Source: an uncultured Acidimicrobiales bacterium (lineage in GTDB: Bacteria; Actinomycetota; Acidimicrobiia; Acidimicrobiales; Aldehydirespiratoraceae). Taken from it: DNA of 64,000 nucleotides. The notes beneath the pieces were generated by a model that did no database searches, had not been told where the DNA came from, and was given only the letters and a program-made list of their open reading frames with translations. This document shows positions 1-64,000 of this stretch, piece by piece (positions within the stretch are counted from its first letter, which is position 1; each line of letters starts with the position of its first letter). The stretch spans positions 242,773-306,772 of the forward strand of contig CATOTC010000005.1 in assembly GCA_951812975.1 (NCBI GenBank). The letters are read 5' to 3'. The translations under genes were made by a program, and so were the position numbers.

Positions 1-792
1 AACGAGGGCTACTACCGGACCGCACACAACGACCTCTATCAGGGTCGGGCTATGGCCCTGTTCGTGTTCAACGAACTCGGGCTGACAACCGCTGCGGCAA
101 TCCACGACGGCGACCCCTACACCCAGGGCCTCGCTCAGGCGTTCGTCGACGCCTACGAGGAGATCGGCGGAGAGATAACCGGATTCGCCGGCATTGCCAA
201 GGGCGACACCGACATGGTTCCGGTGCTAACCGAGGTCGCCGCGGCCAGCCCGCAGGCACTCTTCTTCCCGATCTTCCAGCCGGAGGGCAACTTCATCGCG
301 GCACAGGCACCGGGCGTTGCCGGGCTTGAGGACACTCAGCTGCTCGCCGCTGACGGTCTGCTGGTAGACGGCTACCTGGAGTTGGAGGAGACCGAGGGCA
401 TGTACTTCTCCGGGCCCGACGCCCGCTTCGGTGACAACGTCAACCAGTCGACCGGAAAGACCGCCGACGATGTGAGCGGCACCTATGAGTCCCTGTACGG
501 CGAGGCCCCGACCTCACCGTTCTGGGGCCACGGCTACGACGCCACCGCCATGCTGCTCGACGCCATATCGGCGGCAAGCTACGTGGACGGTGACGGCAAC
601 CTCGTTATCGACAAGGCAGGGGTACGCGAGTTCCTCGACAACCTCACCGGTTACAACGGCCTCATCGGCCTGATCAATTGTGACGACTTCGGAGACTGCG
701 GATCGCAGAAGGTGACGATCGTCCACCACCTCGATTCCGACGACTTCCGCGCCTCCATGGAGAACGTGGTCTTCGAATACGCCCCCTCGTAA
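1..792 (+). CDS. branched-chain amino acid ABC transporter substrate-binding protein (LivJ/LivK-like), 5'-truncated by window edge
   Basis: Frame-1 ORF runs from base 1 to TAA at 790-792. Type-I periplasmic binding fold residues are present. Sits upstream of the livHMGF homologues. Confidence 0.8.
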   Translation, partial: NEGYYRTAHNDLYQGRAMALFVFNELGLTTAAAIHDGDPYTQGLAQAFVDAYEEIGGEITGFAGIAKGDTDMVPVLTEVAAASPQALFFPIFQPEGNFIAAQAPGVAGLEDTQLLAADGLLVDGYLELEETEGMYFSGPDARFGDNVNQSTGKTADDVSGTYESLYGEAPTSPFWGHGYDATAMLLDAISAASYVDGDGNLVIDKAGVREFLDNLTGYNGLIGLINCDDFGDCGSQKVTIVHHLDSDDFRASMENVVFEYAPS

Positions 793-943
793 TTGAACAA
801 CTGTTGAGACGGCACCGGCCCCCGCCGCTGTGGTGGGGGCCGGTCCTGTTCCATTGATCATGCCCTCACCCGAAACTGCGGAGAACACCAAGCTGACCCG
901 TCGCCTCGGCGTCGACACGTTCCTGTTCTTCATGAGGGTGGTC

Positions 944-1996
944 ATGAGCACCTTCGTGATCCTCGGTCTGCTCATGTTCATCGGCCAGCAGATCGACCCC
1001 GACAACTTCATCGCGTCGCGCATCAACCCCGACGCCACCGGCCTCACCGCGGCCCAGTTCGAAGGGCTGGTGATCTCCGGGCTCTCGCAGGGAGCGATGT
1101 ACGGTCTGATCGCGCTCGGCTATTCGATGGTCTACGGCGTGCTGGGCTTCATCAACTTTGCCCACGGCGAAGTCTTCATGGTCGGCGCGATGACGGGGAT
1201 GATCACCTCCAACAAGCTCGACGAGTCCGGCGCCTGGGAGAGCAACTTCGCGCTCTCGCTGCTGTTCGTCCTGGTGATCGCGATCATCTGCTCCACACTC
1301 ACTGCGGTGATCATGGAACGTGTCGCCTACCGGCCGTTGCGGGGCTCTCCGCGGCTGATCCCCCTGATCACCTCCATCGGCGTTTCGTTCTTCATCCAGA
1401 ACGTCTCGGTTGTGCTGCTCGGCCCGGGCGCCAAGTCCTACCCGACCCTGCCGGACTGGCTGGCCCAGAAACACGAACTGTTCGGCTTCATCACCATCGA
1501 GGGAACCAGGCTGATGGTCCTGGTGGTGGCAGCAGTATCAATGGTGGCGCTGTGGTACCTCGTCGAGCGGACCAAGATCGGAAAGGCCATGCGAGCGGTG
1601 GCGGAGGACAAGGAGATCGCTTCGCTGATGGGGATCAACGTCAACCGCACGATCGTCACCACATTCGCTGTGGGCGGCGCGATGGCCGGCGTTGCGGGGA
1701 TCCTCTGGGGACTGCTGTTCCGATCGGTGGTCCACACGACCGGGTTCCTGCCCGGGATCAAAGCGTTCAGCGCAGCCGTCGTCGGTGGCATCGGCAACAT
1801 GGGAGGCGCGATGGCGGGCGGGATCACCCTCGGCAGCGCCGAGTCAGTGGCACCGCTGATCCTGCTCGAGCCCTGGGGCATCAACGGCGTCTCCCAACTC
1901 AAGGATGCGGTGGCTTTCCTTGTGCTCATCTTCGTGCTGTTGGTCAAGCCCACCGGCCTGTTCGGAGAACGGCTGTCAACCGAGGACCGAGCATGA
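944..1996 (+). CDS. livH: branched-chain amino acid ABC transporter permease LivH (start uncertain: GTG 830, ATG 860/932/944 possible)
   Basis: LivH core (GLSQGAMYGLIALGYSMVYG...INFAHGE) plus ~40-75 aa N-terminal extension. GAGGGTGG precedes ATG 944. Confidence 0.8.
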   Translation: MSTFVILGLLMFIGQQIDPDNFIASRINPDATGLTAAQFEGLVISGLSQGAMYGLIALGYSMVYGVLGFINFAHGEVFMVGAMTGMITSNKLDESGAWESNFALSLLFVLVIAIICSTLTAVIMERVAYRPLRGSPRLIPLITSIGVSFFIQNVSVVLLGPGAKSYPTLPDWLAQKHELFGFITIEGTRLMVLVVAAVSMVALWYLVERTKIGKAMRAVAEDKEIASLMGINVNRTIVTTFAVGGAMAGVAGILWGLLFRSVVHTTGFLPGIKAFSAAVVGGIGNMGGAMAGGITLGSAESVAPLILLEPWGINGVSQLKDAVAFLVLIFVLLVKPTGLFGERLSTEDRA

Positions 1997-3858
1997 GCGC
2001 CGTCTTCGTCGAACCTCACACACCAGAAAACCTCCCCGCTCGCCGCCTGCTCGACCAGGACTGGCGGAGACTGCTCAACTACGGGGTTCTACTGGCCTTG
2101 GTGCTGGTGTTCGTGGCCCTCACCAACATGCCGGTCAAACTTGATCGCCGAATGCTGATCGAACCGATCTTCTCGATGGGCTACCTCTCGGTGTTCTGGC
2201 TCCCGGCAGTCTTCGGTCTGCTGGTCTGCCGCGAACCGGTGCTGGCGGGAATGCCCAGCTACGCGAAGGGGCGCCGCGAAGTGCTCGCCGGTGCAATGGT
2301 TGGGCTGATCGGTGGCGCGGGCCTCAGTGTCCTCACCGTTCTGCTCGACAACTTCGACCTTCGCGATCCTTTGGTCAACTGGAGTCCCCAACTACTCGAC
2401 CTGTTGTCCTTCGGACGCGGCTCCACCTTCGGTTTCGCCATCTGGCTTCCCATCGGCCTGGCGCTCGGAACTCTCGGCGGGTTGACCCATGTGCTGTCCA
2501 CAACAGCACGGCGCGTACTGGGCTGGGCGTTCGTCACGGTCGTCGCTTTCGCCGTCTTCGAGACGGTGATCATCGACCTCTCCGAAGGCTTTGCCTCGCT
2601 CGGCGCCGAACGTGTGGTCGATGAGATCTACTTCATCCGCGGCGGGCTGACGATGCACGGCGCCGCGATCCTGGCCGTGTGCGGCGGCCTGTTCGCGGCT
2701 TTCGGACGTGACCAGGCCCAGCGTGCGAAAGCGCAGTTCCAGGCCCTGGAGGGAACCAGCCGAACCCGGGCCAATGCCATGGGTCTGCTGGCGTGTGGCG
2801 TCGCTCTGGTGGTGCTGCCCCTCTTCTTAGGCGGCATCACCAACGAGCTGCTGGCCAACGTCGGCCTGTTCGTGCTGTTGGCGCTGGGGCTCAACATCGT
2901 GGTCGGCCTCGCAGGAATACTGGACCTCGGATACGTGGCCTTCTTCGCCATCGGCGGTTACACGGCCGGCATTCTCACCACCACCAACCGGGGAGAGTCC
3001 TGGCCGGACTGGATGCCGGACTTCTACTGGGGCACGGCCCTCATCTTCGTGGTGATACTGGCCGCGCTCGCCGGTCTGTTCATCGGCGCGCCGGTGATCC
3101 GCATGCGCGGCGACTATCTGGCCATCGTCACCCTCGGTTTCGGCGAGATCATCCGCCTGCTGTTCCTGTCGGACTGGCTCGGCGGGTACACCGGGGCCGC
3201 CCAGGGAGTCACCAACATTCCCGGCGTGCAGGTCTTCGGTCTGGCGACGGTCAAGGGAACCGATCCCCGCGCCGTGTTCTACCTGGTGCTGTTCTTCTGC
3301 GCGATCGCCATCTACGTATCGTGGCGGCTGGAACGCAGTCGGCTGGGACGCGCCTGGATGGCGATCCGAGAGGACGAGTCCGTTGCAGAGGCGATGGGAA
3401 TCAACACGGTCAACGCCAAACTCATGGCGTTCGTGGTCGGCGCAGTGCTGGCCTCGTTCTCGGGAGCCATCCTCGCCGCCAAAGTAGGCTCGGTGTTCCC
3501 GAACAGCTTCATCATCCTGGTCTCGATCGTGATCCTGGTGGTCGTGATCGTCGGGGGTATGGGCAACATCGTGGGCGTGATCGTCGGTTCGGTGGTGCTG
3601 ATCGGCATTCTCGGCGGACCGCGCCAACCGGGCCTGTTGCAGGAGTTTTCCGAATACAAGCTGTTGATCTACGGGGTGCTGCTGGTCTGGATGATGTTGA
3701 AACGGCCCGAGGGCCTGGTGCCGAACGTCCGCCGTACCCGGGAGCTCCACCAGGAGGAATACCTTCAGGACGCCTGGCTCCGCGGGGAGATCGACACCGA
3801 CGCCGACTCGCACGCCGACGGCGGCACCGATGCCGAGCCGGGAGTGCTCCCGACATGA
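1993..3858 (+). CDS. livM: branched-chain amino acid ABC transporter permease LivM with extra N-terminal multi-TM domain
   Basis: ATG 1993 overlaps the livH stop (ATGA). C-terminal half matches LivM (GLNIVVGLAGILDLGYVAFFAIGGY). N-terminal ~250 aa is an additional hydrophobic domain. Confidence 0.85.
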   Translation: MSAVFVEPHTPENLPARRLLDQDWRRLLNYGVLLALVLVFVALTNMPVKLDRRMLIEPIFSMGYLSVFWLPAVFGLLVCREPVLAGMPSYAKGRREVLAGAMVGLIGGAGLSVLTVLLDNFDLRDPLVNWSPQLLDLLSFGRGSTFGFAIWLPIGLALGTLGGLTHVLSTTARRVLGWAFVTVVAFAVFETVIIDLSEGFASLGAERVVDEIYFIRGGLTMHGAAILAVCGGLFAAFGRDQAQRAKAQFQALEGTSRTRANAMGLLACGVALVVLPLFLGGITNELLANVGLFVLLALGLNIVVGLAGILDLGYVAFFAIGGYTAGILTTTNRGESWPDWMPDFYWGTALIFVVILAALAGLFIGAPVIRMRGDYLAIVTLGFGEIIRLLFLSDWLGGYTGAAQGVTNIPGVQVFGLATVKGTDPRAVFYLVLFFCAIAIYVSWRLERSRLGRAWMAIREDESVAEAMGINTVNAKLMAFVVGAVLASFSGAILAAKVGSVFPNSFIILVSIVILVVVIVGGMGNIVGVIVGSVVLIGILGGPRQPGLLQEFSEYKLLIYGVLLVWMMLKRPEGLVPNVRRTRELHQEEYLQDAWLRGEIDTDADSHADGGTDAEPGVLPT

Positions 3859-4646
3859 GACAGCGTCTGTTGACCATCAACAAGCTCAGCGTCACCTTCG
3901 GCGGGCTCCACGCCCTCAAAGACCTCGACTTCCACGTCGACGAGGGCGAGATCGTGTCGGTCATAGGACCCAACGGCGCCGGCAAGACCACCTTCTTCAA
4001 CATGATCTCAGGGATGGTCACACCGACCTCCGGCGACATCATCTTCAAGGGCGAGTCGCTGTTGGGGCTCGACCCCAACCAGGTGACCGCTGCGGGAATA
4101 GCCCGCACGTTCCAGAACGTCCGCCTGTTCGCCAACATGACCATCCTCGAGAACGTGATGGTCGCCCAGCACTGCCGCACCCGACAGGGAATCTGGGGTG
4201 CGCTGCTCCAGACCCGCTCCTTCAAGCAGGAGGAACGGGAGATCCGCGAGCACGCTGAGTTGGTGTTGAGCTTCTTCGGCACCCGCCTGGTGGGCTACCG
4301 GCTGGACCAGCCCGCCGCGGTGCTGTCCTATGCCAACCGGAGACGCCTGGAGATCGCCCGGGCAATGGCCACCAGGCCGACGGTCATCCTGCTCGACGAA
4401 CCTGTCGCCGGGATGAACCCCAAGGAGTCCGCGGCGCTCACTCAACTGATCGGGGAGCTGCGCAGCGACTGGGGCTTCACAATCGTGATGATCGAACACG
4501 ACATGAGCGTCGTTCGAGACGTGAGCGACCGGGTGGTGGTGCTCGACCACGGCGAGACGATCGCGCAGGGATCCTACGAGGAAGTGTCGACCAACCCCGA
4601 CGTGATCGAGGCATACCTCGGACGCCCCGCCAAGGAGTCCGCATGA
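3855..4646 (+). CDS. livG: ABC transporter ATP-binding protein LivG
   Basis: ATGA overlap with livM. Walker A GPNGAGKTT present. LivG-type C-terminal extension. Confidence 0.9.
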   Translation: MRQRLLTINKLSVTFGGLHALKDLDFHVDEGEIVSVIGPNGAGKTTFFNMISGMVTPTSGDIIFKGESLLGLDPNQVTAAGIARTFQNVRLFANMTILENVMVAQHCRTRQGIWGALLQTRSFKQEEREIREHAELVLSFFGTRLVGYRLDQPAAVLSYANRRRLEIARAMATRPTVILLDEPVAGMNPKESAALTQLIGELRSDWGFTIVMIEHDMSVVRDVSDRVVVLDHGETIAQGSYEEVSTNPDVIEAYLGRPAKESA

Positions 4647-5392
4647 GCGCTACCGACAACGGCACCGGCAACGGCGCTACCGCCCTGCTTGAGATGCGCG
4701 GTGTCAACACCCACTACGGCGCCGTCCACATCCTCAAGGACGTCGAGTTCTCGATCTATCCAGGCGAGTTGGTGTGCCTGCTCGGGGGCAACGCCTCAGG
4801 CAAGTCGACCACGCTGAAAGCCCTGCTGGGAATGGTGACGCCCACCACCGGCGATGTACTGCTCAACGGCGAGACAGTCACCGACAAACCGATCTCGTAT
4901 CGGGTCGAACGGGGCGTGACGATGGTTCCCGAGAACCGGCGACTGTTCAAACGGCTCTCGGTCAAGGACAACCTCGAACTCGGAGCCTTCCTGCGTTCGG
5001 ACCGCTCCGCCATCGATGCGGACCTCGAGCGGATATTCGCGATGTTCCCGCGGGTCAAGGAGCGACTCAACCAGAAGGCCGGCACCCTGTCCGGCGGTGA
5101 GCAGCAGATGGTGGCGATAGGCCGGGCCCTGATGTCTGACCCGAAGGTGCTGTTAATGGACGAACCTTCGATGGGGCTCGCTCCGGCCCTGGTACAGACG
5201 AACTTCGAGTTGATCAAGCAGATCCATTCGCAGGGAGTGGCCATATTCGTGGTCGAGCAGAACGCCAACATGGCGCTCTCGATCGCGGACCGGGGCTGGG
5301 TGCTTCAGACCGGCCGAGTCGTCCTCGACGACACCGCCGAGGCCCTCCTCGCCAATCCCGATCTCCGTGCCAGCTACCTCGGAGAGACCTGA
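4643..5392 (+). CDS. livF: ABC transporter ATP-binding protein LivF
   Basis: ATGA overlap with livG. Walker A GGNASGKST, signature LSGGEQQM, Walker B LLMDEPS. Confidence 0.9.
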   Translation: MSATDNGTGNGATALLEMRGVNTHYGAVHILKDVEFSIYPGELVCLLGGNASGKSTTLKALLGMVTPTTGDVLLNGETVTDKPISYRVERGVTMVPENRRLFKRLSVKDNLELGAFLRSDRSAIDADLERIFAMFPRVKERLNQKAGTLSGGEQQMVAIGRALMSDPKVLLMDEPSMGLAPALVQTNFELIKQIHSQGVAIFVVEQNANMALSIADRGWVLQTGRVVLDDTAEALLANPDLRASYLGET

Positions 5393-6225
5393 TCAGCCGG
5401 TTTGTCGAGGGCGGTGGCGGCGAGCCGCTCGAGCAGGGCCAGTGTCTTGGAGCGGAGGGTCTCGGCAGCTGTCGCCAGGTTCTCAACGAACTGAGCCTCG
5501 GTGGCAACGGGCGAGTCGACCAGATCGGTGATCGTCTTGACAGCGCCTACAGGAATTGCGTGGAGGTGGCCGACCCATGCAACAGCCGCCGCCTCCATCT
5601 CCTTGACCTCGGCACCGCTGGCAATGATCCTCTCGCGGTCGGTCGGTGACTCGTCGAAGCTGTCGCCGGTCGTGACGATGCCGAGTCAACAACCGAGCGC
5701 TGAGGCGTGACTCCGCAGGTCCGCCGCAGCAAGCTTGCTCTCACCCATGACATCGAAACCCGGTAGCGGGATCCGACGGTCATGACAGGTGAAGCGGGGC
5801 CACGCGAAGTAGGCGTCACCGATCTGCGCGCCGGCCCGGAGCCATCCGCCGGCGGTCCCGATCGAAAGAACCAGATCCGCAGCGGGACGATCCAGGTTGA
5901 GGGGACGATCCAGGTTGAGGGGACGATCCAGGTTGAGAGCGACGTGGGTGGTGAGGGCCGCGGCTGTGCTGCCGACCGCATCGACGCCGAAGATCGGATC
6001 GGTCCCGTTGACCGCGAGGAGCACGTCGGGTCTGTCGTCAGTCGCAGGAGCATGCGAGAGCCGACACGGCAGGCCGGCGGCCCAGACCGGCGGGTCGAGA
6101 GGCTGCGCCCCGAGAGCGTCTCGCAGCGGCGCCGCCTCCGCCTCCATCGCCATGACGATCACCACACGCTCCGCCCGCTCGACAGCGGTGTGACCGCGAG
6201 TCGCGGATCCAGCTTCGGTGCTCAT
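5374..6225 (-). pseudogene. 5'-methylthioadenosine/S-adenosylhomocysteine nucleosidase (MTAN/Pfs; MqnB-type also possible), interrupted by in-frame TGA at 5686-5688 and carrying an LNLDRP x3 insertion
   Basis: Segments align to E. coli MTAN: VIVMAMEAEAAPLRD ~ GIIGAMEEEVTLLRD; SIGTAGGW ~ NTGSAGGL; after the TGA, LGIVTTGDSFDES ~ GLIVSGDAFI and EMEAAAVAWVGH ~ EMEATAIAHVCH. The flanking ORFs 5686-6537 and 5374-5598 are in the same frame, separated only by the TGA. Confidence 0.6.
5884..5937. repeat. perfect 18-bp tandem repeat x3 (GGGACGATCCAGGTTGAG) inside the MTAN homologue, encoding LNLDRP x3
   Basis: Three identical back-to-back copies read directly in the sequence. In-frame. Confidence 0.9.
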
Positions 6226-6398
6226 TGGGCTCGAATCGTAGCGAAGAGCGCCCGCAGACAGGTGAGAGCGTGTCATGTGGCGGGGTGCCACTTCCGCTCT
6301 TGTTCGCTTCGCCCACGGGGCCGCGAGGCCGTGGGCGGCCGCTCGTTCCACGGCCTCGCGCCGTGTGGTCCGCGGGGTCCCACCTATTCGCTCGGCCT

Positions 6399-7403
6399 CT
6401 AGGGCAACAGTCCCAGGGCGTCGGCAACCCGGTCTCGGTGCTGTCGGGCATCGCCGTAGGCGCCCGAGAGGCTCCAGCCCCGCTTCAGCCAGATCTGCAG
6501 GTCGTACTCGAACGTGTAGCCGATAGCCCCGTGGCACTGCAGAGCGGCTCGACAGGCCCGATCAACCGCATCGGACGCCATCGCCTTGGCCATCGACACG
6601 TCGCGGCCCCGCAGCACCGAATCGTCACAGTGTGCGACCGACCAGGCCGCCCGGTACACCAAAGGAGCAGAGAACTCGATCCCCAGTCTGACGTTCGCAA
6701 GATGATGCTTGACGGCCTGATAGGTGCCCACCGGCTTGCCGAACTGCCTGCGCTCGGTCACATACTCGACGGTGGTGTCGAGCAAGCGCCGCGCAACACC
6801 GACACACTGCGCGGCGGTGCCCAGAGCGGCCCGATCAGCCGCCAGAGCGACGTCCGCACCGGCCAGAGGGTGTGCTGCGTCCGGGTCGAAACTGATCTCG
6901 AAGAGGCGACGGGACTGATCAATCGAGTCTTTGGGCGTGACAGTCAACGCCTCAGCATCAACGGCTACCAGCGATTCTGAATGCTCAGCAATCACAAGGT
7001 CGGCCGACGCTGCGGCCACAACATTGGGGCCTCCCGACGCCAACGCCAACGTGACCGTGCTCCCACCACTGAGCGCCGGATCCAACAGCTCAGAAGCACC
7101 CGCAACAGCCAGCGCGGGAACTGCCACGGCCATGTGCTCCATCAACGGTTCGGGGACCCCCGCGTAGCCCGCCTCCTCGAGCAGACGAACCGACGCCACC
7201 TCGTCCATGCCGAGTCCGCCCGCTTCGGTCGGGGCCATGGTCGCCAGCACACCAACCTCTGCGAGCGTGGCCCACAGCCCAGGCACCCGCCCGTCGTCGC
7301 TCTCCCAGCTTGTGCGAATCGCCTCTGCGCTGCACTCGCCGGCGAAGACTTCGCGGACCGTGTCACGGAACATGTCGTGCTCTTCGGTGAAACTGAAATG
7401 CAT
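6399..7403 (-). CDS. acyl-CoA dehydrogenase family protein, partner subunit of a heteromeric ACAD pair
   Basis: ACAD C-terminal helical domain motifs. 5 bp from the upstream ACAD gene on the same strand. Confidence 0.75.
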   Translation of the reverse strand: MHFSFTEEHDMFRDTVREVFAGECSAEAIRTSWESDDGRVPGLWATLAEVGVLATMAPTEAGGLGMDEVASVRLLEEAGYAGVPEPLMEHMAVAVPALAVAGASELLDPALSGGSTVTLALASGGPNVVAAASADLVIAEHSESLVAVDAEALTVTPKDSIDQSRRLFEISFDPDAAHPLAGADVALAADRAALGTAAQCVGVARRLLDTTVEYVTERRQFGKPVGTYQAVKHHLANVRLGIEFSAPLVYRAAWSVAHCDDSVLRGRDVSMAKAMASDAVDRACRAALQCHGAIGYTFEYDLQIWLKRGWSLSGAYGDARQHRDRVADALGLLP

Positions 7404-7408
7404 CAGCG

Positions 7409-8551
7409 CTACCTCCGGGGCAGACCCAGCACGCGTTCAGCGATGATGTTGCGCTGAATCTCGTTGGTTCCCGCATAGATCGGCCCGCCGAGGGCGAACA
7501 CGTATCCGTCGAGCCAGTCGCTCGGGACTTCCGCTTCATCGCCGAGCAGGCGCAGCGCCGTTGCATGGAGCTCCAGATCCATCTCAGACCAGAAGACCTT
7601 CATCAAGCTGGCCTCGGATCCGAGGTCACCGCCTGCCATCAACTCGGCGGTCACAAAATAGGTCTGCCAGCGGTATGCCTCTGCACGGATCCAGGCGTCA
7701 ACCACCTCGTCTCGCAGGCGTGCGTCCAAGCCGTCAGCCGTCTCGCCCAGTTCGGCAGCCAGACGCCTGAGCCGTTCCGCAGCAGCCATGAAACGACCGG
7801 GGCTGCGCAGGTTCAGCCCGCGCTCGGAACCCGCTGCAGCCATGGCCACCGCCCAGCCCTGGCCCGGTTCGCCGAGAACGTGATCAGCGGAGACCCTGCA
7901 GTCGTCGAAGAAGATCTCCGCGAATCCCGACTCGCCGTCGAGGCGTTGGATCGTCCGGCGGGTCATGCCCGGCGCATCGGCCGGCACCAGCAGGTAGCTC
8001 AGACCGGCGTGGCGTTCGGCGGTCGGGTCGGTGCGCACAATGCAGAAGATCCAGTCTGCGTACTTGCCCCTCGAGCACCAGGTCTTCTGGCCGTTGACGA
8101 CATAGTCGTCGCCGTCACGGACCGCCGTCGTCTTGATTCCAGCCAGATCCGAACCGGCTTCGGGCTCAGACCAGCCCTGTGCCCAGATCTGCTCGCCGCT
8201 GGCCATTCTCGGGAGGAAGTAGTCCTGCTGGGCCTTGGTGCCGAAGTTGAAGACCGTGGGGGCCAGCAGGCTCACGCCGTTGGCACTCACCCGGCCCGGC
8301 ACGCCCGAGAGCCAGTACTCCTCCTCATAGATCAGCCATTCGATCAGGTCACAGTCGCGCCCGCCGTAGGCCGCGGGCCACGCCGGCACAGACCAGCTTC
8401 CCTCGAACAGGGTGCGTTCCCATCCCCGATGCTGCTCGAACCCGGCCGCTGAGTCCATCGAGGAGAACTCTTCGGTCGGGCGGTTCTCGTGCAACCAGGT
8501 CCGGCATTCGTCGCGGAACTCGATATAGCGCGGCGACAGCTCAAGGTCCAT
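7409..8551 (-). CDS. acyl-CoA dehydrogenase (FadE-like)
   Basis: ACAD N-terminal, middle and C-terminal motifs (NGQKTWCS...GKYADW; GTNEIQRNIIAERVLGL). Ala replaces the usual catalytic Glu in the YxGT motif, consistent with the alpha2beta2 ACADs of steroid-degradation clusters. Confidence 0.8.
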   Translation of the reverse strand: MDLELSPRYIEFRDECRTWLHENRPTEEFSSMDSAAGFEQHRGWERTLFEGSWSVPAWPAAYGGRDCDLIEWLIYEEEYWLSGVPGRVSANGVSLLAPTVFNFGTKAQQDYFLPRMASGEQIWAQGWSEPEAGSDLAGIKTTAVRDGDDYVVNGQKTWCSRGKYADWIFCIVRTDPTAERHAGLSYLLVPADAPGMTRRTIQRLDGESGFAEIFFDDCRVSADHVLGEPGQGWAVAMAAAGSERGLNLRSPGRFMAAAERLRRLAAELGETADGLDARLRDEVVDAWIRAEAYRWQTYFVTAELMAGGDLGSEASLMKVFWSEMDLELHATALRLLGDEAEVPSDWLDGYVFALGGPIYAGTNEIQRNIIAERVLGLPRR

Positions 8552-9303
8552 CAGCGAAACTCAGCCTTGCGCACACCGCTGGGGTCGAACACCTCCCGGA
8601 TCAGCCTCAACTCCTCATCCGTGGGCAGCCGACTTTCGCCGACATCGCCGGTCACGGCCAGCTCGAAGGGCGAGGCCTCCTGCGCCTGTTCGAGGCTGAC
8701 CCCAGGATGCAGCGAACGCACACGCATCCTGCGGTCTTCGGTGTCGAAGTCGTAGGCCCCGAGGTTGGTGACCACCCGCCTGATCTCGAAGTGTCTTCGG
8801 CTGGCTTCGGGCAGCTGTGCGATGCGGTCATATCCGGGGGCGGAGACAACGTCGACCGTGTTGGAGAAGGTGCGGGCCTGATTCGGTATCCAGTAGGTGG
8901 TGGGGTGGTTGAGCAGGTTGCCCGGAGCTCCACGCAGCCCCAGCAGCTGCGCTTTGGGCTTGCGGTAGGGCCCGATGGCCGCAAAGTTCTGATTGCCGTA
9001 TTGATCCATTTGGCTGGCACCCATCACCACATGGCGTTTCCCCGACCACACCTGATCGAAGACCGTTCTAAACGGCATGTATCCCTCGATCACTGCGGTT
9101 GAAGGGTCTCCACCGAGCGGAAGGTTGCCCTCGATCGCATAGGCGATCGTGTCGGTCAGCATGAGGCCGGGTTCAAAGGACGCCCTTGCCAGACGCCCGG
9201 CGATCACCGGCAGCGGGCCCATCGGGTTGCACAACACTTCGCCGTCACCCCTGAAGGCCTCCGCCAGAGCGACGACGCAGATCTCATCAAGAGTGGCGGT
9301 CAT
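8551..9303 (-). CDS. CoA-transferase subunit B (IpdB/3-oxoacid CoA-transferase beta-like)
   Basis: Homology begins at MTATLDEICVVALAEAF (ATG 9303). The ORF-track N-terminal 119 aa is read-through. Overlaps the subunit A gene. Confidence 0.75.
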   Translation of the reverse strand: MTATLDEICVVALAEAFRGDGEVLCNPMGPLPVIAGRLARASFEPGLMLTDTIAYAIEGNLPLGGDPSTAVIEGYMPFRTVFDQVWSGKRHVVMGASQMDQYGNQNFAAIGPYRKPKAQLLGLRGAPGNLLNHPTTYWIPNQARTFSNTVDVVSAPGYDRIAQLPEASRRHFEIRRVVTNLGAYDFDTEDRRMRVRSLHPGVSLEQAQEASPFELAVTGDVGESRLPTDEELRLIREVFDPSGVRKAEFR

Positions 9304-10174
9304 TGCGCGCTCCTTCGGTGAGCTTGGCGACGTAGGCATCGTGTGATTCGAGTTCCAACCAGTCCTTGCGGAACTGCTCCCAGGCCTCGGGGTCACGGGC
9401 GGTTGCGGCGTAATCGCCCTGGAAGGCCTCGTCGCGACCGTAGTCGGGAGGGCATTCGGTGAAATGGGCACCTTGTGATGCCTGCACGACTCCGTCGACG
9501 TGGGTTCGCGGGATCCGCAGCGTGTGAATCGATCCCTCTTGAAGAAACTGCTCTGTGGGAACGATCTGTTCTGCAGACATGAAGGTCTTGTCAGCAGCCA
9601 TTGCGAACAGGTCGTCGAAATACAGGTCCGGTCCCAGGAACTGGCCGTTGCCCTTGGCATCGGCCCGGTTCATGTGGAGGATCGCCGCATCCATCTGAAA
9701 TGCCGGAACGGCCACCAGCTCCTCGCCGTCGTCGTAGGGAGACCTCACCGTCTTGAGATCAGGGTTCTCCGACATCATCGCGGTGCCCAGACCTGCTCGG
9801 GTCGGATAGAAGGGCATTCGATGGGCGGCGGCCATCAAGCCCAGATAGAAGGCACCTTCGTCGAGTTCGGAGATGTCGACGGCGCCTGTCTGGCGGGCGA
9901 CCCGGAAATGGGGTTCCAACGGGATCGAGTCCAGCGAAACGAAGCCGTAGGTGACCTTTCGGACCTTTCCCGCAGCGCACAGGATCCCCACATCGGGTCC
10001 GCCGTAGGAGACGATGTCGAGGTCGGTCAGGTCGCTGCGCAGAATGGCCCGCACCAGCGACATCGGCTTGCGACGAGACCCCCAGCCGCCGATGCCGAGC
10101 GTCATCCCACTGCGGAGTTCAGCGATGACCTCGTCCTCGGTCATTCGTTTGTCTGCCACTGAGACTCCCCTCAT
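9287..10174 (-). CDS. CoA-transferase subunit A (IpdA-like)
   Basis: GMTLGIGGWG glycine-rich motif. N-terminus DKRMTEDEVIAEL aligns to IpdA-type starts. Start taken at the M 18 codons into the tracked ORF. Confidence 0.75.
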   Translation of the reverse strand: MRGVSVADKRMTEDEVIAELRSGMTLGIGGWGSRRKPMSLVRAILRSDLTDLDIVSYGGPDVGILCAAGKVRKVTYGFVSLDSIPLEPHFRVARQTGAVDISELDEGAFYLGLMAAAHRMPFYPTRAGLGTAMMSENPDLKTVRSPYDDGEELVAVPAFQMDAAILHMNRADAKGNGQFLGPDLYFDDLFAMAADKTFMSAEQIVPTEQFLQEGSIHTLRIPRTHVDGVVQASQGAHFTECPPDYGRDEAFQGDYAATARDPEAWEQFRKDWLELESHDAYVAKLTEGARNDRHS

Positions 10175-10397
10175 CGATCGTGCCGGTCCCGGCCTCAAGG
10201 GCCCCCTGACGGTATTCCACCGCAATCCGCGTTGCTAAACCCGCAGCGGAGGTCCCTCCGGCTAGCACAGGCACCAAGACGGTGACGGCAACTGTTCGGC
10301 GCAGGGGTGTGAAAATACGCGTAGGGTTCTATTCCACCGGACCTCCTTCAGATTCGGTGCGTCTCAACTCCGATTCTGGAGGCCCGGGCACCCCGCA

Positions 10398-11081
10398 ATG
10401 GACCCAGTCCCCGCTCATATTCGAAGAGCTACAATGCTGCTTCTGGTACTCGTGCTTGGCATCCTGCTGCCGGCGTCATGCGGGTCTGACGGCGAAGCAC
10501 TGGAACACATCGCCAATCGCTCCGATAGTGCTTCGCGTGAGCGAACCTATTCCTCGGTCACCGAACTCCGCGACCTGATAACTCAACGCAAGGAGTCAGA
10601 GGTTGGGAACGAATTGGTTGTCGTCGGTGAGATCACCGAGGTCAGCAGAGGTGCATCGTTCAGTTGGGATGTCGATGACACAACAGACACAGTGGTCAAG
10701 ACCCAATACCCTTTCGGCGACGATCGGGCGATGGTTCGTACCATTCACTTGACTGTTGCTGTTTCGGAGGTGATTGCCCCGCCCAGCGAAGAGAATATCG
10801 GGACGATTACCGTTGGTCTTGTATTCGACTCTGGGATTGGTTTCGATGCCGTAAACAATGACTATTCAGACCTTGGGACGGTGGTGTTGTTCCTAAGCCA
10901 AAGCGCAGTGTTCGACTACGAACCTGGGATCTATGGAATCTTCGAAGGTGGCGCGTTGATGGGAGTGCTTAAGAATGACGGAACTCTGCATTTCCCGGCT
11001 ATGTCAGAGCCGGGAATTCTCCTCGGCGGCAGCCGAACGATCGCGTTGGACACGCTGAGGGTCGGAGACGTCGACCGCTAG
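10398..11081 (+). CDS. hypothetical secreted protein/lipoprotein (RR-containing signal peptide, LLPASC lipobox-like)
   Basis: N-terminus MDPVPAHIRRATMLLLVLVLGILLPASCGS. GC content visibly lower than neighbours. No family recognised. Confidence 0.5.
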   Translation: MDPVPAHIRRATMLLLVLVLGILLPASCGSDGEALEHIANRSDSASRERTYSSVTELRDLITQRKESEVGNELVVVGEITEVSRGASFSWDVDDTTDTVVKTQYPFGDDRAMVRTIHLTVAVSEVIAPPSEENIGTITVGLVFDSGIGFDAVNNDYSDLGTVVLFLSQSAVFDYEPGIYGIFEGGALMGVLKNDGTLHFPAMSEPGILLGGSRTIALDTLRVGDVDR

Positions 11082-11203
11082 TTGGTCGATCGCTAGTTGA
11101 TCGACTGGCAAACACCCATAACACCTGGACTCACAAACGGGTCCCCGTCACCCTCGGTTTCTCGGCTTGCTTGGCCCCGAAGGCTCGCCGGTAGGGTGGC
11201 GGC

Positions 11204-12007
11204 ATGGTCGAGACGCACGACTCTCTTGACATGAGCGGTCGCACTGTCATCGTCACCGGTGGCACCAAGGGTCTCGGGCGGGTGATCGCCACACGCTTTC
11301 TGGAGCAGGGCGCGGACGTGGTGATCTGTGCCCGTAGCGAACCGGAGGGCCCGGTCGAGTTCGAGGGCCGGCAAGCTGTCTTCGTCGCCGCCGACATTCG
11401 CGATCCAGACCAGGTCACAACAGTGGTGTCGGCCGCGATCGAGGCGACCGGCCGGATAGACGTGCTCGTCAACAATGCCGGCGGGGCGCCCCCAACAGAG
11501 AGCGCCACGGTGTCGCCGCGGTTCAACGACAGGATCACTGCACTCAACCTCTTGGCGCCGATGACTTTCGCTCAGGCTGTGCACGACCAGATGCAGTCAC
11601 AATCCGACGGTGGGGTGATCATCAACATCACCTCGGTTAGTGGGATTCGGGCCAACCCTCAGGGCGCGGCCTACGGGGCCGCCAAAGCGGGGCTGATCAA
11701 CCTGACGGAGACTCTGGCGCACGAATGGGGACCGAAGATCCGTGTGATCGCCCTGGTGGTGGGGATGATCGTGACCGAGCAGGCCCACCTGTTCTACGGG
11801 GACGAGGAGGGGATCGCGGCGGTCGGCCGAACGCTGGCCCTCAAGCGCATGGGCACTCCCGACGAAGTAGCCGACGTTGTGCTGTTCGCAGCCTCGCCTC
11901 TGGCCCGCTGGGTGTCGGGTTGCGCGATCCCCGTCCACGGCGGCGGTGAGAGCCCCGGCTACATCGACGCCTCAACTGTCGAGCAGTCCGGCAGGCCGAA
12001 GTCATGA
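11204..12007 (+). CDS. SDR family oxidoreductase
   Basis: TGGTKGLG Rossmann motif, NNAG, YxxxK (YGAAKAG). Confidence 0.85.
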   Translation: MVETHDSLDMSGRTVIVTGGTKGLGRVIATRFLEQGADVVICARSEPEGPVEFEGRQAVFVAADIRDPDQVTTVVSAAIEATGRIDVLVNNAGGAPPTESATVSPRFNDRITALNLLAPMTFAQAVHDQMQSQSDGGVIINITSVSGIRANPQGAAYGAAKAGLINLTETLAHEWGPKIRVIALVVGMIVTEQAHLFYGDEEGIAAVGRTLALKRMGTPDEVADVVLFAASPLARWVSGCAIPVHGGGESPGYIDASTVEQSGRPKS

Positions 12008-12468
12008 CCGAGGTCGCGGACGCCTCAGATGGTCTTGAGCGGCGCTCGTTGCTGACTGACCGCACGACCATCGCGGCCCTGTTGGTCATGGTCTCCGCGG
12101 CGATTTTCGTCTTCATCGCATTCACGAACCGCCACGACCACAGCACCCGCGATCATCCCAGCGCCGAGGTCGTCACCGACGCGAGCGCTTCAGATCCAGA
12201 ACACGATCACAGCACCCACGACCACTCAGAGGACATCGGATCGACGTTCGTGAGCACCGAGCGCATCAGCCCGCCTGAGGCTTGCCGCACCATCGTCGGC
12301 TGCGATGACGCGGGACCGAAACCGCAGAGTCCCGGCGATCGCGGCGGTTGGGCGCAGTTCCTGACCCTCGGCGCGGTGGCCGTCGGGCTCGCCTTCATTG
12401 CCACGAAGATCATCCGCTCCAGCCGTGGAGCCCGCGCCACCCGGGGAGCCCGCACCACCCGGTCATGA
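12004..12468 (+). CDS. hypothetical membrane protein with His/Asp-rich (HDHSTRDH / HDHSTHDHSED) segment
   Basis: ATGA overlap with the SDR stop. Predicted N- and C-terminal TM helices flank a His/Asp/Glu-rich putative metal-binding stretch. Confidence 0.45.
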   Translation: MTEVADASDGLERRSLLTDRTTIAALLVMVSAAIFVFIAFTNRHDHSTRDHPSAEVVTDASASDPEHDHSTHDHSEDIGSTFVSTERISPPEACRTIVGCDDAGPKPQSPGDRGGWAQFLTLGAVAVGLAFIATKIIRSSRGARATRGARTTRS

Positions 12469-12521
12469 GCACCGGGCGACCTTCAACCTGTGGAGAATAA
12501 TCCAGGAAAATTCTCCATCCG

Positions 12522-12935
12522 ATGGAGAGAAATCCTCAATTGGACCTCGTCCACCGCGATGCCCTGCATCAGACTGACTGGTCCCGCGTCCAGACCAGCG
12601 CGTTCTTGCAACGGCTCACGGGAGGGCTGGGATCACGGGTGAACAGCTCAGCAATCGCAAACGACCTACGCACGTCGGCCAACACGGTACGACGACGGAT
12701 CACCGCTCTGCAGGAGGCTTTCGTTTTATGGCCGTGCCACCGATCCCACAATCTGGAGCCGCAACTGCGTGCACAAGAGAAGCTGTACTTCACCGATCCG
12801 ATCTTCACCCGCCTTCAGCCCGACAGCTCCACCGACTCTTCTCTGCTGTCTGAACAACAACTCGGGGTGGCGCTGTTGCGGGCACTGGAACGCGAGGAAC
12901 CCGGCACTTACCTGGAGTTCGACCGGGTTTGCGCT
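12522..12935 (+). pseudogene. 5'-truncated fragment of a DUF4143-domain AAA ATPase
   Basis: SSAIANDLRTSANTVRRRITALQEAFVLW...KLYFTDPIF matches only the C-terminal DUF4143 region. The AAA domain is missing. The fragment begins right after a low-GC hairpin. Confidence 0.4.
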
Positions 12936-13730
12936 GTCTTGGTCGGTTGGCACGGTAGTTGGTGCTCGTGGATCTGCTCCGAGGTGAGCGCCCCCCGCTC
13001 GATGTCGGCGTACGCGCCCAGGCGGTCTCGGAGGTCTCGGTCCATGGCGAGCCCGCTCGGGTCGCGGTCGCCGACGTAGACAATCGTCGTGGCTCCGGAG
13101 CCGTCATAGTCGACGATCCGGTCCACGGCCTCCTCCAGCGCGGTCAGCGACGCGTAGCCGCGGCAGGCCAGCGCAGGCACCCGCCAGCGCAGGCACCCCC
13201 AGCGGGCAGCGACCGGGCCGACAACGCCCATCACCGCGGCCTTCTCAGCCCAGACCTCGACGCGATCCGCTCCGGCCCAGGGGTCGGTCTCGCAGCCGGC
13301 GGCCAGCGCCTCGATCTGGCGGCGCACAAGTCCGGGCACGTCGCCGGTGGCGTCGTAGTCGAACACGGGCACGTGAGCGACACGGCCCAGGTCGTCGAGG
13401 CAGCGCGACCCGTGTCGCGGCGGGGTGCAGCTCGTCAAGGATCTCCGGGAGGTACCACGGCCCGCCGAGCATCTCATCGGGGCGGGGTCGTCGGTCACCG
13501 ACAGTCCTCGCAGCGGTCATGGGGCCTCGATCAGAGGTTCGGGCAATCGCCGTGGCAGACCTTCGGGACGCAGTCCGCGGGATCCCAGTCGAGCCGCTCA
13601 GCGGTGGCGGCCTCGTCGTCGTCAGCAAGCCCACACCATCACCACCAGCAGGTTTCTGCACAATCATGTCCGTCGTGTCTGTGGCGCTTCGTCGACAAGG
13701 ATTGCTTTGTTGGGCATCCCGATGGGCCAT
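12908..13730 (-). pseudogene. frameshifted remnant of a Toprim/DxD-motif protein (JetD-C-terminal-like or PRTase-like), contains a 16-bp tandem duplication
   Basis: Motif IVYVGDRDPSGLAMDRDLRDRL (hydrophobic-x-GDxDxxG...LR). Two overlapping minus-strand ORFs in different frames. 15-bp unit CCAGCGCAGGCACCC repeated at 13168-13182 and 13184-13198 inside the ORF. Confidence 0.3.
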
Positions 13731-13811
13731 GCTTGTACTGTTTTCATTAATTCTATGATATGTAAAGGCTTTACAAGGGTCACTGTCACACCCTGTGTCT
13801 AAGGTTGTGTC

Positions 13812-15218
13812 ATGGAATCAGCTTCTGTGACCGGCCTGTTGGACCCCACCACCGCTGTTGGTGTCGGTTGTGGCATTGCCGGGTCGGTGTGTGTCGGGCG
13901 GGTTGATGAGGCGGGGTTGTCTGATGAGGGGCTGCGGTCACACTTGAAGGTGTTGGGTCGTGCGGAGTCTCGGTTGGTGGCGATGAGGTCGCGGGCGTTG
14001 GCTGAGTTGAGCCGCCGTCACAGCACCGCGGATGCGCAGCGTCTGGTACGTGACGAGCTGCAGGCCTCCAAGCGAGAGGCCAAACGCGATGTTGAGACCG
14101 CGGCGCGGTTGGCGGAACTGCCAGCCACCAGTGAGGCGTTGGAGTCTGGTGAGATCCCCCAAGGTCACGCCCGGTTGATCGCCCGAGCATCTGGGGAGAG
14201 CCTGATCGATGAGGCGCTGCTTGTCGAATCAGCCAACAGCGAGCCCTTCGATGAGTTCGCCCAGACTGTGAAACGCCATCAACAAGACGTGGCCGATGAC
14301 GACGGACAAGCCTTGTTGGACCGTCAACGCGCCAAACGCAAAGCACGGATCTTCGAATCAGCCGACTCTGGGATGTTCGTGCTTTCTGCCGAGTTCGATC
14401 AGATCACCGGAGCACGAATCGCCACCGCGTTGACCGCCAAAGAACGACAGCTGTGGCACCGCGAGGACCCCACGGCGCGTGCCACGCCCCAGCAGCGCAT
14501 GGCCGACGCGTTGGCCAAGCTGATCTGTCAACCATCCGGTGACGGAAAGTCTGCGGGCACGGATCTGCTGGTGATCGCAGATTTCGATGTGCTCAAACAA
14601 CAACTCGACAACCCCCGGTTGGCTGACGGTTCACCAATACCGATCGTTGAGCTGCACCGCCTGGCGCTCGAAGCAAACCTGTTGCCCTCGATCTTCGACG
14701 CCAAAGCCCAAGACATGTGGATGGGCCGCCGCCTGCGGACCGCGACTGAAGCTCAACGTGTCGCGTTGATCGCAAGAGACCAGCACTGCATCGGCTGTGG
14801 CGCCAACCCCTTGTGGTGCCGAGCACATCACATCATCTGGTGGTCAAGGAACGGACCCACCTACCTCGACAACCTCGCACTGGTCTGCGACGACTGCCAC
14901 CACAAAATCCACGACCACCACTGGCAAGTCCACCAAGACCCAACAACCGGAAAATACGACCTCAAACCCCCTGGCGCCACCGACACGACAACTGCGATCA
15001 AGCAGATCAGGACACAAAGCCGAACCACCCAGAGCAACCCAACCGCCGCAACGAACACCACCGACCCCAGCAGGACACAAGACCGAACCGCCCAGTGCAA
15101 CCGAACCACCGCATGCCCGGGCGATACGGAGACGTCCAAACAGATGACACTGACCGGCCCCCTACAACAGCACGCAGTCGGCGCCGGCGACGCCGATCCG
15201 TCAAACAGAAAACGCTGA
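13812..15218 (+). CDS. DUF222 + HNH endonuclease domain protein (REP13E12-family-like)
   Basis: HNH motif CIGCGANPLWCRAHHIIWWSRNGPTYLDNLALVCDDCHHKIH. N-terminal DUF222-like region. Thr/Gln/Pro-rich low-complexity tail. AT-rich upstream region. Confidence 0.85.
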   Translation: MESASVTGLLDPTTAVGVGCGIAGSVCVGRVDEAGLSDEGLRSHLKVLGRAESRLVAMRSRALAELSRRHSTADAQRLVRDELQASKREAKRDVETAARLAELPATSEALESGEIPQGHARLIARASGESLIDEALLVESANSEPFDEFAQTVKRHQQDVADDDGQALLDRQRAKRKARIFESADSGMFVLSAEFDQITGARIATALTAKERQLWHREDPTARATPQQRMADALAKLICQPSGDGKSAGTDLLVIADFDVLKQQLDNPRLADGSPIPIVELHRLALEANLLPSIFDAKAQDMWMGRRLRTATEAQRVALIARDQHCIGCGANPLWCRAHHIIWWSRNGPTYLDNLALVCDDCHHKIHDHHWQVHQDPTTGKYDLKPPGATDTTTAIKQIRTQSRTTQSNPTAATNTTDPSRTQDRTAQCNRTTACPGDTETSKQMTLTGPLQQHAVGAGDADPSNRKR

Positions 15219-15300
15219 CCGACGCCCAACAACAGCACGCAGTCGGCGCCGGCGACGCCGATCCGTCAAACAGAAAACCCAGACCGGCACCGAACAACAC
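15148..15300. repeat. ~65-bp tandem repeat x2.3 spanning the HNH gene stop codon
   Basis: CAACAGCACGCAGTCGGCGCCGGCGACGCCGATCCGTCAAACAGAAAAC occurs at 15165-15212 and 15230-15277, with matching CTGACCGxCxCC leaders. Unit 1 contains the TGA stop. Confidence 0.8.
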
Positions 15301-15522
15301 CAACACCCCTCCGGCCCTCGGACCGACACACGATGACGCAGACACCTCCTAATCGACCACCCGGACAAGCCCTGCGGGGTTGAGACGCCGAAGCGGTCAA
15401 TGGAGCAGGCTGGCGATATATCCGACAAAAATGATCGGAATTAGGTGCTTTAGTTGACCCAGTAGGTTATGGTGTCCTGGAATCCTGACTGTTCGGATCG
15501 GGATTATCTGGATTGTGCAACC

Positions 15523-16158
15523 ATGGCTCCATACCCGGTCAACCTGGAACTCAGCGGTCAACCCGTCCTCGTCGTCGGAGGCGGACCGGTCGCGGCCCGC
15601 AAGGTAGCAGGCCTGCGAAGCGCTGATGCTCGCGTGACTGTCGTCTCCCCCACTGCAGTCCGCGGGATCAGCGCTGACCCCGACGTGCGTTGGTTGGCAC
15701 GCCCGTACCGGCAAGGAGAGGTATCGGCCTACCGTCTCGCCGTCACAGCCACCAACGACCCCGAAGTCAACGCCGCGGTGAAGGCCGACGGCGACAGGGC
15801 CAACGTGTTCGTCAACTCCGCCGACGACCCCTCCAACTGCTCGTTCACGCTTCCCGCCGTGGCCCGCCGAGGCGACCTGCAGATCACCGTGTCGACCGGC
15901 GGCCGCAGCCCCGGCCTCGCCCGATGGTTGCGCCGAAGACTCGAGCGTCAACTCGACGAGGGCTACGAAGGGCTCCTCACGCTGCTGGCCGAGACCCGGG
16001 CCGAGGCCCGCGCCAGATTCGGCACATCGGAGATCCCCGGATGGGACGCCGCGCTCGACGACGGACTGCTCGAACTGGTGCAGCAGAACCGAACGACCGA
16101 AGCCCGAGAACGTCTTCACGACCACCTCGGCCTGACGCCGGAAGGTGTGCTCACATGA
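15523..16158 (+). CDS. precorrin-2 dehydrogenase / sirohydrochlorin ferrochelatase (siroheme synthase N-terminal domain, SirC/Met8-like)
   Basis: LVVGGGPVAARKVAGL NAD-binding motif typical of the CysG N-terminus. Confidence 0.8.
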   Translation: MAPYPVNLELSGQPVLVVGGGPVAARKVAGLRSADARVTVVSPTAVRGISADPDVRWLARPYRQGEVSAYRLAVTATNDPEVNAAVKADGDRANVFVNSADDPSNCSFTLPAVARRGDLQITVSTGGRSPGLARWLRRRLERQLDEGYEGLLTLLAETRAEARARFGTSEIPGWDAALDDGLLELVQQNRTTEARERLHDHLGLTPEGVLT

Positions 16159-17159
16159 CCGTTTACCTCGTCGGTGCAGGGCCGGGAGACCCCGACCTGC
16201 TGACCGTCAAGGCCACCAGACTGCTGCAGCGCGCCGATGTGGTCGTCTACGACCGCCTCATCGAGCCGGCAGTGCTCGACCTCGCCCCGCCCTGGGCCGA
16301 GATGATCGACGTCGGCAAGCGCCCCGGCGCACCCACGGACTCCCAGACCCGAATCAACGATGTGCTGATCGACCGGGGCCGCCGGTTCGACTGCGTCGTC
16401 CGTCTCAAAGGGGGCGACCCCTTCGTGTTCGGACGCGGCGGGGAGGAGGCACTCGAACTGCGGGCCGCAGGCATCGACGTCGAGGCGGTACCGGGGATCA
16501 CCTCTGCATTAGCGGCACCCGCCGCGGCCGGGATACCCGTCACCATGCGAGGCGTTAGCAGCGGTTTCACCGTCGTCACCGGCCACCAGGACCCCAACAC
16601 CGACCAATGGCTCGACTGGGACGCCCTCGCTCGCACCGGCACGACCCTGGTGATCCTGATGGGCGCATCACGCACCACCCTGATCTCGCAGCGGCTCATC
16701 GCCGCCGGAATGGCCACCGACACGGCCGTCGCCATCGTCTACTCCGCTACGACCGACCACGAGAGCGTCACAAGAACCACCCTCGCCGAACTTCCCGACA
16801 TCGAAGTAACCAACCCGTCGACGCTGGTGATCGGCTCAGTCGCCGCCCAATCCGTGATCAAAACGGAACTGACTCAGTGCTTAGCGGAGGTGACCATGGC
16901 CGCAGCCGGGCTGAATCGAGGCGAAACCGGGCTGGCCCCGGCCGTAGACGCAATCCCCGCCTCTCCCGGCCATTTCAACACCAACGCGCTCGCCAACCAT
17001 CACGAACTAGCCAACCATCAACAACCCGCCAACCGACACGAACCCGCCAACAACCACCAACCGGCCGGCAACGGGGAAGCGGCCGGCTCTCAAGAACCGG
17101 CCCACCGCCAAGAGACGACCGACCGTAATGAACCGACCCGGAAAGGGGCCCTGAGATGA
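16155..17159 (+). CDS. cobA: uroporphyrinogen-III C-methyltransferase with C-terminal low-complexity tail
   Basis: ATGA overlap with upstream gene. VYLVGAGPGDPDLLTVKA and VVRLKGGDPFVFGRGGEE motifs. Confidence 0.9.
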   Translation: MTVYLVGAGPGDPDLLTVKATRLLQRADVVVYDRLIEPAVLDLAPPWAEMIDVGKRPGAPTDSQTRINDVLIDRGRRFDCVVRLKGGDPFVFGRGGEEALELRAAGIDVEAVPGITSALAAPAAAGIPVTMRGVSSGFTVVTGHQDPNTDQWLDWDALARTGTTLVILMGASRTTLISQRLIAAGMATDTAVAIVYSATTDHESVTRTTLAELPDIEVTNPSTLVIGSVAAQSVIKTELTQCLAEVTMAAAGLNRGETGLAPAVDAIPASPGHFNTNALANHHELANHQQPANRHEPANNHQPAGNGEAAGSQEPAHRQETTDRNEPTRKGALR

Positions 17160-18949
17160 CCCTCCTCGAAACGACCAGAATCGAAACACGGCCCGTCGAT
17201 CCCGACATTCAAGCGGACATCGACAAGTTCCGCGACGTTCTCGCCCAATACCGGAGAGGCGAAGTCTCAGAGGATGTGTTCCGAGTCTTCCGACTGACCA
17301 ACGGCATTTACGGCCAACGGCAGGGCGGAGACAACCATATGGTTCGAGTCAAGGTTCCCTACGGGTCCATGGACCCCGAACAGTTCGAGATGCTGGCGTT
17401 CATCGTCGAGCGCTACAGCCGAGGCTGGGCCCACATCACCACCCGACAGAACCTCCAGTTCCACTTCGTGCAACTCGATCAGATCCCCGACGTGCTCGAC
17501 CATCTCGCGGCAGTGGGCATGACCACCCGCGAAGCCTGCGGCGACACCGTTCGCAACGTGCAGGGCTGTCATCTCGCCGGTGCCTGCCCCCATGAGAACC
17601 TCGACATCACGCCGTGGGCGGAAGCGGCCTACCGCCACTTCGTGCGCAACCCGTTGAGTCAACGACTGCCCCGCAAGTTCAAGATCAACTTCTCGGGATG
17701 CGAGACCGACTGCGGTCAGGCCATGTTCAACGACGCCGGTGTGATCGCCACCACCCGCACCCTCGACGACGGAACGACCGAGGCAGGATTTCGAGTCTTC
17801 GTCGCCGGAGGACTCGGCACAACGCCGTTCCCCGCCCAGGCAATTGAAGAGTTCACCCGCAAGGAGGAACTGCTCCCCACACTTGAAGCGATCCTGAGGG
17901 TCTTCGACCAGACCGGCAATCGAGACAACAAACTCCGCGCCCGGATGAAATGGGTGGTCGAACAACTCGGAATCGACGAGGTTCGACGGCGCGTGCTCGC
18001 CATCCGCAAGTTCCTGCTCGCCTCCTCGTCGTACCCAGGTGGTCTTCCCACCGAAGTGCGAGTCGACGGCGATGCGCCCGCCGGGATAGATGCCACCGCG
18101 AACATCACGAAGGTCGGGCAGGGAATACCGGTCAGCATCGGTGGGGCCTCCCCGTACGACAAATGGTTCAGCGCCAATGTGGTGCGGGGAATCGCCTCAG
18201 GTCAGGTGTCTGCCTACGCCTGGGCGCAACTCGGAGACATCACAGCTGAACAGTTCCGTGCGATCGCCGCGATCAGCCGGGACTTCGAAGCCGACATCCG
18301 CCTGACAAACCGTCAGAACCTGATCATCCGGGGACTCGACGAGTCGCAACTGCCCGAACTCTACCGACGGTTGGATGCCGCAGACATGGCACGACCCGGC
18401 GCGGAGTTGGTCAGAGACGTGGTGGCCTGTCCCGGTGCCGACACCTGCAACCTCGCGGTCACCCAGAGTCGGGGACTCGCCAAAGCGATCGGCGACGCCC
18501 TCGAGACCGAAGGACTCGCCGAAGTGGCCGGTCTGCGAATCAACATCAGTGGATGCCCCAACTCCTGCGGGCAGCATCATGCGGCCGACATCGGATTCTT
18601 CGGGGCCGAGCGCCGGGCCAACGGGCGTTCAGCACCCGGCTATCAGATGATGCTCGGGGGCTACATCGGGCAGGAACAGGCACACTTCGGAACCAAGACC
18701 CTGCGACTGCCGGCAAAGAACGCGGCCGAAGCGGCGGTGCGGGTTGTTCATCGTTTCAACGACGAACGCACCGTCGGCGAGTCGTTCCGTGCCTGGATCG
18801 AGCGTTCCGGTGGGGTGAAGAGCATCGCCGCGGGACTCAAGGACCTCGACCAGTTCCCGGCCTATGACGATGACCCGGAGTTCTACACGGACTTCGACGA
18901 GGCAGGCCCCTACGAAGCAGTCGTCGGCGATTCGGAGTGCGCCACCTGA
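17156..18949 (+). CDS. ferredoxin-dependent sulfite (or nitrite) reductase hemoprotein, siroheme/[4Fe-4S]
   Basis: ATGA overlap with cobA. Cys clusters CGDTVRNV.C...CP and CPGADTC...CPNSCGQ. Two nitrite/sulfite reductase repeats. Confidence 0.9.
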   Translation: MTLLETTRIETRPVDPDIQADIDKFRDVLAQYRRGEVSEDVFRVFRLTNGIYGQRQGGDNHMVRVKVPYGSMDPEQFEMLAFIVERYSRGWAHITTRQNLQFHFVQLDQIPDVLDHLAAVGMTTREACGDTVRNVQGCHLAGACPHENLDITPWAEAAYRHFVRNPLSQRLPRKFKINFSGCETDCGQAMFNDAGVIATTRTLDDGTTEAGFRVFVAGGLGTTPFPAQAIEEFTRKEELLPTLEAILRVFDQTGNRDNKLRARMKWVVEQLGIDEVRRRVLAIRKFLLASSSYPGGLPTEVRVDGDAPAGIDATANITKVGQGIPVSIGGASPYDKWFSANVVRGIASGQVSAYAWAQLGDITAEQFRAIAAISRDFEADIRLTNRQNLIIRGLDESQLPELYRRLDAADMARPGAELVRDVVACPGADTCNLAVTQSRGLAKAIGDALETEGLAEVAGLRINISGCPNSCGQHHAADIGFFGAERRANGRSAPGYQMMLGGYIGQEQAHFGTKTLRLPAKNAAEAAVRVVHRFNDERTVGESFRAWIERSGGVKSIAAGLKDLDQFPAYDDDPEFYTDFDEAGPYEAVVGDSECAT

Positions 18950-18952
18950 ACC
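18890..18952. repeat. 63-bp direct repeat, left copy (3' end of sulfite reductase ORF incl. stop)
   Basis: Identical to 20867-20929. Pairwise comparison read directly in the sequence. Confidence 0.9.
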
Positions 18953-19080
18953 CGGGCACGCCGACTTGATTCGGGAGAAGCCAACCGACCCAAAATATCG
19001 CAACCGACCACGGGCATCCGACCGAGTCGGGAAGCACGACCGACAGCGACCTACCATTGCTCCAACAGAGCGCCCGTTTT

Positions 19081-20307
19081 CTATCCCGCTGGTTTGCGTT
19101 GTTTCAGTTCATACTGGGCGTTGGCTCCGAACTCAACCCTGAATGGGGCTGCGTGAGCTGAAGCCGGGTCGGCCTTGACGCCCTCGGCGCCCAAACATCG
19201 CAGGATCCAGTCAAGCCACTCGTCGTGTTCATCCGGCTCGAGCATTGAGATAATCTGTCGCGTGAGTTCGCGCCCGTTGGCAAACTTCCAATTGCTGCCA
19301 AGCTCGTTGAGGGGCCAGAAATCCCAACGGTGATCGTCTCTCAGAACGACACGTCTGCCATTGCTGAGATCCGCGAACTCTTGGGAGCGGAACTCGCGTA
19401 TTCCCCACGCAGTCATCTCCTTGCGCTGGGACTCCAGCTCCCTACCGGACCAATCCACATGGTAGGGCTGCTCAAGAAAGGCGTAACCGCCGACGTTGGT
19501 CGGGGAATACACAGGATCGGTCAAGTAGTCCAACTCACAGACAGCACCGAACGCGACAACATCCACGGCTCTTCCTCCAGCTTCAGAAATCAGCTCAACC
19601 TCCGTCTTGGGCTGACGCAGTTCATGTTGGACGCGAGGGCCGAACTCCACAACAAAAGGCGCCGCGTGGACCGATGCCGGGTCAACCTCAAAACCCGATA
19701 AACGTAAACCTTCGATCACCCATCCCTCCCAGACGTCAATGGTGTCCACCTCGTCTGGGCCAAGCACCCAGATTGCGTCTCTGATGAGTGCTCGCCCGAC
19801 TGCGGTCCTCCACTTGCTGCCATAGTCGTTTCGCGGCCAGCTAGACCAGCCACGGTCGTCCTTTAACGTGACACGCCTTCCATCACTGAGATCCGCGAAC
19901 TCCTCCAATCGAAAATGGGGTTTGCCCGACTCGACCATTCTTTGTCGCTGTCTCGACATCAGATCGGGGGACAACAACATGTCACGAGTAGCAAAGGAAC
20001 CCTTGCCTATCAGGGGCTTCGGTCTCTTGTTCTGGGCGAAAGATTCTGCTTCCAGGTCTCCAGGCACCACATTTCCCGGAGAATCAAGCGCAGGTTGACG
20101 TTGTGGAGCATCCAAATCTACCAGTTCGCACACCGCGCCGAGCGCAACTACGCCAACCACGTCCCGTCCCTCCAATCCAACGAAAGACCTACCGGGAGGT
20201 GCAGGGAATGCTATAGGCGCTAGAATGATACTTCTCGGATCCGTCAACTTCACCCGGAATATCAACATCAACAACAGCACGCCAAGAAACGGTCCGCCTT
20301 GTAACAC
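19081..20307 (-). CDS. hypothetical protein made of two tandem ~180-aa homologous domains (true start probably near 20180-20270)
   Basis: Internal duplication: EFADLSDGRRVTLKDDRGWSSWPRN...DPASVHAAPFVVEFGP vs EFADLSNGRRVVLRDDHRWDFWPLN...DPASAHAAPFRVEFGA. No known family recognised. Confidence 0.5.
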   Translation of the reverse strand: MLQGGPFLGVLLLMLIFRVKLTDPRSIILAPIAFPAPPGRSFVGLEGRDVVGVVALGAVCELVDLDAPQRQPALDSPGNVVPGDLEAESFAQNKRPKPLIGKGSFATRDMLLSPDLMSRQRQRMVESGKPHFRLEEFADLSDGRRVTLKDDRGWSSWPRNDYGSKWRTAVGRALIRDAIWVLGPDEVDTIDVWEGWVIEGLRLSGFEVDPASVHAAPFVVEFGPRVQHELRQPKTEVELISEAGGRAVDVVAFGAVCELDYLTDPVYSPTNVGGYAFLEQPYHVDWSGRELESQRKEMTAWGIREFRSQEFADLSNGRRVVLRDDHRWDFWPLNELGSNWKFANGRELTRQIISMLEPDEHDEWLDWILRCLGAEGVKADPASAHAAPFRVEFGANAQYELKQRKPAG

Positions 20308-20836
20308 AAGTGAACCGAGCGTTCACTCTTGCAGCGCTGTTTCCGGTTCCCGGCCACAGCCGTTTGGTCTTGGACTTGTTGACTGTATGCCAGTAGCAAA
20401 TGGTTCCTTCGGCGACGGAACCGCATCGATACACTTGGAGCGCTACCCAGACATCTGCTTTTTCTGGACAATCGCCTCCAAGGGGCCTCCACCAGCCATG
20501 CACTGACACATCAGTCCGATTGAACGAGTTTGAGATGTGGACATCATCGCTGTCTCCGGTGTGTTGGCAGTTGGTGAACCAAGGCCAACGCGCCAAAGAC
20601 GATCCAGACCTCGACCAAGCGGACAGATCGCTGTCTTCGTCGGCGTATGCGCCAGAAAACTGGCTGTCCACAAAGTCGCCGTTCGCTGATCCAGAACTAG
20701 CCCCCTCGTCGGACGCCGGTTCGTCATACGCAGAAGCGGATGAGGTAACGACGACTGACAGAACGAAAAAAACACAGCCATAATTTTCAGTGCTGATTGA
20801 AACTTCACAACAACCCTCCCAGGTAGTAATAGTCAC
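20189..20836 (-). CDS. hypothetical Cys/Trp-rich protein with hydrophobic signal-like N-terminus (GTG start; uncertain)
   Basis: ...YGCVFFVLSVVVTSSASA|YDEP resembles a signal-peptide h-region plus AxA site. An acidic linker is followed by a Cys-containing domain. Low GC. Overlaps the neighbouring ORF by ~120 bp. Confidence 0.35.
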   Translation of the reverse strand: MTITTWEGCCEVSISTENYGCVFFVLSVVVTSSASAYDEPASDEGASSGSANGDFVDSQFSGAYADEDSDLSAWSRSGSSLARWPWFTNCQHTGDSDDVHISNSFNRTDVSVHGWWRPLGGDCPEKADVWVALQVYRCGSVAEGTICYWHTVNKSKTKRLWPGTGNSAARVNARFTCVTRRTVSWRAVVDVDIPGEVDGSEKYHSSAYSIPCTSR

Positions 20837-20866
20837 GATGCTATCGGGTTCGGCGCGAAACAGACC

Positions 20867-20929
20867 GACTTCGACGAGGCAGGCCCCTACGAAGCAGTCG
20901 TCGGCGATTCGGAGTGCGCCACCTGAACC
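20867..20929. repeat. 63-bp direct repeat, right copy
   Basis: Identical to 18890-18952. Confidence 0.9.
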
Positions 20930-20949
20930 GATCTACGATCACGGGTGAC

Positions 20950-21915
20950 ATGGCGCCCGAGTTCAACACCGAGTTCGATCCCCGCTACGGGGAACTGATC
21001 GAGGTGTCGCCACTGCTGCGACGGATCGTCTGCAACAACCCGTCGAAGTACACCTTCCACGGCACCGGCACCTACGTGATCGGCCACCGCGACGTGGCCG
21101 TGGTCGATCCCGGTCCCCGCGACCCGGCCCATGTCGAGGCACTGCTGAGGGCACTGGGCAATGAGACGGTCCGCGCCATCCTGATCACCCACACCCACGG
21201 CGACCACTCCCCTGCGGCCGCCGCGCTGCACGACGCCACCGGCGCTCCCGTGCTCGGCTTCGGCCCCCACCCCGAAGACGCCACCAGCGAAGAGGCCGAC
21301 GAAACCAGCGACGAAGAAACCGACAGGGCCGACCAGGGCGCAGACAGCATCCGACACGACGCACACGGGCCCGACGTCGACTTCAACCCCGAGACCCGGC
21401 TCGCCCACGGCGACACTGTTGACGGGCCAGGTTGGACCGTACAGGCGCTGCACACCCCCGGGCACATCTCCAACCATCTCTGCTTCGCGCTGACCGAAGA
21501 AGGCGCGCTGTTGACCGGCGACCACGTGATGGGCTGGTCGACAACGATCATCCCGCCCCCCGACGGCGACGTCAGCGACTACCTGCGGTCACTGCAGCTG
21601 GTACTGGACCGCAACGATCAGGTCCTCTACCCGACCCACGGCGGACCGGTCCACGACCCGCGTCGCTACGTGTCGGCGCTGCTCAACCATCGCCTTCGGA
21701 GAGAAGCCCAGATCCTGGAGCAACTGGCCGAGGGCCCATCCTCGGCAAGAGAGATCGTCGCCGTGCTCTACGCAGACGTGCGCAAGGAGCTGCACCGGCC
21801 TGCGGCGCGGTCCGTCGTCGCCCACCTCGCGAAACTTCGAAAAGAAGACAGAGCCGCGCCCGTCGTCGACGACGCTTCGCCCACATCGTCTGACACAGTC
21901 TGGGCCCTCAGCTAA
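20950..21915 (+). CDS. MBL-fold metallo-hydrolase
   Basis: ITHTHGDHS metal-binding motif. Start at MAPEFNTEF. Confidence 0.8.
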   Translation: MAPEFNTEFDPRYGELIEVSPLLRRIVCNNPSKYTFHGTGTYVIGHRDVAVVDPGPRDPAHVEALLRALGNETVRAILITHTHGDHSPAAAALHDATGAPVLGFGPHPEDATSEEADETSDEETDRADQGADSIRHDAHGPDVDFNPETRLAHGDTVDGPGWTVQALHTPGHISNHLCFALTEEGALLTGDHVMGWSTTIIPPPDGDVSDYLRSLQLVLDRNDQVLYPTHGGPVHDPRRYVSALLNHRLRREAQILEQLAEGPSSAREIVAVLYADVRKELHRPAARSVVAHLAKLRKEDRAAPVVDDASPTSSDTVWALS

Positions 21916-22200
21916 GAGGCTGAGCGGATTGATCCCGCACACGGCCGCGACCGAACGAGGCCGTGGCCCGAGCGGCCCGTGAACGCAGTGAACAAGAGCG
22001 GGAGACAGCAGGTCTCGACGCACCGCCATGCTCAATCCGCGCACGTTCTAACGCCGACCACAACTTCGTCGTCACCGCCAAGACTGCGCGCCGCCACAAA
22101 CAGCCACAAACACGGATCGCCGCAGCCGCACACCCGGATTGCGGTCCGCCACGAACTGTTCTGCCACTGACCGCGCGGCCGATTGCGTCGATTTCGGTGT

Positions 22201-23205
22201 TCAGGCGTTGATCGAAACCGCCACAGGGTGGTGACAGGCGAAGTAGTGGTCGCTTTCGCCGACACGCTGCATTACGGGTTCGTCAGTGAAACAGACCTCG
22301 GTCGCGTGCGAACAGCGGGTATTGAATCGACAGCCGACAGGCGGATTGATCGGCGAGGGAAGCTCACCGGAAATATCGCCCTCAGACACATCGACAGTCG
22401 AAGCGGGTTCGGGGATAGCCGCCAGCAACGCCCTGGTATAGGGATGCCTCGGATTCTCATACAGTTCATTGGCGTTCCCGATCTCGCACGCCTTCCCGAG
22501 GTACATGACGATGATGCGGTCCGACACGTTCTTCACCACCGAGAGGTCGTGGCTGATGAACAGCAGGGTCAACCCGTAGCGCTTCTTCATGTCCTCCAAC
22601 AGGTTGAGAACCTGTGCCTGGACCGACACGTCGAGTGCCGAGACCGGCTCGTCGCAGATCAGGACCTTGGGGTCCAGCGCCAGAGCCCTGGCAATGCCGA
22701 TGCGTTGACACTGCCCGCCTGAGAACTGGTGCGCTCGCCGATCACCGAACTTGGGGTCAATGCCCACCGAAAGCATCAACTCCTCAATACGGCTCTGCGA
22801 CCACGAACCCCTCTCATCACCCCACACCGCAAGACCCTCCGAGATCACCTGGCGGATCTTGCGCCGCGGATTGAGCGACGAAATCGGATCCTGGAAGATC
22901 ATCTGCAAATCAGGACGAAGACGACGCAGTTCCTCACCCTCGAGCGTGGCGAGATCATGGCCCTGGTAGTCAACGGTTCCGCCCTTGATGTCGTTCAGGC
23001 GAATGATCGACTTCGCCACAGTCGACTTTCCGCAACCGGACTCACCCACGATCCCCAGCGTCTCGCCCTCGGCCACATCGAACGAGATCGCGCTCACAGC
23101 GTGAACCACAGCACCCTTGCCGATCGGGAACTCGACTTCGAGATCACGTACCGTCAACAGCACATCCACGTCTTCACGCAAGGGCGCGTGCCCTGAACCG
23201 GCCAT
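22201..23205 (-). CDS. peptide ABC transporter ATP-binding protein (OppF/DppF-like)
   Basis: Walker A GESGCGKST, signature FSGGQCQRIGIARAL, C-terminal oligopeptide-transporter domain. Confidence 0.9.
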   Translation of the reverse strand: MAGSGHAPLREDVDVLLTVRDLEVEFPIGKGAVVHAVSAISFDVAEGETLGIVGESGCGKSTVAKSIIRLNDIKGGTVDYQGHDLATLEGEELRRLRPDLQMIFQDPISSLNPRRKIRQVISEGLAVWGDERGSWSQSRIEELMLSVGIDPKFGDRRAHQFSGGQCQRIGIARALALDPKVLICDEPVSALDVSVQAQVLNLLEDMKKRYGLTLLFISHDLSVVKNVSDRIIVMYLGKACEIGNANELYENPRHPYTRALLAAIPEPASTVDVSEGDISGELPSPINPPVGCRFNTRCSHATEVCFTDEPVMQRVGESDHYFACHHPVAVSINA

Positions 23206-24284
23206 CAGCTCGGGCCTCCCAAATCGGTCACATCGAGGCCGGCGGCGGTTCGGCCCTGCGCCAAGTTGTCTGCCAGAGCCTCACGCCCGCGATCCGTGTT
23301 GGCCGGATGGAAACAGGCGAACTCGTGCATGCCTGCCACACCGCTGATCTGCGGGATCGACTCCAGGCAGTCCGGCCGGGCAAAACGACAACGCGGCGCA
23401 TAGGCACACTGCTCCGGAGGATTGATGAGTTCGGGCGGCCGCCCCGGAATCGGTTCGAGGCGGGTGTGGCTCGGCTGATCGATCCGGGGAATCGAACGCA
23501 ACAGGGCATCCGTGTAGGGATGGCGCGAGTCGCCGAAGAGAGTGTCCGGCGCTGCCCGCTCAACCAGGCGACCCGCGTACATCACCGCGATCTCATCGCA
23601 ACGACCACGGGCCACGCCCAGGTCGTGAGTGATGAGGATCATCGACATGCCCCGATCGCGCCGAAGGGTGTCCAACAGGTCGAGCAGATGCTTCTGGACA
23701 GTCACATCCACCGCCGTGGTGGGCTCATCGGCGATGAGCAGCGACGGTTCACAAGCCAGGGCCATCGCGATAACCACCCGCTGACGCAGCCCCCCGGACA
23801 GTTCGTGCGGATACTGGTCGACTCGTTTGCCCGGCTCGGGAATACCGACCTGCTCGAGCAGGTCCTCAGCCTCGGCAAGGGCAGATTTCTTGTCGCGCTT
23901 GAGGTGGTAGCGCAGCGTCTCCGCGATCTGCTCGCCGCACTTCTTCACCGGGTTTAGCGATGTCATCGGATCCTGGAAGACCATCGTCATCTTGACGCCC
24001 CAGAAATGCTCCCGGCCCTGCTCTGCGAGTTGCCGAACATCCTCGCCCTCGAATATCACGTCGCCTGAGACCTCCGCAGTGCGGGGCAGCAGGTTCATCA
24101 ACGTCTTGGCGGTGACCGACTTGCCGGAGCCCGACTCCCCGACAATCCCCAGCGACGCGCCCTTCGCCAGATCGAAAGTGACGCCGTTGACAGCCTGCAC
24201 GGTGCCACGGGTCGTGGGGAAGCGCACCGTCAGGTCACGTACCGACAGCTGCGTGTTGGCGACGTGTGTCTCAGCCATCATCAC
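23205..24284 (-). CDS. peptide ABC transporter ATP-binding protein (OppD/DppD-like)
   Basis: Walker A GESGSGKS, signature LSGGLRQRVVIAMAL. Confidence 0.9.
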   Translation of the reverse strand: MMMAETHVANTQLSVRDLTVRFPTTRGTVQAVNGVTFDLAKGASLGIVGESGSGKSVTAKTLMNLLPRTAEVSGDVIFEGEDVRQLAEQGREHFWGVKMTMVFQDPMTSLNPVKKCGEQIAETLRYHLKRDKKSALAEAEDLLEQVGIPEPGKRVDQYPHELSGGLRQRVVIAMALACEPSLLIADEPTTAVDVTVQKHLLDLLDTLRRDRGMSMILITHDLGVARGRCDEIAVMYAGRLVERAAPDTLFGDSRHPYTDALLRSIPRIDQPSHTRLEPIPGRPPELINPPEQCAYAPRCRFARPDCLESIPQISGVAGMHEFACFHPANTDRGREALADNLAQGRTAAGLDVTDLGGPS

Positions 24285-25195
24285 TTCTGGAACGCCGTCT
24301 CGCGCACATCGAAGAACTCACGCACGCGGTCACCCGCGAAGTTCAGCGCCAGGATGGTCAGGAACATTACCCCGATGGGCATCAGCGCCACATGGGGATT
24401 CTCTTGCAGATCGCGGATTCCGCGACCGTCGTTGATGATCACACCCCAGCTGATGTCCTCGACGGACAGCTGCAGGAACGCCAGGCCGCCCTCAGCCACG
24501 ATCGCCACACCCATGCCGAGCAGGGCCAGGGCCGCCATCGGAATGAGCACGACCGGCAACAGTTCCCGGGTCATTATCCGAAAGTGTTTGGCGCCGATCA
24601 CACGGGCGGCCTGCACGAACTCGCGCTCCGCGAACACCAGGGTCGCGGCGCGGGCTAGACGACCGACCGGCGCCACGGCAAGCACGCCGAGCGTGAGGCT
24701 GACCGTCCGCAGAGTGCGGTCGAAAGTGCTGGTGATCAGCAGGGCGAGGATCAGGCCGGGGAACGAGAGAAGCGTGAAGAACAAGAAGCTGATCACCTGG
24801 TCGACTCGTCCACGGAAGTAACCCGCAACCAGCCCGAGCGAACCGCCGACGACCATGCCGAAGGCGATCGCGATGAACCCGACGACCAGTGAGACACGGG
24901 CGCCGTAGACGGTCCTGGCGAACACGTCACGGCCCAGGGCGTCGGTCCCGAACCAATTGTCGAGCGACGGGCCGGTACGGGCAGGGCCAGCGCCCAACTT
25001 GTTGGGTTCGTCGAGAGGAAGGAATGGAGCGAGCAGCACCGTGGCCACGAGCAACCCCAGCCAACCGACAGCTATCCAGAAGCCGACTCCGAGCTTCTTG
25101 CGGACAGCGTCATCGACCATGCCATCGTCAGGCACTTTGTCGGGCACCATCACCTCGACACGGCTGTCGTCGCCGGTGCTCTGAATCTCGGTCAT
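24281..25195 (-). CDS. peptide ABC transporter permease (OppC/DppC-like)
   Basis: BPD_transp_1 signature. ATGA overlaps. Confidence 0.9.
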   Translation of the reverse strand: MTEIQSTGDDSRVEVMVPDKVPDDGMVDDAVRKKLGVGFWIAVGWLGLLVATVLLAPFLPLDEPNKLGAGPARTGPSLDNWFGTDALGRDVFARTVYGARVSLVVGFIAIAFGMVVGGSLGLVAGYFRGRVDQVISFLFFTLLSFPGLILALLITSTFDRTLRTVSLTLGVLAVAPVGRLARAATLVFAEREFVQAARVIGAKHFRIMTRELLPVVLIPMAALALLGMGVAIVAEGGLAFLQLSVEDISWGVIINDGRGIRDLQENPHVALMPIGVMFLTILALNFAGDRVREFFDVRETAFQK

Positions 25196-26202
25196 GACGT
25201 TCTCACTCTCGGATCGAGATAGCCGTACATGAGATCAACAAAAAAGTTGATGAGCACAAAGCCGATCGCAACCACCGAGATCAATGAGATGACCACCGGT
25301 GGGTCGTTGCGCAACACCGCCTCAACCAGTTCCGTTCCGATTCCAGGGATCGAGAAGATCTGCTCAACCACCAACGCCCCGCCAATCAGCGCGCCGGTGT
25401 TGACCCCGAAGACGGTGATGACCGAGAACATCGATGGCCGAAGAGCATGGCGATACATGATGTGCCGATCCGACATTCCCTTGGCCCGGGCCATATGAAC
25501 GAAGTCTTCCTGCAGCGTCGTGATCAGATCGGTGCGCAACAGCCTCTGATACGTCGCTGCCAAACCGAGTCCGAGAGTCAGGGCCGGAAGTGTCAGAGCT
25601 TTCAGTTCGGACCACCAACCCGCGTTCTCATACCGTGACGGGAAGATCTGCCACCTGAGCGCAAAGAAGTAGAGAAGGATCACCCCCAAGGCGAAGTTGG
25701 GGATTGACAGCAGTCCGAAGGATCCCACCGTCGACACCTTGTCGAACCCGCGGTTGGCCCGATACGCCGAGGCGACCCCCCACGGAATGGCGATGCCCAG
25801 CGCGACGATCTGTGCAAGCACGATCAGTCGTATCGTCACCGGCAGACGCTCCCTGACGATGTCGGAGATCTCGTCACCGTTCACGAACGACGTGCCGAAG
25901 TCTCCGCTCACCATGTCCGAGAGCCAGATTCCATAGCGTTCGACGACGTTCTTGTCGAGATTGTTCTGCTCCTTGGCCTGGGCGATCAGGGCACAGTCGC
26001 CCATGTTCAGGCCCGAGGACTGCGTGTCGGAGATCTCACCGCGTTCCACCGCCTCGCACTGTTCGTCGGGAATGCCCGATAGGACTCCGACGATGTTGAA
26101 CAGCGGGTCTCCCACCAGGTTCAGCGACGCGAACGTCAGGAAGGTGACCGCGAATACAACGAGCACCAGTTGCGCAACCCGACGGAGGATGAACTGCTTC
26201 AA
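25192..26202 (-). CDS. peptide ABC transporter permease (OppB/DppB-like)
   Basis: N-terminal MKQFILRRVAQLVLVVF typical of OppB. EAA-like loop. Confidence 0.9.
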   Translation of the reverse strand: MKQFILRRVAQLVLVVFAVTFLTFASLNLVGDPLFNIVGVLSGIPDEQCEAVERGEISDTQSSGLNMGDCALIAQAKEQNNLDKNVVERYGIWLSDMVSGDFGTSFVNGDEISDIVRERLPVTIRLIVLAQIVALGIAIPWGVASAYRANRGFDKVSTVGSFGLLSIPNFALGVILLYFFALRWQIFPSRYENAGWWSELKALTLPALTLGLGLAATYQRLLRTDLITTLQEDFVHMARAKGMSDRHIMYRHALRPSMFSVITVFGVNTGALIGGALVVEQIFSIPGIGTELVEAVLRNDPPVVISLISVVAIGFVLINFFVDLMYGYLDPRVRTS

Positions 26203-26257
26203 GCCATGTCCTCCACGGGTTGCGTCAACTGGTGCTCGTTTCCTAGTGCCTGGCTCC

Positions 26258-28066
26258 TCAGCCCTCGTCTATCCAGACGTTGTGGTAGAAGCCGCGTCCC
26301 TGATTATTGCAGACCAGGACGGTGTCGTCAGGCCCGGTCTGGCCGCAGATGTTCTTCACGGCGTTGCGGAAGCCGACAGTCCAGTTGGTATGCGTCAAGA
26401 AGATGTAGGAGTAGGTCGACTGAATCTCAGCCTGGATCCCCTGCATGATCTCGACACGGCGGTCCAGGTCTGCTGTGGCACGCTGCTCGAACAGCAGCGC
26501 ATCACGGTCCTCGTTGCACAGACGGACCCAGTTGAGCGTGATCACGCCGGTGGCGGTCGCACACTCGAGCCAGACGACCTCGTTGTCGGGGTCGACCGCC
26601 CCGAACTGACGCCAGGTCACCACTTGGAACTGCCCGATGGCAGTCTGCAGGATGTGCTGGTCCTGAGGCAGCTGCTGGCGCTCGACCTGGAAGTACGGTT
26701 CCCAACCGGCGGACAACACATCCATGATCCGGGTCTGGAGCGTTGAGGGGCCGGAGAACTGGAGTTCGATGTTGACCTTGCCGCCGCTGCAGTTCTCGGG
26801 GAAGTCGGCACAGTAGGCGTCCACGAGCGGCCCGGCCCGGTCTGCCATGTTGCCTTCCTGGACGACGTCGGGATTGTTCCAGGTCAGGTCCGGGTGGTAC
26901 ATCGAGTCGGCGAAAGGCCTGGTGCCCTGCCCGATCAGGTCGTGGTACGCCTGGCGGTCCGTGGCGAAAGTCAATGCCTGACGCACGCGGAGGTCGTCCA
27001 TCGGAGCTGCGCGTGTGTTCAACATGATGAAGTCTTCACCGGAGTACAGATTCTCGAACGTCGACACATCCTCGGCGTCGCGCAGGGTGAGTGTCGCGTC
27101 CGCGTTGGACGTGACCACAACATCGAGTTCACCCGCTGCAACCTGCTCGGCTGCAAGAGCGGTATCGGTCGTGATGAAGATCTCGATGGCGTCGAGATAG
27201 ATGTCGTCGGTCCCCCGCCAGTAGTCGGGGTTCCTGACCAGCTTGGTGGACACGTCCTGGGTGCGGCTCTCGAGCATGAACGGGCCGGTGCCGACCGGTG
27301 CCTGGTTGAGGCTGTCGTCCTCAGCGGCTGCAGCCAGCCAGGTCGGTGAGGCCACCATGCCCAACTGGGAGGTCAGATTGATCGGGAAGTGGGCCGACGG
27401 ACGGATCAGGTTGTATTGAAGGGTCAGGTCGTCGATCTTCTCGTAGCGGTTCTCGGCGGGATAGCTCGGCACGATCGCCAGCGAGATGATCGGGTCGGTG
27501 ATCGCCGTCTCGAAGTTGGCGATCAGCGCATCAGCGTTCAGGGGTGTTCCGTCGTGGAAGGTGATGCCCTCGCGGACCTTCACCTGCCAGGACGATCCGT
27601 CACCGATCTTCGTGGCCGATTCAGCCAGGAAGGGGAACCAGTTGCCGTCCTTGTCGATATAGAACAGCGGGTCGAACATGGCGAATCCCATGGTGTAGGC
27701 CGACACCGCGAAGTTGTTGGCGGCAGGGTTGAGACCATCGGTCTCCGCTTCCACCGCAATCCGCAACGTCCCGCCCCGCACTGGCTGTGGAGCCTCGTCG
27801 TCTCCGGTGGTCGGCTCATCACAGGCATCACCGATGCAGACATTGCCTTCGGTGACGTCTTCGACCGGCGCCGCGGTGGTCGACGGGGCGTCATCGCCAT
27901 CGTCATCGCCATCGCCATCGTCACCGTCATCGCCGACGGCAACATCGCCGCCGTCGTCGCCTGTGGTGCCATCGTCATCGCCGCCGCAGGCGACGGCAAC
28001 GAGACACAACGCAAGAAGTAGCGCAAGAAGCTGCCCAAACACTGTGGGCCTAGTACGGGATCTCAT
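26258..28066 (-). CDS. ABC transporter substrate-binding lipoprotein, family 5 (OppA/DppA-like) with Asp/Gly-rich linker
   Basis: Signal peptide + LVAVAC lipobox. SBP_bac_5 features. DGDD repeats encoded by GATGGCGATGAC repeats around 27890-27960. Confidence 0.85.
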   Translation of the reverse strand: MRSRTRPTVFGQLLALLLALCLVAVACGGDDDGTTGDDGGDVAVGDDGDDGDGDDDGDDAPSTTAAPVEDVTEGNVCIGDACDEPTTGDDEAPQPVRGGTLRIAVEAETDGLNPAANNFAVSAYTMGFAMFDPLFYIDKDGNWFPFLAESATKIGDGSSWQVKVREGITFHDGTPLNADALIANFETAITDPIISLAIVPSYPAENRYEKIDDLTLQYNLIRPSAHFPINLTSQLGMVASPTWLAAAAEDDSLNQAPVGTGPFMLESRTQDVSTKLVRNPDYWRGTDDIYLDAIEIFITTDTALAAEQVAAGELDVVVTSNADATLTLRDAEDVSTFENLYSGEDFIMLNTRAAPMDDLRVRQALTFATDRQAYHDLIGQGTRPFADSMYHPDLTWNNPDVVQEGNMADRAGPLVDAYCADFPENCSGGKVNIELQFSGPSTLQTRIMDVLSAGWEPYFQVERQQLPQDQHILQTAIGQFQVVTWRQFGAVDPDNEVVWLECATATGVITLNWVRLCNEDRDALLFEQRATADLDRRVEIMQGIQAEIQSTYSYIFLTHTNWTVGFRNAVKNICGQTGPDDTVLVCNNQGRGFYHNVWIDEG

Positions 28067-28160
28067 TTCTTTTCTCCTCCAGGAATCACAATCGGTCTGT
28101 GACTCACGCCACAAGGTCTAGCACCTCGGAGCGCGATTTGGGTACGCCACAAGCAATGAA

Positions 28161-28232
28161 CCGTTCCCCGGCTCCGGCCACGCCCGGCGAAGACACCGTT
28201 CCCCGGCTCCGGCCACGCCCGGCGAAGACACT
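28161..28232. repeat. 36-bp tandem repeat x2 (CCGTTCCCCGGCTCCGGCCACGCCCGGCGAAGACAC), member of the dispersed GGCTCCGGCCACGCCCGGC family
   Basis: Two perfect adjacent copies in the intergenic region between two minus-strand genes. Core shared with the 42763-43035 array. Confidence 0.9.
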
Positions 28233-28240
28233 CTCACAGG

Positions 28241-29020
28241 TCACGGATGTTGGCTGCTCACCGAGACGACCTCGCCTGTCATGTAGGACGACAAGTCGCT
28301 CGCCAAGAAAACCATCACGTTACCGACCTCCCAGGGCTCAGCGGCGCGGCCGAACGCTTCGCTTCTCGACAGGTCTCCAAGCAGTGCTTCATCGGTCACC
28401 TTGGCAAGGAACGGGTGCATCGCGATGCTCGGCGCCACCGCGTTCACGCGGATGCCATGCTCGGCAGCCTCAATGGCCGAACAGCGAGTCAGTGCCATCA
28501 CCCCCGCCTTCGCCGCTGCGTAATGGCACTGCCCCGCTTGGGCCCGCCACCCCACGACCGACGCATTGTTGACTATCGCGCCCTGCGTTCCGGCTTCGAT
28601 CATGTGGCGCAGAACCGCACGTGTGCAGCGCATCGTGCCGTCGAGGGTGACTCCCAAGACCGCATTCCACTGCTCGTCGGTCATGTCGACGAGCGCAACG
28701 GTCCCGCCGAGCCCTGCGTTGTTCATCATCACATCGATTCCGCCGAGGCCGCTGACCGCCGCCTCGACCAGAGCCGCGACGTCCTCTTCTAGCGTGACAT
28801 TGCAGACCGCGGTCAACGGGCGGTCCCCCGTCTCGTGCGCGAGTCGGTCGGCTGTCTCGTCCAGGCGCCGCTCATGAATGTCGGAGATGAGCACCTCCGC
28901 CCCCTCGACCAGGCAGCGCTTGGCCACCGCAGAACCGATCCCGGTGCCCGCAGCCGCGGTCACGACCACACGTTTGCCGCCAAGCAGGCCCCGACCCTGC
29001 GGTTCAGGCCCCGCAGACAT
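28241..29020 (-). CDS. SDR family oxidoreductase (3-oxoacyl-ACP reductase-like)
   Basis: TAAAGTGIG motif, NNAG, YAAAKAG. Confidence 0.85.
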   Translation of the reverse strand: MSAGPEPQGRGLLGGKRVVVTAAAGTGIGSAVAKRCLVEGAEVLISDIHERRLDETADRLAHETGDRPLTAVCNVTLEEDVAALVEAAVSGLGGIDVMMNNAGLGGTVALVDMTDEQWNAVLGVTLDGTMRCTRAVLRHMIEAGTQGAIVNNASVVGWRAQAGQCHYAAAKAGVMALTRCSAIEAAEHGIRVNAVAPSIAMHPFLAKVTDEALLGDLSRSEAFGRAAEPWEVGNVMVFLASDLSSYMTGEVVSVSSQHP

Positions 29021-29952
29021 CAGTTGCCGCTCGCAGACTCGACGTTCAGCGCCATCTCGGCCATCCGACGCTCGAGATCGGCAATGAAGGGATTCGGTTC
29101 CTGTCCGACACCATCCGGCAGAGCCTCCGCTATCTGCTCACAGGTCCACCGATCACCGTCTGCGATCATCGTTCGTACTTCCATCGGCTGATTCCAGACA
29201 GAGATTCGCCTGCCCACGACCGTGTAGATCTGCGCGTTCACGTGGCGACCGGCATCGCTCAGCAGATAGATGGCCATTGGCGCCACATCCTCAGGTTCAC
29301 CTGTCTCGATCTCAAAAGGCACGTTCTCGCTCATGCGTGTCTTTGCCACCGGAGCAATGCAGTTGGCGTTGATCTCGGGTCCGCCCCGGAGTTTCAGGCT
29401 CGCCGCGGTCATCGCGGCCGAGCGGGTGAGGCTGACAATCCCGCCTTTGGCCGCCGAGTAGTTCGCCTGAGCTGTGGAGGCGGTGAACGCCCCCGAAGTG
29501 AAACCAACCAGCGAGCCACCGGTCTGTTGTTTGCGCATATGCGCCAGCGCCGCGCGGTAGACGTTGAAGTGCCCCTTCAGATGCACCGCGACGACATGGT
29601 CCCACTCGTCCTCGCTCATGTTGAAGAGCATCCGTTCCCGCAGGACCCCTGCTGGGCAGACAACGCCGTCGATCGTTCCCCAATTGTCGCAGGCAGCGGC
29701 CACCACCTCTTCGCCGACTTCGAATTCGCTGATGTCACCCGCCACAGCAACGGCCTGTCCGCCCAGTGCGGTGATCTCGGCCACTGCACTGTCGGCGACT
29801 TCACTTGTCGGGTTGCTGCCGTCCATCGCCACGCCATAATCGGCAACGACGATGTTGGCACCCTCGGCCGCTGCGGCCAGAGCTATGGCCTTGCCGATCC
29901 CCGCACCCGCTCCCGTAATCGCAATGTTCTTTCCATCGAGGAATCTGGACAC
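29020..29952 (-). CDS. SDR family oxidoreductase with C-terminal extension
   Basis: ITGAGAGIGKA motif, YSAAKGG. Confidence 0.85.
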   Translation of the reverse strand: MSRFLDGKNIAITGAGAGIGKAIALAAAAEGANIVVADYGVAMDGSNPTSEVADSAVAEITALGGQAVAVAGDISEFEVGEEVVAAACDNWGTIDGVVCPAGVLRERMLFNMSEDEWDHVVAVHLKGHFNVYRAALAHMRKQQTGGSLVGFTSGAFTASTAQANYSAAKGGIVSLTRSAAMTAASLKLRGGPEINANCIAPVAKTRMSENVPFEIETGEPEDVAPMAIYLLSDAGRHVNAQIYTVVGRRISVWNQPMEVRTMIADGDRWTCEQIAEALPDGVGQEPNPFIADLERRMAEMALNVESASGN

Positions 29953-29990
29953 TTACCGGTCTCCTGGAGTTGGACGAATAAGGTTGAAGA

Positions 29991-30581
29991 CTAGGCCAGT
30001 GCCTTGTCCACAGCCATCATTCGCACCGCGTGCCGCAGTTCCTCCTCAACACTTCCCGCCGGCGTCAGACCGCCTACCCACCTGCTGGTCGCCGAGAACC
30101 AGACATGGCGGACAACTCGGGCGACACCGACGGCATCAATCTCGGGGTCGTCACCCAAGGCGGTGACGATGAACTGCTGAACCTCCGATTCGACCGCAAG
30201 CCGGTATTCCGCTGCGGCGGGATCGGTGGTGTTGAAAGCGGTGAACAGAGCGCTCATGAGCATCGGCGTGCGTTCAGCCATCTCAGCGGCGCCTGCCAAG
30301 AGCGCAACCAAACGATCGGCTGCGGGTGTCTGTTCAACCGGACGGGACTCGAGTCCTTCACGAACCCTCTGAATCCAGCTCACCAGTCCAGCCAACAGCA
30401 TGTCGTCCTTGCCGTTGAAGTATCGGTAGATGGTGCCGAGCGACACTTCAGCGCGTTCTGCCACCGCCCTCATCTGTACCGCCTCGTAACCTCCCTCCGC
30501 GGCCATCCGCATCGACGCTTCCATGATGCGTGAACGACGGGCCTCTCGACCCGCGGCTGCTTTCGTTCCCCTCAGAGCCAT
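29991..30581 (-). CDS. TetR/AcrR family transcriptional regulator
   Basis: N-terminal HTH (VQMRAVAERAEVSLGTIYRYF). Confidence 0.85.
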   Translation of the reverse strand: MALRGTKAAAGREARRSRIMEASMRMAAEGGYEAVQMRAVAERAEVSLGTIYRYFNGKDDMLLAGLVSWIQRVREGLESRPVEQTPAADRLVALLAGAAEMAERTPMLMSALFTAFNTTDPAAAEYRLAVESEVQQFIVTALGDDPEIDAVGVARVVRHVWFSATSRWVGGLTPAGSVEEELRHAVRMMAVDKALA

Positions 30582-30607
30582 AGACCCAAATCATCGCGGA
30601 CCACTCA

Positions 30608-30624
30608 GCAATACATGTAATCGC
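30608..30624. promoter_or_regulatory. near-palindrome GCAATACATGTAATCGC (core TACATGTA) in the TetR / Crp divergent intergenic region; candidate operator
   Basis: Perfect 8-bp palindrome TACATGTA at 30612-30619, in the 77-bp spacer between the divergent regulator genes. Confidence 0.3.
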
Positions 30625-30658
30625 TCAATCAGGATTCTGCACAAGCTACGGTCTTGCG

Positions 30659-31306
30659 ATGCACGGCGGTCTCATGGAGCGACTCGGGCCGGAAGCAGTC
30701 AAGTGGCGCAAACAAATGCACCGGCGTCGGTTCCGGCGTCGCGATGTGATCTTCCACCAGGGAGAAATCGGTGACACCGTCCATCTGATCGACAAGGGGC
30801 GAGTCCTCATCGAAGTCTCCATGGCGCGCGGGGACGTCGCTGCGCTGTCGGTTCGTTGGCCGGGCGAGATCATCGGCGAGCTCGCCGTGGTCGGTGCAGG
30901 CCGACGAACCGCTCGAGCCACAGCGCTTGAACCGACGGAGACTCTCGCTCTCACCCAGAAGATGCTCGCTGAGTTCCGCGCCGAGAACCCTGCGGTCGAC
31001 CGTTACTTCGTCGAGGTGCTTGCAGACAAGCTGATTCAAAGCAACGAACAGATGGTCGACATTCTGTTCGAGTCAGTGGAGACCCGCGTCATGAGGGTGT
31101 TGCTGCGCCTCGTCGCGGCCTTCGACAGAGGCAACCTTCCAATAGTGGTGGGGGTCCGACAAGCAGACATTGCTGCGATGGTCGGCGCCAGTCGTCAATC
31201 AGTGAACCAGTCACTGAAACTCGCTGAGTCCAGCGGAGTGATCCGGCTCCGGCGCGGCCACACCGAGATTCTCGACCTCGCCCGCCTGCAGAACCTGGCG
31301 CGCTGA
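30659..31306 (+). CDS. Crp/Fnr family transcriptional regulator
   Basis: cNMP-binding beta-roll (FHQGEIGDTVHLI...GELAV). C-terminal HTH (RQADIAAMVGASRQSVNQSL). Confidence 0.8.
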   Translation: MHGGLMERLGPEAVKWRKQMHRRRFRRRDVIFHQGEIGDTVHLIDKGRVLIEVSMARGDVAALSVRWPGEIIGELAVVGAGRRTARATALEPTETLALTQKMLAEFRAENPAVDRYFVEVLADKLIQSNEQMVDILFESVETRVMRVLLRLVAAFDRGNLPIVVGVRQADIAAMVGASRQSVNQSLKLAESSGVIRLRRGHTEILDLARLQNLAR

Positions 31307-31346
31307 GCGGAACCGGGATCAGGGTGCCTAGACCGGGGAGCCGAGA

Positions 31347-32654
31347 TCAGGGAGCCGCCGGAGGCGGCGGCAGCTGCGACGGCGACGACTCGTCGTCGGT
31401 GTCGTCTGGGCGCATGCTCGACAGGATGTCGATCCCGGTGGCCGCCTCAATCTGCTCTGAAAGGCTCACCACAGCGGCCGGAAGCTGCGAGACCAACGCG
31501 GGGATACCACCGCTGCTGTCGTTGTTGCCGCCGTCGACGACTGCGACCCGGTCGATCGACACGTTGTTTACCGTGGAGACGATCTTGTCGACAAGCTCGG
31601 GCAGCATGTTGAGCACGAAGATCCTCTGACCGTCCTCGCCCGCGAGTTGGTACTGGTCGGTGAGCCGCCGGAACACGTCGACCTGGGCTTTGCCGTCCTC
31701 GACGATCTTCGCCGCTTCCGCCTGGGCCTCAAGCTGCTTGGACTCGAGGTTGGCACGGGCCGGCGTGACCACGTCAGCTTCGAGGCGGCGACGCTCCAGT
31801 TCGATGCGCTGCTGCTCGAGCTCCTGCTCAGCGGTAGCCCTGGCGATGTCGCCCGCGACCGCTGCCTCCTCCTCTTTGGCACGGGCTATGGCGTCGAGCT
31901 CTGCGGTGCGCACTCGCAGGTTGTTCTGCTCCTCGACGATGTTGCGGTCGGCCTGCGCTTGAGCGATCTCGGCAAGTTCGCGCGCCTTCGCTTCGGCCTG
32001 TTCAGACTCCGACTGCCGGTTGGCCTCGGCCACCCGGGCCTCCTTGACGACCGTCGCGGTCAGTCGGCGACCGACCGACTCGAGGTAGAGGTTGTCGTCG
32101 GTCACGTTCTGGATCTTCATCACGTCGAGATCAAGCCCCAGAGTCTTGATGTCGTCATCGGCCTCGTCGATCAACTGCTGTGAGAACTTCAGGCGGTCCT
32201 CGTTGACCTCTTCAGGCGAGAGCGTGGCGAGCACCCCGCGGAGGTTGGCTTCGAGCGTCTCTTTGGCGATCTGGCCGATGTGCTGGTTCGGCACGTTCAA
32301 GAAACGCTCGGCGGCATTCTCCAGGACACCCTCCTTCGAGGAGACCTTCACATTGGCGATTCCCTGCACATTCAACGGAATCGTGCCCCGGGAGTAGGCA
32401 TTGGTGACCGACACCTCGAGCGGGATGGTGTTGAGGTCCATCCACGAGACCTTCTCAATGAGCGGAATGCGAACGGTGCGACCACCCTTGAGGATGCGAT
32501 ACCCGACTGTTCGCCCGTCGGACATCGTTCGACTGCGCCCCGAAATGACCGCAACCCGGTTGGGCGGGCAGATGATGATCAACGAACTGAGGATCATGAT
32601 CAGGAAGATCACTGCCACACCGATGGCCAAGCCACCTATCAAAAACAAACTCAT
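31347..32654 (-). CDS. SPFH/band-7 (flotillin-like) membrane protein
   Basis: N-terminal TM helix. SPFH domain. Long EA-rich coiled-coil region. Confidence 0.85.
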   Translation of the reverse strand: MSLFLIGGLAIGVAVIFLIMILSSLIIICPPNRVAVISGRSRTMSDGRTVGYRILKGGRTVRIPLIEKVSWMDLNTIPLEVSVTNAYSRGTIPLNVQGIANVKVSSKEGVLENAAERFLNVPNQHIGQIAKETLEANLRGVLATLSPEEVNEDRLKFSQQLIDEADDDIKTLGLDLDVMKIQNVTDDNLYLESVGRRLTATVVKEARVAEANRQSESEQAEAKARELAEIAQAQADRNIVEEQNNLRVRTAELDAIARAKEEEAAVAGDIARATAEQELEQQRIELERRRLEADVVTPARANLESKQLEAQAEAAKIVEDGKAQVDVFRRLTDQYQLAGEDGQRIFVLNMLPELVDKIVSTVNNVSIDRVAVVDGGNNDSSGGIPALVSQLPAAVVSLSEQIEAATGIDILSSMRPDDTDDESSPSQLPPPPAAP

Positions 32655-32729
32655 CTGTCTGTTCCTCCTGCGCCGAAGCGCTTTGTCAGCGGGCCTGAAC
32701 GGCCCCCGTGCGATCTACTCAAGTGCGAT

Positions 32730-33242
32730 CTACTCAAGCTTAAGGTCGGGACCGAGGGGAGCAACGAGGGCCACCCCGCGTTCGATCTTTACGATCACGA
32801 CCCGCTCCCCCGCCCCGATCGTCGAGCCGTCGATAGGAGACGCGGTCATCTGCTCGCGTGCGCCGGCGATATCGACGATGATCTTTCCGCGATACGACTC
32901 GCTGACTTCAAGGGCAACCTGCGCCATCGTCCCTTCAAGTTCTTCGTCCATCACCTCACTCGAAACTGAGTTTCTGCGGATCCACTTGAACACCTGCGTG
33001 CTCATCAGGCCCGCCAGGGCTGCGGCAACCGCCGAGGTCACGAACAGCGAGAACGCTCCGGCTCCCGTGGCGCCTCCCACCACGCCCACAAATCCGAAAG
33101 TCGCTGCGAAGAAGGCGATCGACGAGAGAGGAATGACAGAGAACGTGTCACCGCCCGCGTCGGCGTCAGCATCTCCCGCGAACACCAACCACAGCAGCAG
33201 CGGTCCACCTGCAGCGAGAAGAAAAATATAGAGTCCAGTCAT
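32730..33242 (-). CDS. NfeD-family membrane protein (flotillin partner)
   Basis: N-terminal TM helices plus C-terminal OB-fold-like domain. Directly upstream of, and co-directional with, the SPFH gene. Confidence 0.7.
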   Translation of the reverse strand: MTGLYIFLLAAGGPLLLWLVFAGDADADAGGDTFSVIPLSSIAFFAATFGFVGVVGGATGAGAFSLFVTSAVAAALAGLMSTQVFKWIRRNSVSSEVMDEELEGTMAQVALEVSESYRGKIIVDIAGAREQMTASPIDGSTIGAGERVVIVKIERGVALVAPLGPDLKLE

Positions 33243-33305
33243 GTCGATTCTTCCTGCACGGTACTACCGAACTCGGCGGTTCCGCTAGCGGGTAGGGTCT
33301 CCGCC

Positions 33306-34244
33306 GTGAATGTCATCGTCGTCAACAATCTCGGCATGGATTTTCCCGAGGAGATCACCTCGCTTCCGGGTCTCACCGAAGTCCGGATCGACCCGAATGC
33401 AGAGGTTCCCCACGGTCTGCGGGCTGATGTGATCTTCACCCACACGCGGGGCGCGCCGAACCTCGAAACGATCATCGCCTGCGGAGCGAGCTGGATCCAC
33501 GTGATGGGCGTGGGAATCGATGAGTTCCCCCTCGAGCTGGTCCAAGATGACCAGACTCTCACCTGTGCCCGGGGCTCCACTGCCACGCCTATCAGCGAGT
33601 TCGCTCTGGCAGCAATGTTGGGCCACGCTAAGGCGCTGCCCGATATCTGGATCAACGAGGTGCCCCCCAACGGATGGCACACCGGACCGAGAATAGGCGC
33701 GCTGAACGGGCACACCGTGGTAATCGTCGGCGTAGGAGGAATCGGTGCGGAGATCGCCCGGCTGTCGCTGGCCTTCGGCATGCGGGTGATCGGAGTTCGT
33801 CGGCGCCTGCTGCCGGCACCCCACGCGGGGATGGAGATCACCACCGACCTCAGCGAAGTCATCTCCGATGCGCACCATCTGGTGCTCGCCGCGCCCGCGA
33901 CCAGCGAAACCGTCGCGCTGCTCGACCACGACATGTTGGCTCGGGTCACGCCGGGGCTCCACATTGTCAACATCGCCCGCGGCACTCTGATCGATCAGGA
34001 GGCTCTGCGTGAGGCACTTGACGACGGTCGCGTGGCGAGAGCCTCGCTCGACGCTGTGGTACCCGAACCTCTACCCGACGGACACTGGCTCTTCACGCAT
34101 CGGAGCGTTCGCCTCTCGCCCCACATCTCATGGGCGGCACCCAACTCGGGCCACTCGATGTTCGACACGTTCATCGCCAACTACCACCGCCTCACAGCAG
34201 GCGAACCGCTCGACGGGATAGTCGACCTGGCACTGGGTTATTGA
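33306..34244 (+). CDS. D-isomer-specific 2-hydroxyacid dehydrogenase family protein
   Basis: GVGGIGAEIAR NAD-binding motif. Catalytic-domain residues present. Confidence 0.85.
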   Translation: MNVIVVNNLGMDFPEEITSLPGLTEVRIDPNAEVPHGLRADVIFTHTRGAPNLETIIACGASWIHVMGVGIDEFPLELVQDDQTLTCARGSTATPISEFALAAMLGHAKALPDIWINEVPPNGWHTGPRIGALNGHTVVIVGVGGIGAEIARLSLAFGMRVIGVRRRLLPAPHAGMEITTDLSEVISDAHHLVLAAPATSETVALLDHDMLARVTPGLHIVNIARGTLIDQEALREALDDGRVARASLDAVVPEPLPDGHWLFTHRSVRLSPHISWAAPNSGHSMFDTFIANYHRLTAGEPLDGIVDLALGY

Positions 34245-34275
34245 CCACAGGCGTGTCGCGCCTACGCTCGGTCAC

Positions 34276-35238
34276 ATGTCGTTCACCGCTTACTTTCACG
34301 AGGTCGCCGACGAGGTCCGCAACTGGGGGCGCTGGGGCGACGATGACCGCCTGGGCACGCTCAACCTGATAACCGACGAGGTGGTGGCTGACGCGGCGCG
34401 GCTCATCGAGACCGGTCAGCGGGTCCCGTTGGCGATCGACCTCCAGAACAACGGCGTGCAGATCGGGGCGATCCCGACCCGGATCAACCCGGTCCATGTC
34501 ATGGGAACGATCGACCACCCCGACCTCGGTGACGCCGACGGCAACGCCATGGTGCCCCACTTCTCCGACGACATGGTCACGATGGGTCTGCAGGCCGGGA
34601 CCCACTGGGACGGGCTCTCCCATGTCAGCTACGGCCACAAGCTCTACAACGGAGTCGACGCCGCCACCATCAGCGCCCGCAACGGCTCAGAGGTGCTCGG
34701 CATCGAGCATGTTCGCTCGTTGGTGGGCCGCGGCGTGCTGTTGGACATGTGCGGCTCGTTGGGCGTCGACCGGATCGGTGACGCCCATGAGATAACGGGC
34801 GCGGATCTCGATGCCGCGGCGCAGTGGGCCGGGGTCGAGATTCGCAGCGGCGACATCATCTTGATACGAACCGGCCGGATGCAGCTGTGGCTCAACGAGG
34901 GCGACGCCCACAAGTACAACATCGGCGAGAGCCTCGCCGGGGAGAGTCCCGGACCGGGTATCGACGCTGTGCGTTGGCTGCACCGCAACAACATCGCGGC
35001 GGCTGCCACCGACACCTTCATCTTCGAGGTGTTCCCCGGCCCCGACTGGAACAATGCGCTTGCGGTCCACTGCCTCGCCGTGGTCGACATGGGGTTCACG
35101 CAAGGTCAGAACTGGAACCTCGAGACTCTGGCCGAGGTATGCCGCGAGCAGCGGCGATACGAGTTCTTCCTGTCTGCCACGCCAGAACCGTTCGTGGGCG
35201 GGACCGGGGCCCCCGTCGCCCCCGTCGCCATCTTCTGA
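34276..35238 (+). CDS. cyclase family protein (kynurenine-formamidase-like)
   Basis: GTHWDGLSH motif of PF04199. Confidence 0.8.
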   Translation: MSFTAYFHEVADEVRNWGRWGDDDRLGTLNLITDEVVADAARLIETGQRVPLAIDLQNNGVQIGAIPTRINPVHVMGTIDHPDLGDADGNAMVPHFSDDMVTMGLQAGTHWDGLSHVSYGHKLYNGVDAATISARNGSEVLGIEHVRSLVGRGVLLDMCGSLGVDRIGDAHEITGADLDAAAQWAGVEIRSGDIILIRTGRMQLWLNEGDAHKYNIGESLAGESPGPGIDAVRWLHRNNIAAAATDTFIFEVFPGPDWNNALAVHCLAVVDMGFTQGQNWNLETLAEVCREQRRYEFFLSATPEPFVGGTGAPVAPVAIF

Positions 35239-35305
35239 TAGACCATAGGAAGAACAGACACCGTGCCGAAGACATGCTCACGGGCTCTGTTTTGGAGGTA
35301 AGCGA

Positions 35306-35719
35306 ATGGCACTCATCGAGCAGTTGGCGGAGATCGAACTCTTCTCGGAGTTGTCCAAGAGGGAACTCAAGAAGGTGGCGTCGTTCATTACGACAGTCCA
35401 TGTCAAGGCCGGTCGCAACCTGACCGTGCAGGGCCAACCGGGCCGCGAGTTCATGATCGTCAACGAGGGCGAGGCGACCGCTCGACGCAACGGCCGGGTG
35501 ATCGCACGCTTCGGACCCGGCGACTTCTTCGGCGAGCTTGCGGTCATTGCCGGTGTCCCCCGCACCGCCACCGTCACCGCCGACACCGACATGGTGATCG
35601 AGGCGCTCAACCGTCGTGAGTTCACCTCGCTGCTCGACGAGAGCGCGCTGGTCGCCCGCAAGGTGCTTGTCGGTGCGGTCAAACGCCTCCACGAAATCGA
35701 AGAGAGCGTCGTCAAATAG
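35306..35719 (+). CDS. cyclic-nucleotide-binding domain protein
   Basis: FGPGDFFGELAV beta-roll motif. Single-domain protein. Confidence 0.75.
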   Translation: MALIEQLAEIELFSELSKRELKKVASFITTVHVKAGRNLTVQGQPGREFMIVNEGEATARRNGRVIARFGPGDFFGELAVIAGVPRTATVTADTDMVIEALNRREFTSLLDESALVARKVLVGAVKRLHEIEESVVK

Positions 35720-35754
35720 TCGCAACCACCCCACGCAGTGAGCAACACCGATCC

Positions 35755-36798
35755 ATGACCGAAGGCCCACGCGGACTGAACGTGGATGCCGTTTCAGAAT
35801 GGCTCGCTTCGGCTGTTGCACAGCTCGATCCGCCGTTCGAGTTCGACTTGATCGCCGCGGGTGGTTCCAATCTGACCTACGACGTGAGGTCCGCCAACGG
35901 CAACCGCGTGGCGCTGAGACGACCTCCCGAAGGTTCGACTCTGGCAACCGCACACGACACTGATCGCGAGTACCGAGTCATGTCGGCACTGCACGCAGCG
36001 CAGGCGGTTCCAGTGCCGCAATGTCTCGCCCGCTGCGACGACGTCGCAGTTACCGGTGCTGCATTCATCGTGATGGACTTCGTCGATGGCCAGATCCTGC
36101 GTACCAGCGGCGACGCCGTCGCGTTGACTTCGGCACAGGCCGCCGCGGCCACCGCGGCCCTGATCAACGCACAGGTCTCCTTCCACACCGTCGATCTCCA
36201 AGCTGTCGGGCTCGCCAACATGGGACGCCACGATGGCTACGTCGCCCGTCAACTCAAACGATGGGTGACTCAAGTCGAAAGAGCCGACACTCGCCCCCTG
36301 CCGCTGTTGCACGAGCTTCACGGTGCGCTCAGCGCGCAGATTCCGCCGGAGCGGGCAGCACCGGGTTTGGCCCACGGGGACTACCGCTTCGACAACGTTG
36401 TTCTCGACGACAATTTCGATATCGCCGCGGTACTTGACTGGGAACTGTGTACCACCGGCGACCCCATCGCCGATTTTGCCTGGTCCGTGCAATATTGGGG
36501 GGATCCTGACGATCACATGTGGTGGTTGCCTGACCCGCCGACGCTGTCTCTGTCGTTTCCTCGCCGCGCCGAGGTAATCCGTCAATACCAGCAAACCACC
36601 GGATTCGACCTGTCCGACTATCCGTTCTACGAAGCATTCTCTTGGTGGAAGCAGGCCTGCATCGTGGAGGGCGCCTATGCCCGGAGGCTCCGCGGCAGTG
36701 CCGGAGGCATGGAGTCCAGCGGGCCAACCGCCGAGATTGCCAAGCGTGCCGATGCCATGTTCGAGCATGCGCACACGCTCGTTTCGGCACTCGACTAG
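35755..36798 (+). CDS. phosphotransferase family protein (APH-like kinase fold)
   Basis: HGDYRFDNVVL catalytic-loop motif and DWE motif. Confidence 0.8.
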   Translation: MTEGPRGLNVDAVSEWLASAVAQLDPPFEFDLIAAGGSNLTYDVRSANGNRVALRRPPEGSTLATAHDTDREYRVMSALHAAQAVPVPQCLARCDDVAVTGAAFIVMDFVDGQILRTSGDAVALTSAQAAAATAALINAQVSFHTVDLQAVGLANMGRHDGYVARQLKRWVTQVERADTRPLPLLHELHGALSAQIPPERAAPGLAHGDYRFDNVVLDDNFDIAAVLDWELCTTGDPIADFAWSVQYWGDPDDHMWWLPDPPTLSLSFPRRAEVIRQYQQTTGFDLSDYPFYEAFSWWKQACIVEGAYARRLRGSAGGMESSGPTAEIAKRADAMFEHAHTLVSALD

Positions 36799-37020
36799 GC
36801 GAGTCCGACTCGGCTTCGGTCGCTACCAGAAATTCGCGGGACCTCCGAACCGAGAGTTCTAACAACGTGCGCGGACTGAACAGGGAGTTTTCTGACTCCG
36901 GTTGTCTCCCGCTCCTGTTCGCTGCGCTCCACGAACCGCTCGGGCCACGGGCCGGACCCCTCGGGCCGCGGCCTCGTTCGATCGCGGTCGTGTTCGGGAC
37001 CGATCCGCTCGGCCCCTAGA

Positions 37021-37956
37021 GTGAGATCTGTGACTGCGTCTCGCAACACCGGAGAGGTCGCTGTTGTGGGCAGCGCAAACCTCGACCTGGTGGTGGAGGT
37101 GCCGCGTGTGCCCCTTGTCGGGGAGACGGTCCTCGGCAGCGATCTGGCTCGGATTCCCGGCGGCAAGGGCGCCAATCAGGCTGTCGCGGCAGCCCGGCTG
37201 GGCCGTTCGGTTGCGATGATCGGCCGTGTCGGCGACGACGAGGGCGGCCGGATACTGCGCGATGCGCTTGAAACCGACGGCGTGGACACATCGCATCTGG
37301 CAACCACCCCCGATGTGCCCAACGGAGTTGCTCTCATCGCTGTGGGCGCAGACGGCGACAACTCCATCGTGGTGAGCCCGGGCGCCAACGGCCGCTTGTC
37401 GGTGGCCGATGTTGAGGCGGCCTCCGATGTGTTGGGGGCCGCAGCGGTGACGCTGGTGCAACTTGAGGTGCCGGTGGACGCGGTCGCCGCGGCCGCGCGG
37501 CTCGCCGGCGGGATCGTGGTGCTCAATCCGGCGCCGGCGCCGTCATCGCCGCTCCCGGCCAAGCTGTTGGAGGCGGTCGATGTGATCGTCCCAAACCAGA
37601 CCGAGCTGGCTCTGCTTGCGGGCCACCATGGACCCGTCGACGTCGCAACCGCGGCAGAACTCGCCACGCGGCTTCCGGTACCGACCGCGGTGGTTACGCT
37701 CGGCGCTCTCGGCGCGCTCGCGGTGTCGGAGGGCAACGTCACCCACGTCGAGGCCCCGGAGGTCACCCCGGTCGACACCACCGCCGCCGGCGACTCGTTC
37801 TGCGGAGCGCTCGCCGACGCCCTAGTGCGCGGAGATTCAATCGTCGAAGCAGTCCGCTGGGCAGTCCGAGTAGGCGCCGTCACAACCCTGCGCCCCGGAG
37901 CCCAACCCTCTCTCCCCACCGCAGTCGAAGTCACTGCTCTGTTGGGAAGGAGCTGA
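37021..37956 (+). CDS. rbsK: ribokinase
   Basis: Ribokinase N-terminal GG (VVGSANLDL) and C-terminal TAAGDSF motifs. Confidence 0.85.
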   Translation: MRSVTASRNTGEVAVVGSANLDLVVEVPRVPLVGETVLGSDLARIPGGKGANQAVAAARLGRSVAMIGRVGDDEGGRILRDALETDGVDTSHLATTPDVPNGVALIAVGADGDNSIVVSPGANGRLSVADVEAASDVLGAAAVTLVQLEVPVDAVAAAARLAGGIVVLNPAPAPSSPLPAKLLEAVDVIVPNQTELALLAGHHGPVDVATAAELATRLPVPTAVVTLGALGALAVSEGNVTHVEAPEVTPVDTTAAGDSFCGALADALVRGDSIVEAVRWAVRVGAVTTLRPGAQPSLPTAVEVTALLGRS

Positions 37957-37958
37957 CC

Positions 37959-38948
37959 GTGCCGACCAGCGCAGAGCCGAAGACCCCTGTTTCAATGCTG
38001 GTGGACTGTGATCCGGGGCTTGACGACGCTATCGCTCTGCTGACCGCGGCGTATTTTTCGGAGTTGGTCGGTATCACCACTGTCGACGGCAACGTGGGGA
38101 TCGAGCACACCACCCGCAACGCCCTGGCGGTGGCGCAAATCGCCGGGCTCGACGTTGACGTTCACCGCGGGGCGGCGCATCCGCTGGCCGACGAACCCAG
38201 AGGCGCACGACACGTTCACGGTGCCACCGGACTCGGCGACGTGGAACTGCCCGCTATCACCCGGTCCATCGAATCCGACGACGCTGTCGGGTTCATCCTC
38301 GAAACCAGCCATCGGATCAAAGACCTTCATCTCGTGGCGGTCGGGCCTCTCACCAACATCGCCGAAGCGCTGCAACGAGACACCACGCTGCCCGACCGGC
38401 TCAGCGGGCTCACCATCATGGGAGGAGCGGCAGTGGGGGGAAACGTCACCGCCACCGCCGAGTTCAACATCTGGGCCGACCCCGAAGCCGCCGACATCGT
38501 CTTTCGTCTGGGGGGCGACATCACCATGGTCGGGCTCGACGTCACCCAACAGGTGCTGCTCGGACCCGATCAAGTCGCGCAGATGCGTCTTGCCGACACC
38601 CCCGCGGCGACCCTCGCAGCGGACCTCCTCGGCTACGCGATCGACCGGTCAACCGAGTTGAGGGGCTGGACGGGGGCCCCGATTCACGACGCCTGCGCAG
38701 TGCTCGCCGTGACCCACCCACACCTGTTCGCCGGAAACCGCCGGCCAGTCGCCATCGAACTCACCGGCACACACACCCGGGGCATGACCGTCGTGGACGA
38801 TCGGCACGCAATCACACGCAACGCAAACACAGGCAACGATCACGCAGACGGCGACAACAGCGTCCGCGTCCTGCGCACCGCGGAGGCTGACGCGGTCATC
38901 GGGTTGATCGTCGAGGCCGTCACCGCAGGCCCCCTACACCGGACCTGA
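37959..38948 (+). CDS. nucleoside hydrolase (IUNH family)
   Basis: DCDPGLDDAIAL aspartate-cluster motif. 2 bp after the ribokinase stop. Confidence 0.85.
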   Translation: MPTSAEPKTPVSMLVDCDPGLDDAIALLTAAYFSELVGITTVDGNVGIEHTTRNALAVAQIAGLDVDVHRGAAHPLADEPRGARHVHGATGLGDVELPAITRSIESDDAVGFILETSHRIKDLHLVAVGPLTNIAEALQRDTTLPDRLSGLTIMGGAAVGGNVTATAEFNIWADPEAADIVFRLGGDITMVGLDVTQQVLLGPDQVAQMRLADTPAATLAADLLGYAIDRSTELRGWTGAPIHDACAVLAVTHPHLFAGNRRPVAIELTGTHTRGMTVVDDRHAITRNANTGNDHADGDNSVRVLRTAEADAVIGLIVEAVTAGPLHRT

Positions 38949-39188
38949 CGAACTCACCGAGCGATACAGGCTCAGACCGAGCGGTACAGGTGCGCGATGA
39001 AGCGGTCTCCCACCTCGATGCCCGCGTCCGCGTCCTGCGCACCGCGGGGGCTGACGCGGTCATCGGGTTGATCGTCGAGGCCGTCACCGCAGGCCCCCTA
39101 CACCGGACCTGACGGACTCACCGAGCGATACAGGCTCAGACCGAGCGGTACAGGTGCGCGATGAAGCGGTCTCCCACCTCGATGCCCG
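38864..39188. repeat. ~161-164-bp tandem duplication x2 covering the 3' ends of two convergent genes
   Basis: 38864-39024 and 39025-39188 are near-identical (2 mismatches noted). Each copy carries the nucleoside-hydrolase C-terminal codons plus stop, and the tail of the minus-strand ORF. Confidence 0.85.
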
Positions 39189-39633
39189 ATGTCAGGATCG
39201 TCACCGCGCGGACCATCCAGCCGACCACAGCCGCCAACTCGACATCGGCGCCGATTTCAACAACCACACCGTGCTTCGCGTGGTCCTGGCGCTTGACCCA
39301 CCCGTCAGGCAGTTCCAGGCCGGCCTCCCGCAGTCGTTTCAGCGCATTGGGCCCCTGCCCGTGCTCAACGCCGACCTGTGCGGCCCTCGACCGGCCGGAG
39401 GTCTGCGCCGGCATCCAGGTACCCATCGCCACGCTCGGCCCACGACCCGAGAACCATGCTGCGAGCCCGCTGCGGGCCGGGACCTGTGCCGCCTGCTCGT
39501 CGGTGAGCGCAGGGCCGATATTGACCCACCCGTCAGCGCCGGGAGCGGCTGCAGTCTCCGCCATGGCCGAAACGACCGCCGAAAGATCATCCCGCTCAAA
39601 GGAGATCTGTCTCACCGGTTCGATCGACACCAT
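39136..39633 (-). CDS. hypothetical protein
   Basis: Start chosen at MVSIEPVRQ (ATG 39633), the second in-frame Met of the tracked ORF. No family recognised. Confidence 0.4.
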   Translation of the reverse strand: MVSIEPVRQISFERDDLSAVVSAMAETAAAPGADGWVNIGPALTDEQAAQVPARSGLAAWFSGRGPSVAMGTWMPAQTSGRSRAAQVGVEHGQGPNALKRLREAGLELPDGWVKRQDHAKHGVVVEIGADVELAAVVGWMVRAVTILTSGIEVGDRFIAHLYRSV

Positions 39634-39699
39634 CGCAACGGTACCCCGTTGGAGGGGCGGCGACCGGTACCATGAGCCAGCGAGCGGGAAAACCCCTCT

Positions 39700-41253
39700 T
39701 TGACCATGGCAAAAACCTCTCGAGCCCTCTCCCTGATCATCGTTTGCTGTGTCGCGGTGTCGGCTCTGGCGACACCCGCGCTCAGCCAGGGGGATCAACA
39801 GATCCTGCAAGAGGAGGAGGCACTCCTGCGCCAACAGGAGCTACGACGCGATGAGCTCACCGCGCTGATCGCCGAGAAGGAGGCCGCGCTCCGGGGGCTC
39901 GGCGACGAGATCTTCGGACTGGCCGACACGATCGCGATCAACAACACCCAACTTGAGTTCCTGGCCGACGAACTCGAAGAGACCGTAGATGAACGACGCG
40001 AACCAGAGGCCACCCGAGTCCAGATCGCCCTGATCAGCTTCAGGAAGGGCGATCCTCGGCAGAGCGAACTGGTCGACGAGATCCGCGCTCTGGACAACCG
40101 CGCCGAGACAACACAGCGGCGCGTGCTCTACGAGTCCGTGATCTCCGAAGCGACCCGACGCCTCGACGAGCTCAACATCCGCCTGCAAGACCTCAGCAAC
40201 CAACTCGCCGCGACCCGACAACTCGTCGAGGAGTCCCAGGATCAGATCGACCAACGCCAAGCCTCCCAACAACAATTGACCGACGAGATCGCCACAGCGA
40301 AGGCGGAACTTGAGTCCACGCTGCTGGAGATCCAGAACACGCTTGTCCGGATCGGAAACGCAAACGACAGGACACAGGTGACTGAAGCTGTGTTGACCGG
40401 GCTCAATATCGAGGGGCGGGTCTCGAGGCCGGCGCTCGTGGTGAAGATCGACAACGTCAGAGCTGCGATGCCCCAATCAGGCATCAACCAAGCCGACATC
40501 GTGTACGTCCAACTGGTCGAGGGTGCCACCCGCCTCGCTGCGGTGTTCCACTCGACGGCCCCGGCAGAGGTCGGTCCGGTCCGGTCGATGCGAACCGGCG
40601 ACTTCGATCTGCTCGCCCCTCTCAACGGCCCGTTGTTCGCCAATTCAGGCGGCAACAGAGGCACCCGCGCAGCACTGGCCAACTCGACGCTCGTCGACAT
40701 CGGGGTGAGCACTGCCGCGCAGCTCTACTACCGGAGCGCCGGCCGCAGTGCACCACACAACCTCTTCACCAACACGCAGAATCTGTGGTCGGTCGGAAGC
40801 GAGTTCTCCGATACCGGGCTGCCTCCGCCGATGTTCGTGTTCCGGGAGCCGAACGAACCGATCAACTCCACCGCGGTTCCGGCCAGTTCCATCGATATCG
40901 ACTACGCCTACACCGAAGTCCAATACACCTGGAACGGGTCGGGCTGGAATCGAACCCAGGACGGCAGACCGATAGTCGACACCAGGGGCGTACGCACCAG
41001 CCCGGCCACGGTGATCGTCCAGTTCACGAACTATGGGCGCTCAGCAGCAGACTCCCGGTCGCCCGAGGCGATCACCGTCGGCAGCGGCCCGGCGCTGGTG
41101 TTCACCGACGGTCACGTGGTGGAGGCCACCTGGTCCCGTCCGAGGGTCAACGATGTCACAGTCTACACGGACAGCGAGGGTCGCCCGATTTCGATTCTCC
41201 CGGGCCGGACGTGGGTCGAACTCCCCCGCCCCGCCAGCACGTCGTATTCCTGA
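39700..41253 (+). CDS. secreted DUF3048-domain protein (YerB-like) with N-terminal coiled-coil
   Basis: Signal peptide. ~200-aa heptad-rich region. C-terminal RPALVVKIDN...ADIVYVQLVEGATRLAAVF characteristic of DUF3048. Confidence 0.7.
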   Translation: MTMAKTSRALSLIIVCCVAVSALATPALSQGDQQILQEEEALLRQQELRRDELTALIAEKEAALRGLGDEIFGLADTIAINNTQLEFLADELEETVDERREPEATRVQIALISFRKGDPRQSELVDEIRALDNRAETTQRRVLYESVISEATRRLDELNIRLQDLSNQLAATRQLVEESQDQIDQRQASQQQLTDEIATAKAELESTLLEIQNTLVRIGNANDRTQVTEAVLTGLNIEGRVSRPALVVKIDNVRAAMPQSGINQADIVYVQLVEGATRLAAVFHSTAPAEVGPVRSMRTGDFDLLAPLNGPLFANSGGNRGTRAALANSTLVDIGVSTAAQLYYRSAGRSAPHNLFTNTQNLWSVGSEFSDTGLPPPMFVFREPNEPINSTAVPASSIDIDYAYTEVQYTWNGSGWNRTQDGRPIVDTRGVRTSPATVIVQFTNYGRSAADSRSPEAITVGSGPALVFTDGHVVEATWSRPRVNDVTVYTDSEGRPISILPGRTWVELPRPASTSYS

Positions 41254-41265
41254 ACGGGAAGCCTC

Positions 41266-42219
41266 CTAGAGGCTTACGACAGCGGCACGCACCAGGTCGT
41301 GAGCGCATTCGCCCGCTTCGGTGACCGTGAGCCTTTCCGCTCCACCTTCGCCCATGACCAGAGTGTGTTCGAATTGAGCGGTGCGGCTGCCATCGATGGT
41401 GACAGCAGTCCATTCGTCGTCCCACATCGCCGCTTCGGGCGATCCGAGCGTGAGCATCGGCTCGATCGTGAACGTGGTGCCGTACGAAAGCGGGATGGCC
41501 AGCCGACGGTCGTGGTAGTGGGGAATCTGCAGACCCGAGTGGAACTCCGTGCCGACGCCGTGTCCGATGAACTCGCGGACCACACCGAGCCGATGCTTCA
41601 TGGCATGCGACTCGATGGCACGCCCGATGTCGCGCACCATCGCATCTGGACCGAGCGCGGCGATGGCGAGATCCAGGGATTCCAGCGTGACCTGGACGAG
41701 CTTCACGGACTCAGGGGCAACATCGCCCACCAGGAACGTTGTGGAGGTGTCTCCGTGCACGCCCTCGCGGTAGAGGGTGACGTCTATGTTGACGATGTCG
41801 CCGTCGCACAGCGGCCGGCTGTCGGGAATACCGTGGCAGATCACCTCGTTCACAGACGTGCAGACCGACTTGGGGTAGCCCCGGTAGTTGAGCGGGCTCG
41901 GATAGCCGCCCGCCTCGACCGAGAGGTCGTGGACCAACCGGTCGATCTCATCGGTGGTGACTCCGGGGCCGACCAGACCGCCGGCCCTCAACAGGATCTC
42001 CGCGGCCGCGGCTCCGGTGCGACGCATTGCCGCGAGTTCCTCGGGTGTGCGGACCAGCGACGATCCCGAAGGCGGCGGCTGGCCGGTGAGAGCGTAGGGT
42101 GGCCGTTGAATCGCCGCTGGTACACGGCGAGTGGGACTCAGCAGGCCCGGCACGACCGGAGGGTACGACGGCTCGACCGACGATGGCCGGGGACTGCGCC
42201 GTTTGCGTTTGGCCATCAC
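41266..42219 (-). CDS. map: type I methionine aminopeptidase with proline-rich N-terminal extension
   Basis: Metal ligands in the canonical MetAP arrangement. N-terminal PxxP-rich extension as in actinobacterial MapB-type. Confidence 0.9.
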   Translation of the reverse strand: MMAKRKRRSPRPSSVEPSYPPVVPGLLSPTRRVPAAIQRPPYALTGQPPPSGSSLVRTPEELAAMRRTGAAAAEILLRAGGLVGPGVTTDEIDRLVHDLSVEAGGYPSPLNYRGYPKSVCTSVNEVICHGIPDSRPLCDGDIVNIDVTLYREGVHGDTSTTFLVGDVAPESVKLVQVTLESLDLAIAALGPDAMVRDIGRAIESHAMKHRLGVVREFIGHGVGTEFHSGLQIPHYHDRRLAIPLSYGTTFTIEPMLTLGSPEAAMWDDEWTAVTIDGSRTAQFEHTLVMGEGGAERLTVTEAGECAHDLVRAAVVSL

Positions 42220-42256
42220 TCAGCACCCTTGTAGGCCGGGGGTGCGACACCGCAGG

Positions 42257-42712
42257 TCATCGCAGGAACCGGCTGACCGACTCAACGACGCAGGCCGGCT
42301 TGGTCTGACCGTCGATCTCGACGGTGATGGTTATGACTGCCTGAACTCCCCCGTTGACCTCGAGCGCTTCGCTGAGAACCGCGCTGGCCCGGACTCTGCT
42401 CCCGACCGTGACCGGCTGAGGGAAGCGAACTTTGTTGGTGCCGTAGTTGATCCCCATCGAGGCGTTGTCGACACGCACGATCTCGGGAAGGAACTGGTTG
42501 GTGAGCGCCAGAGTGAGATATCCGTGGGCGACGGTGGCCCCGAACGGACCCTGCTCTGCTGCTACTGGATCAACGTGAATCCACTGATGGTCCCCTGTTG
42601 CGTCGGCAAAAAGGTTGATGCGCTCCTGGCTGATCGTGAGCCACTCACTCGACCCGAGATCAGTTCCTACGGCTTGCACCAAGTCGTCCGGAGATTCAAA
42701 GACTGTCACCAT
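42257..42712 (-). CDS. MaoC-like (R)-specific enoyl-CoA hydratase/dehydratase
   Basis: Hot-dog fold motif DHQWIHVDPVAA...GATVAHGY. Confidence 0.8.
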   Translation of the reverse strand: MVTVFESPDDLVQAVGTDLGSSEWLTISQERINLFADATGDHQWIHVDPVAAEQGPFGATVAHGYLTLALTNQFLPEIVRVDNASMGINYGTNKVRFPQPVTVGSRVRASAVLSEALEVNGGVQAVITITVEIDGQTKPACVVESVSRFLR

Positions 42713-42762
42713 GAGAAGCAACGGTACCCGGTGCACGGATGCTCGTCACCGCCCGCATCCTC

Positions 42763-43035
42763 CGCGGCTCCGGCCACGCCCGGCAACAACACAGCGCTAA
42801 CCCCAGACGACACCAGCGGCCACGGCTCCGGCCACGCCCGGCAACAACACAGCGCTAACCCCGCACGACACCAGCGGCCGCGGCTCCGGCCACGCCCGGC
42901 GCAAACACAGCGCCCGGCACCGCAACAACCTGTCACGGCTCCGGCTCCGCCCGGCGTTAGCAGAGCGCTATCCTCAGACGACACCAGCGGTCGCGGCTCC
43001 GGTTGTGCCCGGAGCAAACACAGAGCGGCAAGACC
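42763..43035. repeat. ~58-bp tandem repeat array x5 (VNTR/MIRU-like), progressively degenerate
   Basis: Units start at 42763, 42821, 42879, 42934 and 42992. Each begins C(G/A)CGGCTCCGGCCACGCCCGGC. Sits in the intergenic space upstream of the CDF transporter gene. Confidence 0.85.
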
Positions 43036-43047
43036 CAAGGAGCTTGA

Positions 43048-43998
43048 ATGGCAGCGAGTGGCGGAACCAAGGCGATCCTGGCTGCTTTCTTCGCGAATCT
43101 CGGCATCGCCATCGCCAAGTTCGTGGCGTTCGCCTTCACCGGGGCCTCCTCGATGCTGGCTGAGGCGATCCACTCCTGCGCCGACACCGGCAACCAGGCC
43201 CTGCTTCTGCTGGGCGGGCGGCTCGCCAGAAAAGAAGCCACCACGACTCACCCGTTCGGTTACGGGCGTGAGCGATACTTCTGGTCCTTCGTGGTTGCCC
43301 TCGTGCTGTTCACCGTGGGCTCCATGTTCGCGTTGTACGAGGGCATCGAGAAGATCCGTCACCCGCACGAGATCGATGCTCCCATCTGGGCCTTTGCCGT
43401 CCTGTCGTTCGGCATCGTGTTGGAGGGCTTCTCGTTCCGCACTGCCATCGTCGAATCCAACCGGGTCCGTGGCGATCTGAGCTGGACAAGGTTCATCAGG
43501 CGCTCCCGGACCCCGGAGCTCCCCGTTGTGCTTCTCGAGGACCTCGGCGCCATGATCGGTCTGGTTCTGGCACTCGGTGCTCTGGCGATCGCGGTGGCGT
43601 TCGACTCTCCCGTCTGGGACGGAATCGGCACCCTCTCGATCGGCGTTCTGCTGGGTCTGATCGCGGTGGTTCTCGCCATCGAGATGAAGAGCCTGCTGAT
43701 CGGCGAGGGAGCGACCGCCAAGACCCGGGCCAAGATCGTCAGCGCTGTTGAGAGCGTGGACGGCGTTGAGGGCATCGTCCACATCCGCACTCAGCACATT
43801 GGCCCAGATGAACTGCTCGTCGGTGCGAAGGTGGCGTTCGACCCGAGCTACACGACCAGGCAATTGACCGACGCAATCAACGAGATCGAAGCGAGGGTCC
43901 GCGGAGACGTGCCCGAAGCTCGCCCCATGTACATCGAACCCGACATCTATCGTCTCGACGCCTCCGAGGCCGGCGAAGGAGCAGGCGACGCGCAGTGA
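43048..43998 (+). CDS. cation diffusion facilitator (CDF) family metal efflux transporter
   Basis: Six TM helices. HSCAD metal site in TM2. Confidence 0.9.
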   Translation: MAASGGTKAILAAFFANLGIAIAKFVAFAFTGASSMLAEAIHSCADTGNQALLLLGGRLARKEATTTHPFGYGRERYFWSFVVALVLFTVGSMFALYEGIEKIRHPHEIDAPIWAFAVLSFGIVLEGFSFRTAIVESNRVRGDLSWTRFIRRSRTPELPVVLLEDLGAMIGLVLALGALAIAVAFDSPVWDGIGTLSIGVLLGLIAVVLAIEMKSLLIGEGATAKTRAKIVSAVESVDGVEGIVHIRTQHIGPDELLVGAKVAFDPSYTTRQLTDAINEIEARVRGDVPEARPMYIEPDIYRLDASEAGEGAGDAQ

Positions 43999-44684
43999 AT
44001 CCACACCGATTGAGCACACCCCTCCACATCACCACCACAGGGTCGGCTGCTGCGAGCGCAGCCACATTGCTGTTCGTCCATGGCGTTGATTCCGACTCCG
44101 ACGTCTGGACCCCCACCATCGACCTCCTCACAGAACACCGCTGCGTTGCTGCCGACCTGCCCGGACACGGCAAATCACCGGTCAGCACCGACCCCGCGGC
44201 CTACGAACGCGGCGCCATGCTCGAAGATCTCGACGCGGTGATCTCGGAGTTGCCACGCCCGGTCGTGTTCGTCGGCCATTCGCTCGGCGGATACCTGGCT
44301 ATGGCCCACGCCCTTACCCGTCCCGGAGCAGTCGATGCTCTAGTGCTGGTGTCGACCGGTCCCGGGTTTCGCGATCCGGAAGCCCGAGCGGGCTGGAACT
44401 CCCGGCTGTTGAAGAACGCCCCGAGCTACGGAGTCAGCGAACTGGCGGCCACGGTCGGGTTGCACGTCGATTCCATGGTCATTGATCGAATGACCGAACT
44501 GAGGTTGCCCGTGGCACTGGTGATCGGCGGCGGCGACAGGGCCTACCTCGGTGCCAACGACTACATGGAACGCAAGCTCCCGCATGCGACACGCACCACG
44601 GTGGAGGGTGCCCGTCACTACGTGATGCGTTCACATCCCGAGCAGGTGGCAGCCGCGATCCGCGACGTCGCCGCCTCGTTGTAG
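43995..44684 (+). CDS. alpha/beta hydrolase
   Basis: GHSLGG nucleophile elbow. ATGA-type overlap with the CDF gene stop. Confidence 0.8.
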   Translation: MNPHRLSTPLHITTTGSAAASAATLLFVHGVDSDSDVWTPTIDLLTEHRCVAADLPGHGKSPVSTDPAAYERGAMLEDLDAVISELPRPVVFVGHSLGGYLAMAHALTRPGAVDALVLVSTGPGFRDPEARAGWNSRLLKNAPSYGVSELAATVGLHVDSMVIDRMTELRLPVALVIGGGDRAYLGANDYMERKLPHATRTTVEGARHYVMRSHPEQVAAAIRDVAASL

Positions 44685-44853
44685 AGCCTGCGCGTAAACG
44701 TGGGTTGGGAGGTGGTTGAGAATCCGCTGCGCCCTGGTCCAACCGCCGTGAAACGCTTGCGGCACAACGAGTCGAGCGGTACTCTGCTGGGAACCATTCG
44801 GGGACGTGGACCAGTCCTCCTCAAATATCACCAGACATCTGAGGAGGTTGGCA

Positions 44854-45324
44854 ATGCCCGCGAGCGGACCGGTCAGCGAGAGCCAGCGCTTGGCACTCTT
44901 GAACCGCCTGTGCGAAGTACTGGGAGAGGAGGAGGCGAGAGTCCTCATGGAGAGCCTGCCCCCCGTCAACTGGCACGACCTCGCCACCAAAGACGACGTC
45001 TTTCTCCTCAAAGACGACCTCAAGACCATCAACAAGGCCATCGAGGCCAACAAAACGGCCATCGAGGCCAACAAAACGGCCATCGAGGCCAACAAAACGG
45101 CCATCGAGGCCAGCGAACAACGGCTACGCGTCGAGATGCACGCCGCGTTCGCCAACTTCCGCGCCGAGATGTCCGCCGAGTTCAAGACGCTGCGGGCTGA
45201 GAACAAAGAGCATCGGGGGGAAGTGGCGCTTCAGTTCGCCAAGCAGACCCGCATGATGGTGTTCACCATGCTGGGGCTGACGGTGCCGATCTTAGGCGCG
45301 ATCCTGGGCGTGGGGTTGACGTAA
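44854..45324 (+). CDS. hypothetical coiled-coil protein with C-terminal TM anchor (DUF1640-like architecture), contains AIEANKT x3 repeat
   Basis: 21-bp unit GCCATCGAGGCCAACAAAACG x3.5 at 45037-45112. Heptad-like sequence. C-terminal hydrophobic helix MVFTMLGLTVPILGAILGVGL. Confidence 0.5.
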   Translation: MPASGPVSESQRLALLNRLCEVLGEEEARVLMESLPPVNWHDLATKDDVFLLKDDLKTINKAIEANKTAIEANKTAIEANKTAIEASEQRLRVEMHAAFANFRAEMSAEFKTLRAENKEHRGEVALQFAKQTRMMVFTMLGLTVPILGAILGVGLT

Positions 45325-45356
45325 GCGGCAGGGCCTCGTTGTCCGCCGGTTGAAAG

Positions 45357-45405
45357 CAAATCTGCGCGCTGAGCGACAGATGTTGTGGTGAAACGCGCAG
45401 ATTTG
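45357..45405. terminator. 12-bp perfect inverted repeat (CAAATCTGCGCG ... CGCGCAGATTTG) between convergent genes; possible bidirectional terminator, no U-tract
   Basis: Stem 45357-45368 / 45394-45405, 25-nt loop. Lies between the + gene end (45324) and the - gene end (45424). Confidence 0.3.
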
Positions 45406-45423
45406 GAGAGTTGAGGGGGTTGG

Positions 45424-46566
45424 TCATCCTCCGATGGCTGACTGGGAACGGAGTTCGGCGATCTCGGCGGGGCTGAACCCGAAGTCCGTGAGTACATCAT
45501 CGGTGTCTGAGCCGATCCAGTCCGGTGAGGGCCGCATCTCTCCGGGGGTTCTCGACAGTCGCGGGATCGGCACGACTTCGGTGCCGTCCTTGCCGCCGAA
45601 GGTCCCCCGATCGACATTGTGCTGATAGGCGCGGGCCTCGTTGTAGGTGAGCACCGGAGCAGTGCAGGTGTCGGTTCCCTCAAGTATCTCGCACCACTCG
45701 TCGCGGGTCTTGGTGGCGAACACCTCAGCGAGGCGCGCTTTCACCTCGGGCCACCGGTCACGGTCGTACTGGGCGGGCAGATCGGATTCGTCGATCCCGA
45801 TGAGCGTCAACAGCAGAGACCAGAAGTGGCCCTCGATGGGAGCGACCGACATGTAGCCGCCGTCGGCGCACTCGTAGATTGCATAGAACGGCGCTCCACC
45901 GTCGAAGAGGTTCGTCCCGATCTCATCGGTGTGCATTCCACTGTGGGCCATCGGGTAGAAGACCGTTGCGAGCGACGCCACTCCGTCCGCCATGGCCGTG
46001 TCGATGACCTGGCCCTCCCCCGACTGGCGAGACTCGAGCAGGGCGCAGACGACCCCGTATGCGAGCGTGAGACCGCCGCCGGCGAAGTCGCCGTGGATGT
46101 TGAGTTGCGGCACCGGCGGGCCGCCCTCGGGGCCGATCGAGCGGATCACCCCGGTGATGGCCTCATAGTTGAGCGAATGCCCGGCCGCGTGTGACAACGC
46201 ACCTGTCTGGCCCCAACCCGTGAGCCGCCCGTAGACGATCGCCGGGTTGCGGCCCATCACCTGTTCGGGGCCGACTCCCAAACGCTCCGCGACCCCGGGG
46301 CGGAAGGACTCGAGAAACACCTCCGCGCTCTCCGTCAGACGGAGCACCACCTCAACACCAGCCGGGTTCTTCAAGTCGACCGCCACCGAGCGACGGCCGC
46401 GATCCCAAAAGGAGTATCCACGAGGAACCTTCTCATCGGGAACCTCCGACAGGCGATCGACCCGCACAACCTCGGCGCCCATGTCCGCCAAACGCAGCGA
46501 TCCGTAGGGAAGCGCGCCCAGACCAGCCAGTTCCACCACCTTCACTCCATCAAGCGGTCCAGCCAT
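45424..46566 (-). CDS. family III CoA-transferase (CaiB/BaiF; alpha-methylacyl-CoA racemase-like)
   Basis: LDGVKVVELAGLGALPYGSLRLADMGAEVVRVD N-terminal motif. Conserved Asp region. Confidence 0.85.
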   Translation of the reverse strand: MAGPLDGVKVVELAGLGALPYGSLRLADMGAEVVRVDRLSEVPDEKVPRGYSFWDRGRRSVAVDLKNPAGVEVVLRLTESAEVFLESFRPGVAERLGVGPEQVMGRNPAIVYGRLTGWGQTGALSHAAGHSLNYEAITGVIRSIGPEGGPPVPQLNIHGDFAGGGLTLAYGVVCALLESRQSGEGQVIDTAMADGVASLATVFYPMAHSGMHTDEIGTNLFDGGAPFYAIYECADGGYMSVAPIEGHFWSLLLTLIGIDESDLPAQYDRDRWPEVKARLAEVFATKTRDEWCEILEGTDTCTAPVLTYNEARAYQHNVDRGTFGGKDGTEVVPIPRLSRTPGEMRPSPDWIGSDTDDVLTDFGFSPAEIAELRSQSAIGG

Positions 46567-46625
46567 CGGTCCGAAAGCTATGGGGCACAGCATTGCCGAC
46601 GCAAGCCCACCATCGCCAGCACTCC

Positions 46626-46810
46626 ACGTCACAGACACACCCAACAGCGAACCGATCAGGAACGCGGCACCGCAAGCGCGAACTCGCTACGTCACAGACA
46701 CACCCAACAGCGAACCGATCAGGAACGCGGCACCGCAAGCGCGAACTCGCTACGTCACAGACACACCCAACAGCGAACCGATCAGGAACGTGGCACCGCA
46801 AGCGCCTGCC
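46626..46810. repeat. 63-bp tandem repeat x~3; each unit re-encodes the C-terminus plus stop of the VIT transporter gene
   Basis: Unit starts at 46626, 46689 and 46752 (period 63). Reverse-complement translation of each unit gives ...FLIGSLLGVSVT*. Confidence 0.85.
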
Positions 46811-47550
46811 GCCACCAGAACCTGACGCAGAGCGGTGCGGACCTTGGAACGCCCGGTGAAGATCGCCAGCGCAACCCCCGCCAGCGTTGCGGCCACGACT
46901 GCCATCACGACCGAGGCGACCGCAGCGCCGTTCCCATCGGCGAACAGCCACGGGAACAAGGGCACGAAAGCGCCCGTCGCGAATGCTGCGAACGACGACA
47001 GCGCCACCCGCAGGGGACTGCCGGCGCCCTCGGGGTCCACGCCGAGTTCCTCGCGTGCGTGCACATCCAGGGCGACTTCAGGATCCGCCATTATCTCGCT
47101 GGCAAGCTTCTCGGCGCTCTCGGGCTTCAATCCCCGCTCCCGGTAGATGGCGGTGAGTTCTCGGATCTCCGCTTTGGGATTCTCTTCCAGCGACTTTCGC
47201 TCGATGGCGAGTTCTCTCTCGACGAGTTCGTTGTGCGCGCGGATCGACACCCATTCCCCCGCCGCCATCGAAATGGCACCCGCCAGCAGACCGCTGATGC
47301 CCGCCAGTCGCACCAGCGACCCGTCGGCCGACGCGCCCGTGATGCCGATGATGAGAGCGACGTTGGACACCAGACCGTCGCTGAACCCGAAAACGGCGGC
47401 CCGAGCCTCACCTCCCTGCACATCCCGGTGGCGATGCACCAGATAGCTGTGCGGGTGGTCGTGGTCATGATCATGGTCGTGGGTGTGCGCGTGGCTGTGG
47501 CTCTGGTCGTCGTTTGAACCCTGTTGCTGATCATCTGCAGCCATCGACAC
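46750..47550 (-). CDS. VIT1/CCC1-family iron/manganese transporter with His-rich N-terminus
   Basis: HSHAHTHDHDHDHDHPHS N-terminus. VIT-family TM core. Confidence 0.8.
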   Translation of the reverse strand: MSMAADDQQQGSNDDQSHSHAHTHDHDHDHDHPHSYLVHRHRDVQGGEARAAVFGFSDGLVSNVALIIGITGASADGSLVRLAGISGLLAGAISMAAGEWVSIRAHNELVERELAIERKSLEENPKAEIRELTAIYRERGLKPESAEKLASEIMADPEVALDVHAREELGVDPEGAGSPLRVALSSFAAFATGAFVPLFPWLFADGNGAAVASVVMAVVAATLAGVALAIFTGRSKVRTALRQVLVAAGACGATFLIGSLLGVSVT

Positions 47551-47592
47551 CAGTTTGACAGACGACGCCGACAGTTGTGCCTGAGAAAGCGA

Positions 47593-50019
47593 TTACAGCA
47601 CCGGGACGGTACCGATAACTCCGGACTCCTCCAGAGACGCGATCTCTGAGGCGCCCAGACCCAGTTCAGTCAGGATCTCGTGATTGTGCTGCCCCAAAGT
47701 GGGTGTGGCGTTGGTGATCCAGCGTTCGATGCCTCGCATCCGGTACGGCTGGGCAGGCATGTAGTGCGTTCCGACCTCGCGGTGCTCGACCAACTCGTAG
47801 AAGCCGCGAGCCTCGAACTGGGGGTGGAAGCGCAATGTGGCATGGTTCCGGCAGGCAATCGCAGGCACGCCCGCTGCAACCAGTTCGTCTACGGCCCCCT
47901 CCAGGCTCCGGCGCGCAGCCCAGCGGGAAATGTGCCGGTCCAGTTCGTCGTGGGCAGCTTGGCGATCCTCGAGAATCGCAAAATCGGCCGCCTCCACGCC
48001 GATGATGTCCGCCAGCGGCGTCCACGCCTCGTCGCTGTCACAACAGACCGCCAACCACTGCTCGGGATCCGCGGTCTCATAGATGCCCTGGGGGGCGGCG
48101 AAACGACCGCGGTTGCCGAGCCGGTTCAACCTCACACCGTTCGCGGAGTACTCCACGATCAGCTCCGCCGCACAGTTGATCGCGCCTTCAACCATCGCCG
48201 ACTCGATGAAGACACCCTCGCCGGTGTCGTTTCGCTTGCGAAGTCCCAAGAGCGCTGCGAAGCAACCGTGCATGCCCGCTATCGGGTCGCACGGCCCGCG
48301 GGGGATGCGGGGCTGATCGGCCTCGTGACCGGTCAGCCAGGCCATCCCCGACATCTGCTCCATGGTCTGCGCGAAGCCGACCCGTTCACGCCAGGGGCCG
48401 TCGAGCCCGAACGCCGGCATGCGCACCATCACCAGCCGCGGGTTGCGAACCCGCAGCTCCTCCCAACCAAGGTCGAACGCCTCGATCACCCGTGGACTGA
48501 AGTTCTCGACAACCACATCAGCACCATCGACCAGCCACAGCAGCAGTTCCCGGCCTCGGGGATCGTTGAGATCGAGGGTCAACCCGCGTTTGTCGTGGTT
48601 TGCGGCGAGGAACATGTGCCCCCACTCCCACCACCGCTCCTTGCCGAACATCATGCCGGTGAGACGCATCCCGTCGGGGTGGGAGACCGACTCGACATGG
48701 ATCACGTCGGCACCCAGCGCCGCCATCGCCTGCGTCGCGCAGGGACCCGCCCACCAGCTTGTGAGATCGACCACACGAATCCCCGTGAGAGGTCGAGCAT
48801 CCGGGTCCGAGGAAGATGCCACGCCCACTGATTCAGGGCCACCGCGGGGTTCAGAGGCGACCGCACCCATAGCCGCACCGTCAGGACTACCGCGAGACCC
48901 AGAGGAGAACGTTCGCACAGCCGCAGGCTCAGGACCGCCGCGGGGCTCGATCTGTCCGGTGTGTTCACCGATCGCAGGGGCAGGTCCAGGAATCGGGGAG
49001 CGTTCGCCGTCGATCATTCGCGGCGACCTTGGGGCTTTGAAGCCCTCTGCTGTTGTTGCGAAGAAGCCCCGCGCGACCAGGTGCTCCTCGCTGAGCACCC
49101 CGGCCCCGTCGTTGACCCGCGCCACCGGCACCCTCAGTTCCGAGGCCAACTCCACAATCTCAGCAACCGAGTGCTCGGCCATCCATTCGTCGACGATCGC
49201 CGACCACTCATCGAGGCGGGCAGTCCGGGTACGAAGGTCTCCCCACTCGCTGTCCATCAGGTCGGGCCGTTCAATCATCAGACAGAAACCCTGGAACTGC
49301 TGACGCGTGTTGGTGTTGAAACCCACCCAGCCGTCACGGGCACGTTCAATCGAGGGAGTCTCAATCGAGCGCGTCGGGAGTTCGGTCCGACCCGACATCT
49401 GCTGGGACAGGTCCGCGAAGGTCGACGCTGCCAACGCCGTCGACTCAGCCATCGACACATCGACCACCTCGCCTCGACCGCAACTGCGAGCCCGGTCGAC
49501 CGCGGCCAGTGTGGGCGGGGCCGCGTAACACGCCGCCATCCACTCGAACACGTCACCACCGGCCATGTACGGAGGCAACGAGACATGGCCACGACAACTG
49601 ATCGACCCGGTGTCGGCCTGCACCAGAAACTCGTTGAGCGACCGCTCAGCCCACGGCCCGGTCAGCCCGTAAGGCCGAATCGAGGTGATCACGCCGAACC
49701 GGTGGCGCTCCTCGATACCCGCAACATCGGCCGGCGTGAGCGTGTCATCGACGACGATCAGATCGGAGCCGGCGAGCAGTTCCTCTACGGCCTGTTCGCC
49801 CAGCGCACCCACCACCGAGCGAGTCCCCGCAGCCAAAAACGAGAACAACGGGCCGTTGTCGCCCTCCGCCACCGGCACCGCGCTGCGTCGGCGCAACTCA
49901 GCGCCCAGCTCGGACTCAACCCGAACAACATCGGCGCCCGCGTCAGCAAACAGACGCGACAGGTAAGCGCCGGAGATACCGTCGCTGAGATCGGCAACGC
50001 GGACGTCTCGCAGAATCAC
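47593..50019 (-). CDS. fused tandem family-III CoA-transferase (two CaiB/BaiF domains) with Pro/Gly-rich linker
   Basis: Two complete CoA_transf_3 domains (residues ~1-340 and ~420-808). They are joined by EPRGGPE...EPRGGPE repeats. Confidence 0.8.
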   Translation of the reverse strand: MILRDVRVADLSDGISGAYLSRLFADAGADVVRVESELGAELRRRSAVPVAEGDNGPLFSFLAAGTRSVVGALGEQAVEELLAGSDLIVVDDTLTPADVAGIEERHRFGVITSIRPYGLTGPWAERSLNEFLVQADTGSISCRGHVSLPPYMAGGDVFEWMAACYAAPPTLAAVDRARSCGRGEVVDVSMAESTALAASTFADLSQQMSGRTELPTRSIETPSIERARDGWVGFNTNTRQQFQGFCLMIERPDLMDSEWGDLRTRTARLDEWSAIVDEWMAEHSVAEIVELASELRVPVARVNDGAGVLSEEHLVARGFFATTAEGFKAPRSPRMIDGERSPIPGPAPAIGEHTGQIEPRGGPEPAAVRTFSSGSRGSPDGAAMGAVASEPRGGPESVGVASSSDPDARPLTGIRVVDLTSWWAGPCATQAMAALGADVIHVESVSHPDGMRLTGMMFGKERWWEWGHMFLAANHDKRGLTLDLNDPRGRELLLWLVDGADVVVENFSPRVIEAFDLGWEELRVRNPRLVMVRMPAFGLDGPWRERVGFAQTMEQMSGMAWLTGHEADQPRIPRGPCDPIAGMHGCFAALLGLRKRNDTGEGVFIESAMVEGAINCAAELIVEYSANGVRLNRLGNRGRFAAPQGIYETADPEQWLAVCCDSDEAWTPLADIIGVEAADFAILEDRQAAHDELDRHISRWAARRSLEGAVDELVAAGVPAIACRNHATLRFHPQFEARGFYELVEHREVGTHYMPAQPYRMRGIERWITNATPTLGQHNHEILTELGLGASEIASLEESGVIGTVPVL

Positions 50020-50033
50020 ATCACCGACTCACC

Positions 50034-50900
50034 TCAGCTCGAGGCGCCGACAATGACCTTGTCACCCCACGCGGCGAGCGCATCGGCCGTGTCTCTGAAA
50101 AACAGGAAGGACGGCACGATCATGCGGCTCGCCCCCCAGGAGGCCAGCTCCTCGACGGCGGCGCCCGGATCATCACCGAATATGCCCATGTGCTGGCCGG
50201 TCAACTCGATCGCCGCTGGATCACGGCCATGGTCCGCGGCGGTCTGGCGAACGATCTCGTACAACTCCGGCAAATCGCCTTTGGCCGGCCAGAAACCGTC
50301 TCCGACGCGGCCCGCCCGTTCCGCGGCCGCACGGCTGTGCCCGCCGATGTGGATCGGTACGGAGCCGCTGGCCGGCTTGGGGTTGCAGGAGATCGGGTCG
50401 AAGCTGACGAACTCTCCGTCGAAGGACACGGCATCGTCGGCCCAGAGTGCCCGCATCACCTCCATGTACTCCTCGGTGCGAGGACCGCGCCGCGGCCACG
50501 GCACACCGAGCGCTTCGAACTCTTCTTTGAGCCAGCCGATGCCGATTCCCAACTCGACTCGCCCACCCGACATGTTGTCGAGCGTGGCCACCTCCTTGGC
50601 ATAGGTGATCGGGCTGCGCTCAGGGAGCAGTGAGATACCGGTGGCGAGACGCAGGTTGGTCGTGTGGGCGGCCACGAACCCGAGCCAGATCAAAGGATCG
50701 GGGATCGGGCTTTCGCCTGTACCGGGCATCTTCCCGCTCTCGTCGTAGGGGTAGGTGGACTGGTACCCCTCGGGATAGATGATGTGTTCAACAGTCCACA
50801 CCGACTCGAAGCCCGCTGCTTCAGCGGCTTGACCGATCATCTTGGCACCCTCGCCGGTACCGAAGTGCATGACGTTGGCAAACGCCAGTCCGAATTTCAT
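50034..50900 (-). CDS. LLM-class (luciferase-like) flavin/F420-dependent oxidoreductase
   Basis: MKFGLAF start. TIM-barrel LLM motifs. Confidence 0.85.
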   Translation of the reverse strand: MKFGLAFANVMHFGTGEGAKMIGQAAEAAGFESVWTVEHIIYPEGYQSTYPYDESGKMPGTGESPIPDPLIWLGFVAAHTTNLRLATGISLLPERSPITYAKEVATLDNMSGGRVELGIGIGWLKEEFEALGVPWPRRGPRTEEYMEVMRALWADDAVSFDGEFVSFDPISCNPKPASGSVPIHIGGHSRAAAERAGRVGDGFWPAKGDLPELYEIVRQTAADHGRDPAAIELTGQHMGIFGDDPGAAVEELASWGASRMIVPSFLFFRDTADALAAWGDKVIVGASS

Positions 50901-51035
50901 GTCTGGATCCTTATTCTGGTTGGTGAAACGTTCATCCTGCCACTGTTTTGTCCCCGGGCGTAACCGGAGCCTCTGCAATTGCCGGGCGTAACCGGAGCCG
51001 CCTGCGCTCACACCGGGCGCGGCCGGTGGCTGGAT

Positions 51036-51677
51036 TCAGTCGAGCCAAGGTTCGTCGAGCTCCCAGGGCTCGATCCTCTCAGGTTCGGCAGCCTGCGAGT
51101 GGCGCGGTTCGGCCATTGCCTTGGCCGCGATGACGCCGCCCAGCATGCCGAACAGGTGCCCCTCCCAAGAGATGAAGTCCTGGGGCACGATCCCGGCCAC
51201 CAACCCGCCGTAGAGCATGATCACCAACAGCGCCGAGGCCAATGCCCTTACGCGGCGTTCGAAGACCGCCGCGGCGAGGATCGCTCCGAAATACCCGAAC
51301 ACCACCCCGCTGGCACCGATGTGGTTGCCGAATCCCGCGAGCGCCCAGGTCAGGCCGCCCCCGACGACTATCACCGTCACTGTCACCCACGCCCAGTAGC
51401 GCATCCCCCGCACCGCGACCAGTCCACCGAGAATCAGCAGAGGCAGCGAGTTCGAGGTGACGTGGCCGAAGTCGGAATGGAGGAACGGCGCGAAGGCGAT
51501 GCCGTCGATCCCTTCTCGGCGCCGGGGAAGGATGCCGTTGCCCTGAAGCCGATCGTCGAGCGCGAGCGTGTCGACGATCTCGATTCCCCACATCACCGCC
51601 AGGGCCAGGACCAGCAGACCGACCGGTGTCCACAGCAGTCGCCAGAACGAGCGCCTCGGTTCTGCGGATTCGGCCAT
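51036..51677 (-). CDS. rhomboid family intramembrane serine protease
   Basis: GASG catalytic serine motif and downstream His in a TM helix. About six TM helices. Confidence 0.8.
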   Translation of the reverse strand: MAESAEPRRSFWRLLWTPVGLLVLALAVMWGIEIVDTLALDDRLQGNGILPRRREGIDGIAFAPFLHSDFGHVTSNSLPLLILGGLVAVRGMRYWAWVTVTVIVVGGGLTWALAGFGNHIGASGVVFGYFGAILAAAVFERRVRALASALLVIMLYGGLVAGIVPQDFISWEGHLFGMLGGVIAAKAMAEPRHSQAAEPERIEPWELDEPWLD

Positions 51678-51757
51678 GCCTCATCGTAGATGCGGCTCGC
51701 AGGAGAATTTCGCTAAGTTGTCCGCTACCGGGTCAACGACCAGCAGGAAAGACGGAG

Positions 51758-52708
51758 ATGAGCGACAACCCTCAGCCGCTGGGAGGCAACGAGACGCCGC
51801 GGTTCGGCGGAATCGCCACGTTCATGCGCCTTCCGGCAACATCGTCGCCCGAGGATCTGGATGTTGCCGTGGTTGGGGTGCCCTTCGACATCGGTACCTC
51901 GAACCGGCCCGGTGCAAGGTTCGGCCCCCGAGGAATCCGTGAGGAGTCGGTGCTGCTGCGTCCGTACAACATGGCCACACGGGCCGCTCCCTTCGACAGT
52001 CTGCGCATCGACGACGTGGGCGACGTGGCCACCAACCCCTACAACCTGGCCGATTCGATCGGCCGGATCACCGCGCACTTCGAGGAGCTGCTGCGGCATG
52101 ACCTCGTGACTGTCGCCATGGGTGGCGATCACACCATCGTGCTGCCGATTCTTCGGGCCATGGCCGCCAAACACGGGCCTGTCGGATTGGTGCACATCGA
52201 CGCCCACACCGACATCAACGACACCATGTTCGGCGAGAAGATCGCTCATGGCACCCCGTTTCGCCGTGCCGTCGAGGAGGGCCTGCTCGACGGCCCGCGC
52301 GTCGTCCAGATCGGTATGCGCGGCACCGGTTACGCCGCGGATGATTTCGACTGGTCCCGGGAGCAGGGGTTCCGGGTGGTGCAGGTCGAGGAGTGCTGGC
52401 ATCTGAGCCTCGATCCGCTGATGGCGGAGGTGCGTGACCAACTCGGGGAGGGACCGGTTTATCTGAGCTTCGACATCGACGGCCTCGACCCGTCGTTCGC
52501 CCCCGGTACGGGAACGCCGGAGATCGCCGGCCTGACCACGATCCAAGCCCTTGAGATCATCCGTGGTTGCCGCGGCCTGGACCTGGTGGGCTGCGACCTT
52601 GTGGAGGTGGCTCCCGTCTACGACGCCAGCGGAGCCACTTCGCTGACCGCCGCCAACATGCTCTACGAGATGCTCTGCGTCCTACCCGGGGTCGAGTATC
52701 GGAAGTGA
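51758..52708 (+). CDS. agmatinase/ureohydrolase family protein (arginase fold)
   Basis: Mn-binding motifs GGDHTI, DAHTD, SFDIDGLDP. AGGAAAGACGGAG RBS. Confidence 0.9.
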   Translation: MSDNPQPLGGNETPRFGGIATFMRLPATSSPEDLDVAVVGVPFDIGTSNRPGARFGPRGIREESVLLRPYNMATRAAPFDSLRIDDVGDVATNPYNLADSIGRITAHFEELLRHDLVTVAMGGDHTIVLPILRAMAAKHGPVGLVHIDAHTDINDTMFGEKIAHGTPFRRAVEEGLLDGPRVVQIGMRGTGYAADDFDWSREQGFRVVQVEECWHLSLDPLMAEVRDQLGEGPVYLSFDIDGLDPSFAPGTGTPEIAGLTTIQALEIIRGCRGLDLVGCDLVEVAPVYDASGATSLTAANMLYEMLCVLPGVEYRK

Positions 52709-53565
52709 CCAGCGGCCGAAATCCAACGGCGGACGACGAGACCGAGAACCGGTCAAGACAGCGTGACCTGTATGTCGATTTATTGATGGGGTGCCTCACC
52801 CGCGAGCTGTTCCTGACTGAGGAGACCCACGACGTCGATCTCTCGGAATGGCCAGGTGACACCGACATGCTTCGGTCAGTTCTCAAAGCCAACAGATGGC
52901 GTCTGATGAGGACTGGCGGCCGACACGCTGCTCGAGCCGAAGGCCACGACTGGCCGCCGACCGCCGAGACCATGGTCGGCCGGCAGCGGCTCGCAGATGT
53001 CCGTTGGTGCATTGATCAGGTAATGGCCGAAGGCGTGGTGGGTGACTTCATCGAGACCGGCGTATGGCGCGGCGGGGTGACGATCCTGATGAAGGGGATG
53101 CTCGAGGCGTGGGGCGACACCCGACGGCGCGTCTGGGTGGCCGACAGCTTCCGCGGCCTGCCCGTGCCCAATGTCGAGGAATACCCTGCCGATGAGGGAC
53201 ATGACATGTCCAAAGTGAGAACGCTGCAGGTGTCGGCCGACGAAGTCCGCGCCAACTTCGAACGGTACGGACTCCTCGACGAGCGGGTGTGTTTCCTCGA
53301 GGGCTGGTTCGCCGACACCCTGGCAACCGCTCCGATCGACCGGCTCGCGATCCTGAGGCTCGACGGCGACCTGTACGAATCAACCACCGATGCCCTGATT
53401 GCGCTGTACCCCAAGCTCAGCGTCGGCGGATATGTGCTGGTCGACGACTACGGCGCCTGGGAACCCTGCCGTAAGGCGGTGGACGACTACCGGGCGACCC
53501 ATGGAATCACAGACGAGATCGTGCCTGTCGACTGGACCGGCATCCACTGGCGGCGCAGCAACTGA
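52705..53565 (+). CDS. TylF/MycF-family SAM-dependent O-methyltransferase (macrocin O-methyltransferase family)
   Basis: GDFIETGVWRGG SAM motif, LRLDGDLYEST, VLVDDYG. GTG start overlapping the upstream stop (GTGA). Confidence 0.75.
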   Translation: MTSGRNPTADDETENRSRQRDLYVDLLMGCLTRELFLTEETHDVDLSEWPGDTDMLRSVLKANRWRLMRTGGRHAARAEGHDWPPTAETMVGRQRLADVRWCIDQVMAEGVVGDFIETGVWRGGVTILMKGMLEAWGDTRRRVWVADSFRGLPVPNVEEYPADEGHDMSKVRTLQVSADEVRANFERYGLLDERVCFLEGWFADTLATAPIDRLAILRLDGDLYESTTDALIALYPKLSVGGYVLVDDYGAWEPCRKAVDDYRATHGITDEIVPVDWTGIHWRRSN

Positions 53566-53566
53566 C

Positions 53567-54256
53567 ATGGGCGAGATCGGTACCTACTACGAGTTGTTGC
53601 GTCTGGCCCATGATGCGCTCAAACCTCGGCGCTATCTGGAGATCGGGGTCCACAAGGGTCATTCGCTGGCGCTGTTGAGGGCCGGGACCCACGCGGTCGG
53701 GGTCGATCCTGAGCCAATGGTCGAGAACCCTCCCGGCAACGCCATGATCGTCTCGGCGACCTCCGACGACTTCTTCGGCGATCCCGACCTGCAGGCGTTG
53801 CTCGAAGGTCCGCTCGACCTGGCCTTCGTCGACGGACTCCACCTCTTCGAGCAGGCCCTGCGAGATGTGGCCAACGTGGAACGCCACAGCAGCCCCGACG
53901 GCATCATCCTCATACACGACTGCCTTCCGATCGACGCGGTGACCTCGGCCCGGGAGCAGACCACGATGGTCTGGTCCGGCGACGTATGGAAGGTTGTCGT
54001 GGCTCTGCGCCGCCACCGGGAGGATCTGACCGTCACGACCGTCGATGTCGAACCCACCGGTCTGGCGATCGTCTCCGGCCTCGACCCCGACAACACTGTG
54101 CTGTTCGACCGCTACGAAGCGATCGTCGACGAGCTGGCGGACCTTTGCTACGACGATTTGCAGGCCCTCGGCCGCGACGAGGCGCTCAACGTCGTTGATG
54201 CCCACCCAGAAACGGTCAGGGCGCTCCTCACCACTGGCCGCGTCAAGACTGCCTGA
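53567..54256 (+). CDS. class I SAM-dependent methyltransferase (Methyltransf_24 / cephalosporin-hydroxylase-like)
   Basis: YLEIGVHKGHS, AFVDGLH and IILIHD motifs. ATG 1 bp after the upstream stop. Confidence 0.75.
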   Translation: MGEIGTYYELLRLAHDALKPRRYLEIGVHKGHSLALLRAGTHAVGVDPEPMVENPPGNAMIVSATSDDFFGDPDLQALLEGPLDLAFVDGLHLFEQALRDVANVERHSSPDGIILIHDCLPIDAVTSAREQTTMVWSGDVWKVVVALRRHREDLTVTTVDVEPTGLAIVSGLDPDNTVLFDRYEAIVDELADLCYDDLQALGRDEALNVVDAHPETVRALLTTGRVKTA

Positions 54257-54345
54257 GGTCTCCGCCTCGCCCGGGGATCGACTGAAATGGGTCGTGGGGC
54301 TAAAGTCGGGGATTCGAGACGGTCGAAGACACGGAGAACAGAACA

Positions 54346-55431
54346 ATGCCACAAACGGTCAAAGGAGTAATTTCAGCGGCGGTTGGTGAACCGGTCACGT
54401 TGACCGACATCGTGATCCCCGATCCCGGGCCGGGAGAGGCAGTCGTGGCGATCCAGGCTTGCGGTGTGTGCCACACCGACCTCCACTATCGCGAGGGCGG
54501 TATCAACGGCGATTTCCCGTTCCTGCTCGGCCATGAGGCCTCCGGCATCGTCGAATCCGTCGGCGAGGGAGTGACCGAAGTCGCTCCGGGTGACTTCGTG
54601 ATCCTCAACTGGCGGGCGGTTTGCGGCGACTGCCGGTCATGCAACCGCGGCAGGCCGCATCTCTGTTTCAGCACGCACAACGCGGAACAGACGATGACGC
54701 TCACCGACGGCACCGAACTGTCGCCCGCCCTCGGAATCGGGGCATTCGCGGAGAAGACCCTCGTTGCGTCCGGTCAGTGCACCAAGGTCGACCCCGAGGC
54801 CTCCCCCGCTGCCGCGGGCCTGCTGGGTTGCGGGGTGATGGCTGGCATCGGTGCGGCCATCAACACCGGCGGTGTAGGCCGCGGCGACAGCGTCGCGGTG
54901 TTCGGTTGCGGAGGTGTGGGCAACGCCGCCATTGCCGGCTCGAAACTGGCCGGGGCATCCAACATCATCGCCGTCGACATCGACGACGGTAAGCTCGAAC
55001 TGGCGAAGGGTTTCGGCGCCAACCACACGATCAACTCCCGCGAAGAGAACGCGGTTGAGAAGATCCAGGAATACACCGGCGGGTTCGGCGCCGATGTCAC
55101 CATCGACGCCATCGGCCTGCCCGAGGTGTACCGGCAGTGTTTCGAAGCCCGGGACCTTGCCGGCACCGTCGTGCTCGTCGGTGTCCCCACACCCGAGATG
55201 AGAATCGAACTGCCCTTCCAGGAGGTCTTCGGTCGAGGCGGGTCGCTCAAGTCGAGTTGGTACGGCGACTGCCTGCCGAGCAGGGACTTCCCGATGCTCG
55301 TCGACCTCTACCGTCAGGGCCGGCTCGACCTCGACGGCTTCGTGTCTGAGACGATCGCGCTCGACGGTGTGGAAGAGGCGTTCCACAAGATGGAACGGGG
55401 CGAGGTTCTGCGTTCGGTGGTCATCATCTGA
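54346..55431 (+). CDS. class III zinc alcohol dehydrogenase / S-(hydroxymethyl)mycothiol (formaldehyde) dehydrogenase
   Basis: GVCHTD Zn motif. [12 protein letters not shown]. Structural-Zn Cys cluster. GCGGVG Rossmann. Confidence 0.85.
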
Positions 55432-56060
55432 TGCCCGTCGAACTCGTCACGACCGACGGAATCTTCGCGCTCGACGGAGGCGAATGGGAGGTCACCAACA
55501 ACATCTGGCTGGTCGGCGACGATCGGGAGGTCGTGATCTTCGACGCGGCCCACGATCATCGACCGATTGTTGACGCCGTCAACGGCCGCCGGGTGAACGC
55601 AATCGTGTGCACCCACGGCCACAACGACCACATCAACGCTGCGGTGGCCCTGCGTGAGGCGGTCGACGCACCGATTCTGCTGCATCCCGATGATCAGATG
55701 CTATGGGATGCGGTGTTCCCCGAAGACTTGACCGACGGCGCTCTGAGGGCGGGGGAGACGATCGGTGCCGGTGGCCACACTCTCGGGATCATCCACACTC
55801 CGGGGCATTCCCCTGGTTGCTGCTGCTTCTACGACGTGGACGCTCAGCGGGTGATGTCGGGCGACACGTTGTTCTGCGGCGGTCCCGGGGCCACCGGACG
55901 CAGCTACAGCGACGAACCGACGATCCTGCGCTCGATCCGCGACCGTCTGCTGACCCTCCCCGGTGGCACCACCGTCCACACCGGCCACGGTGACACCACC
56001 ACCATCGAAGACGAGCGCCAACGGGTCCTCGACCGCATCAGCGAACTCGGCCTGACCTGA
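55431..56060 (+). CDS. MBL-fold metallo-hydrolase (partner of the formaldehyde dehydrogenase; S-formylmycothiol hydrolase-type context)
   Basis: CTHGHNDH motif. ATGA overlap with upstream gene. Confidence 0.8.
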   Translation: MPVELVTTDGIFALDGGEWEVTNNIWLVGDDREVVIFDAAHDHRPIVDAVNGRRVNAIVCTHGHNDHINAAVALREAVDAPILLHPDDQMLWDAVFPEDLTDGALRAGETIGAGGHTLGIIHTPGHSPGCCCFYDVDAQRVMSGDTLFCGGPGATGRSYSDEPTILRSIRDRLLTLPGGTTVHTGHGDTTTIEDERQRVLDRISELGLT

Positions 56061-56095
56061 GCCGACACCGTCCAAACAGGCCGACCACACGGTAA

Positions 56096-56791
56096 TCAGG
56101 GACTCCAGAGGTTGAGCAGTTCGGTGGCAGCGAACCAATGGCGGTTACGGCCCGACCCGTTGCTCTCGACATAGACGCGGGACACGACACCGCACGACGC
56201 AAGTGCCGTCAACGCGGTACGCCCGCTGCGTTCACTGACTCCGAGCAGCTCGGCCACATCACCGGCGCTCAGGACCGGGTGCGCCGGCAGATGGGCGAGC
56301 AGGCCCCGCACGGTGTGATCGGCTCGGAAACCGGAGATGGCTTGTTCCCATCGAGCAATGAGTGCTCGGATCCGATCATATATCTGGTCGGTCGTGAGGG
56401 CGGCCTTCACAGCGACCTCCGCAAACCAAGTGATCCAGGGGTCGGATGTTCCCTGTTGAAAAAGGTGGAGTCCCGCCCATCCGGCGTTGCCACCCCCGCC
56501 CGTTCGTGCCGCCACCACCACAGATTCGATCGGCTCGCGCAGCCCCTCAATTCCTGACGACGCCATCCCTTCATTCCGCAGCAATAGCCTGGCCATCGGC
56601 TCCCAATAATCCTGCATCCGCAGTTCGGACAACCGAAGAGCAGCACACGCTCGCTCTCCAGCCCGGATTGTTGATCCCGACAGATCGAAACGCCGCTCCC
56701 CGAGCAGTGCAGGAACCCACGTCCGGACCAGACGTCCGTTCCATTCCGCATCTACCTCGCGTCCCGGCAAGCCTTCCGAAACTATGTCCAT
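56096..56791 (-). CDS. Fic-family-like protein (Fic_N region + C-terminal wHTH; canonical HPFx(D/E)GNGR motif degenerate)
   Basis: SSGIEGL N-terminal Fic_N-type motif. HLFQQGTSDP sits in place of the catalytic motif. The C-terminal LSAGDVAELLGVSERSGRTALTAL is HTH-like. Confidence 0.4.
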   Translation of the reverse strand: MDIVSEGLPGREVDAEWNGRLVRTWVPALLGERRFDLSGSTIRAGERACAALRLSELRMQDYWEPMARLLLRNEGMASSGIEGLREPIESVVVAARTGGGGNAGWAGLHLFQQGTSDPWITWFAEVAVKAALTTDQIYDRIRALIARWEQAISGFRADHTVRGLLAHLPAHPVLSAGDVAELLGVSERSGRTALTALASCGVVSRVYVESNGSGRNRHWFAATELLNLWSP

Positions 56792-56875
56792 TTCGGAAGA
56801 TTACTCTATTAGTCTTCCGAATCCTGCCCTATCCCGGCGAGCACCAGCGACCTCGGCCTCATCTGGCCACAGTTC

Positions 56876-56916
56876 TGTAGACTTAATGTAGATCAAAGAT
56901 AGATCCGGTGTAGTCT
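56876..56916. promoter_or_regulatory. TGTAGA(C/T) direct repeats x3 in AT-rich region upstream of the antitoxin gene (candidate TA operator/promoter)
   Basis: TGTAGACT at 56876, TGTAGATC at 56887, TGTAGTCT at 56909, immediately 5' of ATG 56923. Confidence 0.35.
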
Positions 56917-56922
56917 GAGTTC

Positions 56923-57159
56923 ATGGAAACGACGACGATCCGGGTTGACCGAGACACCCACGCTCGGCTCCAAGAGCTCAGCGAGGCCACCGGTGACACC
57001 CTCACCAAGACAGTTCGTGACGCCGCTGAGGCGTTGCAACGCATCCGGTTCGGTCTGCGGGTGCAAGAAGAACTCGCGGTGCTCAAGGGTGACCCCACCG
57101 CTTGGAACAACTACCTCGCCCAAGCAGAAACATCCTCGGTCGCCGATGGCATCAGTTGA
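56923..57159 (+). CDS. type II antitoxin (small DNA-binding protein)
   Basis: 78-aa ORF overlapping the downstream PemK/MazF toxin gene by 14 bp. Confidence 0.6.
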   Translation: METTTIRVDRDTHARLQELSEATGDTLTKTVRDAAEALQRIRFGLRVQEELAVLKGDPTAWNNYLAQAETSSVADGIS

Positions 57160-57484
57160 CGAGCTGTGGCTGGTCGATTTCGGTGAGCCGCATCCCGGTG
57201 AACCCGCCTTGGTGCGACCGGCTCTCGTGCTCGGTCCCCCCGACTACTTCGGCAGTGGATTCCCGCTGGTCATCGTTGCCCCTCTGACGACAGCGGACCG
57301 CTCTCTGTCCCTTCACGTCGAAGTGCAGGCCACAGCTCAGACTGGCTTACGTCAGACAAGTTTCGTCCAGTGCGAGTTGATCCGGTCCATAAACGGAACA
57401 CGACTCCTCGAACGACTCGGCACAATCGACCTCGACACAGCACGAACCGTGGACCAAATCGTCAGAGTCCTCCTCAATCACTGA
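57146..57484 (+). CDS. PemK/MazF-family type II toxin (mRNA interferase)
   Basis: MazF-fold features: GEPALVRPALVL, PLVIVAPLTT, SFVQCELIRSIN. 112 aa. Confidence 0.75.
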   Translation: MASVDELWLVDFGEPHPGEPALVRPALVLGPPDYFGSGFPLVIVAPLTTADRSLSLHVEVQATAQTGLRQTSFVQCELIRSINGTRLLERLGTIDLDTARTVDQIVRVLLNH

Positions 57485-58953
57485 ACCCTACGGTGTGAAG
57501 GTGATGCCCTGAACGGCCACGGGGTGCCGATCAGTTCTTCGGCCACGGCAGCGGCGGCGAATTCGGGATCATCGACAGATGCCACGGCGCGGCTTCCGGA
57601 AGGGAGGTCCACAATTGCTCGCACACCGGACGGCTCCATGCCGTTGTAGACGACGGTGTAGGTTGCCACGGTCCCCTCGCCGGTGGGATCCTCGTCGAGA
57701 GGAACCTCTGCAGTAGCGGCTCTCGCCTCATCGGCCAGATCGGCGATCAGCAGACCCGCGGCGGGGGGTTCGGTGCTCCAGACGGTGAGTCCCGGTTTGG
57801 TCAACAGTCCACTCACAGCGGTGACCGCACCGAAAGCACCCGGCTCGGCCCGGAGCTGATCGATCATCGCAACCGTGGCCTGAAACACAAAGTTGTTGAG
57901 CGGGCCACCCGCAAACGCCATGCCCCCGGTGAGAGTGCAGACCCGGTCAGGATTCACCTCCAACTCCGACTGCTGAACCGCAACGGCCGCAGGGAAACAG
58001 CTGTAGAGCTCGATGTGCTCCACCTCAGCGACACGGCGACCGATGTGCATTGTCGCCGCGGCACCCAACACCGCCATCGACGGCCAGCGGTGCAGTTCGC
58101 CGCGGCGCGACAATGAGAGCGACATCGACGACTCGAGCCCCACATGGGGGAAGACCCAGCGGTCACGAGGCACGCCCACAGACTGAGCGGTCCCAGCCGA
58201 GCACAGGACCAGAGCGGCAGCCTGATCCACTCCCCACTGGGAGTTGTGCCACTTGTTGTACGGAAAGGCCATGGGACGGTTCGCCGGTGCAGGATCACGG
58301 ATCTCCTCCGGCCGCATCGGCTCACCGAAAGCGGCCGGAGGATTCAGCTGTGCGACCTGGTTGAAGCTGTGCCAGCGCCGAGCGATCTCGTCTCGGTGCC
58401 GGCCCAGTGTCCAGCCGTGAGCAGCTCGGCGAGCATTCTCGATCATGGCGTACTGCTGGACCGGGACGACCGCACCGATCTCTTTCTCCGGGCGGGCGAC
58501 GATCTCGCCACTGGGGCTGAACTCCTCGTCGGGCACCAGACCGCCCTGATCGTGGTCCGGAAGTTCCAACCCGGCCCTGCGGGCTAGGTCATCTCGATGT
58601 TTGGTCTCCCCGCCGCAGACCACCGCAATGTCGAACGCTCGGGAACGGATCGCCTCGAACGCCAAGTTGATCAGTGTCTGCTGGGGAATCCCCACCTCCA
58701 CCGCAACCGTATGGGGATCTGCGCCCACCGCCTCCCCGATTCGACGGGCCGCGTCCGGCAACCTGGAGAGCCCGCGAGTGGCGCCGATCCAGCCGATCCT
58801 AGGACCGAGACCAGTCACGCCACTGTCGCTCAGCGCGGCTCGCAGCGCCTCGGTCATCAATTCTGTGGTGTCGAGGCCGGCGGCGGGATCAGCGAGCCGC
58901 TGATCAGCCGTCCCCGCGCCGATCAGCACCACCGTGTCGGATTCGTAAATCAT
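57478..58953 (-). CDS. thiolase-like protein (Ltp/SCP-x-type) with C-terminal OB-fold-like extension
   Basis: Thiolase-fold motifs (VVCGGETKH, CFPAAVAV, GGMAFAGGP). Confidence 0.7.
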   Translation of the reverse strand: MIYESDTVVLIGAGTADQRLADPAAGLDTTELMTEALRAALSDSGVTGLGPRIGWIGATRGLSRLPDAARRIGEAVGADPHTVAVEVGIPQQTLINLAFEAIRSRAFDIAVVCGGETKHRDDLARRAGLELPDHDQGGLVPDEEFSPSGEIVARPEKEIGAVVPVQQYAMIENARRAAHGWTLGRHRDEIARRWHSFNQVAQLNPPAAFGEPMRPEEIRDPAPANRPMAFPYNKWHNSQWGVDQAAALVLCSAGTAQSVGVPRDRWVFPHVGLESSMSLSLSRRGELHRWPSMAVLGAAATMHIGRRVAEVEHIELYSCFPAAVAVQQSELEVNPDRVCTLTGGMAFAGGPLNNFVFQATVAMIDQLRAEPGAFGAVTAVSGLLTKPGLTVWSTEPPAAGLLIADLADEARAATAEVPLDEDPTGEGTVATYTVVYNGMEPSGVRAIVDLPSGSRAVASVDDPEFAAAAVAEELIGTPWPFRASPSHRRVQ

Positions 58954-59063
58954 TGAGTGCGGACCCTACTGTGGGGCCTCCGTTTCCGACGATTTCGCGG
59001 TTCCAACGACTTGACGGTTCCAACGATTTCGACCCGAACCCGCACAACTGGGAGACTCGTTCT

Positions 59064-60194
59064 ATGACTGAGCTACTCGAAGCCGCTCGTGACCTCCGCA
59101 CGACGCTTGATGCCGAGGGTGCCAAAGCAGAAGCCGAAGGCACTCCCATGACCGACGAGGCAGTGAAGCTCTGCCGCGAAGCGGGTCTGTACGGCGTCCT
59201 CGTGCCCAAGGACGTCGGCGGCGCGGAGCTAACCTTCGACCAGTCCCTCGACGTGTTCACCGAACTCGCCCGTGCTGACGGCTCGATCGGCTGGGTGGTC
59301 ATGGCCAGCAACACCGCAGCCTGCTATTTCGGGTCGTGGTCGCCTGCTTCCTTCAGCGATGTGATGTTCGCCGACGGAGTGCCACTGGTAGCCGGACAAT
59401 TCGCTCCCAACGGCACCGCGGTGCCATGTCCCGAGGGCTACCACATCACCGGTGACTACTCGTTCGGATCCGGGCTGCAACACGCCGAATGGGCCGGATG
59501 CGGGTCTTTCAGCGCGCCGACCGAAGGCGACCCCGACTTCCTGTTGGCGGTCGTCCCGATAGCGGAGGCCGAGATCACCGGGAACTGGCACGTGATGGGA
59601 CTGCGTTCGACCGCATCGTACGACTACAGGATCGACAGCATCGTGCCCGAGGACCGGACACTGTCCTTCTTCGGATTCACCAAGCACCGGGGCGGGCCCG
59701 CCTACAACCTCGGAGTGCTGTGCATCACCGAAGTCGGCCACGCCGGTTGGGCACTCGGGGTCATGCGCCGGGCCATCGACGAAGCCACCGCGCTGGCCAA
59801 GACCAAACAGCGGATGACCGGAAAGTCGACCCTGGCCGATGACCCCCGCTTCCAGTACGACCTGGCCGAAGCCGAGAGCCTCTTCCGTGCCGGCGATCTG
59901 TGGATTCGTAACGCCTTCTGCAAAACCGAACAGTCAGCGATCAACGACAATATCGACCAAGCCGCCATCAACGAGGCACTTCAAGCCACTGCCTGGTTCA
60001 CCCAGCAGTCAGCGCAGGCGATTCAAACCCTGTATCGCCACATCGGAACGACAGCTCTGCGCGACGGCGGCTTTCAGCGCTGCTTCCGCGACGTCCATGC
60101 CGGAAGTCAACACGCAATGGTCAGCCCCACGCACTCTTACGCTTTCGCCGAGGCGATGATCGCCCCGGCACCAGAGTCGGCGCTCGAGTTCTAG
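59064..60194 (+). CDS. acyl-CoA dehydrogenase type 2 / flavin-dependent monooxygenase family protein
   Basis: Homology starts at MTELLEAARDL (ATG 59064). ACAD N-terminal and middle-domain features. Confidence 0.75.
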   Translation: MTELLEAARDLRTTLDAEGAKAEAEGTPMTDEAVKLCREAGLYGVLVPKDVGGAELTFDQSLDVFTELARADGSIGWVVMASNTAACYFGSWSPASFSDVMFADGVPLVAGQFAPNGTAVPCPEGYHITGDYSFGSGLQHAEWAGCGSFSAPTEGDPDFLLAVVPIAEAEITGNWHVMGLRSTASYDYRIDSIVPEDRTLSFFGFTKHRGGPAYNLGVLCITEVGHAGWALGVMRRAIDEATALAKTKQRMTGKSTLADDPRFQYDLAEAESLFRAGDLWIRNAFCKTEQSAINDNIDQAAINEALQATAWFTQQSAQAIQTLYRHIGTTALRDGGFQRCFRDVHAGSQHAMVSPTHSYAFAEAMIAPAPESALEF

Positions 60195-60201
60195 CACCGG
60201 C

Positions 60202-61032
60202 TCAGGGAGAAATGCTGGTGAGGTCGTCGCCGACGACGATCTCACCGCTGAAATGCCGTGCCGCGATCGCTCGCCACTCGTCGCACTGCCCGGGTTGGGG
60301 GGCCGGTACGAGGTGCGTCAGGACCAAGGTCTTGACATTGTTGCGCTCAGCTGTCTGAGCGGCCTGCTCGACGCTCGAGTGATAGTCGAGGATGTCCTGC
60401 ATGCGCGCCATGGGTACCAGCTTCACCAGATCGTCACGGATGACGGTCTGCACATAGACGTCGGCGTTGCTGGTCAGATTGTCGACTCCAGCGCAGGGGA
60501 TCGTGTCGCCAGCCAGAGCCACGACTCTGCGGTCCCGCTCTACCCGATACCCGACGGTGGGCTCCACAGGAGCATGCGCCGTGGCATGCACGCTTACCTG
60601 CATCGAACCAAGCTCGAACGAATCGCCCGCTGTCACCTCGCACACTTCGACCGCAGGCTCCCAATTCAGGTCATCGTGGTGGGCGATCCGGAAACCGATG
60701 TCGGGTCCGAGAGCATCGAGAGTGCGCTCCACGAATCGTTTGATCCCTACGGGACCCCAGACCCGAAGCGGCCGGGATTCGGTGGTCATGACCCACTGGG
60801 TGGTGATCACATCGTTCAGCGCACAGACGTGGTCACTGTGCAGGTGGGTGATGAGCACACCCGATAGCAGCACTGGCATCGAACCGGCCGCCGCCATGCG
60901 CATGACACAACCGCGTCCGGCATCGACGAGCACCTGTTCAAGGCCACCTTCGCCGGTCTTGAGCAGCGTCGCGGGACCAGCCCTGTTGGGGTCGGGAATC
61001 GGCGAACCGGTCCCGAGCAGAACGACTTCCAT
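60202..61032 (-). CDS. MBL-fold metallo-hydrolase (RNase Z/ElaC-like)
   Basis: ITHLHSDH motif. Start at MEVVLLGTGSP. Confidence 0.75.
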   Translation of the reverse strand: MEVVLLGTGSPIPDPNRAGPATLLKTGEGGLEQVLVDAGRGCVMRMAAAGSMPVLLSGVLITHLHSDHVCALNDVITTQWVMTTESRPLRVWGPVGIKRFVERTLDALGPDIGFRIAHHDDLNWEPAVEVCEVTAGDSFELGSMQVSVHATAHAPVEPTVGYRVERDRRVVALAGDTIPCAGVDNLTSNADVYVQTVIRDDLVKLVPMARMQDILDYHSSVEQAAQTAERNNVKTLVLTHLVPAPQPGQCDEWRAIAARHFSGEIVVGDDLTSISP

Positions 61033-61045
61033 CAGTTGTGCCTCC

Positions 61046-63646
61046 TCAGTCGACGCCGGTTGCAACCGGGCTCTGGTCTTGGGCTTGCCGTTTGGACAGC
61101 ACCCTCAGCATCATCTCTTTGGCCACCATCGGCGCGGCGTTCTGGTTCTGGCCGGTGATCAGATCCCCGTCGACGACCACATGGTTGGCGAACATGTCGC
61201 GGCGTCGATGGGTGCTCTGGAAGTCGGCACCGAGCCGGCGCAGTTCGGTCTCAGGGTGCTGCGGGGTCGCACCGATACCGAGTTCTTCGACCTGCTTGTC
61301 GGTGACCGCGGTGAGTGGACGGCCCTTGACCAGCGGCTCCCCGTCTGCGGTCTTCGCCTTCAGCAGACCGAGCGGCCCGTGGCAGACCCCGCCGATCACC
61401 TTGTTCGCCGCAGCGGCGACGGTGACCTGTTCACCGACCACATCCGAGGTGCCGAGGTCCCACGCCGCCCCCCAACCACCGGCGAAATAGACGACGTCGT
61501 AGTCGTCCATGTCGAGGTCTCCGATGGCCAGGCTGTTGCGGACCTTCTCCTTGGCCTCGTCGTCGGCCATGAACCGGTCATCGTGATGGCAACGAAAAAT
61601 GGGATTGAACGACTTCGGGTCGAATGGGATGTCGCCGCCCTTGGGGGAGGCGACATCGACTTCCATGCCGGCATCGCCGAACTCGTAGTAGGGAACGGTC
61701 AGCTCCGAGCCGAACACACCGGTGGGTTTGCCGACCTCGAGCGTCGCCTGGTTGGTCGCGACGATGAGCGCACGGTGGCCCTTTAAGTCGAGCTTCACCG
61801 ACTCCGGGTCCTCCGGGTGCAGGCCCGCCTTCTGAAGCAGGGTTCGCACACCACGCGCCGGCAGCGGCGGTCGCTTGGGTTTCGGGCGTTCCGCTCGGCG
61901 CTGCGCAGTCGGCCAATCCGCGTTGCGTGCGGGGATTCGCTCGCGTCGGATTCTCTCGAGACTGTCCTTCAACATCTCCATCACCTCCAGAGATTCGGGA
62001 TTCTCCCATTGGTTGTGCGCTTCAGCCGGATCATCACTGAGGCAGTAGAGCTCCCATTGGTCTGGGATCGGCTCGCTGCGATACACCGGTCCCGCCGCGG
62101 TACGCGCCGAAAGTTGCCGCACGTGGGGTTCGGTCCAAGCAGCGGGATCGTCGAACGTGCGGACCAGCTTCCACAGGCGACCGTCGAGGTGACCGACCAC
62201 AGCCTCAAGGTTGGTTGCTGCATGGGACGGGACCTTGATCTGCAACGGGAACGGGGCATCAACCCGGCCGCGTGCCGCCAGCATCGCCGCGCTCGAACCG
62301 TCGCCTTCCAGCATGTTGTCACGGGTCATCAGATAGACCGGTCCGTCCGGTGCCTGCGACGGCGACGACAGCACACCGCTCAGGTCCCGGCCCGGCAGGG
62401 AATGGACTTCAGAGTGCGTTCTGGCCAGCTCAGCACCGAGCGATGCCTCGTCGGCTCCTGTGAGTCCCAGCAGCGTGGGCAGCAGGTCTATGTGGCTGGT
62501 CGGGGTGTCGACGACCGCCGCGCCGGTGGCTTCGGCACCGACACGCACGATCTGCAACGGCACCCGCGTGGCCTCGTCGTAGAGTTGATACCACTTCTGG
62601 TGCAGGCCTCCGTGTGAACCGAGCAGATCACCGTGGTCGGAGCTGAACACCAGAACAGCGTCTGTGCTGCCCCCGTCGGTGACCGCACGGCGAACCCGGT
62701 CGATCGGGGTGTCCACATCATGGTGCAGGCGGTAGTAGGTCTGCCGATAGCGCTCGGCGTTCCCTAGATAAGCCCGGCGGATCAGCGGGGCCGGGCCGTA
62801 TGCCGAGTAGTAGCCGTCGCGGTAGGCCGACTGCAGCGCCGGTTTGGTTGAGAGGTCTTCGTCGTCTGTGGGTGACGCGGGAATCGGAGGCGGCTCGGCC
62901 AACGACGGTGCCAGCGTGTTGCCTCGCCTGCGCTGCATCGCCAGGATCGGCCAGAGCACGATGTCGTGGGGATTGACGAACGAGCAGATCAACAGGAAGG
63001 ATCTGGCCGCTTCGGGGTCGCCATCGGCCCGGCGCCTGTAGCGGTCCTGCAGCCATGCCACCGCCCGGTCCGCGTAGATCGGGTCCCGTACATAGCCCGT
63101 GTCGGACCAGTGGCCGCCGTGGGGTTCAGGGCCCACCCAGCCTGAGAAGCCGAACTCGTCGAGCGGATCCGCGGCCAGGTAGGCGTCGACGGCTTCTGGG
63201 ATGATCTCTCCGGCGGAATTGTTGGTGCGCAGGCGCTGACCGTCGACGATGAGGTCGGCGTGGCTGACATGCCATTTGCCGACATAGGCAGTGTCGTATC
63301 CTGCGGCTCGGAACCAGTCGCCCATTGTGGGCACCTCATCGGGTCTGAGCCAGCGCATCCTGCTGTCGGTCGCCTGCTTGCCGAGTCCATCGGTCTGGGT
63401 GACACCGTGCACGTCGGGGTAGTGGCCCGTCAGCAGGCTCGGGCGGCTCGGGACACAAGCGGTCGACGCCACATAGTGACGCTGAAAGTCCACACCATTG
63501 TCGGTGAACCAGCGGCGGCCGACGAGATGCCGTTCACGCCAAGTTTGGACCTCGGCTGTCTCGTAGGGCGGCGCGGCCCGCTCCTCGTCGGTGAGCAGGA
63601 TCACTATGTCGGGCTTCAACACAATGTCAGGCTGTGGGTCGGACAC
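61046..63646 (-). CDS. sulfatase (formylglycine-type, CxPSR) fused to C-terminal DJ-1/PfpI-family domain
   Basis: N-terminal CVPSRPSLLTGHYP sulfatase signature. C-terminal ~230 aa carries DVVYFAGGWGAAWD...GGVCHGPLGLL DJ-1/PfpI features. Confidence 0.8.
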   Translation of the reverse strand: MSDPQPDIVLKPDIVILLTDEERAAPPYETAEVQTWRERHLVGRRWFTDNGVDFQRHYVASTACVPSRPSLLTGHYPDVHGVTQTDGLGKQATDSRMRWLRPDEVPTMGDWFRAAGYDTAYVGKWHVSHADLIVDGQRLRTNNSAGEIIPEAVDAYLAADPLDEFGFSGWVGPEPHGGHWSDTGYVRDPIYADRAVAWLQDRYRRRADGDPEAARSFLLICSFVNPHDIVLWPILAMQRRRGNTLAPSLAEPPPIPASPTDDEDLSTKPALQSAYRDGYYSAYGPAPLIRRAYLGNAERYRQTYYRLHHDVDTPIDRVRRAVTDGGSTDAVLVFSSDHGDLLGSHGGLHQKWYQLYDEATRVPLQIVRVGAEATGAAVVDTPTSHIDLLPTLLGLTGADEASLGAELARTHSEVHSLPGRDLSGVLSSPSQAPDGPVYLMTRDNMLEGDGSSAAMLAARGRVDAPFPLQIKVPSHAATNLEAVVGHLDGRLWKLVRTFDDPAAWTEPHVRQLSARTAAGPVYRSEPIPDQWELYCLSDDPAEAHNQWENPESLEVMEMLKDSLERIRRERIPARNADWPTAQRRAERPKPKRPPLPARGVRTLLQKAGLHPEDPESVKLDLKGHRALIVATNQATLEVGKPTGVFGSELTVPYYEFGDAGMEVDVASPKGGDIPFDPKSFNPIFRCHHDDRFMADDEAKEKVRNSLAIGDLDMDDYDVVYFAGGWGAAWDLGTSDVVGEQVTVAAAANKVIGGVCHGPLGLLKAKTADGEPLVKGRPLTAVTDKQVEELGIGATPQHPETELRRLGADFQSTHRRRDMFANHVVVDGDLITGQNQNAAPMVAKEMMLRVLSKRQAQDQSPVATGVD

Positions 63647-63649
63647 CGG

Positions 63650-64000
63650 CTAACTCCCTTCGGTTCTGCTTGAGGCACTTCGGAAGGCACCTCGGATCAC
63701 CGCCGCTTCCAGATCCCGAAGCAGGCGTCGGTTCACCGAACCCATCTGTCGGGCGAGGAGCCGGGCAACAATCTTCGTCGGCAGTTTCTTCATGGGCATT
63801 GTGGAACCTGGTTCAACCTGGGCGGTGAGCGCGAGTCGTGTGTGGTCTCCGTCGGCTCTCAGCGTCCATTTGTTGACAACCCTGCTGACCACATTCGGCA
63901 AACCGACGATCTCATAGGCGAGCGCTTCCTCGGGTTGCCAGACGATGACTCGTTCGAGCACCACGTTGGTTCTGACCTGAACTCTGCGCTCGGTTCCGAC
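63650..64000 (-). CDS. SRPBCC (START/Bet v1-like, polyketide cyclase/dehydrase family) protein, 5' end beyond window
   Basis: C-terminal 104 aa only. Weak family resemblance. Confidence 0.4.
   Translation of the reverse strand, partial: VGTERRVQVRTNVVLERVIVWQPEEALAYEIVGLPNVVSRVVNKWTLRADGDHTRLALTAQVEPGSTMPMKKLPTKIVARLLARQMGSVNRRLLRDLEAAVIRGAFRSASSRTEGS

Follow-up and report, generated by a model that had tools for sequence, protein, structure and literature searches.

In the window, the whole 64-kb stretch of Acidimicrobiales DNA analyzed here, an islet bracketed by a 63-bp direct repeat was found between sirA and the gene for an MBL-fold hydrolase. It is probably a small, horizontally exchanged islet without a recombinase of its own, located in an insertion hotspot formed by the 23-nt sirA-MBL gap. 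The cargo is two small unannotated protein families whose genes travel together and are found inserted within core operons. The features of the locus are listed in Table 1.

Repeat and Islet in the Window

The two repeat copies (18890-18952 and 20867-20929) are identical at 63 of 63 nt and identity stops at both edges, confirming the original prediction of a perfect repeat made up of the last 60 nt of sirA, including its TGA, and 3 further nt. When the comparison was widened to 66 nt (18887-18952 and 20864-20929) there was one mismatch. Among the long repeats in the 64-kb window this pair was the only dispersed one; all others were tandem. The 1,914 bp between the copies (18953-20866) has a GC content of 56.2% compared to a window mean of 63.7%. 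This was the minimum of all 1,914-bp windows in the 64 kb, with the next lowest elsewhere at 59.4%. The low-GC islet that had been predicted is therefore present but the flank value of ~67% given with it was too high. Codon composition, proposed as a further check, agreed with a GC3 of 0.61 and 0.54 in the two islet ORFs compared to 0.70-0.83 in six neighboring genes. The composition of the islet is foreign to the host.

Table 1. Coordinates of the features at the sirA-MBL locus (positions in the window).
Feature	Position	Strand	Remarks
sirA / NirA-type sulfite or nitrite reductase, 597 aa	17156..18949	+	3' end is the insertion target
Proximal 63-bp repeat copy	18890..18952	+	Final 60 nt of sirA with its TGA, then ACC; identical to 20867-20929
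Spacer, 128 nt, non-coding	18953..19080	.	Separates repeat copy 1 from orf359 stop
orf359, cytoplasmic, two homologous domains	19081..20160	-	Originally a 408-aa ORF, extending to 20307
orf215, secreted, Cys/Trp-rich	20189..20836	-	N-terminus apparently frameshifted in this genome
Distal islet end, non-coding	20837..20866	.	Lies in the stretch from orf215 start to copy 2
Distal 63-bp repeat copy	20867..20929	+	Identical to copy 1; non-coding here
Native 20-nt spacer and MBL-fold hydrolase gene	20930..21915	+	ATG 20950; Pfam Lactamase_B and BLACT_WH

The spacer beside copy 1 was 81-85% identical to that of a second islet-bearing locus, L001, with no other match among the fetched loci. Approximately 95 nt of it is confined to the window and L001, and the remainder has homology to the short spacer in L084, L087, and L088. 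It contains two loose copies of a ~21-nt motif (CGGGCA..CCGAC..GA.TCGGG). No Rfam match was found for it and its folding was no better than that of shuffled sequence. At the other end, from the orf215 start to copy 2 (20809-20866), 41 of 59 positions were identical to L001, and homology with L087 and L088 stops ~25-30 nt short of copy 2. The promoter of the orf215-orf359 operon must lie in or adjoin the distal islet end.

No terminal inverted repeats were found at the islet ends and no tRNA genes in the 64-kb window. The islet ORFs had no integrase or transposase family match in Pfam, NCBIfam, PADLOC, or PHROGs, and no recombinase genes were present within 10 kb in L001, a syntenic, gene-called locus. 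The repeats enclose only the two cargo genes, with no ICE or IME genes there or nearby. No other copies of the element ends were found in the window or the fetched loci. A recombinase that is "gone," as the original prediction had put it, was not borne out: there is no integrase remnant, and the gene pair is found at other loci without a repeat (L101, between nuoH and nuoI). A prophage or phage satellite was considered and rejected, as there were no PHROG matches and neither relatives of orf359 nor the 63-mer core was found in viral contigs.

Site States in Related Genomes

Four related loci (L003, L090, L007, and L008) have an empty site, with one 63-mer and ~23 nt before the MBL gene, as had been expected of relatives. 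The segment is therefore an insertion and the ancestral order was sirA stop, ~23 nt, MBL start, which agrees with the arrangement originally proposed. The MBL start codon in the window lies 20 nt 3' of repeat copy 2, the distance that had been predicted, and the native spacer and the start of MBL agree with those at the empty sites in L090 and L003. L001 (ENA ERZ25068966), an independent assembly from a different sample, has the same islet with a 60/60-nt identical repeat. L002 and L089, the closest relatives of the window, have a 525-bp insert, unrelated to the islet, at this point.

In L084, L085, L087, and L088 the islets after sirA are decayed or rearranged, with homologous ORFs present. 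L085 has additional cargo and L084 has lost part of MBL. The proximal junction differs in all four, and in L084, L087, and L088 the native spacer ACCGATCTACGATCA is kept. No second repeat copy was detectable in these four loci, whose distal sides are deleted, IS-interrupted or off contig; they match in part a situation that the original prediction had named as evidence against itself, ORFs without a flanking repeat, but with distal sides in this state they speak neither for nor against it. In all, the 23-nt gap holds at least three unrelated or differently joined inserts at three insertion points. Judging from these genomes, the islet comes and goes as a whole.

Divergence Between the Window and L001

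In the sirA host tree the window groups with L089, L002, and L090, and L001 groups with L003. The sirA genes of L001 and L003 are 96.8% identical while those of the window and L001 are 85.8% identical. Because of this grouping, islet presence cuts across the host tree. Neutral divergence was compared between two genomes, the window and L001. Four-fold sites differed at 15.5% in orf359 and 13.5% in orf215, compared to 39% in sirA, 34% in MBL, and 39% in ABC among the host genes (islet vs host, Fisher P = 3.5e-11). The dS values were 0.25 and 0.14 for the islet genes and 0.60-0.71 for the host genes. The lower values show the two islets to be much younger than the host split, and the islet therefore moved horizontally between lineages. 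This transfer is fairly recent, and the original description of the cargo as stranded was not upheld. Overall nucleotide identity was similar in the islet (87.4%) and the flanking genes (85.8-87.3%) because dN is higher in the islet.

Repeat Ends and Proposed Mechanism

As in the window, the proximal repeat copy of L001 has a TGA-ACC end and then runs into islet sequence. The L001 distal copy has a TAA-CCC end followed by spacer, exactly as in the empty sister L003. The flanks of L001 and L003 are 96-100% identical up to the repeat on both sides, and differences are in local excess only within the 63-mer, where four clustered changes are present in both L001 copies. At two of the four positions L003 has the outgroup state (L007 and L008) and both L001 copies are window-like. 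These ends, together with the four-base pattern, are not what would be expected had L001 duplicated its own target. The 63-bp repeats mark the limits of the transferred unit, and the data fit recombination with a sirA end carried by the islet rather than simple target duplication. Of the two origins first suggested, att-site recombination and templated duplication, an att-like recombination thus fits better, and the L001 ends speak against the other.

Between the window and L001 the distal copy differs at 1 of 60 positions compared to ~19% in other non-coding islet DNA (P = 4e-5 to 7e-4). This sole difference between the genomes is common to both copies (P < 1e-4 under neutral drift of the distal copy). 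As an alternative to att function, conservation of the distal copy could reflect an overlapping signal under selection, e.g., for MBL expression.

We infer a transfer mechanism in which the islet would carry one copy of the sirA 3' end while travelling. Entry would be by recombination inside the 63-mer, most simply by Campbell-type integration of a circular form. The crossover would restore a complete sirA from the incoming copy and displace the old end to the far side, beside MBL. Recombination between the two copies would excise the islet precisely, giving an empty site and a circle. The enzyme may be a site-specific recombinase supplied in trans, or host homologous recombination may act on the 63 bp of identity. 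When the L001 ends were checked for hybrid structure, the right-hand parts agreed with it (TGA-ACC proximal, native TAA-CCC distal) and the left-hand cluster was element-like in both copies. A single reciprocal crossover in the 63-mer predicts native L003-type bases on the left side of the L001 proximal copy, and these were not seen. For the left-hand bases extra gene conversion, a linear fragment with both copies, or within-species spread after the first event is needed.

Host Target and Alternative Explanations

The sirA product matched Pfam NIR_SIR (E = 6e-56) and NIR_SIR_ferr (E = 8e-38). In NCBIfam every match was under the curated cut-offs, the best being the NirA family. Orthologues were present in all related loci. 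The proximal 63-mer is the peak of synonymous-site conservation in sirA, with a third-position identity of 0.919 (rank 1 of 578 windows) compared to a gene mean of 0.72. Unusual synonymous conservation of the last 60 nt was also seen in genomes without the islet.

It can be suggested tentatively that the 63-mer is the working attachment site of a minimal non-autonomous integrative cassette, still cycling at the sirA 3' end within one clade of Acidimicrobiales via some recombinase or host RecA, with a new secreted effector and partner/immunity family as cargo. Through repeated cycling the host gene would have taken on the cassette's version of the site, and this imprinting would account for the last 60 nt of sirA being its most conserved stretch at synonymous sites, even where there is no islet. 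If the unit does move by 63-mer recombination, few known integrative cassettes would be smaller. The unit would be a cassette without a recombinase, with a protein-coding gene end as its target and a mark left on host synonymous sites, and a tractable case for how recombinase-less islets spread across species.

The conserved 63-mer is open to another explanation, somewhat doubtful, in which the repeat is not an attachment site but a by-product of local illegitimate or microhomology-mediated rearrangement, and the islet spread later via flank homologous recombination among close relatives. The event might have been homology-facilitated illegitimate recombination, or a small tandem duplication seeded by a native 18-nt near-repeat, TTC(T/A)ACACCGACTTCGAC, found at the end of sirA and again at the start of MBL. 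This arrangement would have been kept since the last 20 codons are required by sirA and the preceding 63 nt for expression of MBL. The repeat's left edge indeed coincides with this near-repeat, at sirA -69 and MBL +11 in L001 and L003, and a synonymous conservation island that persists without the islet suggests an overlapping function. The insertion of the cargo pair elsewhere without repeats, the three insertion points in one 23-nt spacer and the lack of a recombinase within 10 kb in L001 are also in keeping with it. However, in the window as in L001 the foreign segment stops at the repeats and not at variable flank points. The supposed relics of native spacer and MBL start in the non-coding islet ends did not outscore shuffled sequence. 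The 63-mer yielded no promoter-like site, and no joint RNA structure linking it to the start of MBL was supported (covariation term +0.83; z-scores -0.3 to -2.3). Were the repeat such a by-product, this would be an ordinary hotspot islet with the cargo as its main interest.

A single ancient insertion in the ancestor of the clade followed by vertical inheritance is unlikely. Several precise losses (in L003, L090, and the L002/L089 lineage) and homogenization of the copies by gene conversion would have followed. Precise loss via a 63-bp repeat is easy and yields exactly the empty sites observed, the one between-genome substitution present in both copies fits conversion, and the overall identity of the islet matches that of its flanks. 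Against this stand the neutral sites, with a four-fold divergence of 14-16% in the islet compared to 34-39% in the flanks and a similar contrast in dS (0.14-0.25 vs 0.60-0.71). Within the 63-mer, moreover, L003 has outgroup-like bases at positions that are window-like in both L001 copies, and at least three independent precise losses are required.

A transposable element with a 63-bp target-site duplication is highly improbable. The insert is flanked by direct repeats of target sequence, but known transposases duplicate only roughly 2-15 bp, no terminal inverted repeats, transposase or further copies of the element ends were found in the window and fetched loci, and the L001 copies are unlike the native L003-type target (TGA-ACC vs TAA-CCC and the four clustered differences). 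An assembly artefact, i.e., a collapsed or chimeric join at the repeated 63-mer, had been raised in the original prediction, and nothing but the general risk of metagenome assemblies speaks for it; its probability is negligible given the same structure in an independent assembly from another sample at 13% divergence (L001), partial islets at the same locus in four more assemblies and flanks that run cleanly into orthologous genes.

Comparison to Known Systems

The locus was compared to known mobile units. CIMEs are decayed integrative elements that have kept attL and attR and lost their integration and transfer genes (PMC5704250). The islet is like them in having the target gene's 3' end within its flanking direct repeats and no recombinase inside, in having relatives with a single-copy empty site, and in supplying the adjoining gene end (L001). 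CIMEs are known as ICE or IME remnants at the sites of known integrases, where they frequently lie in tandem beside a functional element. The islet differs in that it has no integration or transfer remnant, no partner element and no known integrase for its site; the unit is only 1.9 kb, and the cargo pair occurs elsewhere without repeats.

Genomic islands mediated by an integrase, and integrative elements of actinobacteria, that lie in gene 3' ends have att identity segments of ~18-60 bp, e.g., SGI1 in trmE and the pSAM2 type in tRNA genes. The length of the identity segment, the position at a gene 3' end and the rebuilding of the gene from a copy that the element carries are shared by the islet. 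Such elements carry their own tyrosine or serine recombinase, span many kilobases and in actinobacteria mostly target tRNA genes, whereas the islet has no recognizable recombinase (in the islet or within 10 kb in L001) and the window has no tRNA. Hotspots are gaps between core genes that hold different accessory genes in each strain, usually through exchange of long flanks and with no defined repeats. The sirA-MBL gap is like these in the variety of its inserts but the exchanged islet is bounded by the 63-bp repeat.

Cargo Genes

Both of the predicted minus-strand ORFs exist and neither had a match in Pfam, NCBIfam, PADLOC, or PHROGs, as had been anticipated. The larger is ~359 aa long and not 408 aa. 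It starts at GTG 20160, with GGAGGG 7 nt upstream, and full-length homologues begin there. Its make-up of two homologous domains was correctly recognized (42% identity, E = 2e-39). The secreted gene orf215 appears to be frameshifted in this genome: its signal-peptide region has lost a net 4 nt compared to L001, L087, and L088, and the usual start, GTG 20808 (preceded by GGGAGGG), is for this reason out of frame with the mature domain. Fold prediction, which had been recommended for both proteins, gave confident structures with no fold match. The orf215 family is predicted to be a disulfide-rich beta-sandwich protein. The cargo is likely an operon for a secreted protein of this kind and a cytoplasmic tandem-domain partner.

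The gene pair recurs at unrelated loci, in L082, L083, L091, L094, L095, and L101, with the secreted protein gene followed directly by the partner. L083 has one secreted gene with three partner paralogues and L095 has two tandem pairs. In L101 the nuoH-nuoI insertion has no flanking repeat. As the pair occurs elsewhere without flanking repeats, the repeat belongs to the sirA site and not to the cargo.

In gene architecture the pair most resembles a secreted effector or toxin and its cognate partner or immunity protein. The likeness to polymorphic toxin and bacteriocin cassettes lies in the order of secreted gene then cytoplasmic partner, the tandem arrays and extra partner paralogues (L083 and L095), the raised dN/dS, and the adjacent IS elements and a PIN/MazE pair (L082, L087, and L101). 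In contrast to such cassettes, no toxin, immunity or secretion-system domain was recognized in either protein by sequence or fold. The two families may be a new secreted effector or toxin and its partner protein. The pair is probably fast-evolving, with dN/dS values of 0.29 and 0.68 for the islet genes compared to 0.03-0.18 for the host genes.

Repeat and Base Composition

The islet (18953-20866) between the sulfite reductase gene sirA and the MBL-fold hydrolase gene (MBL) was confirmed as real, repeat-bounded and horizontally exchanged, within an insertion hotspot. The perfect 63-bp direct repeat (63-mer) of the original prediction was recovered. Its two copies were 100% identical with no extension on either side, and one mismatch was found over 66 nt. 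The 63-mer was the sole long dispersed repeat of the window and the remaining long repeats were tandem arrays. The GC content between the copies (1,914 bp) was 56.2%, the minimum of all 1,914-bp windows, with the next lowest at 59.4%. The low GC described previously was thus upheld, but the ~67% ascribed to the flanks was too high for the whole window (mean 63.7%). GC3 was 0.61 and 0.54 in the islet ORFs compared to 0.70-0.83 in neighbouring genes.

Locations of the features in the window and in related loci
Feature	Location	Strand	Remarks
63-mer, proximal copy 1	18890-18952	+	End of 597-aa NIR_SIR reductase gene (sirA, 17156-18949)
63-mer, distal copy 2	20867-20929	+	20 nt upstream of MBL ATG (20950)
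Native near-repeat	18884-18901 and 20962-20979; L003 4375-4392 and about 4479-4496		18 nt
Sigma-70-like matches	20755-20784 and 20804-20833	+	Within orf215 5' end, antisense, facing MBL
orf215 region with missing bases	20740-20836		T-rich run, signal-peptide region
AAA_14/DUF4143 ATPase fragment	12501-12932		Residues 253-395 of 469
HNH endonuclease gene	13812-15218		Upstream of sir operon
65-nt tandem repeat	15137-15299		2.5 copies, HNH gene 3' end
18-nt tandem repeats	16991-17066; L001 13020-13199		cobA-like gene 3' end, just upstream of sirA
Other near-perfect tandem repeats	38860-39188, 46626-46805, 42762-43023, 45036-45112, 28160-28231, 5884-5937		164 nt x 2 at 98%; 63 nt x 2.9 at 99%; 58 or 113 nt units; 21 nt x 3.7 at 100%; 35 nt x 2.1 at 100%; 18 nt x 3 at 100%
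525-bp insert	L002 5451-5977; L089 about 1992-2520		Flanked by 6-nt repeat CTGAAC
orf408-type 3' end fragment	L084 7400-7460		Fused to truncated MBL at about codon 192
Fe-S protein gene	L085 8880-11171		Between sirA and orf359 homologue
Insertion with gene pair	L101 7176-10224		orf215-like 7238-7975; orf408-like 8001-9176

States of the Site in Relatives

Ten informative Acidimicrobiales loci were obtained by an MBL-protein scan of species-representative genomes and context look-ups. The empty site that had been expected was present in four of them (L003, L090, L007 and L008), with a single 63-mer homologue followed by about 23 nt to the MBL start. L001, an independent assembly (ENA ERZ25068966), contained both islet genes between two repeat copies identical over 60 nt, and its islet was 87.4% identical to that of the window over the full length. 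The closest relatives of the window, L002 and L089 (sirA 91.5 and 93% identical, respectively), carried an unrelated insert of 525 bp and 51% GC at TGAAC^C after the sirA stop, 96% identical between the two. In L084 most of orf215, the distal repeat copy and MBL codons 1-191 had been lost. L085 had gained a gene encoding an Fe-S protein of roughly 750 aa, and MBL was absent from the locus. L087 and L088 had a different proximal junction in which the native spacer ACCGATCTACGATCA was kept, and their distal sides were other DNA, which by reading includes a putative IS-transposase fragment in L087. As empty, same-islet, different-insert and decayed states were all seen, the gap after sirA is an insertion hotspot.

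By reading of the sequence, the minus strand of the 525-bp insert was predicted to encode a small protein (MLSEMRPLLVPVGWGV...) having two hydrophobic segments. The short fragment fused to MBL in L084 is a second one resembling the 3' end of orf408-type genes and points to further rearrangement at the hotspot. The L085 Fe-S protein had two CxxCxxCxxxCP iron-sulfur motifs and a weak match to Pfam Fer4_7; the called 3' end of its gene overlaps the sirA end.

Age and Transfer of the Islet

The sirA tree separated the window, L089, L002 and L090 from L001 and L003. Identity in sirA was 96.8% between L001 and L003 and 85.8% between the window and L001. The presence of the islet therefore cuts across the host tree. 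Overall identity between the window and L001 was equal in islet and flanks, which first suggested vertical descent. This was contradicted by the neutral sites, at which the islet genes differed far less than the host genes (four-fold sites, window and L001, Fisher P = 3.5e-11). The similar overall identity arises because proteins evolve faster in the islet. Given the lower neutral divergence, the islets of the window and L001 share an ancestor much younger than that of their hosts, and horizontal transfer follows.

Divergence between the window and L001 in islet and host genes
Gene	Four-fold sites differing	dS	dN/dS
orf359	15.5%	0.25	0.29
orf215	13.5%	0.14	0.68
sirA	39%	0.71	0.059
MBL	34%	0.60	0.176
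ABC (host gene)	39%	0.71	0.026

Edges of the Transferred Islet

On either side of the repeat, L001 and its empty sister L003 were 96-100% identical up to its very edge. Their sole local excess was four clustered differences within the 63-mer, at two of which L003 had the outgroup state and both L001 copies the window-like state. In L001, as in the window, the proximal copy ended in TGA-ACC and ran on into the islet. The distal copy ended in TAA-CCC with the spacer next to it, an exact match to L003. It follows that the islet brought in the current sirA stop of L001 and displaced the native end. This pattern fits recombination with a sirA end carried by the islet, and on sequence comparison recombination within the 63-mer would be the likeliest way for the islet to enter and leave. 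A single clean reciprocal crossover does not account for L001, since it predicts native bases in the left part of the proximal copy. The L001 pattern would call for additional conversion, a linear fragment bearing the two copies, or spread inside the species at a later time.

At its left edge the 63-mer coincided with a native 18-nt near-repeat common to the sirA end and the MBL start, which leaves room for an origin of the 63-mer by microhomology-mediated rearrangement. The two near-repeat copies matched at 17/18 positions in L001 and in L003 and less well in the window, and the 63-mer starts inside the near-repeat. The near-repeat, TTC(T/A)ACACCGACTTCGAC, encodes F-Y/N-T-D-F-D; one copy lies 69 nt ahead of the sirA stop, the other 11 nt inside MBL.

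Duplication of an att site or a templated target duplication had been proposed previously. Recombination was retained from this proposal, being in keeping with an islet-borne sirA end, but the TGA-ACC proximal and native TAA-CCC distal ends ruled out that the L001 target had simply been duplicated from a template. Relics of the native spacer or MBL start in the non-coding ends of the islet were rejected as 71/500 and 391/500 shuffles scored at least as well.

Conservation of the 63-mer

The copies were identical within each genome, and the lone difference between the window and L001 (A/C) was common to both. In the distal non-coding copy 1/60 positions differed between the window and L001 compared to about 19% in other non-coding islet DNA (P = 4e-5 to 7e-4). 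Across seven ingroup genomes, islet-free ones included, third-position conservation in the last 60 nt of sirA was 0.919, ranking first of 578 windows (mean 0.72, sd 0.063). This conservation has two possible explanations: an overlapping signal within the 63-mer, such as one for MBL expression, or continual overwriting of the 63-mer by the islet's copy through cycles of integration and excision. No promoter-like site was found within the 63-mer and Rfam gave no match. The proximal spacer folded no better than shuffles and its 21-nt motif did not recur elsewhere in the window. A hairpin between the sirA end and the MBL start appeared in single-sequence folds and was rejected, with z-scores of -0.3 to -2.3 and an unfavourable covariation term.

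Islet Genes

The islet encodes an operon of orf215 followed by orf359, both on the minus strand. Alignment with 30 homologues placed the orf359 start at GTG 20160, with GGAGGG 7 nt upstream, so the product is 359 aa. The original prediction of a 408-aa protein (orf408) of two homologous domains was correct as to the internal duplication, the halves being 42% identical (E = 2e-39), but not as to the length. An exhaustive profile search of 1.84 billion proteins gave only 222 representatives of the family, most of them with a single domain and 120-220 aa long. Among 100 remote orf359 homologues scanned with Pfam, no convincing match was obtained. Neither orf215 nor orf359 had a family in Pfam, NCBIfam, PADLOC or PHROGs, and PDB sequence-profile searches gave no match.

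Members of the orf215 family are secreted and ~200 aa long. They have a signal peptide and a low-complexity linker, and share six conserved Cys as well as the motifs SVHGWW and VVDVDIPG. Compared to L001, L087 and L088, a net 4 nt are missing from the window orf215, and the usual start GTG 20808, preceded by GGGAGGG, is out of frame with the mature domain. The cause is a true frameshift (pseudogene) or else a sequencing error in a homopolymer; unless the latter, the gene is probably defective. No exact protein match was found in the database, the best being 83% identical. Two sigma-70-like promoter matches were found in the orf215 5' end compared to 0.5 expected from shuffles, and these could drive MBL, which is now cut off from the sir operon.

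The gene pair was also found at other loci. In L101 it was accompanied by a PIN/MazE-type toxin-antitoxin pair; together they separate NADHdh (nuoH) from Fer4 (nuoI) within the NADH dehydrogenase operon, and no direct repeat was detected on either side of the insertion. The L082 pair adjoins an IS110 transposase gene, the L083 pair has three partner paralogues and L095 has two pairs in tandem. As the pair occurs elsewhere without a flanking repeat, the repeat is a property of the sirA-MBL site and not of the cargo. The cargo looks like a candidate secreted effector and partner module.

Mobility Machinery and Neighbouring Genes

The islet works like CIMEs and other att-flanked islets, but tests for a recombinase and for ICE/IME remnants were negative. 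Evidence against a dedicated integrative element came from the repeat-free occurrence of the gene pair at other loci and from several negative results: no recombinase was present within 10 kb in the syntenic annotated locus L001, no tRNA in the window, no inverted terminal repeats in the islet and no phage relatives. Linkage of the islet with the neighbouring HNH (DUF222) endonuclease gene was rejected as this gene also adjoins the empty site of L003. A phage origin was rejected: PHROGs gave no match, and viral contigs contained neither orf359 relatives nor a copy of the 63-mer core.

The HNH gene was present in L001, where the orthologue also matches Pfam DUF222, and in L003, and absent from the same position in L090, L084 and L085. 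The AAA_14/DUF4143 ATPase gene, a fragment in the window, was complete at the corresponding position in L001 and L090. In the cobA-like methylase gene the 18-nt repeats, about 4 copies in the window and 7 in L001, specify a repetitive tail rich in Pro/Asn/His/Gln.

Follow-up and report, generated by a model that had tools for sequence, protein, structure and literature searches.

A dispersed family of tandem repeats built on one short shared core was found in the window, the stretch of 64,000 nucleotides analysed here, in which it forms three intergenic arrays, and in related genomes of the Acidimicrobiia, in which it lies both between and inside genes. The arrays probably represent a dispersed minisatellite that expands by exchange between its cores and is kept where it does no harm. 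The features of the window and the genes of relatives that carry the repeat are collected in Table 1.

Table 1. Features of the three arrays and their neighbours in the window, and genes of related genomes with in-frame repeat DNA (given by locus).
Feature	Position or locus	Strand	Basis or remarks
Array 2, 2.06 perfect copies of the 35-bp unit ACCGTTCCCCGGCTCCGGCCACGCCCGGCGAAGAC	28160-28231	+	TRF, 100% matches
SBP_bac_5 solute-binding protein ('oppA'-like)	26258-28066	-	Pfam
SDR	28241-29020	-	Pfam; gene end at 28241
Array 1, five direct units	42763-43023	+	TRF, core matches, unit profile HMM
GCTATCCTC box in array 1 unit 4	42967-42975	+	Alignment of four orthologous spacers
MaoC-like dehydratase	42257-42712	-	Pfam
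Cation diffusion facilitator (CDF)	43048-43998	+	Pfam Cation_efflux 6e-36; neighbour of array 1, outside the repeat
Array 3, two units and a degenerate third copy (51011-51030)	50942-51030	-	Core matches, profile HMM
Luciferase-like monooxygenase	50034-50900	-	Pfam
Rhomboid	51036-51677	-	Pfam
gltB	L005 and L010		Insert of ~150 aa in GATase_2; Pfam match interrupted, its second stretch starting at profile position 164
Acyl-CoA ligase	L112 (5 copies), L066 (1 copy)		AMP-binding interrupted between profile positions 195 and 210
nuoL	L089, L044, L013		Insert between first transmembrane helices and Proton_antipo_N
kgd/odhA	L050		Insert between 2-oxogl_dehyd_N and acyltransferase domain (2-oxoacid_dh)
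SBP lipoprotein	L107		Insert forms linker after signal peptide
Sdh_cyt-like membrane protein	L016		Insert forms C-terminal tail
GT4 glycosyltransferase	L018, L122		Insert at N-terminus
hyuA (hydantoinase A)	L074		Antisense insert read APGVAGAAEA (PGVAGAA); conserved C-terminal sequence resumes after it

Array 1 occupies much of the 335-bp divergent spacer between the start of the MaoC-like gene (42712, minus strand) and that of the CDF gene (43048, plus strand). Its five cores, located by TRF and the unit profile, begin at 42766, 42824, 42882, 42937 and 42995, giving spacings of 58, 58, 55 and 58 bp before the last unit, in agreement with the five-unit array of about 58 bp described in the first-pass annotation. 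The 19-mer core GGCTCCGGCCACGCCCGGC is exact in the first three of these and has two mismatches at 42937; TRF reported 42765-43002 with a period of 58, 4.2 copies and 78% matches. The diverged fifth unit (42992-43023, core GGCTCCGGTTGTGCCCGGA) was recovered with a profile HMM trained on units of the family. Units 1 and 2 are identical but for three positions, and units 3-5 are more diverged, which is the gradient that had been noted before.

Array 2 lies 10 bp past the stop of the SDR gene (28241) and 94 bp upstream of the SBP gene, the start of which is fixed at 28066 by the lipoprotein signal peptide MRSRTRPTVFGQLLALLLALCLVAVAC, and it is antisense to both neighbours. GGCTCCGGCCACGCCCGGC is exact at 28170 and 28205. 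Two copies of 36 bp had been described here; the two perfect tandem units stand, with a period of 35 according to TRF. The genes named next to the two arrays (CDF, 'oppA'-like SBP and SDR) had been assigned correctly, as judged by Pfam and the SBP signal peptide. Array 3 separates the rhomboid stop (51036) from the monooxygenase start (50900), has the same orientation as both genes and contains GGCTCCGGTTACGCCCGGC twice, 28 bp apart, its units reading GGCTCCGGTTACGCCCGG(C/G). It should be noted that this array (50942-51030, minus strand) is absent from the first-pass annotation. All three arrays are non-coding. The window holds eight core matches at three or fewer mismatches, against 0.16 expected from dinucleotide-preserving shuffles, and a search of the 64 kb with the profile HMM of the unit gave no family copy beyond arrays 1-3. 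Four other minisatellites of the window, at 15137, 38860, 45036 and 46626, were rejected as family members by the unit HMM.

The unit consists of CGC, the core and an A/C-rich tail (about GAMAACACAGCG). Alignment of 93 units gave the full pattern CGC-GGCTCCGGC[C/T]ACGCCCGGC-[G/A]A[A/C]A[A/G]CA[C/A][A/C]GC, within which the conserved core measures approximately 22 bp, (C)CGC-GGCTCCGGC[C/T]ACGCCCGGC, with the flanking CGC and the tail pattern being conserved in addition to it. Unit lengths of 28, 32, 33, 35, 37, 38, 42, 45, 48, 58, 61, 66 and 87 bp were found across the arrays, and partial units (CGCCCGGC plus tail) are common. Given these many lengths and partial units, the family is best described as a shared core with tails of many lengths. 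The segments between cores, which can be as short as 13 bp (period 32), repeat from unit to unit; a CRISPR array, with its unique spacers, was rejected on this ground.

Related loci were collected by a scan for the exact 19-mer in one genome per GTDB species, which returned at least 117 blocks of up to 8 kb; as most of the related loci were found in this way, conservation of the core looks inflated in the sample. Among the matches listed, same-strand tandem arrays of 2-7 copies were all in Acidimicrobiia MAGs, mainly of Ca. Aldehydirespiratoraceae (OZ240616, OZ242337, OZ244898, OZ242187 and CBDFKX01), with further ones in Acidimicrobiales (OZ220692 and JAKZTU01, Langseth_MAG_00067), in the 'Acidimicrobiaceae' bins SB0670_bin_1 and RHO3_bin_4, and in Acidimicrobiia isolate 11. 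Single core copies, mostly in ORFs, were found among the same listed matches in Streptomyces, Proteobacteria, Acidobacteria and other groups, and the mycobacterial matches (L029, L035 and L101) were also single. When the motif was masked, ORFs abutted most of the single-copy matches on both sides. Those in other phyla look like chance occurrences in GC-rich coding sequence, and by a rough estimate tens of chance core matches would be expected in the genome collection. The viral contigs contained no exact-core match, and the two-core pattern was met in five stretches of the JGI metagenomes, three of them representing the same GT4 locus. Judged from the sequences compared, the element is restricted, among the matches listed, to Ca. 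Aldehydirespiratoraceae and neighbouring Acidimicrobiales. The first-pass annotation had proposed a dispersed family on the strength of two sites; now that the window has yielded a third site and related genomes numerous arrays, the repeat is clearly a dispersed family and not a local duplication. At a rough guess, family loci would occur once per 20-80 kb. A literature search on the clade name and on intergenic tandem repeats of Acidimicrobiia found nothing relevant, and to our knowledge such a repeat family has not been described in this class.

Syntenic genomes allowed the arrays to be compared at orthologous sites. The CDF protein of the window is 91-95% identical to those of the Ca. Aldehydirespiratoraceae chromosomes OZ243951, OZ244898 and OZ240616, with gene order conserved over 20 kb, and the window belongs to this clade. 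An array is present in the MaoC-CDF spacer of all four genomes compared, with five units in the window, about four in L118 (partly decayed), about five in L119 (partial units included, and with the proximal unit deleted) and two in L120. The two cores of L120 lie 56 bp apart and bracket GCTATCCTCAGACGACACCAGCGGTCGC with the invariant GCTATCCTC box, and the 58-bp unit of the window is this core-to-core interval in amplified form. From this correspondence we infer unequal exchange between neighbouring cores. Of the four genomes, the window and L119 contain array 3, with a TTAC variant in common, and the orthologous spacer of L118 and L120 has none. Copy number also differs between two metagenome contigs (L122 and L125) that are 99.7% identical over 5.7 kb: a 45-bp unit is present in five versus four copies, and a neighbouring 42-bp unit in two versus three, the two changes running in opposite directions. 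Since copy number changes both between species and between near-identical strains, the VNTR behaviour of the repeat is real, and so is the value as a typing marker that the first-pass annotation had ascribed to it.

The repeat had also been characterised as intergenic. This holds for all three arrays of the window; in related genomes, however, repeat DNA lies in-frame inside at least eight unrelated genes (Table 1). These inserts sit in loops, linkers or protein termini, and in the sense orientation they read (A)APATPG followed by D/E/N-rich residues, giving a Pro/Ala/Thr-rich linker. All 25 intragenic periods, from eight arrays, are multiples of 3 (33, 42, 45, 48, 54, 60, 66, 69 and 87), for which the chance, counted per array, is about (1/3)^8. 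Intergenic periods range from 28 to 61 bp, with multiples of 3 making up only about 4 of 35.

The acyl-CoA ligase provides an example of an intragenic VNTR, with 0 to 7 copies of PDSAAPATPGEST in one loop across orthologues. Measured from SGTTGxPKG to PxFH, this loop has 51 aa in distant relatives, 57 aa and no motif in orthologues at ~80% identity, and 58 to 143 aa in close relatives carrying one to seven copies. Comparison of the 0-copy and 1-copy DNA revealed no clean insertion boundary and no target-site duplication, and the two alleles look like patch replacement in an already variable loop instead of insertion. Among nuoL orthologues the array changes no more slowly than the coding sequence on either side, so that this comparison gives no sign of extra constraint on the core. 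The unrelated genes share one codon string, down to the rare Ala codon GCT, in a sample biased by the recovery of most loci through the 19-mer. This identity, together with the occurrence of both orientations, points to dispersal at the level of DNA and not to convergence of peptides.

In the dispersed minisatellite proposed here, arrays would gain and lose units by slipped-strand mispairing or by unequal exchange between cores, and the sequence between two neighbouring cores, including the −10-like box, would have been duplicated along with them to give the 58-bp unit. New arrays would be seeded at the DNA level by ectopic recombination, by templated repair or by an enzyme, and selection would retain harmless copies only: phase would be free in spacers, and copies inside genes would be those that are in-frame and benign. 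Vertebrate hypervariable minisatellites of the type of Jeffreys' 33.6 and 33.15 are dispersed arrays of varied unit lengths that contain one short GC-rich core and undergo unequal exchange. The present family resembles them in its short, shared, GC-rich core and varied unit lengths, and exchange between cores would explain the 58-bp unit; it differs in its bacterial host and in its far shorter arrays (2-8 units), and there is no evidence that its core is a recombination signal. As a tentative extension, non-palindromic minisatellites may be seeded throughout Acidimicrobiia genomes by an active process, specific to the lineage, that recognises the core or uses it as a hot-spot; candidates would be a dedicated recombinase or binding protein, or else templated repair.

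Another reading is that of a mobile element that is non-autonomous and depends on an enzyme dedicated to the core, in the manner of REP with its RAYT transposase, a MITE or the RPEs of Rickettsia, with the tandem arrays arising by secondary amplification. Such an element would account for a 22-bp core at many non-homologous loci in several species, for arrays that are present or absent at orthologous sites, and for in-frame insertions in unrelated genes in both orientations, as is the case for the Rickettsia palindromic elements, RPEs (PMC10969869). However, the unit has neither a palindrome nor terminal inverted repeats, the loci read have no transposase as a regular neighbour, neither a target-site duplication nor a sharp insertion boundary was found at array 3 or in the loop of the ligase, and the viral contigs contained no copies. 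The terminal inverted repeats and target-site duplications of a MITE were not seen either, the flanks at array 3 and the ligase being too diverged for a strict duplication test. A mobile element of this kind is therefore considered unlikely.

A role of the arrays in gene regulation was examined through their neighbours and the pattern of conservation in the core. The genes beside the arrays share no function and include those for CDF, monooxygenase, histidine phosphatases, P450, COX3, acetyl-CoA synthetase (ACS), thiolase and acyltransferase. Arrays were found in divergent, co-directional and convergent spacers, the last in L004, L011 and L116. Among the non-coding arrays between co-directional genes approximately six are sense and four antisense, and in the window one array is sense, one antisense and one in a divergent spacer. 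The lack of a gene theme, the mixture of spacers and orientations, the array-free orthologous promoters and the copies within essential coding sequences all argue against an operator, a promoter or an RNA element. The first-pass annotation had suggested a regulatory or insulator function; with arrays lying between convergent genes, missing from the promoters of sister species and placed beside functionally unrelated genes, nothing supports such a role, and no new regulatory system is indicated. At most, the three arrays of the window change the promoter or 5'-UTR geometry of the CDF and monooxygenase genes.

The core itself shows a bipartite pattern. In units found by synteny, GGCTCCGG and GCCCGG are nearly constant and the central 4 nt variable, and the spacing of the two CCGGC(C/G)A blocks of the core is exactly 10 bp, which places them on one face of the helix. 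This conservation could reflect a protein-binding site instead of neutrality. In unit 4 of array 1, the TATCCT within the GCTATCCTC box fits the TANNNT pattern of a −10 element. The box is single-copy, invariant in all four genomes and always located 13 nt past a core, with a decayed duplicate, GCTAACCCC, in units 1-2, and it may be the −10 element of the CDF gene. A consensus scan of the array 1 region gave no full sigma-70 promoter match and no intrinsic terminator. The bipartite pattern and the fixed spacing between core and TATCCT leave room for a core-recognising protein, whether a binding factor or a mobilising enzyme, each of low probability.

In the first case, the core might be the binding site of a clade-specific DNA-binding protein, for which a transcription factor or a nucleoid protein would be the candidate, and the arrays might be operator or iteron clusters for the CDF gene, the monooxygenase gene and the SBP operon. 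The conserved outer blocks with their variable centre would fit this, as would the core 13 nt upstream of the conserved TATCCT in 4/4 CDF promoters and the position of arrays 1 and 3, which end 25-45 bp upstream of start codons in sense orientation. However, five to seven copies lie within housekeeping coding sequences, arrays also stand between convergent genes, array 3 is missing from the L118/L120 promoter, L119 has lost the proximal unit of array 1, the downstream genes have no function in common, and the orientation of about six sense to four antisense in non-coding, co-directional contexts is mixed. Binding-site clusters are accordingly regarded as a doubtful explanation, somewhat more so than a mobile element.

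No conserved fold was detected in the repeat. On its sense strand, array 1 matches shuffled sequence in folding (z −0.03). Folds weaker than those of shuffles were obtained for single units (z +0.7 to +1.6) and in most cases for arrays 2 and 3, the antisense strand of array 2 being near its shuffles (z −0.3). A hairpin or terminator role was rejected, since folding is no better than that of shuffles. Somewhat stronger folding than in shuffles was obtained solely for the antisense strand of array 1 (z −2.5), where no conserved structure is supported. A 7-bp inverted repeat (GCTCCGG...CCGGAGC) is present only in unit 5 of array 1 and is not kept in L118 or L120. No Rfam family was found at the gathering threshold on the whole window, and a search of 42600-43150 at E <= 10 gave only noise.

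It is very unlikely that the arrays act at the level of RNA, whether by a cis-regulatory structure, by an sRNA or by a C-rich element for Rho loading (rut) or termination. Like rut sites, the sense strand of the arrays is rich in C and A, poor in G in the tails and unusually unstructured (z +1.3 to +1.6), and arrays lie just past the stop of a co-oriented gene in L004, L011 and L116 and at array 3. Against this, there is no Rfam match even at the relaxed threshold and no sense-strand fold signal, mutations in the CCGG blocks are uncompensated, array 2, L051/L069 and L102 are antisense to both neighbouring genes, and many copies appear from their reading frames to be translated sequence.

The repeat is free of stop codons in all three sense frames, and for this reason long ORFs run through the arrays of the window. 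That these arrays are themselves unannotated or decayed coding sequence, either AAPATPG linkers of the neighbouring proteins or small genes, as such ORFs and the coding copies of relatives might suggest, is hardly credible and was rejected on period, frame and start-codon evidence: periods of 58, 55, 35 and 28 bp shift the frame at every unit, array 1 lies between divergent genes with an in-frame TGA directly 5' of the CDF ATG, array 2 is antisense and precedes the in-frame stop upstream in the SBP ORF, whose signal peptide begins at 28066, and the orthologous genes are called without arrays.

The dispersed minisatellite can be placed beside known bacterial repeats, of which MIRU and REP had been named in the first-pass annotation. 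MIRU have no dyad symmetry, form small ORFs overlapping the stop and start codons of the flanking ORFs, and are fixed in orientation (PMC4473831). On the features described for MIRU, the Acidimicrobiia family resembles them in being made of dispersed direct tandem arrays, with units of tens of bp, in a high-GC actinobacterial genome; neither shows dyad symmetry, and both differ in copy number from strain to strain and can serve for typing (PMC4473831). To this extent the likeness to MIRU stands. It does not extend to the small ORFs overlapping flanking ORFs, which are absent, or to orientation, which is not fixed with respect to the flanking genes. At array 3, the stop codon of the rhomboid gene is free of any overlapping start codon, and the only overlapping uORF, at 50935-50897, lies outside the repeat and is present also in genomes without the array. 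The Acidimicrobiia family further differs in its unfixed unit length (tails of 28-87 bp on a shared core), in its in-frame occurrence inside genes and in its arrays being found, among the matches listed, only in Acidimicrobiia.

The likeness to REP elements and BIMEs is limited to both being short, GC-rich, dispersed intergenic repeats, including positions between convergent genes. In contrast to these, the Acidimicrobiia copies have no imperfect palindrome or hairpin and are never in inverted pairs or alternating orientation: the copies within every array are on the same strand, and inverted copies were never seen in the arrays read. As there is no dyad symmetry, no fold better than that of shuffles, and copies are always direct, the family is not REP-like. 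No RAYT (Y1 transposase) gene was seen in the loci read.

RPEs are palindromic, single-copy elements of ~100-150 bp that are found in-frame in unrelated housekeeping genes (PMC10969869). Like these and other intragenic MITEs, the Acidimicrobiia repeat lies both between genes and in-frame in unrelated housekeeping genes, to which it adds a tolerated peptide (PMC10969869). It differs in being non-palindromic, in forming tandem arrays of 33-87-bp units and in encoding a low-complexity Pro/Ala/Thr linker. The Rickettsia palindromic element would nevertheless be the closest analogy for the intragenic behaviour, and the family may, by analogy, be described as MIRU-like in form and RPE-like in its behaviour inside genes.

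For this uncultured and environmentally widespread clade within the Acidimicrobiia, the arrays represent ready-made VNTR markers. Being stop-free, they also give rise to long spurious ORFs and false N-terminal extensions, as exemplified in the window by 50034-51011 and 42131-43480, and this is a concern for annotation and assembly. Between genes, the same repeat DNA is found in any phase; inside genes, it occurs only in multiples of 3 and in benign frames. It therefore illustrates cleanly, in nature, how selection filters repeat insertions and how repeat DNA can give rise to low-complexity linkers in conserved enzymes. If the core is the hot-spot of an active process, new Pro/Ala/Thr linkers would routinely be built into essential enzymes (GltB, NuoL, Kgd and acyl-CoA ligases), in either orientation, and the family would be a bacterial counterpart of the Rickettsia RPEs that works through tandem repeats and not palindromes.

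The window was also found to carry tandem repeats at gene ends (see table). One of these, the 65-bp repeat, has units containing GGCGCCGGCGACGCCGAT followed by the C/A-rich tail CAAACAGAAAACAC, a layout like that of the dispersed minisatellite family of Acidimicrobiia, whose units consist of a 19-bp core and an A/C-rich tail. However, this likeness is loose, with six of the 19 core positions differing, and the repeat was not matched by the profile built from the family units (unit HMM). The 63-bp repeat shows no relation to the family. In the related genome L118, the orthologous CoA-transferase/VIT1 spacer is just 57 bp long and, on this comparison, the 63-bp repeat is a further lineage-specific expansion. 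Low-complexity coding repeats are generally abundant in this genome. The periods of the four short repeats within ORFs are all multiples of three, and one of the four, which is acidic and G/D/T-rich (GDD-type), falls where the SBP gene encodes its lipoprotein linker. The plus strand is C/A-rich in most repeats of the window.

A short upstream ORF (uORF) was detected whose TGA overlaps the monooxygenase ATG (ACATGA). It lies outside the family repeat and was found with or without the family array that precedes this gene (array 3). The uORF is present in the three syntenic loci L118, L119 and L120 with a differing peptide; as its length and the ATGA overlap are common to all three, it is suggested to be a translationally coupled leader. 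A transposase and an integrase are inserted in the part of L119 that is syntenic with the window, and neither of them adjoins the family arrays.

Features of the window and of related loci, with their coordinates
Feature	Location	Position	Details
uORF	window (-)	50897-50935	12 codons, MNVSPTRIRIQT then stop; upstream of luciferase-like monooxygenase gene
Short repeat in ORF	window	45036-45112	21-bp period; perfect or near-perfect, as next three
Short repeat in ORF	window	5884-5937	18-bp period
Short repeat in ORF	window	16991-17066	18-bp period
Short repeat in ORF	window	27889-27934	12-bp period
63-bp x 2.9 tandem repeat	window	46626-46805	99% matches; junction of CoA-transferase start and VIT1 gene end
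164-bp x 2 tandem duplication	window	38860-39188	98% matches; covers 3' end of ORF 37959-38948 and start of ORF 39161-39703
65-bp x 2.5 repeat	window	15137-15299	3' end of ORF 13812-15218
IS481-type transposase	L119 (OZ244898)	4077-5054	
Phage-type integrase	L119 (OZ244898)	20440-20945	
Second family array	L122 (MKWU01002964)	3916-4361	eight 61-bp units
Family array	L082 (JAPPMP010000012)	2894-3040	start codon apparently inside span

Among relatives, the Acidimicrobiia locus L082 has two 33-bp family units that precede a GGGAGG Shine-Dalgarno sequence and an ATG, with a third unit approximately 70 nt into the COX3-like ORF in the frame encoding AAPATPG, the peptide of sense-strand units inside genes; this array thus appears to straddle the start codon. 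The metagenome contig L122 holds a second array, with the core variant GGCTCCAGCC[A/G]CGCCCGGC, which is non-coding because its unit contains a TAG. It lies 3 kb from the in-frame array at the N-terminus of the GT4 glycosyltransferase gene on the same contig, and several family arrays can therefore cluster within a few kilobases.

Follow-up and report, generated by a model that had tools for sequence, protein, structure and literature searches.

A conserved bacterial gene that joins a predicted Cys-type S1 sulfatase to an Hsp31-like DJ-1/PfpI module

The 64,000-nucleotide stretch of DNA analyzed here (the window) carries a real and widely conserved bacterial gene in which a predicted Cys-type S1 sulfatase is joined to an Hsp31-like DJ-1/PfpI module, with the catalytic residue sets of both modules invariant among its homologues. 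The best explanation we can offer, to which we assign a probability of roughly 0.55, is a two-active-site cytoplasmic enzyme that acts, as part of an operon, on a sulfated small molecule. What either module catalyzes, and when and how the DJ-1 step takes place, is predicted from sequence. An earlier note on this DNA had proposed a "bifunctional detoxification or processing enzyme"; we keep that idea as a hypothesis and add independent gene-fusion and gene-neighborhood evidence for it.

All positions given below are those of the window, and all features described lie on its minus strand. The fusion ORF (61046..63646, 866 amino acids) starts with GTG at 63646 and ends with a TGA stop at 61046-61048, and the ORF listing gives a frame without interruption. 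Pfam assigns Sulfatase (PF00884, residues 12-398, E 1.7e-39), SGSH_C (PF16347, residues 528-568), and DJ-1_PfpI (PF01965, residues 647-846, E 1.3e-13), each match exceeding its own gathering score. The ORF listing, Pfam, and the homologues thus bear out the single-ORF combination of sulfatase and DJ-1/PfpI that the earlier note had described, and both signature strings quoted there are present in the ORF, CVPSRPSLLTGHYP at residues 64-77 and GGVCHGP at residues 752-758. Its division of the protein into ∼620 and ∼230 amino acids was near the boundaries we arrive at: a Cys-type S1 sulfatase module at residues ∼10-570 (61937..63619; Pfam, Foldseek, and alignment), a low-complexity linker rich in Pro, Arg, and Lys at residues 571-594 (61865..61936), and an Hsp31-like DJ-1/PfpI module at residues 595-857 (61076..61864; Pfam, PDB sequence matches, Foldseek, and alignment). 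The start of the DJ-1 module was set at residue 595 because unfused relatives already bear the "LLxxAGLHPE" helix. In the AlphaFold model of the fusion (mean pLDDT 83.9, pTM 0.73), the linker is predicted to be coil and has lower pLDDT.

The trivial origin of such an ORF would be the merging of two ordinary genes through a frameshift, an assembly error, or loss of a stop codon, and we give it next to no credence: the frame is unbroken, the architecture is conserved, and the linker itself contains conserved motifs. Each of the 120 homologue clusters that score best spans the full length (829 to 887 amino acids) and has the same Pfam pair, some of them from closed long-read chromosomes, which confirms a frameshift-free junction; the same layout recurs in 81 of the 84 fetched loci, across independent assemblies. 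The architecture is present in at least 553 species-level genomes, mostly of Acidimicrobiia, and clustering at 90% identity gives hundreds of clusters that have it. It is therefore common, contrary to the rarity implied by the earlier note, but is annotated only under generic names such as "sulfatase-like hydrolase/transferase" and [quoted passage not shown] In an alignment of 82 homologues at 59 to 95% identity, neither module shows any variation at its catalytic residues. The DJ-1 module is carried by abundant Acidimicrobiia of the sea, of sponges, and of wastewater, and also by marine Halieaceae; Nocardioides conyzicola and Halioglobus maricola are culturable carriers, and OZ242337.1 and CP036422.1 are closed relatives. 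Literature searches on domain architecture and gene clusters found no pairing of a sulfatase with DJ-1/PfpI (or ThiJ), in agreement with the earlier view that the combination is uncharacterized.

The sulfatase module consists of an N-terminal alkaline-phosphatase-like core and a C-terminal beta-sheet subdomain (SGSH_C-like, residues 479-535). PF00884 scores 136 bits on the fusion against a cutoff of 25, and Foldseek matches many S1 structures with a probability of 1.00, identity to the S1 sulfatases being 16 to 20%. The formylglycine signature C64-V-P-S-R68 (63443..63457), in which C64 is the residue predicted to be oxidized to formylglycine (FGly), continues as PSLL-TG, fitting the pattern (C/S)-x-P-x-R followed by xxxx-TG, and is invariant in the 82 homologues. 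Equally invariant are the metal-binding motif D337-H338-G339 (62630..62638) and the remaining catalytic positions D20 (63587-63589), K124-W-H126 (63269-63277), H227 (62966-62968), and K351 (62594-62596). We take D20, K124/H126, H227, D337-H338, and K351 to be the canonical S1 set, as in arylsulfatase A, AtsA, and choline sulfatase; the mapping of catalytic residues in this module comes from homology and spacing. The fold, signature, and conserved residues are thus those of an S1 sulfatase, and FGly formation and sulfate-ester hydrolysis are predicted for the N-terminal module. Its scores stay below the curated NCBIfam cutoffs of both the choline-O-sulfatase equivalog TIGR03417 (88 bits versus 433) and the arylsulfatase equivalog NF010322 (78 bits versus 481). 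The N-termini in the alignment lack a signal peptide, and the fusion is therefore predicted to be cytoplasmic.

A six-frame motif scan of the window found neither the formylglycine-generating enzyme (FGE) motifs GNVWEW and RVxRGGS nor a radical-SAM CxxxCxxC motif, in agreement with the earlier observation that no FGE or anSME gene is visible there. The same scan found neither kind of gene in 82 of 84 related loci, the exceptions being L043, with an FGE-like ORF, and L014, with a radical-SAM-like ORF. On these motif scans of the window and of the related loci, an FGE or anSME was rejected as a hidden neighbor, and the lack of an FGE beside the fusion gene is the normal state, only 1 of the 84 related loci having one. 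Bacterial FGly formation takes place in the cytoplasm on unfolded chains. Maturation of Cys-type sulfatases independent of both FGE and anSME has reportedly been seen in Escherichia coli, where, to our knowledge, the responsible agent is still unidentified.

At the start of the DJ-1 module is a helix, VRTLLQKAGLHPE, that is preceded by a membrane anchor in unfused relatives. PF01965 scores 51.5 bits on the fusion against a cutoff of 26.6, and the module matches 4p5p and 1u9c both in sequence (E ∼1e-31) and in structure (Foldseek TM 0.89 to 0.91). As far as the literature could be searched, neither of these two proteins has been functionally characterized, and the papers on REP24 (4p5p) are crystallography methods work without biochemistry. 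The nucleophile elbow C755-H756-G-P (61373..61384), with its Cys-His dyad, is invariant in the three architectures described below, and C755 and E648 (61703..61705), the conserved DJ-1-superfamily Glu neighboring the reactive Cys, are invariant both in the 82 fusions and across those architectures. Candidate triad acids for H756 from the alignment of the three architectures are D783 and E788 (each at least 93%) and the invariant E799, E801, and D826. Also invariant are the subtype motifs GLHPE (61811-61825), GGWGAAWD (61457-61480), TDKQ (61292-61303), HPE (61250-61258), and GQNQN (61139-61153). The active sites of both modules are conserved, C64-V-P-S-R68, D20, K124/H126, H227, D337-H338, and K351 in one module and E648 and C755-H756 in the other. 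The curated cutoffs of HchA (NF003168, 40.5 bits versus 365), DJ-1 glyoxalase III (TIGR01383, 22.3 bits versus 131), and PfpI (TIGR01382, 36.1 bits versus 139) are all missed, so that glyoxalase chemistry cannot be assumed. By these profile and alignment criteria, the module resembles the Hsp31 class, is not a member of the HchA, TIGR01383, or PfpI equivalogs, and classifies as a distinct Hsp31-like subtype with an intact Glu/Cys-His site.

The fusion gene is the middle gene of an operon that runs from an SRPBCC gene through the fusion to a hydrolase of the metallo-beta-lactamase (MBL) fold, ElaC/AtsA type. The SRPBCC (Polyketide_cyc2) gene, of which the window end leaves the 3′ part (63650..64000), has its TAG stop 3 nucleotides ahead of the fusion GTG, and a ribosome-binding site, GAAGGGAG, lies inside its last codons. 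It is a conserved partner, directly upstream of the fusion and co-oriented with it in 78 of 81 loci. Its product has only marginal PDB matches (E ≥ 0.013) and thus yields no ligand clue. The third gene (60202..61032) encodes a 276-amino-acid MBL protein with an HLHSDH motif, and its ATG lies 13 nucleotides past the fusion stop, preceded by GAGGAGG. An MBL of this type occurs in 53 of the 81 loci, and 35 have a second arylsulfatase. Several of the top conserved-neighbor clusters were discarded because they turned out to be shadow ORFs, lying over real genes in another frame or on the opposite strand. The best PDB match of the MBL protein is 8gyg, entitled "Arysulfatase" (E 2.3e-17, full length), with an RNase Z structure matching over part of the length (7e-15), and on the NCBIfam RNase Z model NF000806 it scores 327 bits against a cutoff of 363 (E 8e-98). 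Family S4 arylsulfatases, a very small and proteobacterial family in SulfAtlas, adjoin the ElaC/RNase Z clade (PMC5066984); DJ-1 or amidotransferase modules are nowhere mentioned in that paper.

The same DJ-1 subtype occurs in three architectures: fused to the sulfatase in Acidimicrobiia, fused to an ElaC/AtsA-type MBL in Myxococcota, and as a free, membrane-anchored protein in marine Gammaproteobacteria. Across 57 DJ-1 modules from the three, at ∼51% overall identity, 55 residues are invariant, E648, C755, and H756 among them. The DJ-1 part of the myxococcotal fusion is 53% identical to the module in the window, and its MBL part is homologous to the MBL encoded in the window (E 8e-27). In Halioglobus maricola the free gene is flanked by two sulfatases. 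Among 36 metagenome loci that include both flanks of the free form, 29 have an S1 sulfatase within 2.5 kb of it, co-oriented in 28 of the 29, although these loci are mutually related (60 to 68% identity) and do not represent 29 independent events. Within 1 kb of the free gene there are 0.41 sulfatases per kb, as against 0.012 to 0.038 per kb farther out. The sulfatases beside it are secreted, signal-peptide S1 enzymes, and the gammaproteobacterial DJ-1 module has a signal-anchor topology. A DUF4345 membrane protein occupies the adjoining slot in 23 of the 36 gammaproteobacterial loci, and none of the 36 has an SRPBCC partner. The flanking sulfatases were considered as orthologues of the N-terminal module of the fusion and rejected as such; they belong to other S1 subfamilies, with only 27 to 29% local identity. 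That the partner sulfatases differ in S1 subfamily fits equally well with action on different positions of the same compound class and with a substrate-independent helper.

Operon, fusion, and neighborhood thus link the DJ-1 subtype to hydrolases in three phyla, and it is very probably a dedicated companion of sulfate-ester-type hydrolases, the sulfatase and DJ-1 enzymes working very probably as a pair. The substrate is probably a sulfated, hydrophobic small molecule, a class that we infer. We hypothesize that an FGE encoded elsewhere in the genome would mature the sulfatase module, that the SRPBCC protein would bind the hydrophobic sulfated molecule, and that the FGly site would hydrolyze its sulfate ester. 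A cysteine-dependent step at Cys755-His756 may follow, with either the same molecule or its desulfated product as substrate; this step could hydrolyze an amide or ester bond via an acyl-enzyme or, as in glyoxalase III, convert a reactive carbonyl via a hemithioacetal. With SRPBCC absent from the gammaproteobacterial operons, the delivery step would not be universal.

The DJ-1 module might instead serve the sulfatase protein itself by protecting, repairing, or helping to generate the FGly aldehyde, or by acting as a redox-sensitive holdase, a role proposed for Hsp31 and DJ-1. Pairing of the subtype with clearly different S1 subfamilies is what would be expected of such a substrate-independent helper, DJ-1-superfamily cysteines are known to react with aldehydes, and the unlinked FGE and the reported E. 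coli maturation route for Cys-type sulfatases are consistent with it. We nonetheless regard it as unlikely, since an MBL-fold hydrolase, which lacks formylglycine, is fused to this very subtype with its full set of 55 invariant residues, and since the gammaproteobacterial module is membrane anchored beside signal-peptide sulfatases, whereas FGly is formed in the cytoplasm before folding. In a broader version, which we consider very unlikely, the subtype would not be a second metabolic enzyme but could assist sulfate-ester hydrolases in general, for example by generating, protecting, or repairing the FGly aldehyde independently of FGE and anSME or by clearing a reactive by-product common to these hydrolases; this would explain both the pairing with several unrelated S1 subfamilies and the unlinked FGE.

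It is quite unlikely that the DJ-1 module is a noncatalytic structural or oligomerization domain and the protein a dimerizing sulfatase. DJ-1/Hsp31 proteins are obligate dimers, noncatalytic DJ-1-fold domains appended to enzymes are known, as in the large-subunit catalases (E. coli HPII), and the pTM of the model may suggest a defined interdomain arrangement, but the invariance of E648, C755, H756, and ∼50 polar or aromatic residues over three phyla and architectures exceeds what a scaffold needs, and the module also occurs as a free-standing protein. The N-terminal module could also be another alkaline-phosphatase-superfamily esterase, that is, a phosphonate monoester or phosphodiester hydrolase, in a phospho-ester operon whose MBL is a phosphodiesterase. 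Its low identity (16 to 20%) to any characterized sulfatase, the presence of FGly-bearing phosphonate monoester hydrolases (4upk, 2vqr, and 2w8s) among the sequence and structure matches, and the E of 8e-98 of the neighboring MBL on the "ribonuclease Z" model are consistent with this. We hold it to be rather improbable, however, as sulfatases provide the best domain models and most of the closest matches, the MBL finds its best full-length solved match in an arylsulfatase and misses the RNase Z cutoff, and the recurrent neighbors are additional S1 sulfatases.

Both halves of the fusion belong to large superfamilies most of whose members have no known substrate, and what DJ-1/Hsp31 proteins do chemically in the cell is a matter of continuing debate. 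A subtype that accompanies sulfate-ester-type hydrolases in three phyla, through fusion in two of them and through a shared operon in the third, provides a testable handle on this branch of the DJ-1 proteins. If the preferred reading of a two-active-site enzyme is correct, a two-step route for sulfated small molecules (sterol, lipid, or phenolic sulfates, for instance) would have consequences for the turnover of organic sulfur in the sea, since abundant marine bacteria are among the carriers. If the module were instead to serve the sulfatase itself, it would touch on the question of FGE-independent sulfatase maturation.

Among known systems, the S1 sulfatases (SulfAtlas S1; BetC 6fny, Pseudomonas aeruginosa AtsA, Silicibacter SpAS1/2, and the Bacteroides carbohydrate sulfatases) share with the fusion the fold, the C-terminal subdomain, C-x-P-S-R, and the full set of Asp, FGly-Cys, Arg, Lys/His, His, Asp-His, and Lys, and BetC is cytoplasmic and Cys-type, as predicted for the fusion. 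The fusion differs from them in its low identity to any solved S1 enzyme (16 to 20%), in long insertions at residues ∼130-300, and in its C-terminal DJ-1 module, which we found on no characterized sulfatase. With the Hsp31 class (Francisella REP24 4p5p, Geobacillus APC35852 1u9c, Candida Glx3 4lru, yeast Hsp31 1qvv, and E. coli HchA 1n57), the DJ-1 module has in common the fold, the nucleophile-elbow Cys followed by His, and the conserved Glu, at 30 to 32% identity to 4p5p and 1u9c. The subtype is set apart from that class by the N-terminal "AGLHPE" helix, by GGWGAA(W/F/Y)D, VTDKQ, HPE, and GQNQN, and by its constant linkage to a hydrolase or a membrane anchor. The MBL type of the S4 arylsulfatase/ElaC-RNase Z clade (HxHxDH, Lactamase_B_2; Pseudoalteromonas carrageenovora AtsA and 8gyg) is shared by the third gene of the operon and by the N-terminal part of the myxococcotal MBL-DJ-1 fusions; this likeness is of the neighbor and not of the fusion, and the 8gyg match is remote, the RNase Z model scoring much higher. 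Large-subunit catalases, like the fusion, are enzymes with a C-terminal DJ-1-fold domain, but their domain has lost the catalytic Cys-His, whereas the fusion keeps the site without exception and its module is also found as a free protein.

The fusion is encoded by a single open reading frame (61046-63646, minus strand) that specifies 866 amino acids between a GTG start and a TGA stop, and its window coordinates were confirmed by translation. The strings quoted in the earlier note are present, CVPSRPSLLTGHYP at residues 64 to 77 and GGVCHGP at residues 752 to 758. Three Pfam matches bear out the sulfatase and DJ-1/PfpI assignment of that note, each exceeding its gathering score: Sulfatase (PF00884) at residues 12 to 398 (E = 1.7e-39), a weak SGSH_C match at residues 528 to 568, and DJ-1_PfpI (PF01965) at residues 647 to 846 (E = 1.3e-13). 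G+C content is even along the gene (0.63 to 0.68). The S1 catalytic set (D20, C64-V-P-S-R68, K124/H126, H227, D337-H338-G339, and K351) is invariant in fusion alignments of 21 and 82 sequences, and the DJ-1 module likewise retains E648 and C755-H756-G-P throughout; the two modules are encoded by a single gene, and strong purifying selection acts on the catalytic residues of both. Neither a signal peptide nor a hydrophobic segment was seen at the N-terminus of any aligned member, which predicts a cytoplasmic location for the protein.

An AlphaFold model built with the 82-sequence alignment (mean pLDDT 83.9, pTM 0.73) places a sulfatase core and β-sheet subdomain up to residue ~570, followed by a coil linker (571 to 594), a helix (595 to 606), and the DJ-1 fold. 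Searches against solved structures matched the N-terminal part to many S1 sulfatases and phosphonate monoester hydrolases and the C-terminal part to the ThiJ/PfpI proteins 4p5p (Francisella REP24) and 1u9c (E ~1e-31), with glyoxalase III/Hsp31 structures matching more weakly. In Foldseek comparisons the latter module aligned to 4p5p and 1u9c with TM scores of 0.89 to 0.91 and 30 to 32% identity; the S1 sulfatases matched share only 16 to 20% identity with the fusion, so that no characterized enzyme is close to the sulfatase module. The curated NCBIfam cutoffs for choline sulfatase, arylsulfatase, HchA, PfpI, and DJ-1 glyoxalase III were not reached, and the fusion, though similar to these families, belongs to none of the equivalogs.

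The best 120 of 3,575 matches in a search of 5.8 billion proteins are all 829 to 887 amino acids long, with 94 to 100% query coverage and 59 to 95% identity, and the Pfam pair recurs in every one. Relatives occur in at least 553 genomes in a scan of one genome per species; together with the shared architecture, this rules out an artefactual origin. Of the best 80 loci of the scan, most are full length and four are truncated by a contig end; almost all belong to Acidimicrobiia (Acidimicrobiales, Ilumatobacteraceae, Microthrixaceae, Iamiaceae, the sponge-associated Ca. Poriferisocius and Poriferisodalis, and the marine MedAcidi), with a few from Nocardioides and Mycobacteriales. The closest relatives among the loci listed (95 to 97%) come from an Acidimicrobiia MAG and Ca. 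Aldehydirespiratoraceae MAGs, including a closed 3.8-Mb chromosome. Clustering at 50% collapsed the family into one full-length representative (P0121), surrounded by stand-alone sulfatases of 540 to 690 amino acids at 35 to 47% identity, indicating that the fusion is a single tight clade within a wider sulfatase set. We found no paper mentioning a sulfatase-DJ-1 fusion, so the suggestion that the domain pair is uncharacterized stands, but rarity does not: the architecture is common and appears under generic names ("sulfatase-like hydrolase/transferase" and [quoted passage not shown]).

The fusion is tightly coupled to a gene for an SRPBCC (Polyketide_cyc2) ligand-binding protein, which ends 3 nt before the fusion GTG and contains the fusion's ribosome-binding site, GAAGGGAG, within its last codons. 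Downstream, a 276-aa metallo-beta-lactamase (MBL)-fold gene (60202-61032, minus strand), preceded by GAGGAGG, starts 13 nt past the fusion stop. We called and clustered ORFs in 84 related loci, 81 of which hold the full fusion. In those 81, the SRPBCC gene lies directly upstream on the same strand in 78, an arrangement reproduced by precomputed gene calls; an ElaC-type MBL is present in 53 (directly downstream in 11), a TetR-like regulator in 53, an SDR in 28, and an acyl-CoA synthetase in 24. As the earlier note had stated, no gene for a formylglycine-generating enzyme (FGE) or anSME is visible in the window, here by a six-frame motif scan; an FGE-like ORF occurs in 1 of the 84 loci, and the lack of a linked FGE is usual for sulfatases and no anomaly.

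Several further genes recur in these loci. A haloalkane-dehalogenase-type alpha/beta hydrolase (36/81; e.g., L043:8374-9306, plus strand, 468 bits against the NF002043 cutoff of 265) typically sits just upstream of the SRPBCC gene, and is absent from the visible window because the window ends inside that gene. Directly downstream on the fusion strand, 32/81 loci encode a 278-aa protein (e.g., L084:2738-3574, plus strand) with no Pfam or NCBIfam match that by eye resembles two repeats of a small alpha+beta (DUF1330/Dabb-like) unit. A second S1 sulfatase lacking the DJ-1 module (e.g., L044:6669-8957, plus strand; also L003:5751-7514, minus strand) recurs in 35/81, one type being a canonical 762-aa AtsA-like arylsulfatase with LCSPTR; the Nocardioides type has 587 aa and is transcribed divergently from the SRPBCC gene. 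L003 also encodes an SdsA-type alkylsulfatase (Lactamase_B plus Alkyl_sulf_dimr).

Among solved structures, the window's MBL finds its best full-length match in 8gyg ("Arysulfatase"), an MBL-fold arylsulfatase, and family S4 arylsulfatases form a clade beside ElaC/RNase Z in SulfAtlas (PMC5066984). By sequence this partner type is itself probably close to sulfatases, with the NCBIfam ribonuclease Z model also scoring high (327 bits, E = 8e-98, just under the cutoff of 363). With 82 members spread over 53 related loci, the ElaC-type cluster is present more than once in some of them, unlike a housekeeping tRNase Z.

Beyond the MBL lies a divergent pair, also present in the 95% relative L001, of a thiolase-like protein whose C-terminal OB domain is of the ChsH2 type (57478-58953, minus strand) and an Acyl-CoA_dh_2-type acyl-CoA dehydrogenase (58953-60194, plus strand). 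Both gene types are characteristic of the breakdown of steroid and lipid side chains. A plus-strand run of five genes (51626-56060) encodes an arginase-family protein (51626-52708), a TylF-type macrocin O-methyltransferase (52567-53565, its ORF call overlapping the former), a Methyltransf_24 protein (53399-54256), a Zn-alcohol dehydrogenase (54346-55431), and a 209-aa Lactamase_B protein (55431-56060). In L001, toxin-antitoxin (PemK), Fic, and metallophosphatase genes separate this block from the thiolase-like gene; the interval is much shorter in the window, with only a 231-aa ORF without assignment (56096-56791).

In an exhaustive search of protein representatives, other architectures also turned out to hold relatives of the DJ-1 module (residues ~600 to 850). 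In Myxococcota and Deltaproteobacteria, P0201 and ~15 further clusters (P0271-P0285; ~690 to 810 aa; loci L085-L089, e.g., L085:8001-10166) are MBL(-MORN repeat)-DJ-1 fusions with a lipoprotein signal, for which we found no description in the papers searched. Their DJ-1 part is 53% identical to that of the window's fusion, and the window's MBL is a homolog of their MBL part (29% identity, E = 8e-27). Their loci likewise hold alpha/beta hydrolases (600 to 680 aa), extra MBLs, and TetR, and adjoin an OmpR-type two-component system. A type III-B CRISPR Cmr set (L086:11622-18157) is found ~1.5 kb downstream of the fusion at one Myxococcota locus. The MBL part of this fusion also matches the Pfam model for Anti-Pycsar Apyc1, a family of cyclic-nucleotide-degrading MBLs; the Cmr set, seen at this single locus, is probably a coincidence.

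A free 283-aa form with an N-terminal membrane anchor (5,221 matches at E ≤ 1e-30) is abundant in marine Gammaproteobacteria (e.g., Halioglobus, Spongiibacter, and Pseudohalioglobus). An "LLxxAGLHPE" helix directly follows the anchor in this form and ends the linker in the fusion, indicating that the sulfatase takes the anchor's place. Halioglobus maricola has the order sulfatase, DJ-1, DUF4345, sulfatase, GST-like, ACAD, with TetR upstream. Among 79 marine metagenome loci, we counted the 36 with at least 2.5 kb on both sides: an S1 sulfatase lies within 2.5 kb of the free DJ-1 gene in 29 (81%), on the same strand in 28 of these, and the density of sulfatase ORFs falls from 0.41 per kb within 1 kb to 0.012 to 0.038 per kb farther out in the same loci. 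The C/S-x-P-x-R signature is present in 61 of the 70 sulfatase ORFs. Sampled adjoining sulfatases have signal-peptide-like N-termini, and they represent other S1 subfamilies with 27 to 29% local identity to the fusion's. In the marine Gammaproteobacteria (L090:6001-9060 and L091-L169), the gene after the free DJ-1 usually encodes a 128-aa DUF4345 membrane protein (23/36 loci) and the next one a signal-peptide S1 sulfatase, the three forming a conserved unit.

Across 57 aligned DJ-1 modules (28 sulfatase-fused, including the window's, 16 MBL-fused, and 13 free), 55 residues are invariant at a between-group identity of only ~51%, among them H610, E648, Y653/Y654, D695, D717, W725, D730, C755, H756, K784, Q785, H797, E799, E801, D826, and Q833-N836. 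Links between this DJ-1 subtype and sulfate-ester-type hydrolases, whether through fusion or through an operon, recur independently in three phyla.

We hypothesize a two-site enzyme (probability roughly 0.55) in which an FGE encoded elsewhere in the genome would form the FGly, the SRPBCC protein would hold a hydrophobic small molecule from which the sulfatase removes the sulfate, and the Cys755-His756 site would then act on that molecule through its cysteine, either hydrolyzing an amide or ester via an acyl-enzyme or reacting with a carbonyl via a hemithioacetal. Within this picture, that the two sites are real and functionally coupled is very probable; that the DJ-1 site acts on substrate or product is more tentative, at slightly worse than even odds. 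Candidate substrates, as a lead only, are sulfated lipids, sterols, or phenolics, to which the lipid- and steroid-type neighbors (ACAD, thiolase-like, acyl-CoA synthetase, SDR, GST-like, and TetR) and the occurrence in marine and sponge habitats point.

The DJ-1 module could instead assist the sulfatase protein, by maintaining or maturing its FGly or by acting as a holdase, a role that the pairing with several S1 subfamilies favors; we consider this unlikely given the MBL-fused form and the extracytoplasmic topology of the free form. A non-catalytic scaffold is quite improbable in view of the 55 invariant residues, and the recurrence of the architecture leaves an artefact a negligible chance. 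Phospho-ester rather than sulfo-ester chemistry, although compatible with the two-site enzyme, is also a poor prospect.

Both halves of the fusion are members of known superfamilies, and its bare existence is not new to databases, where the architecture is common and generically named. What appears to be new is a distinct DJ-1 subtype accompanying sulfate-ester-type hydrolases in three architectures, the fusion's obligate SRPBCC partner, and the link to ElaC/AtsA-type MBLs; with its chemistry putative, the fusion and its DJ-1 subtype offer a solid and testable entry point to DJ-1-superfamily function and marine organosulfate turnover.
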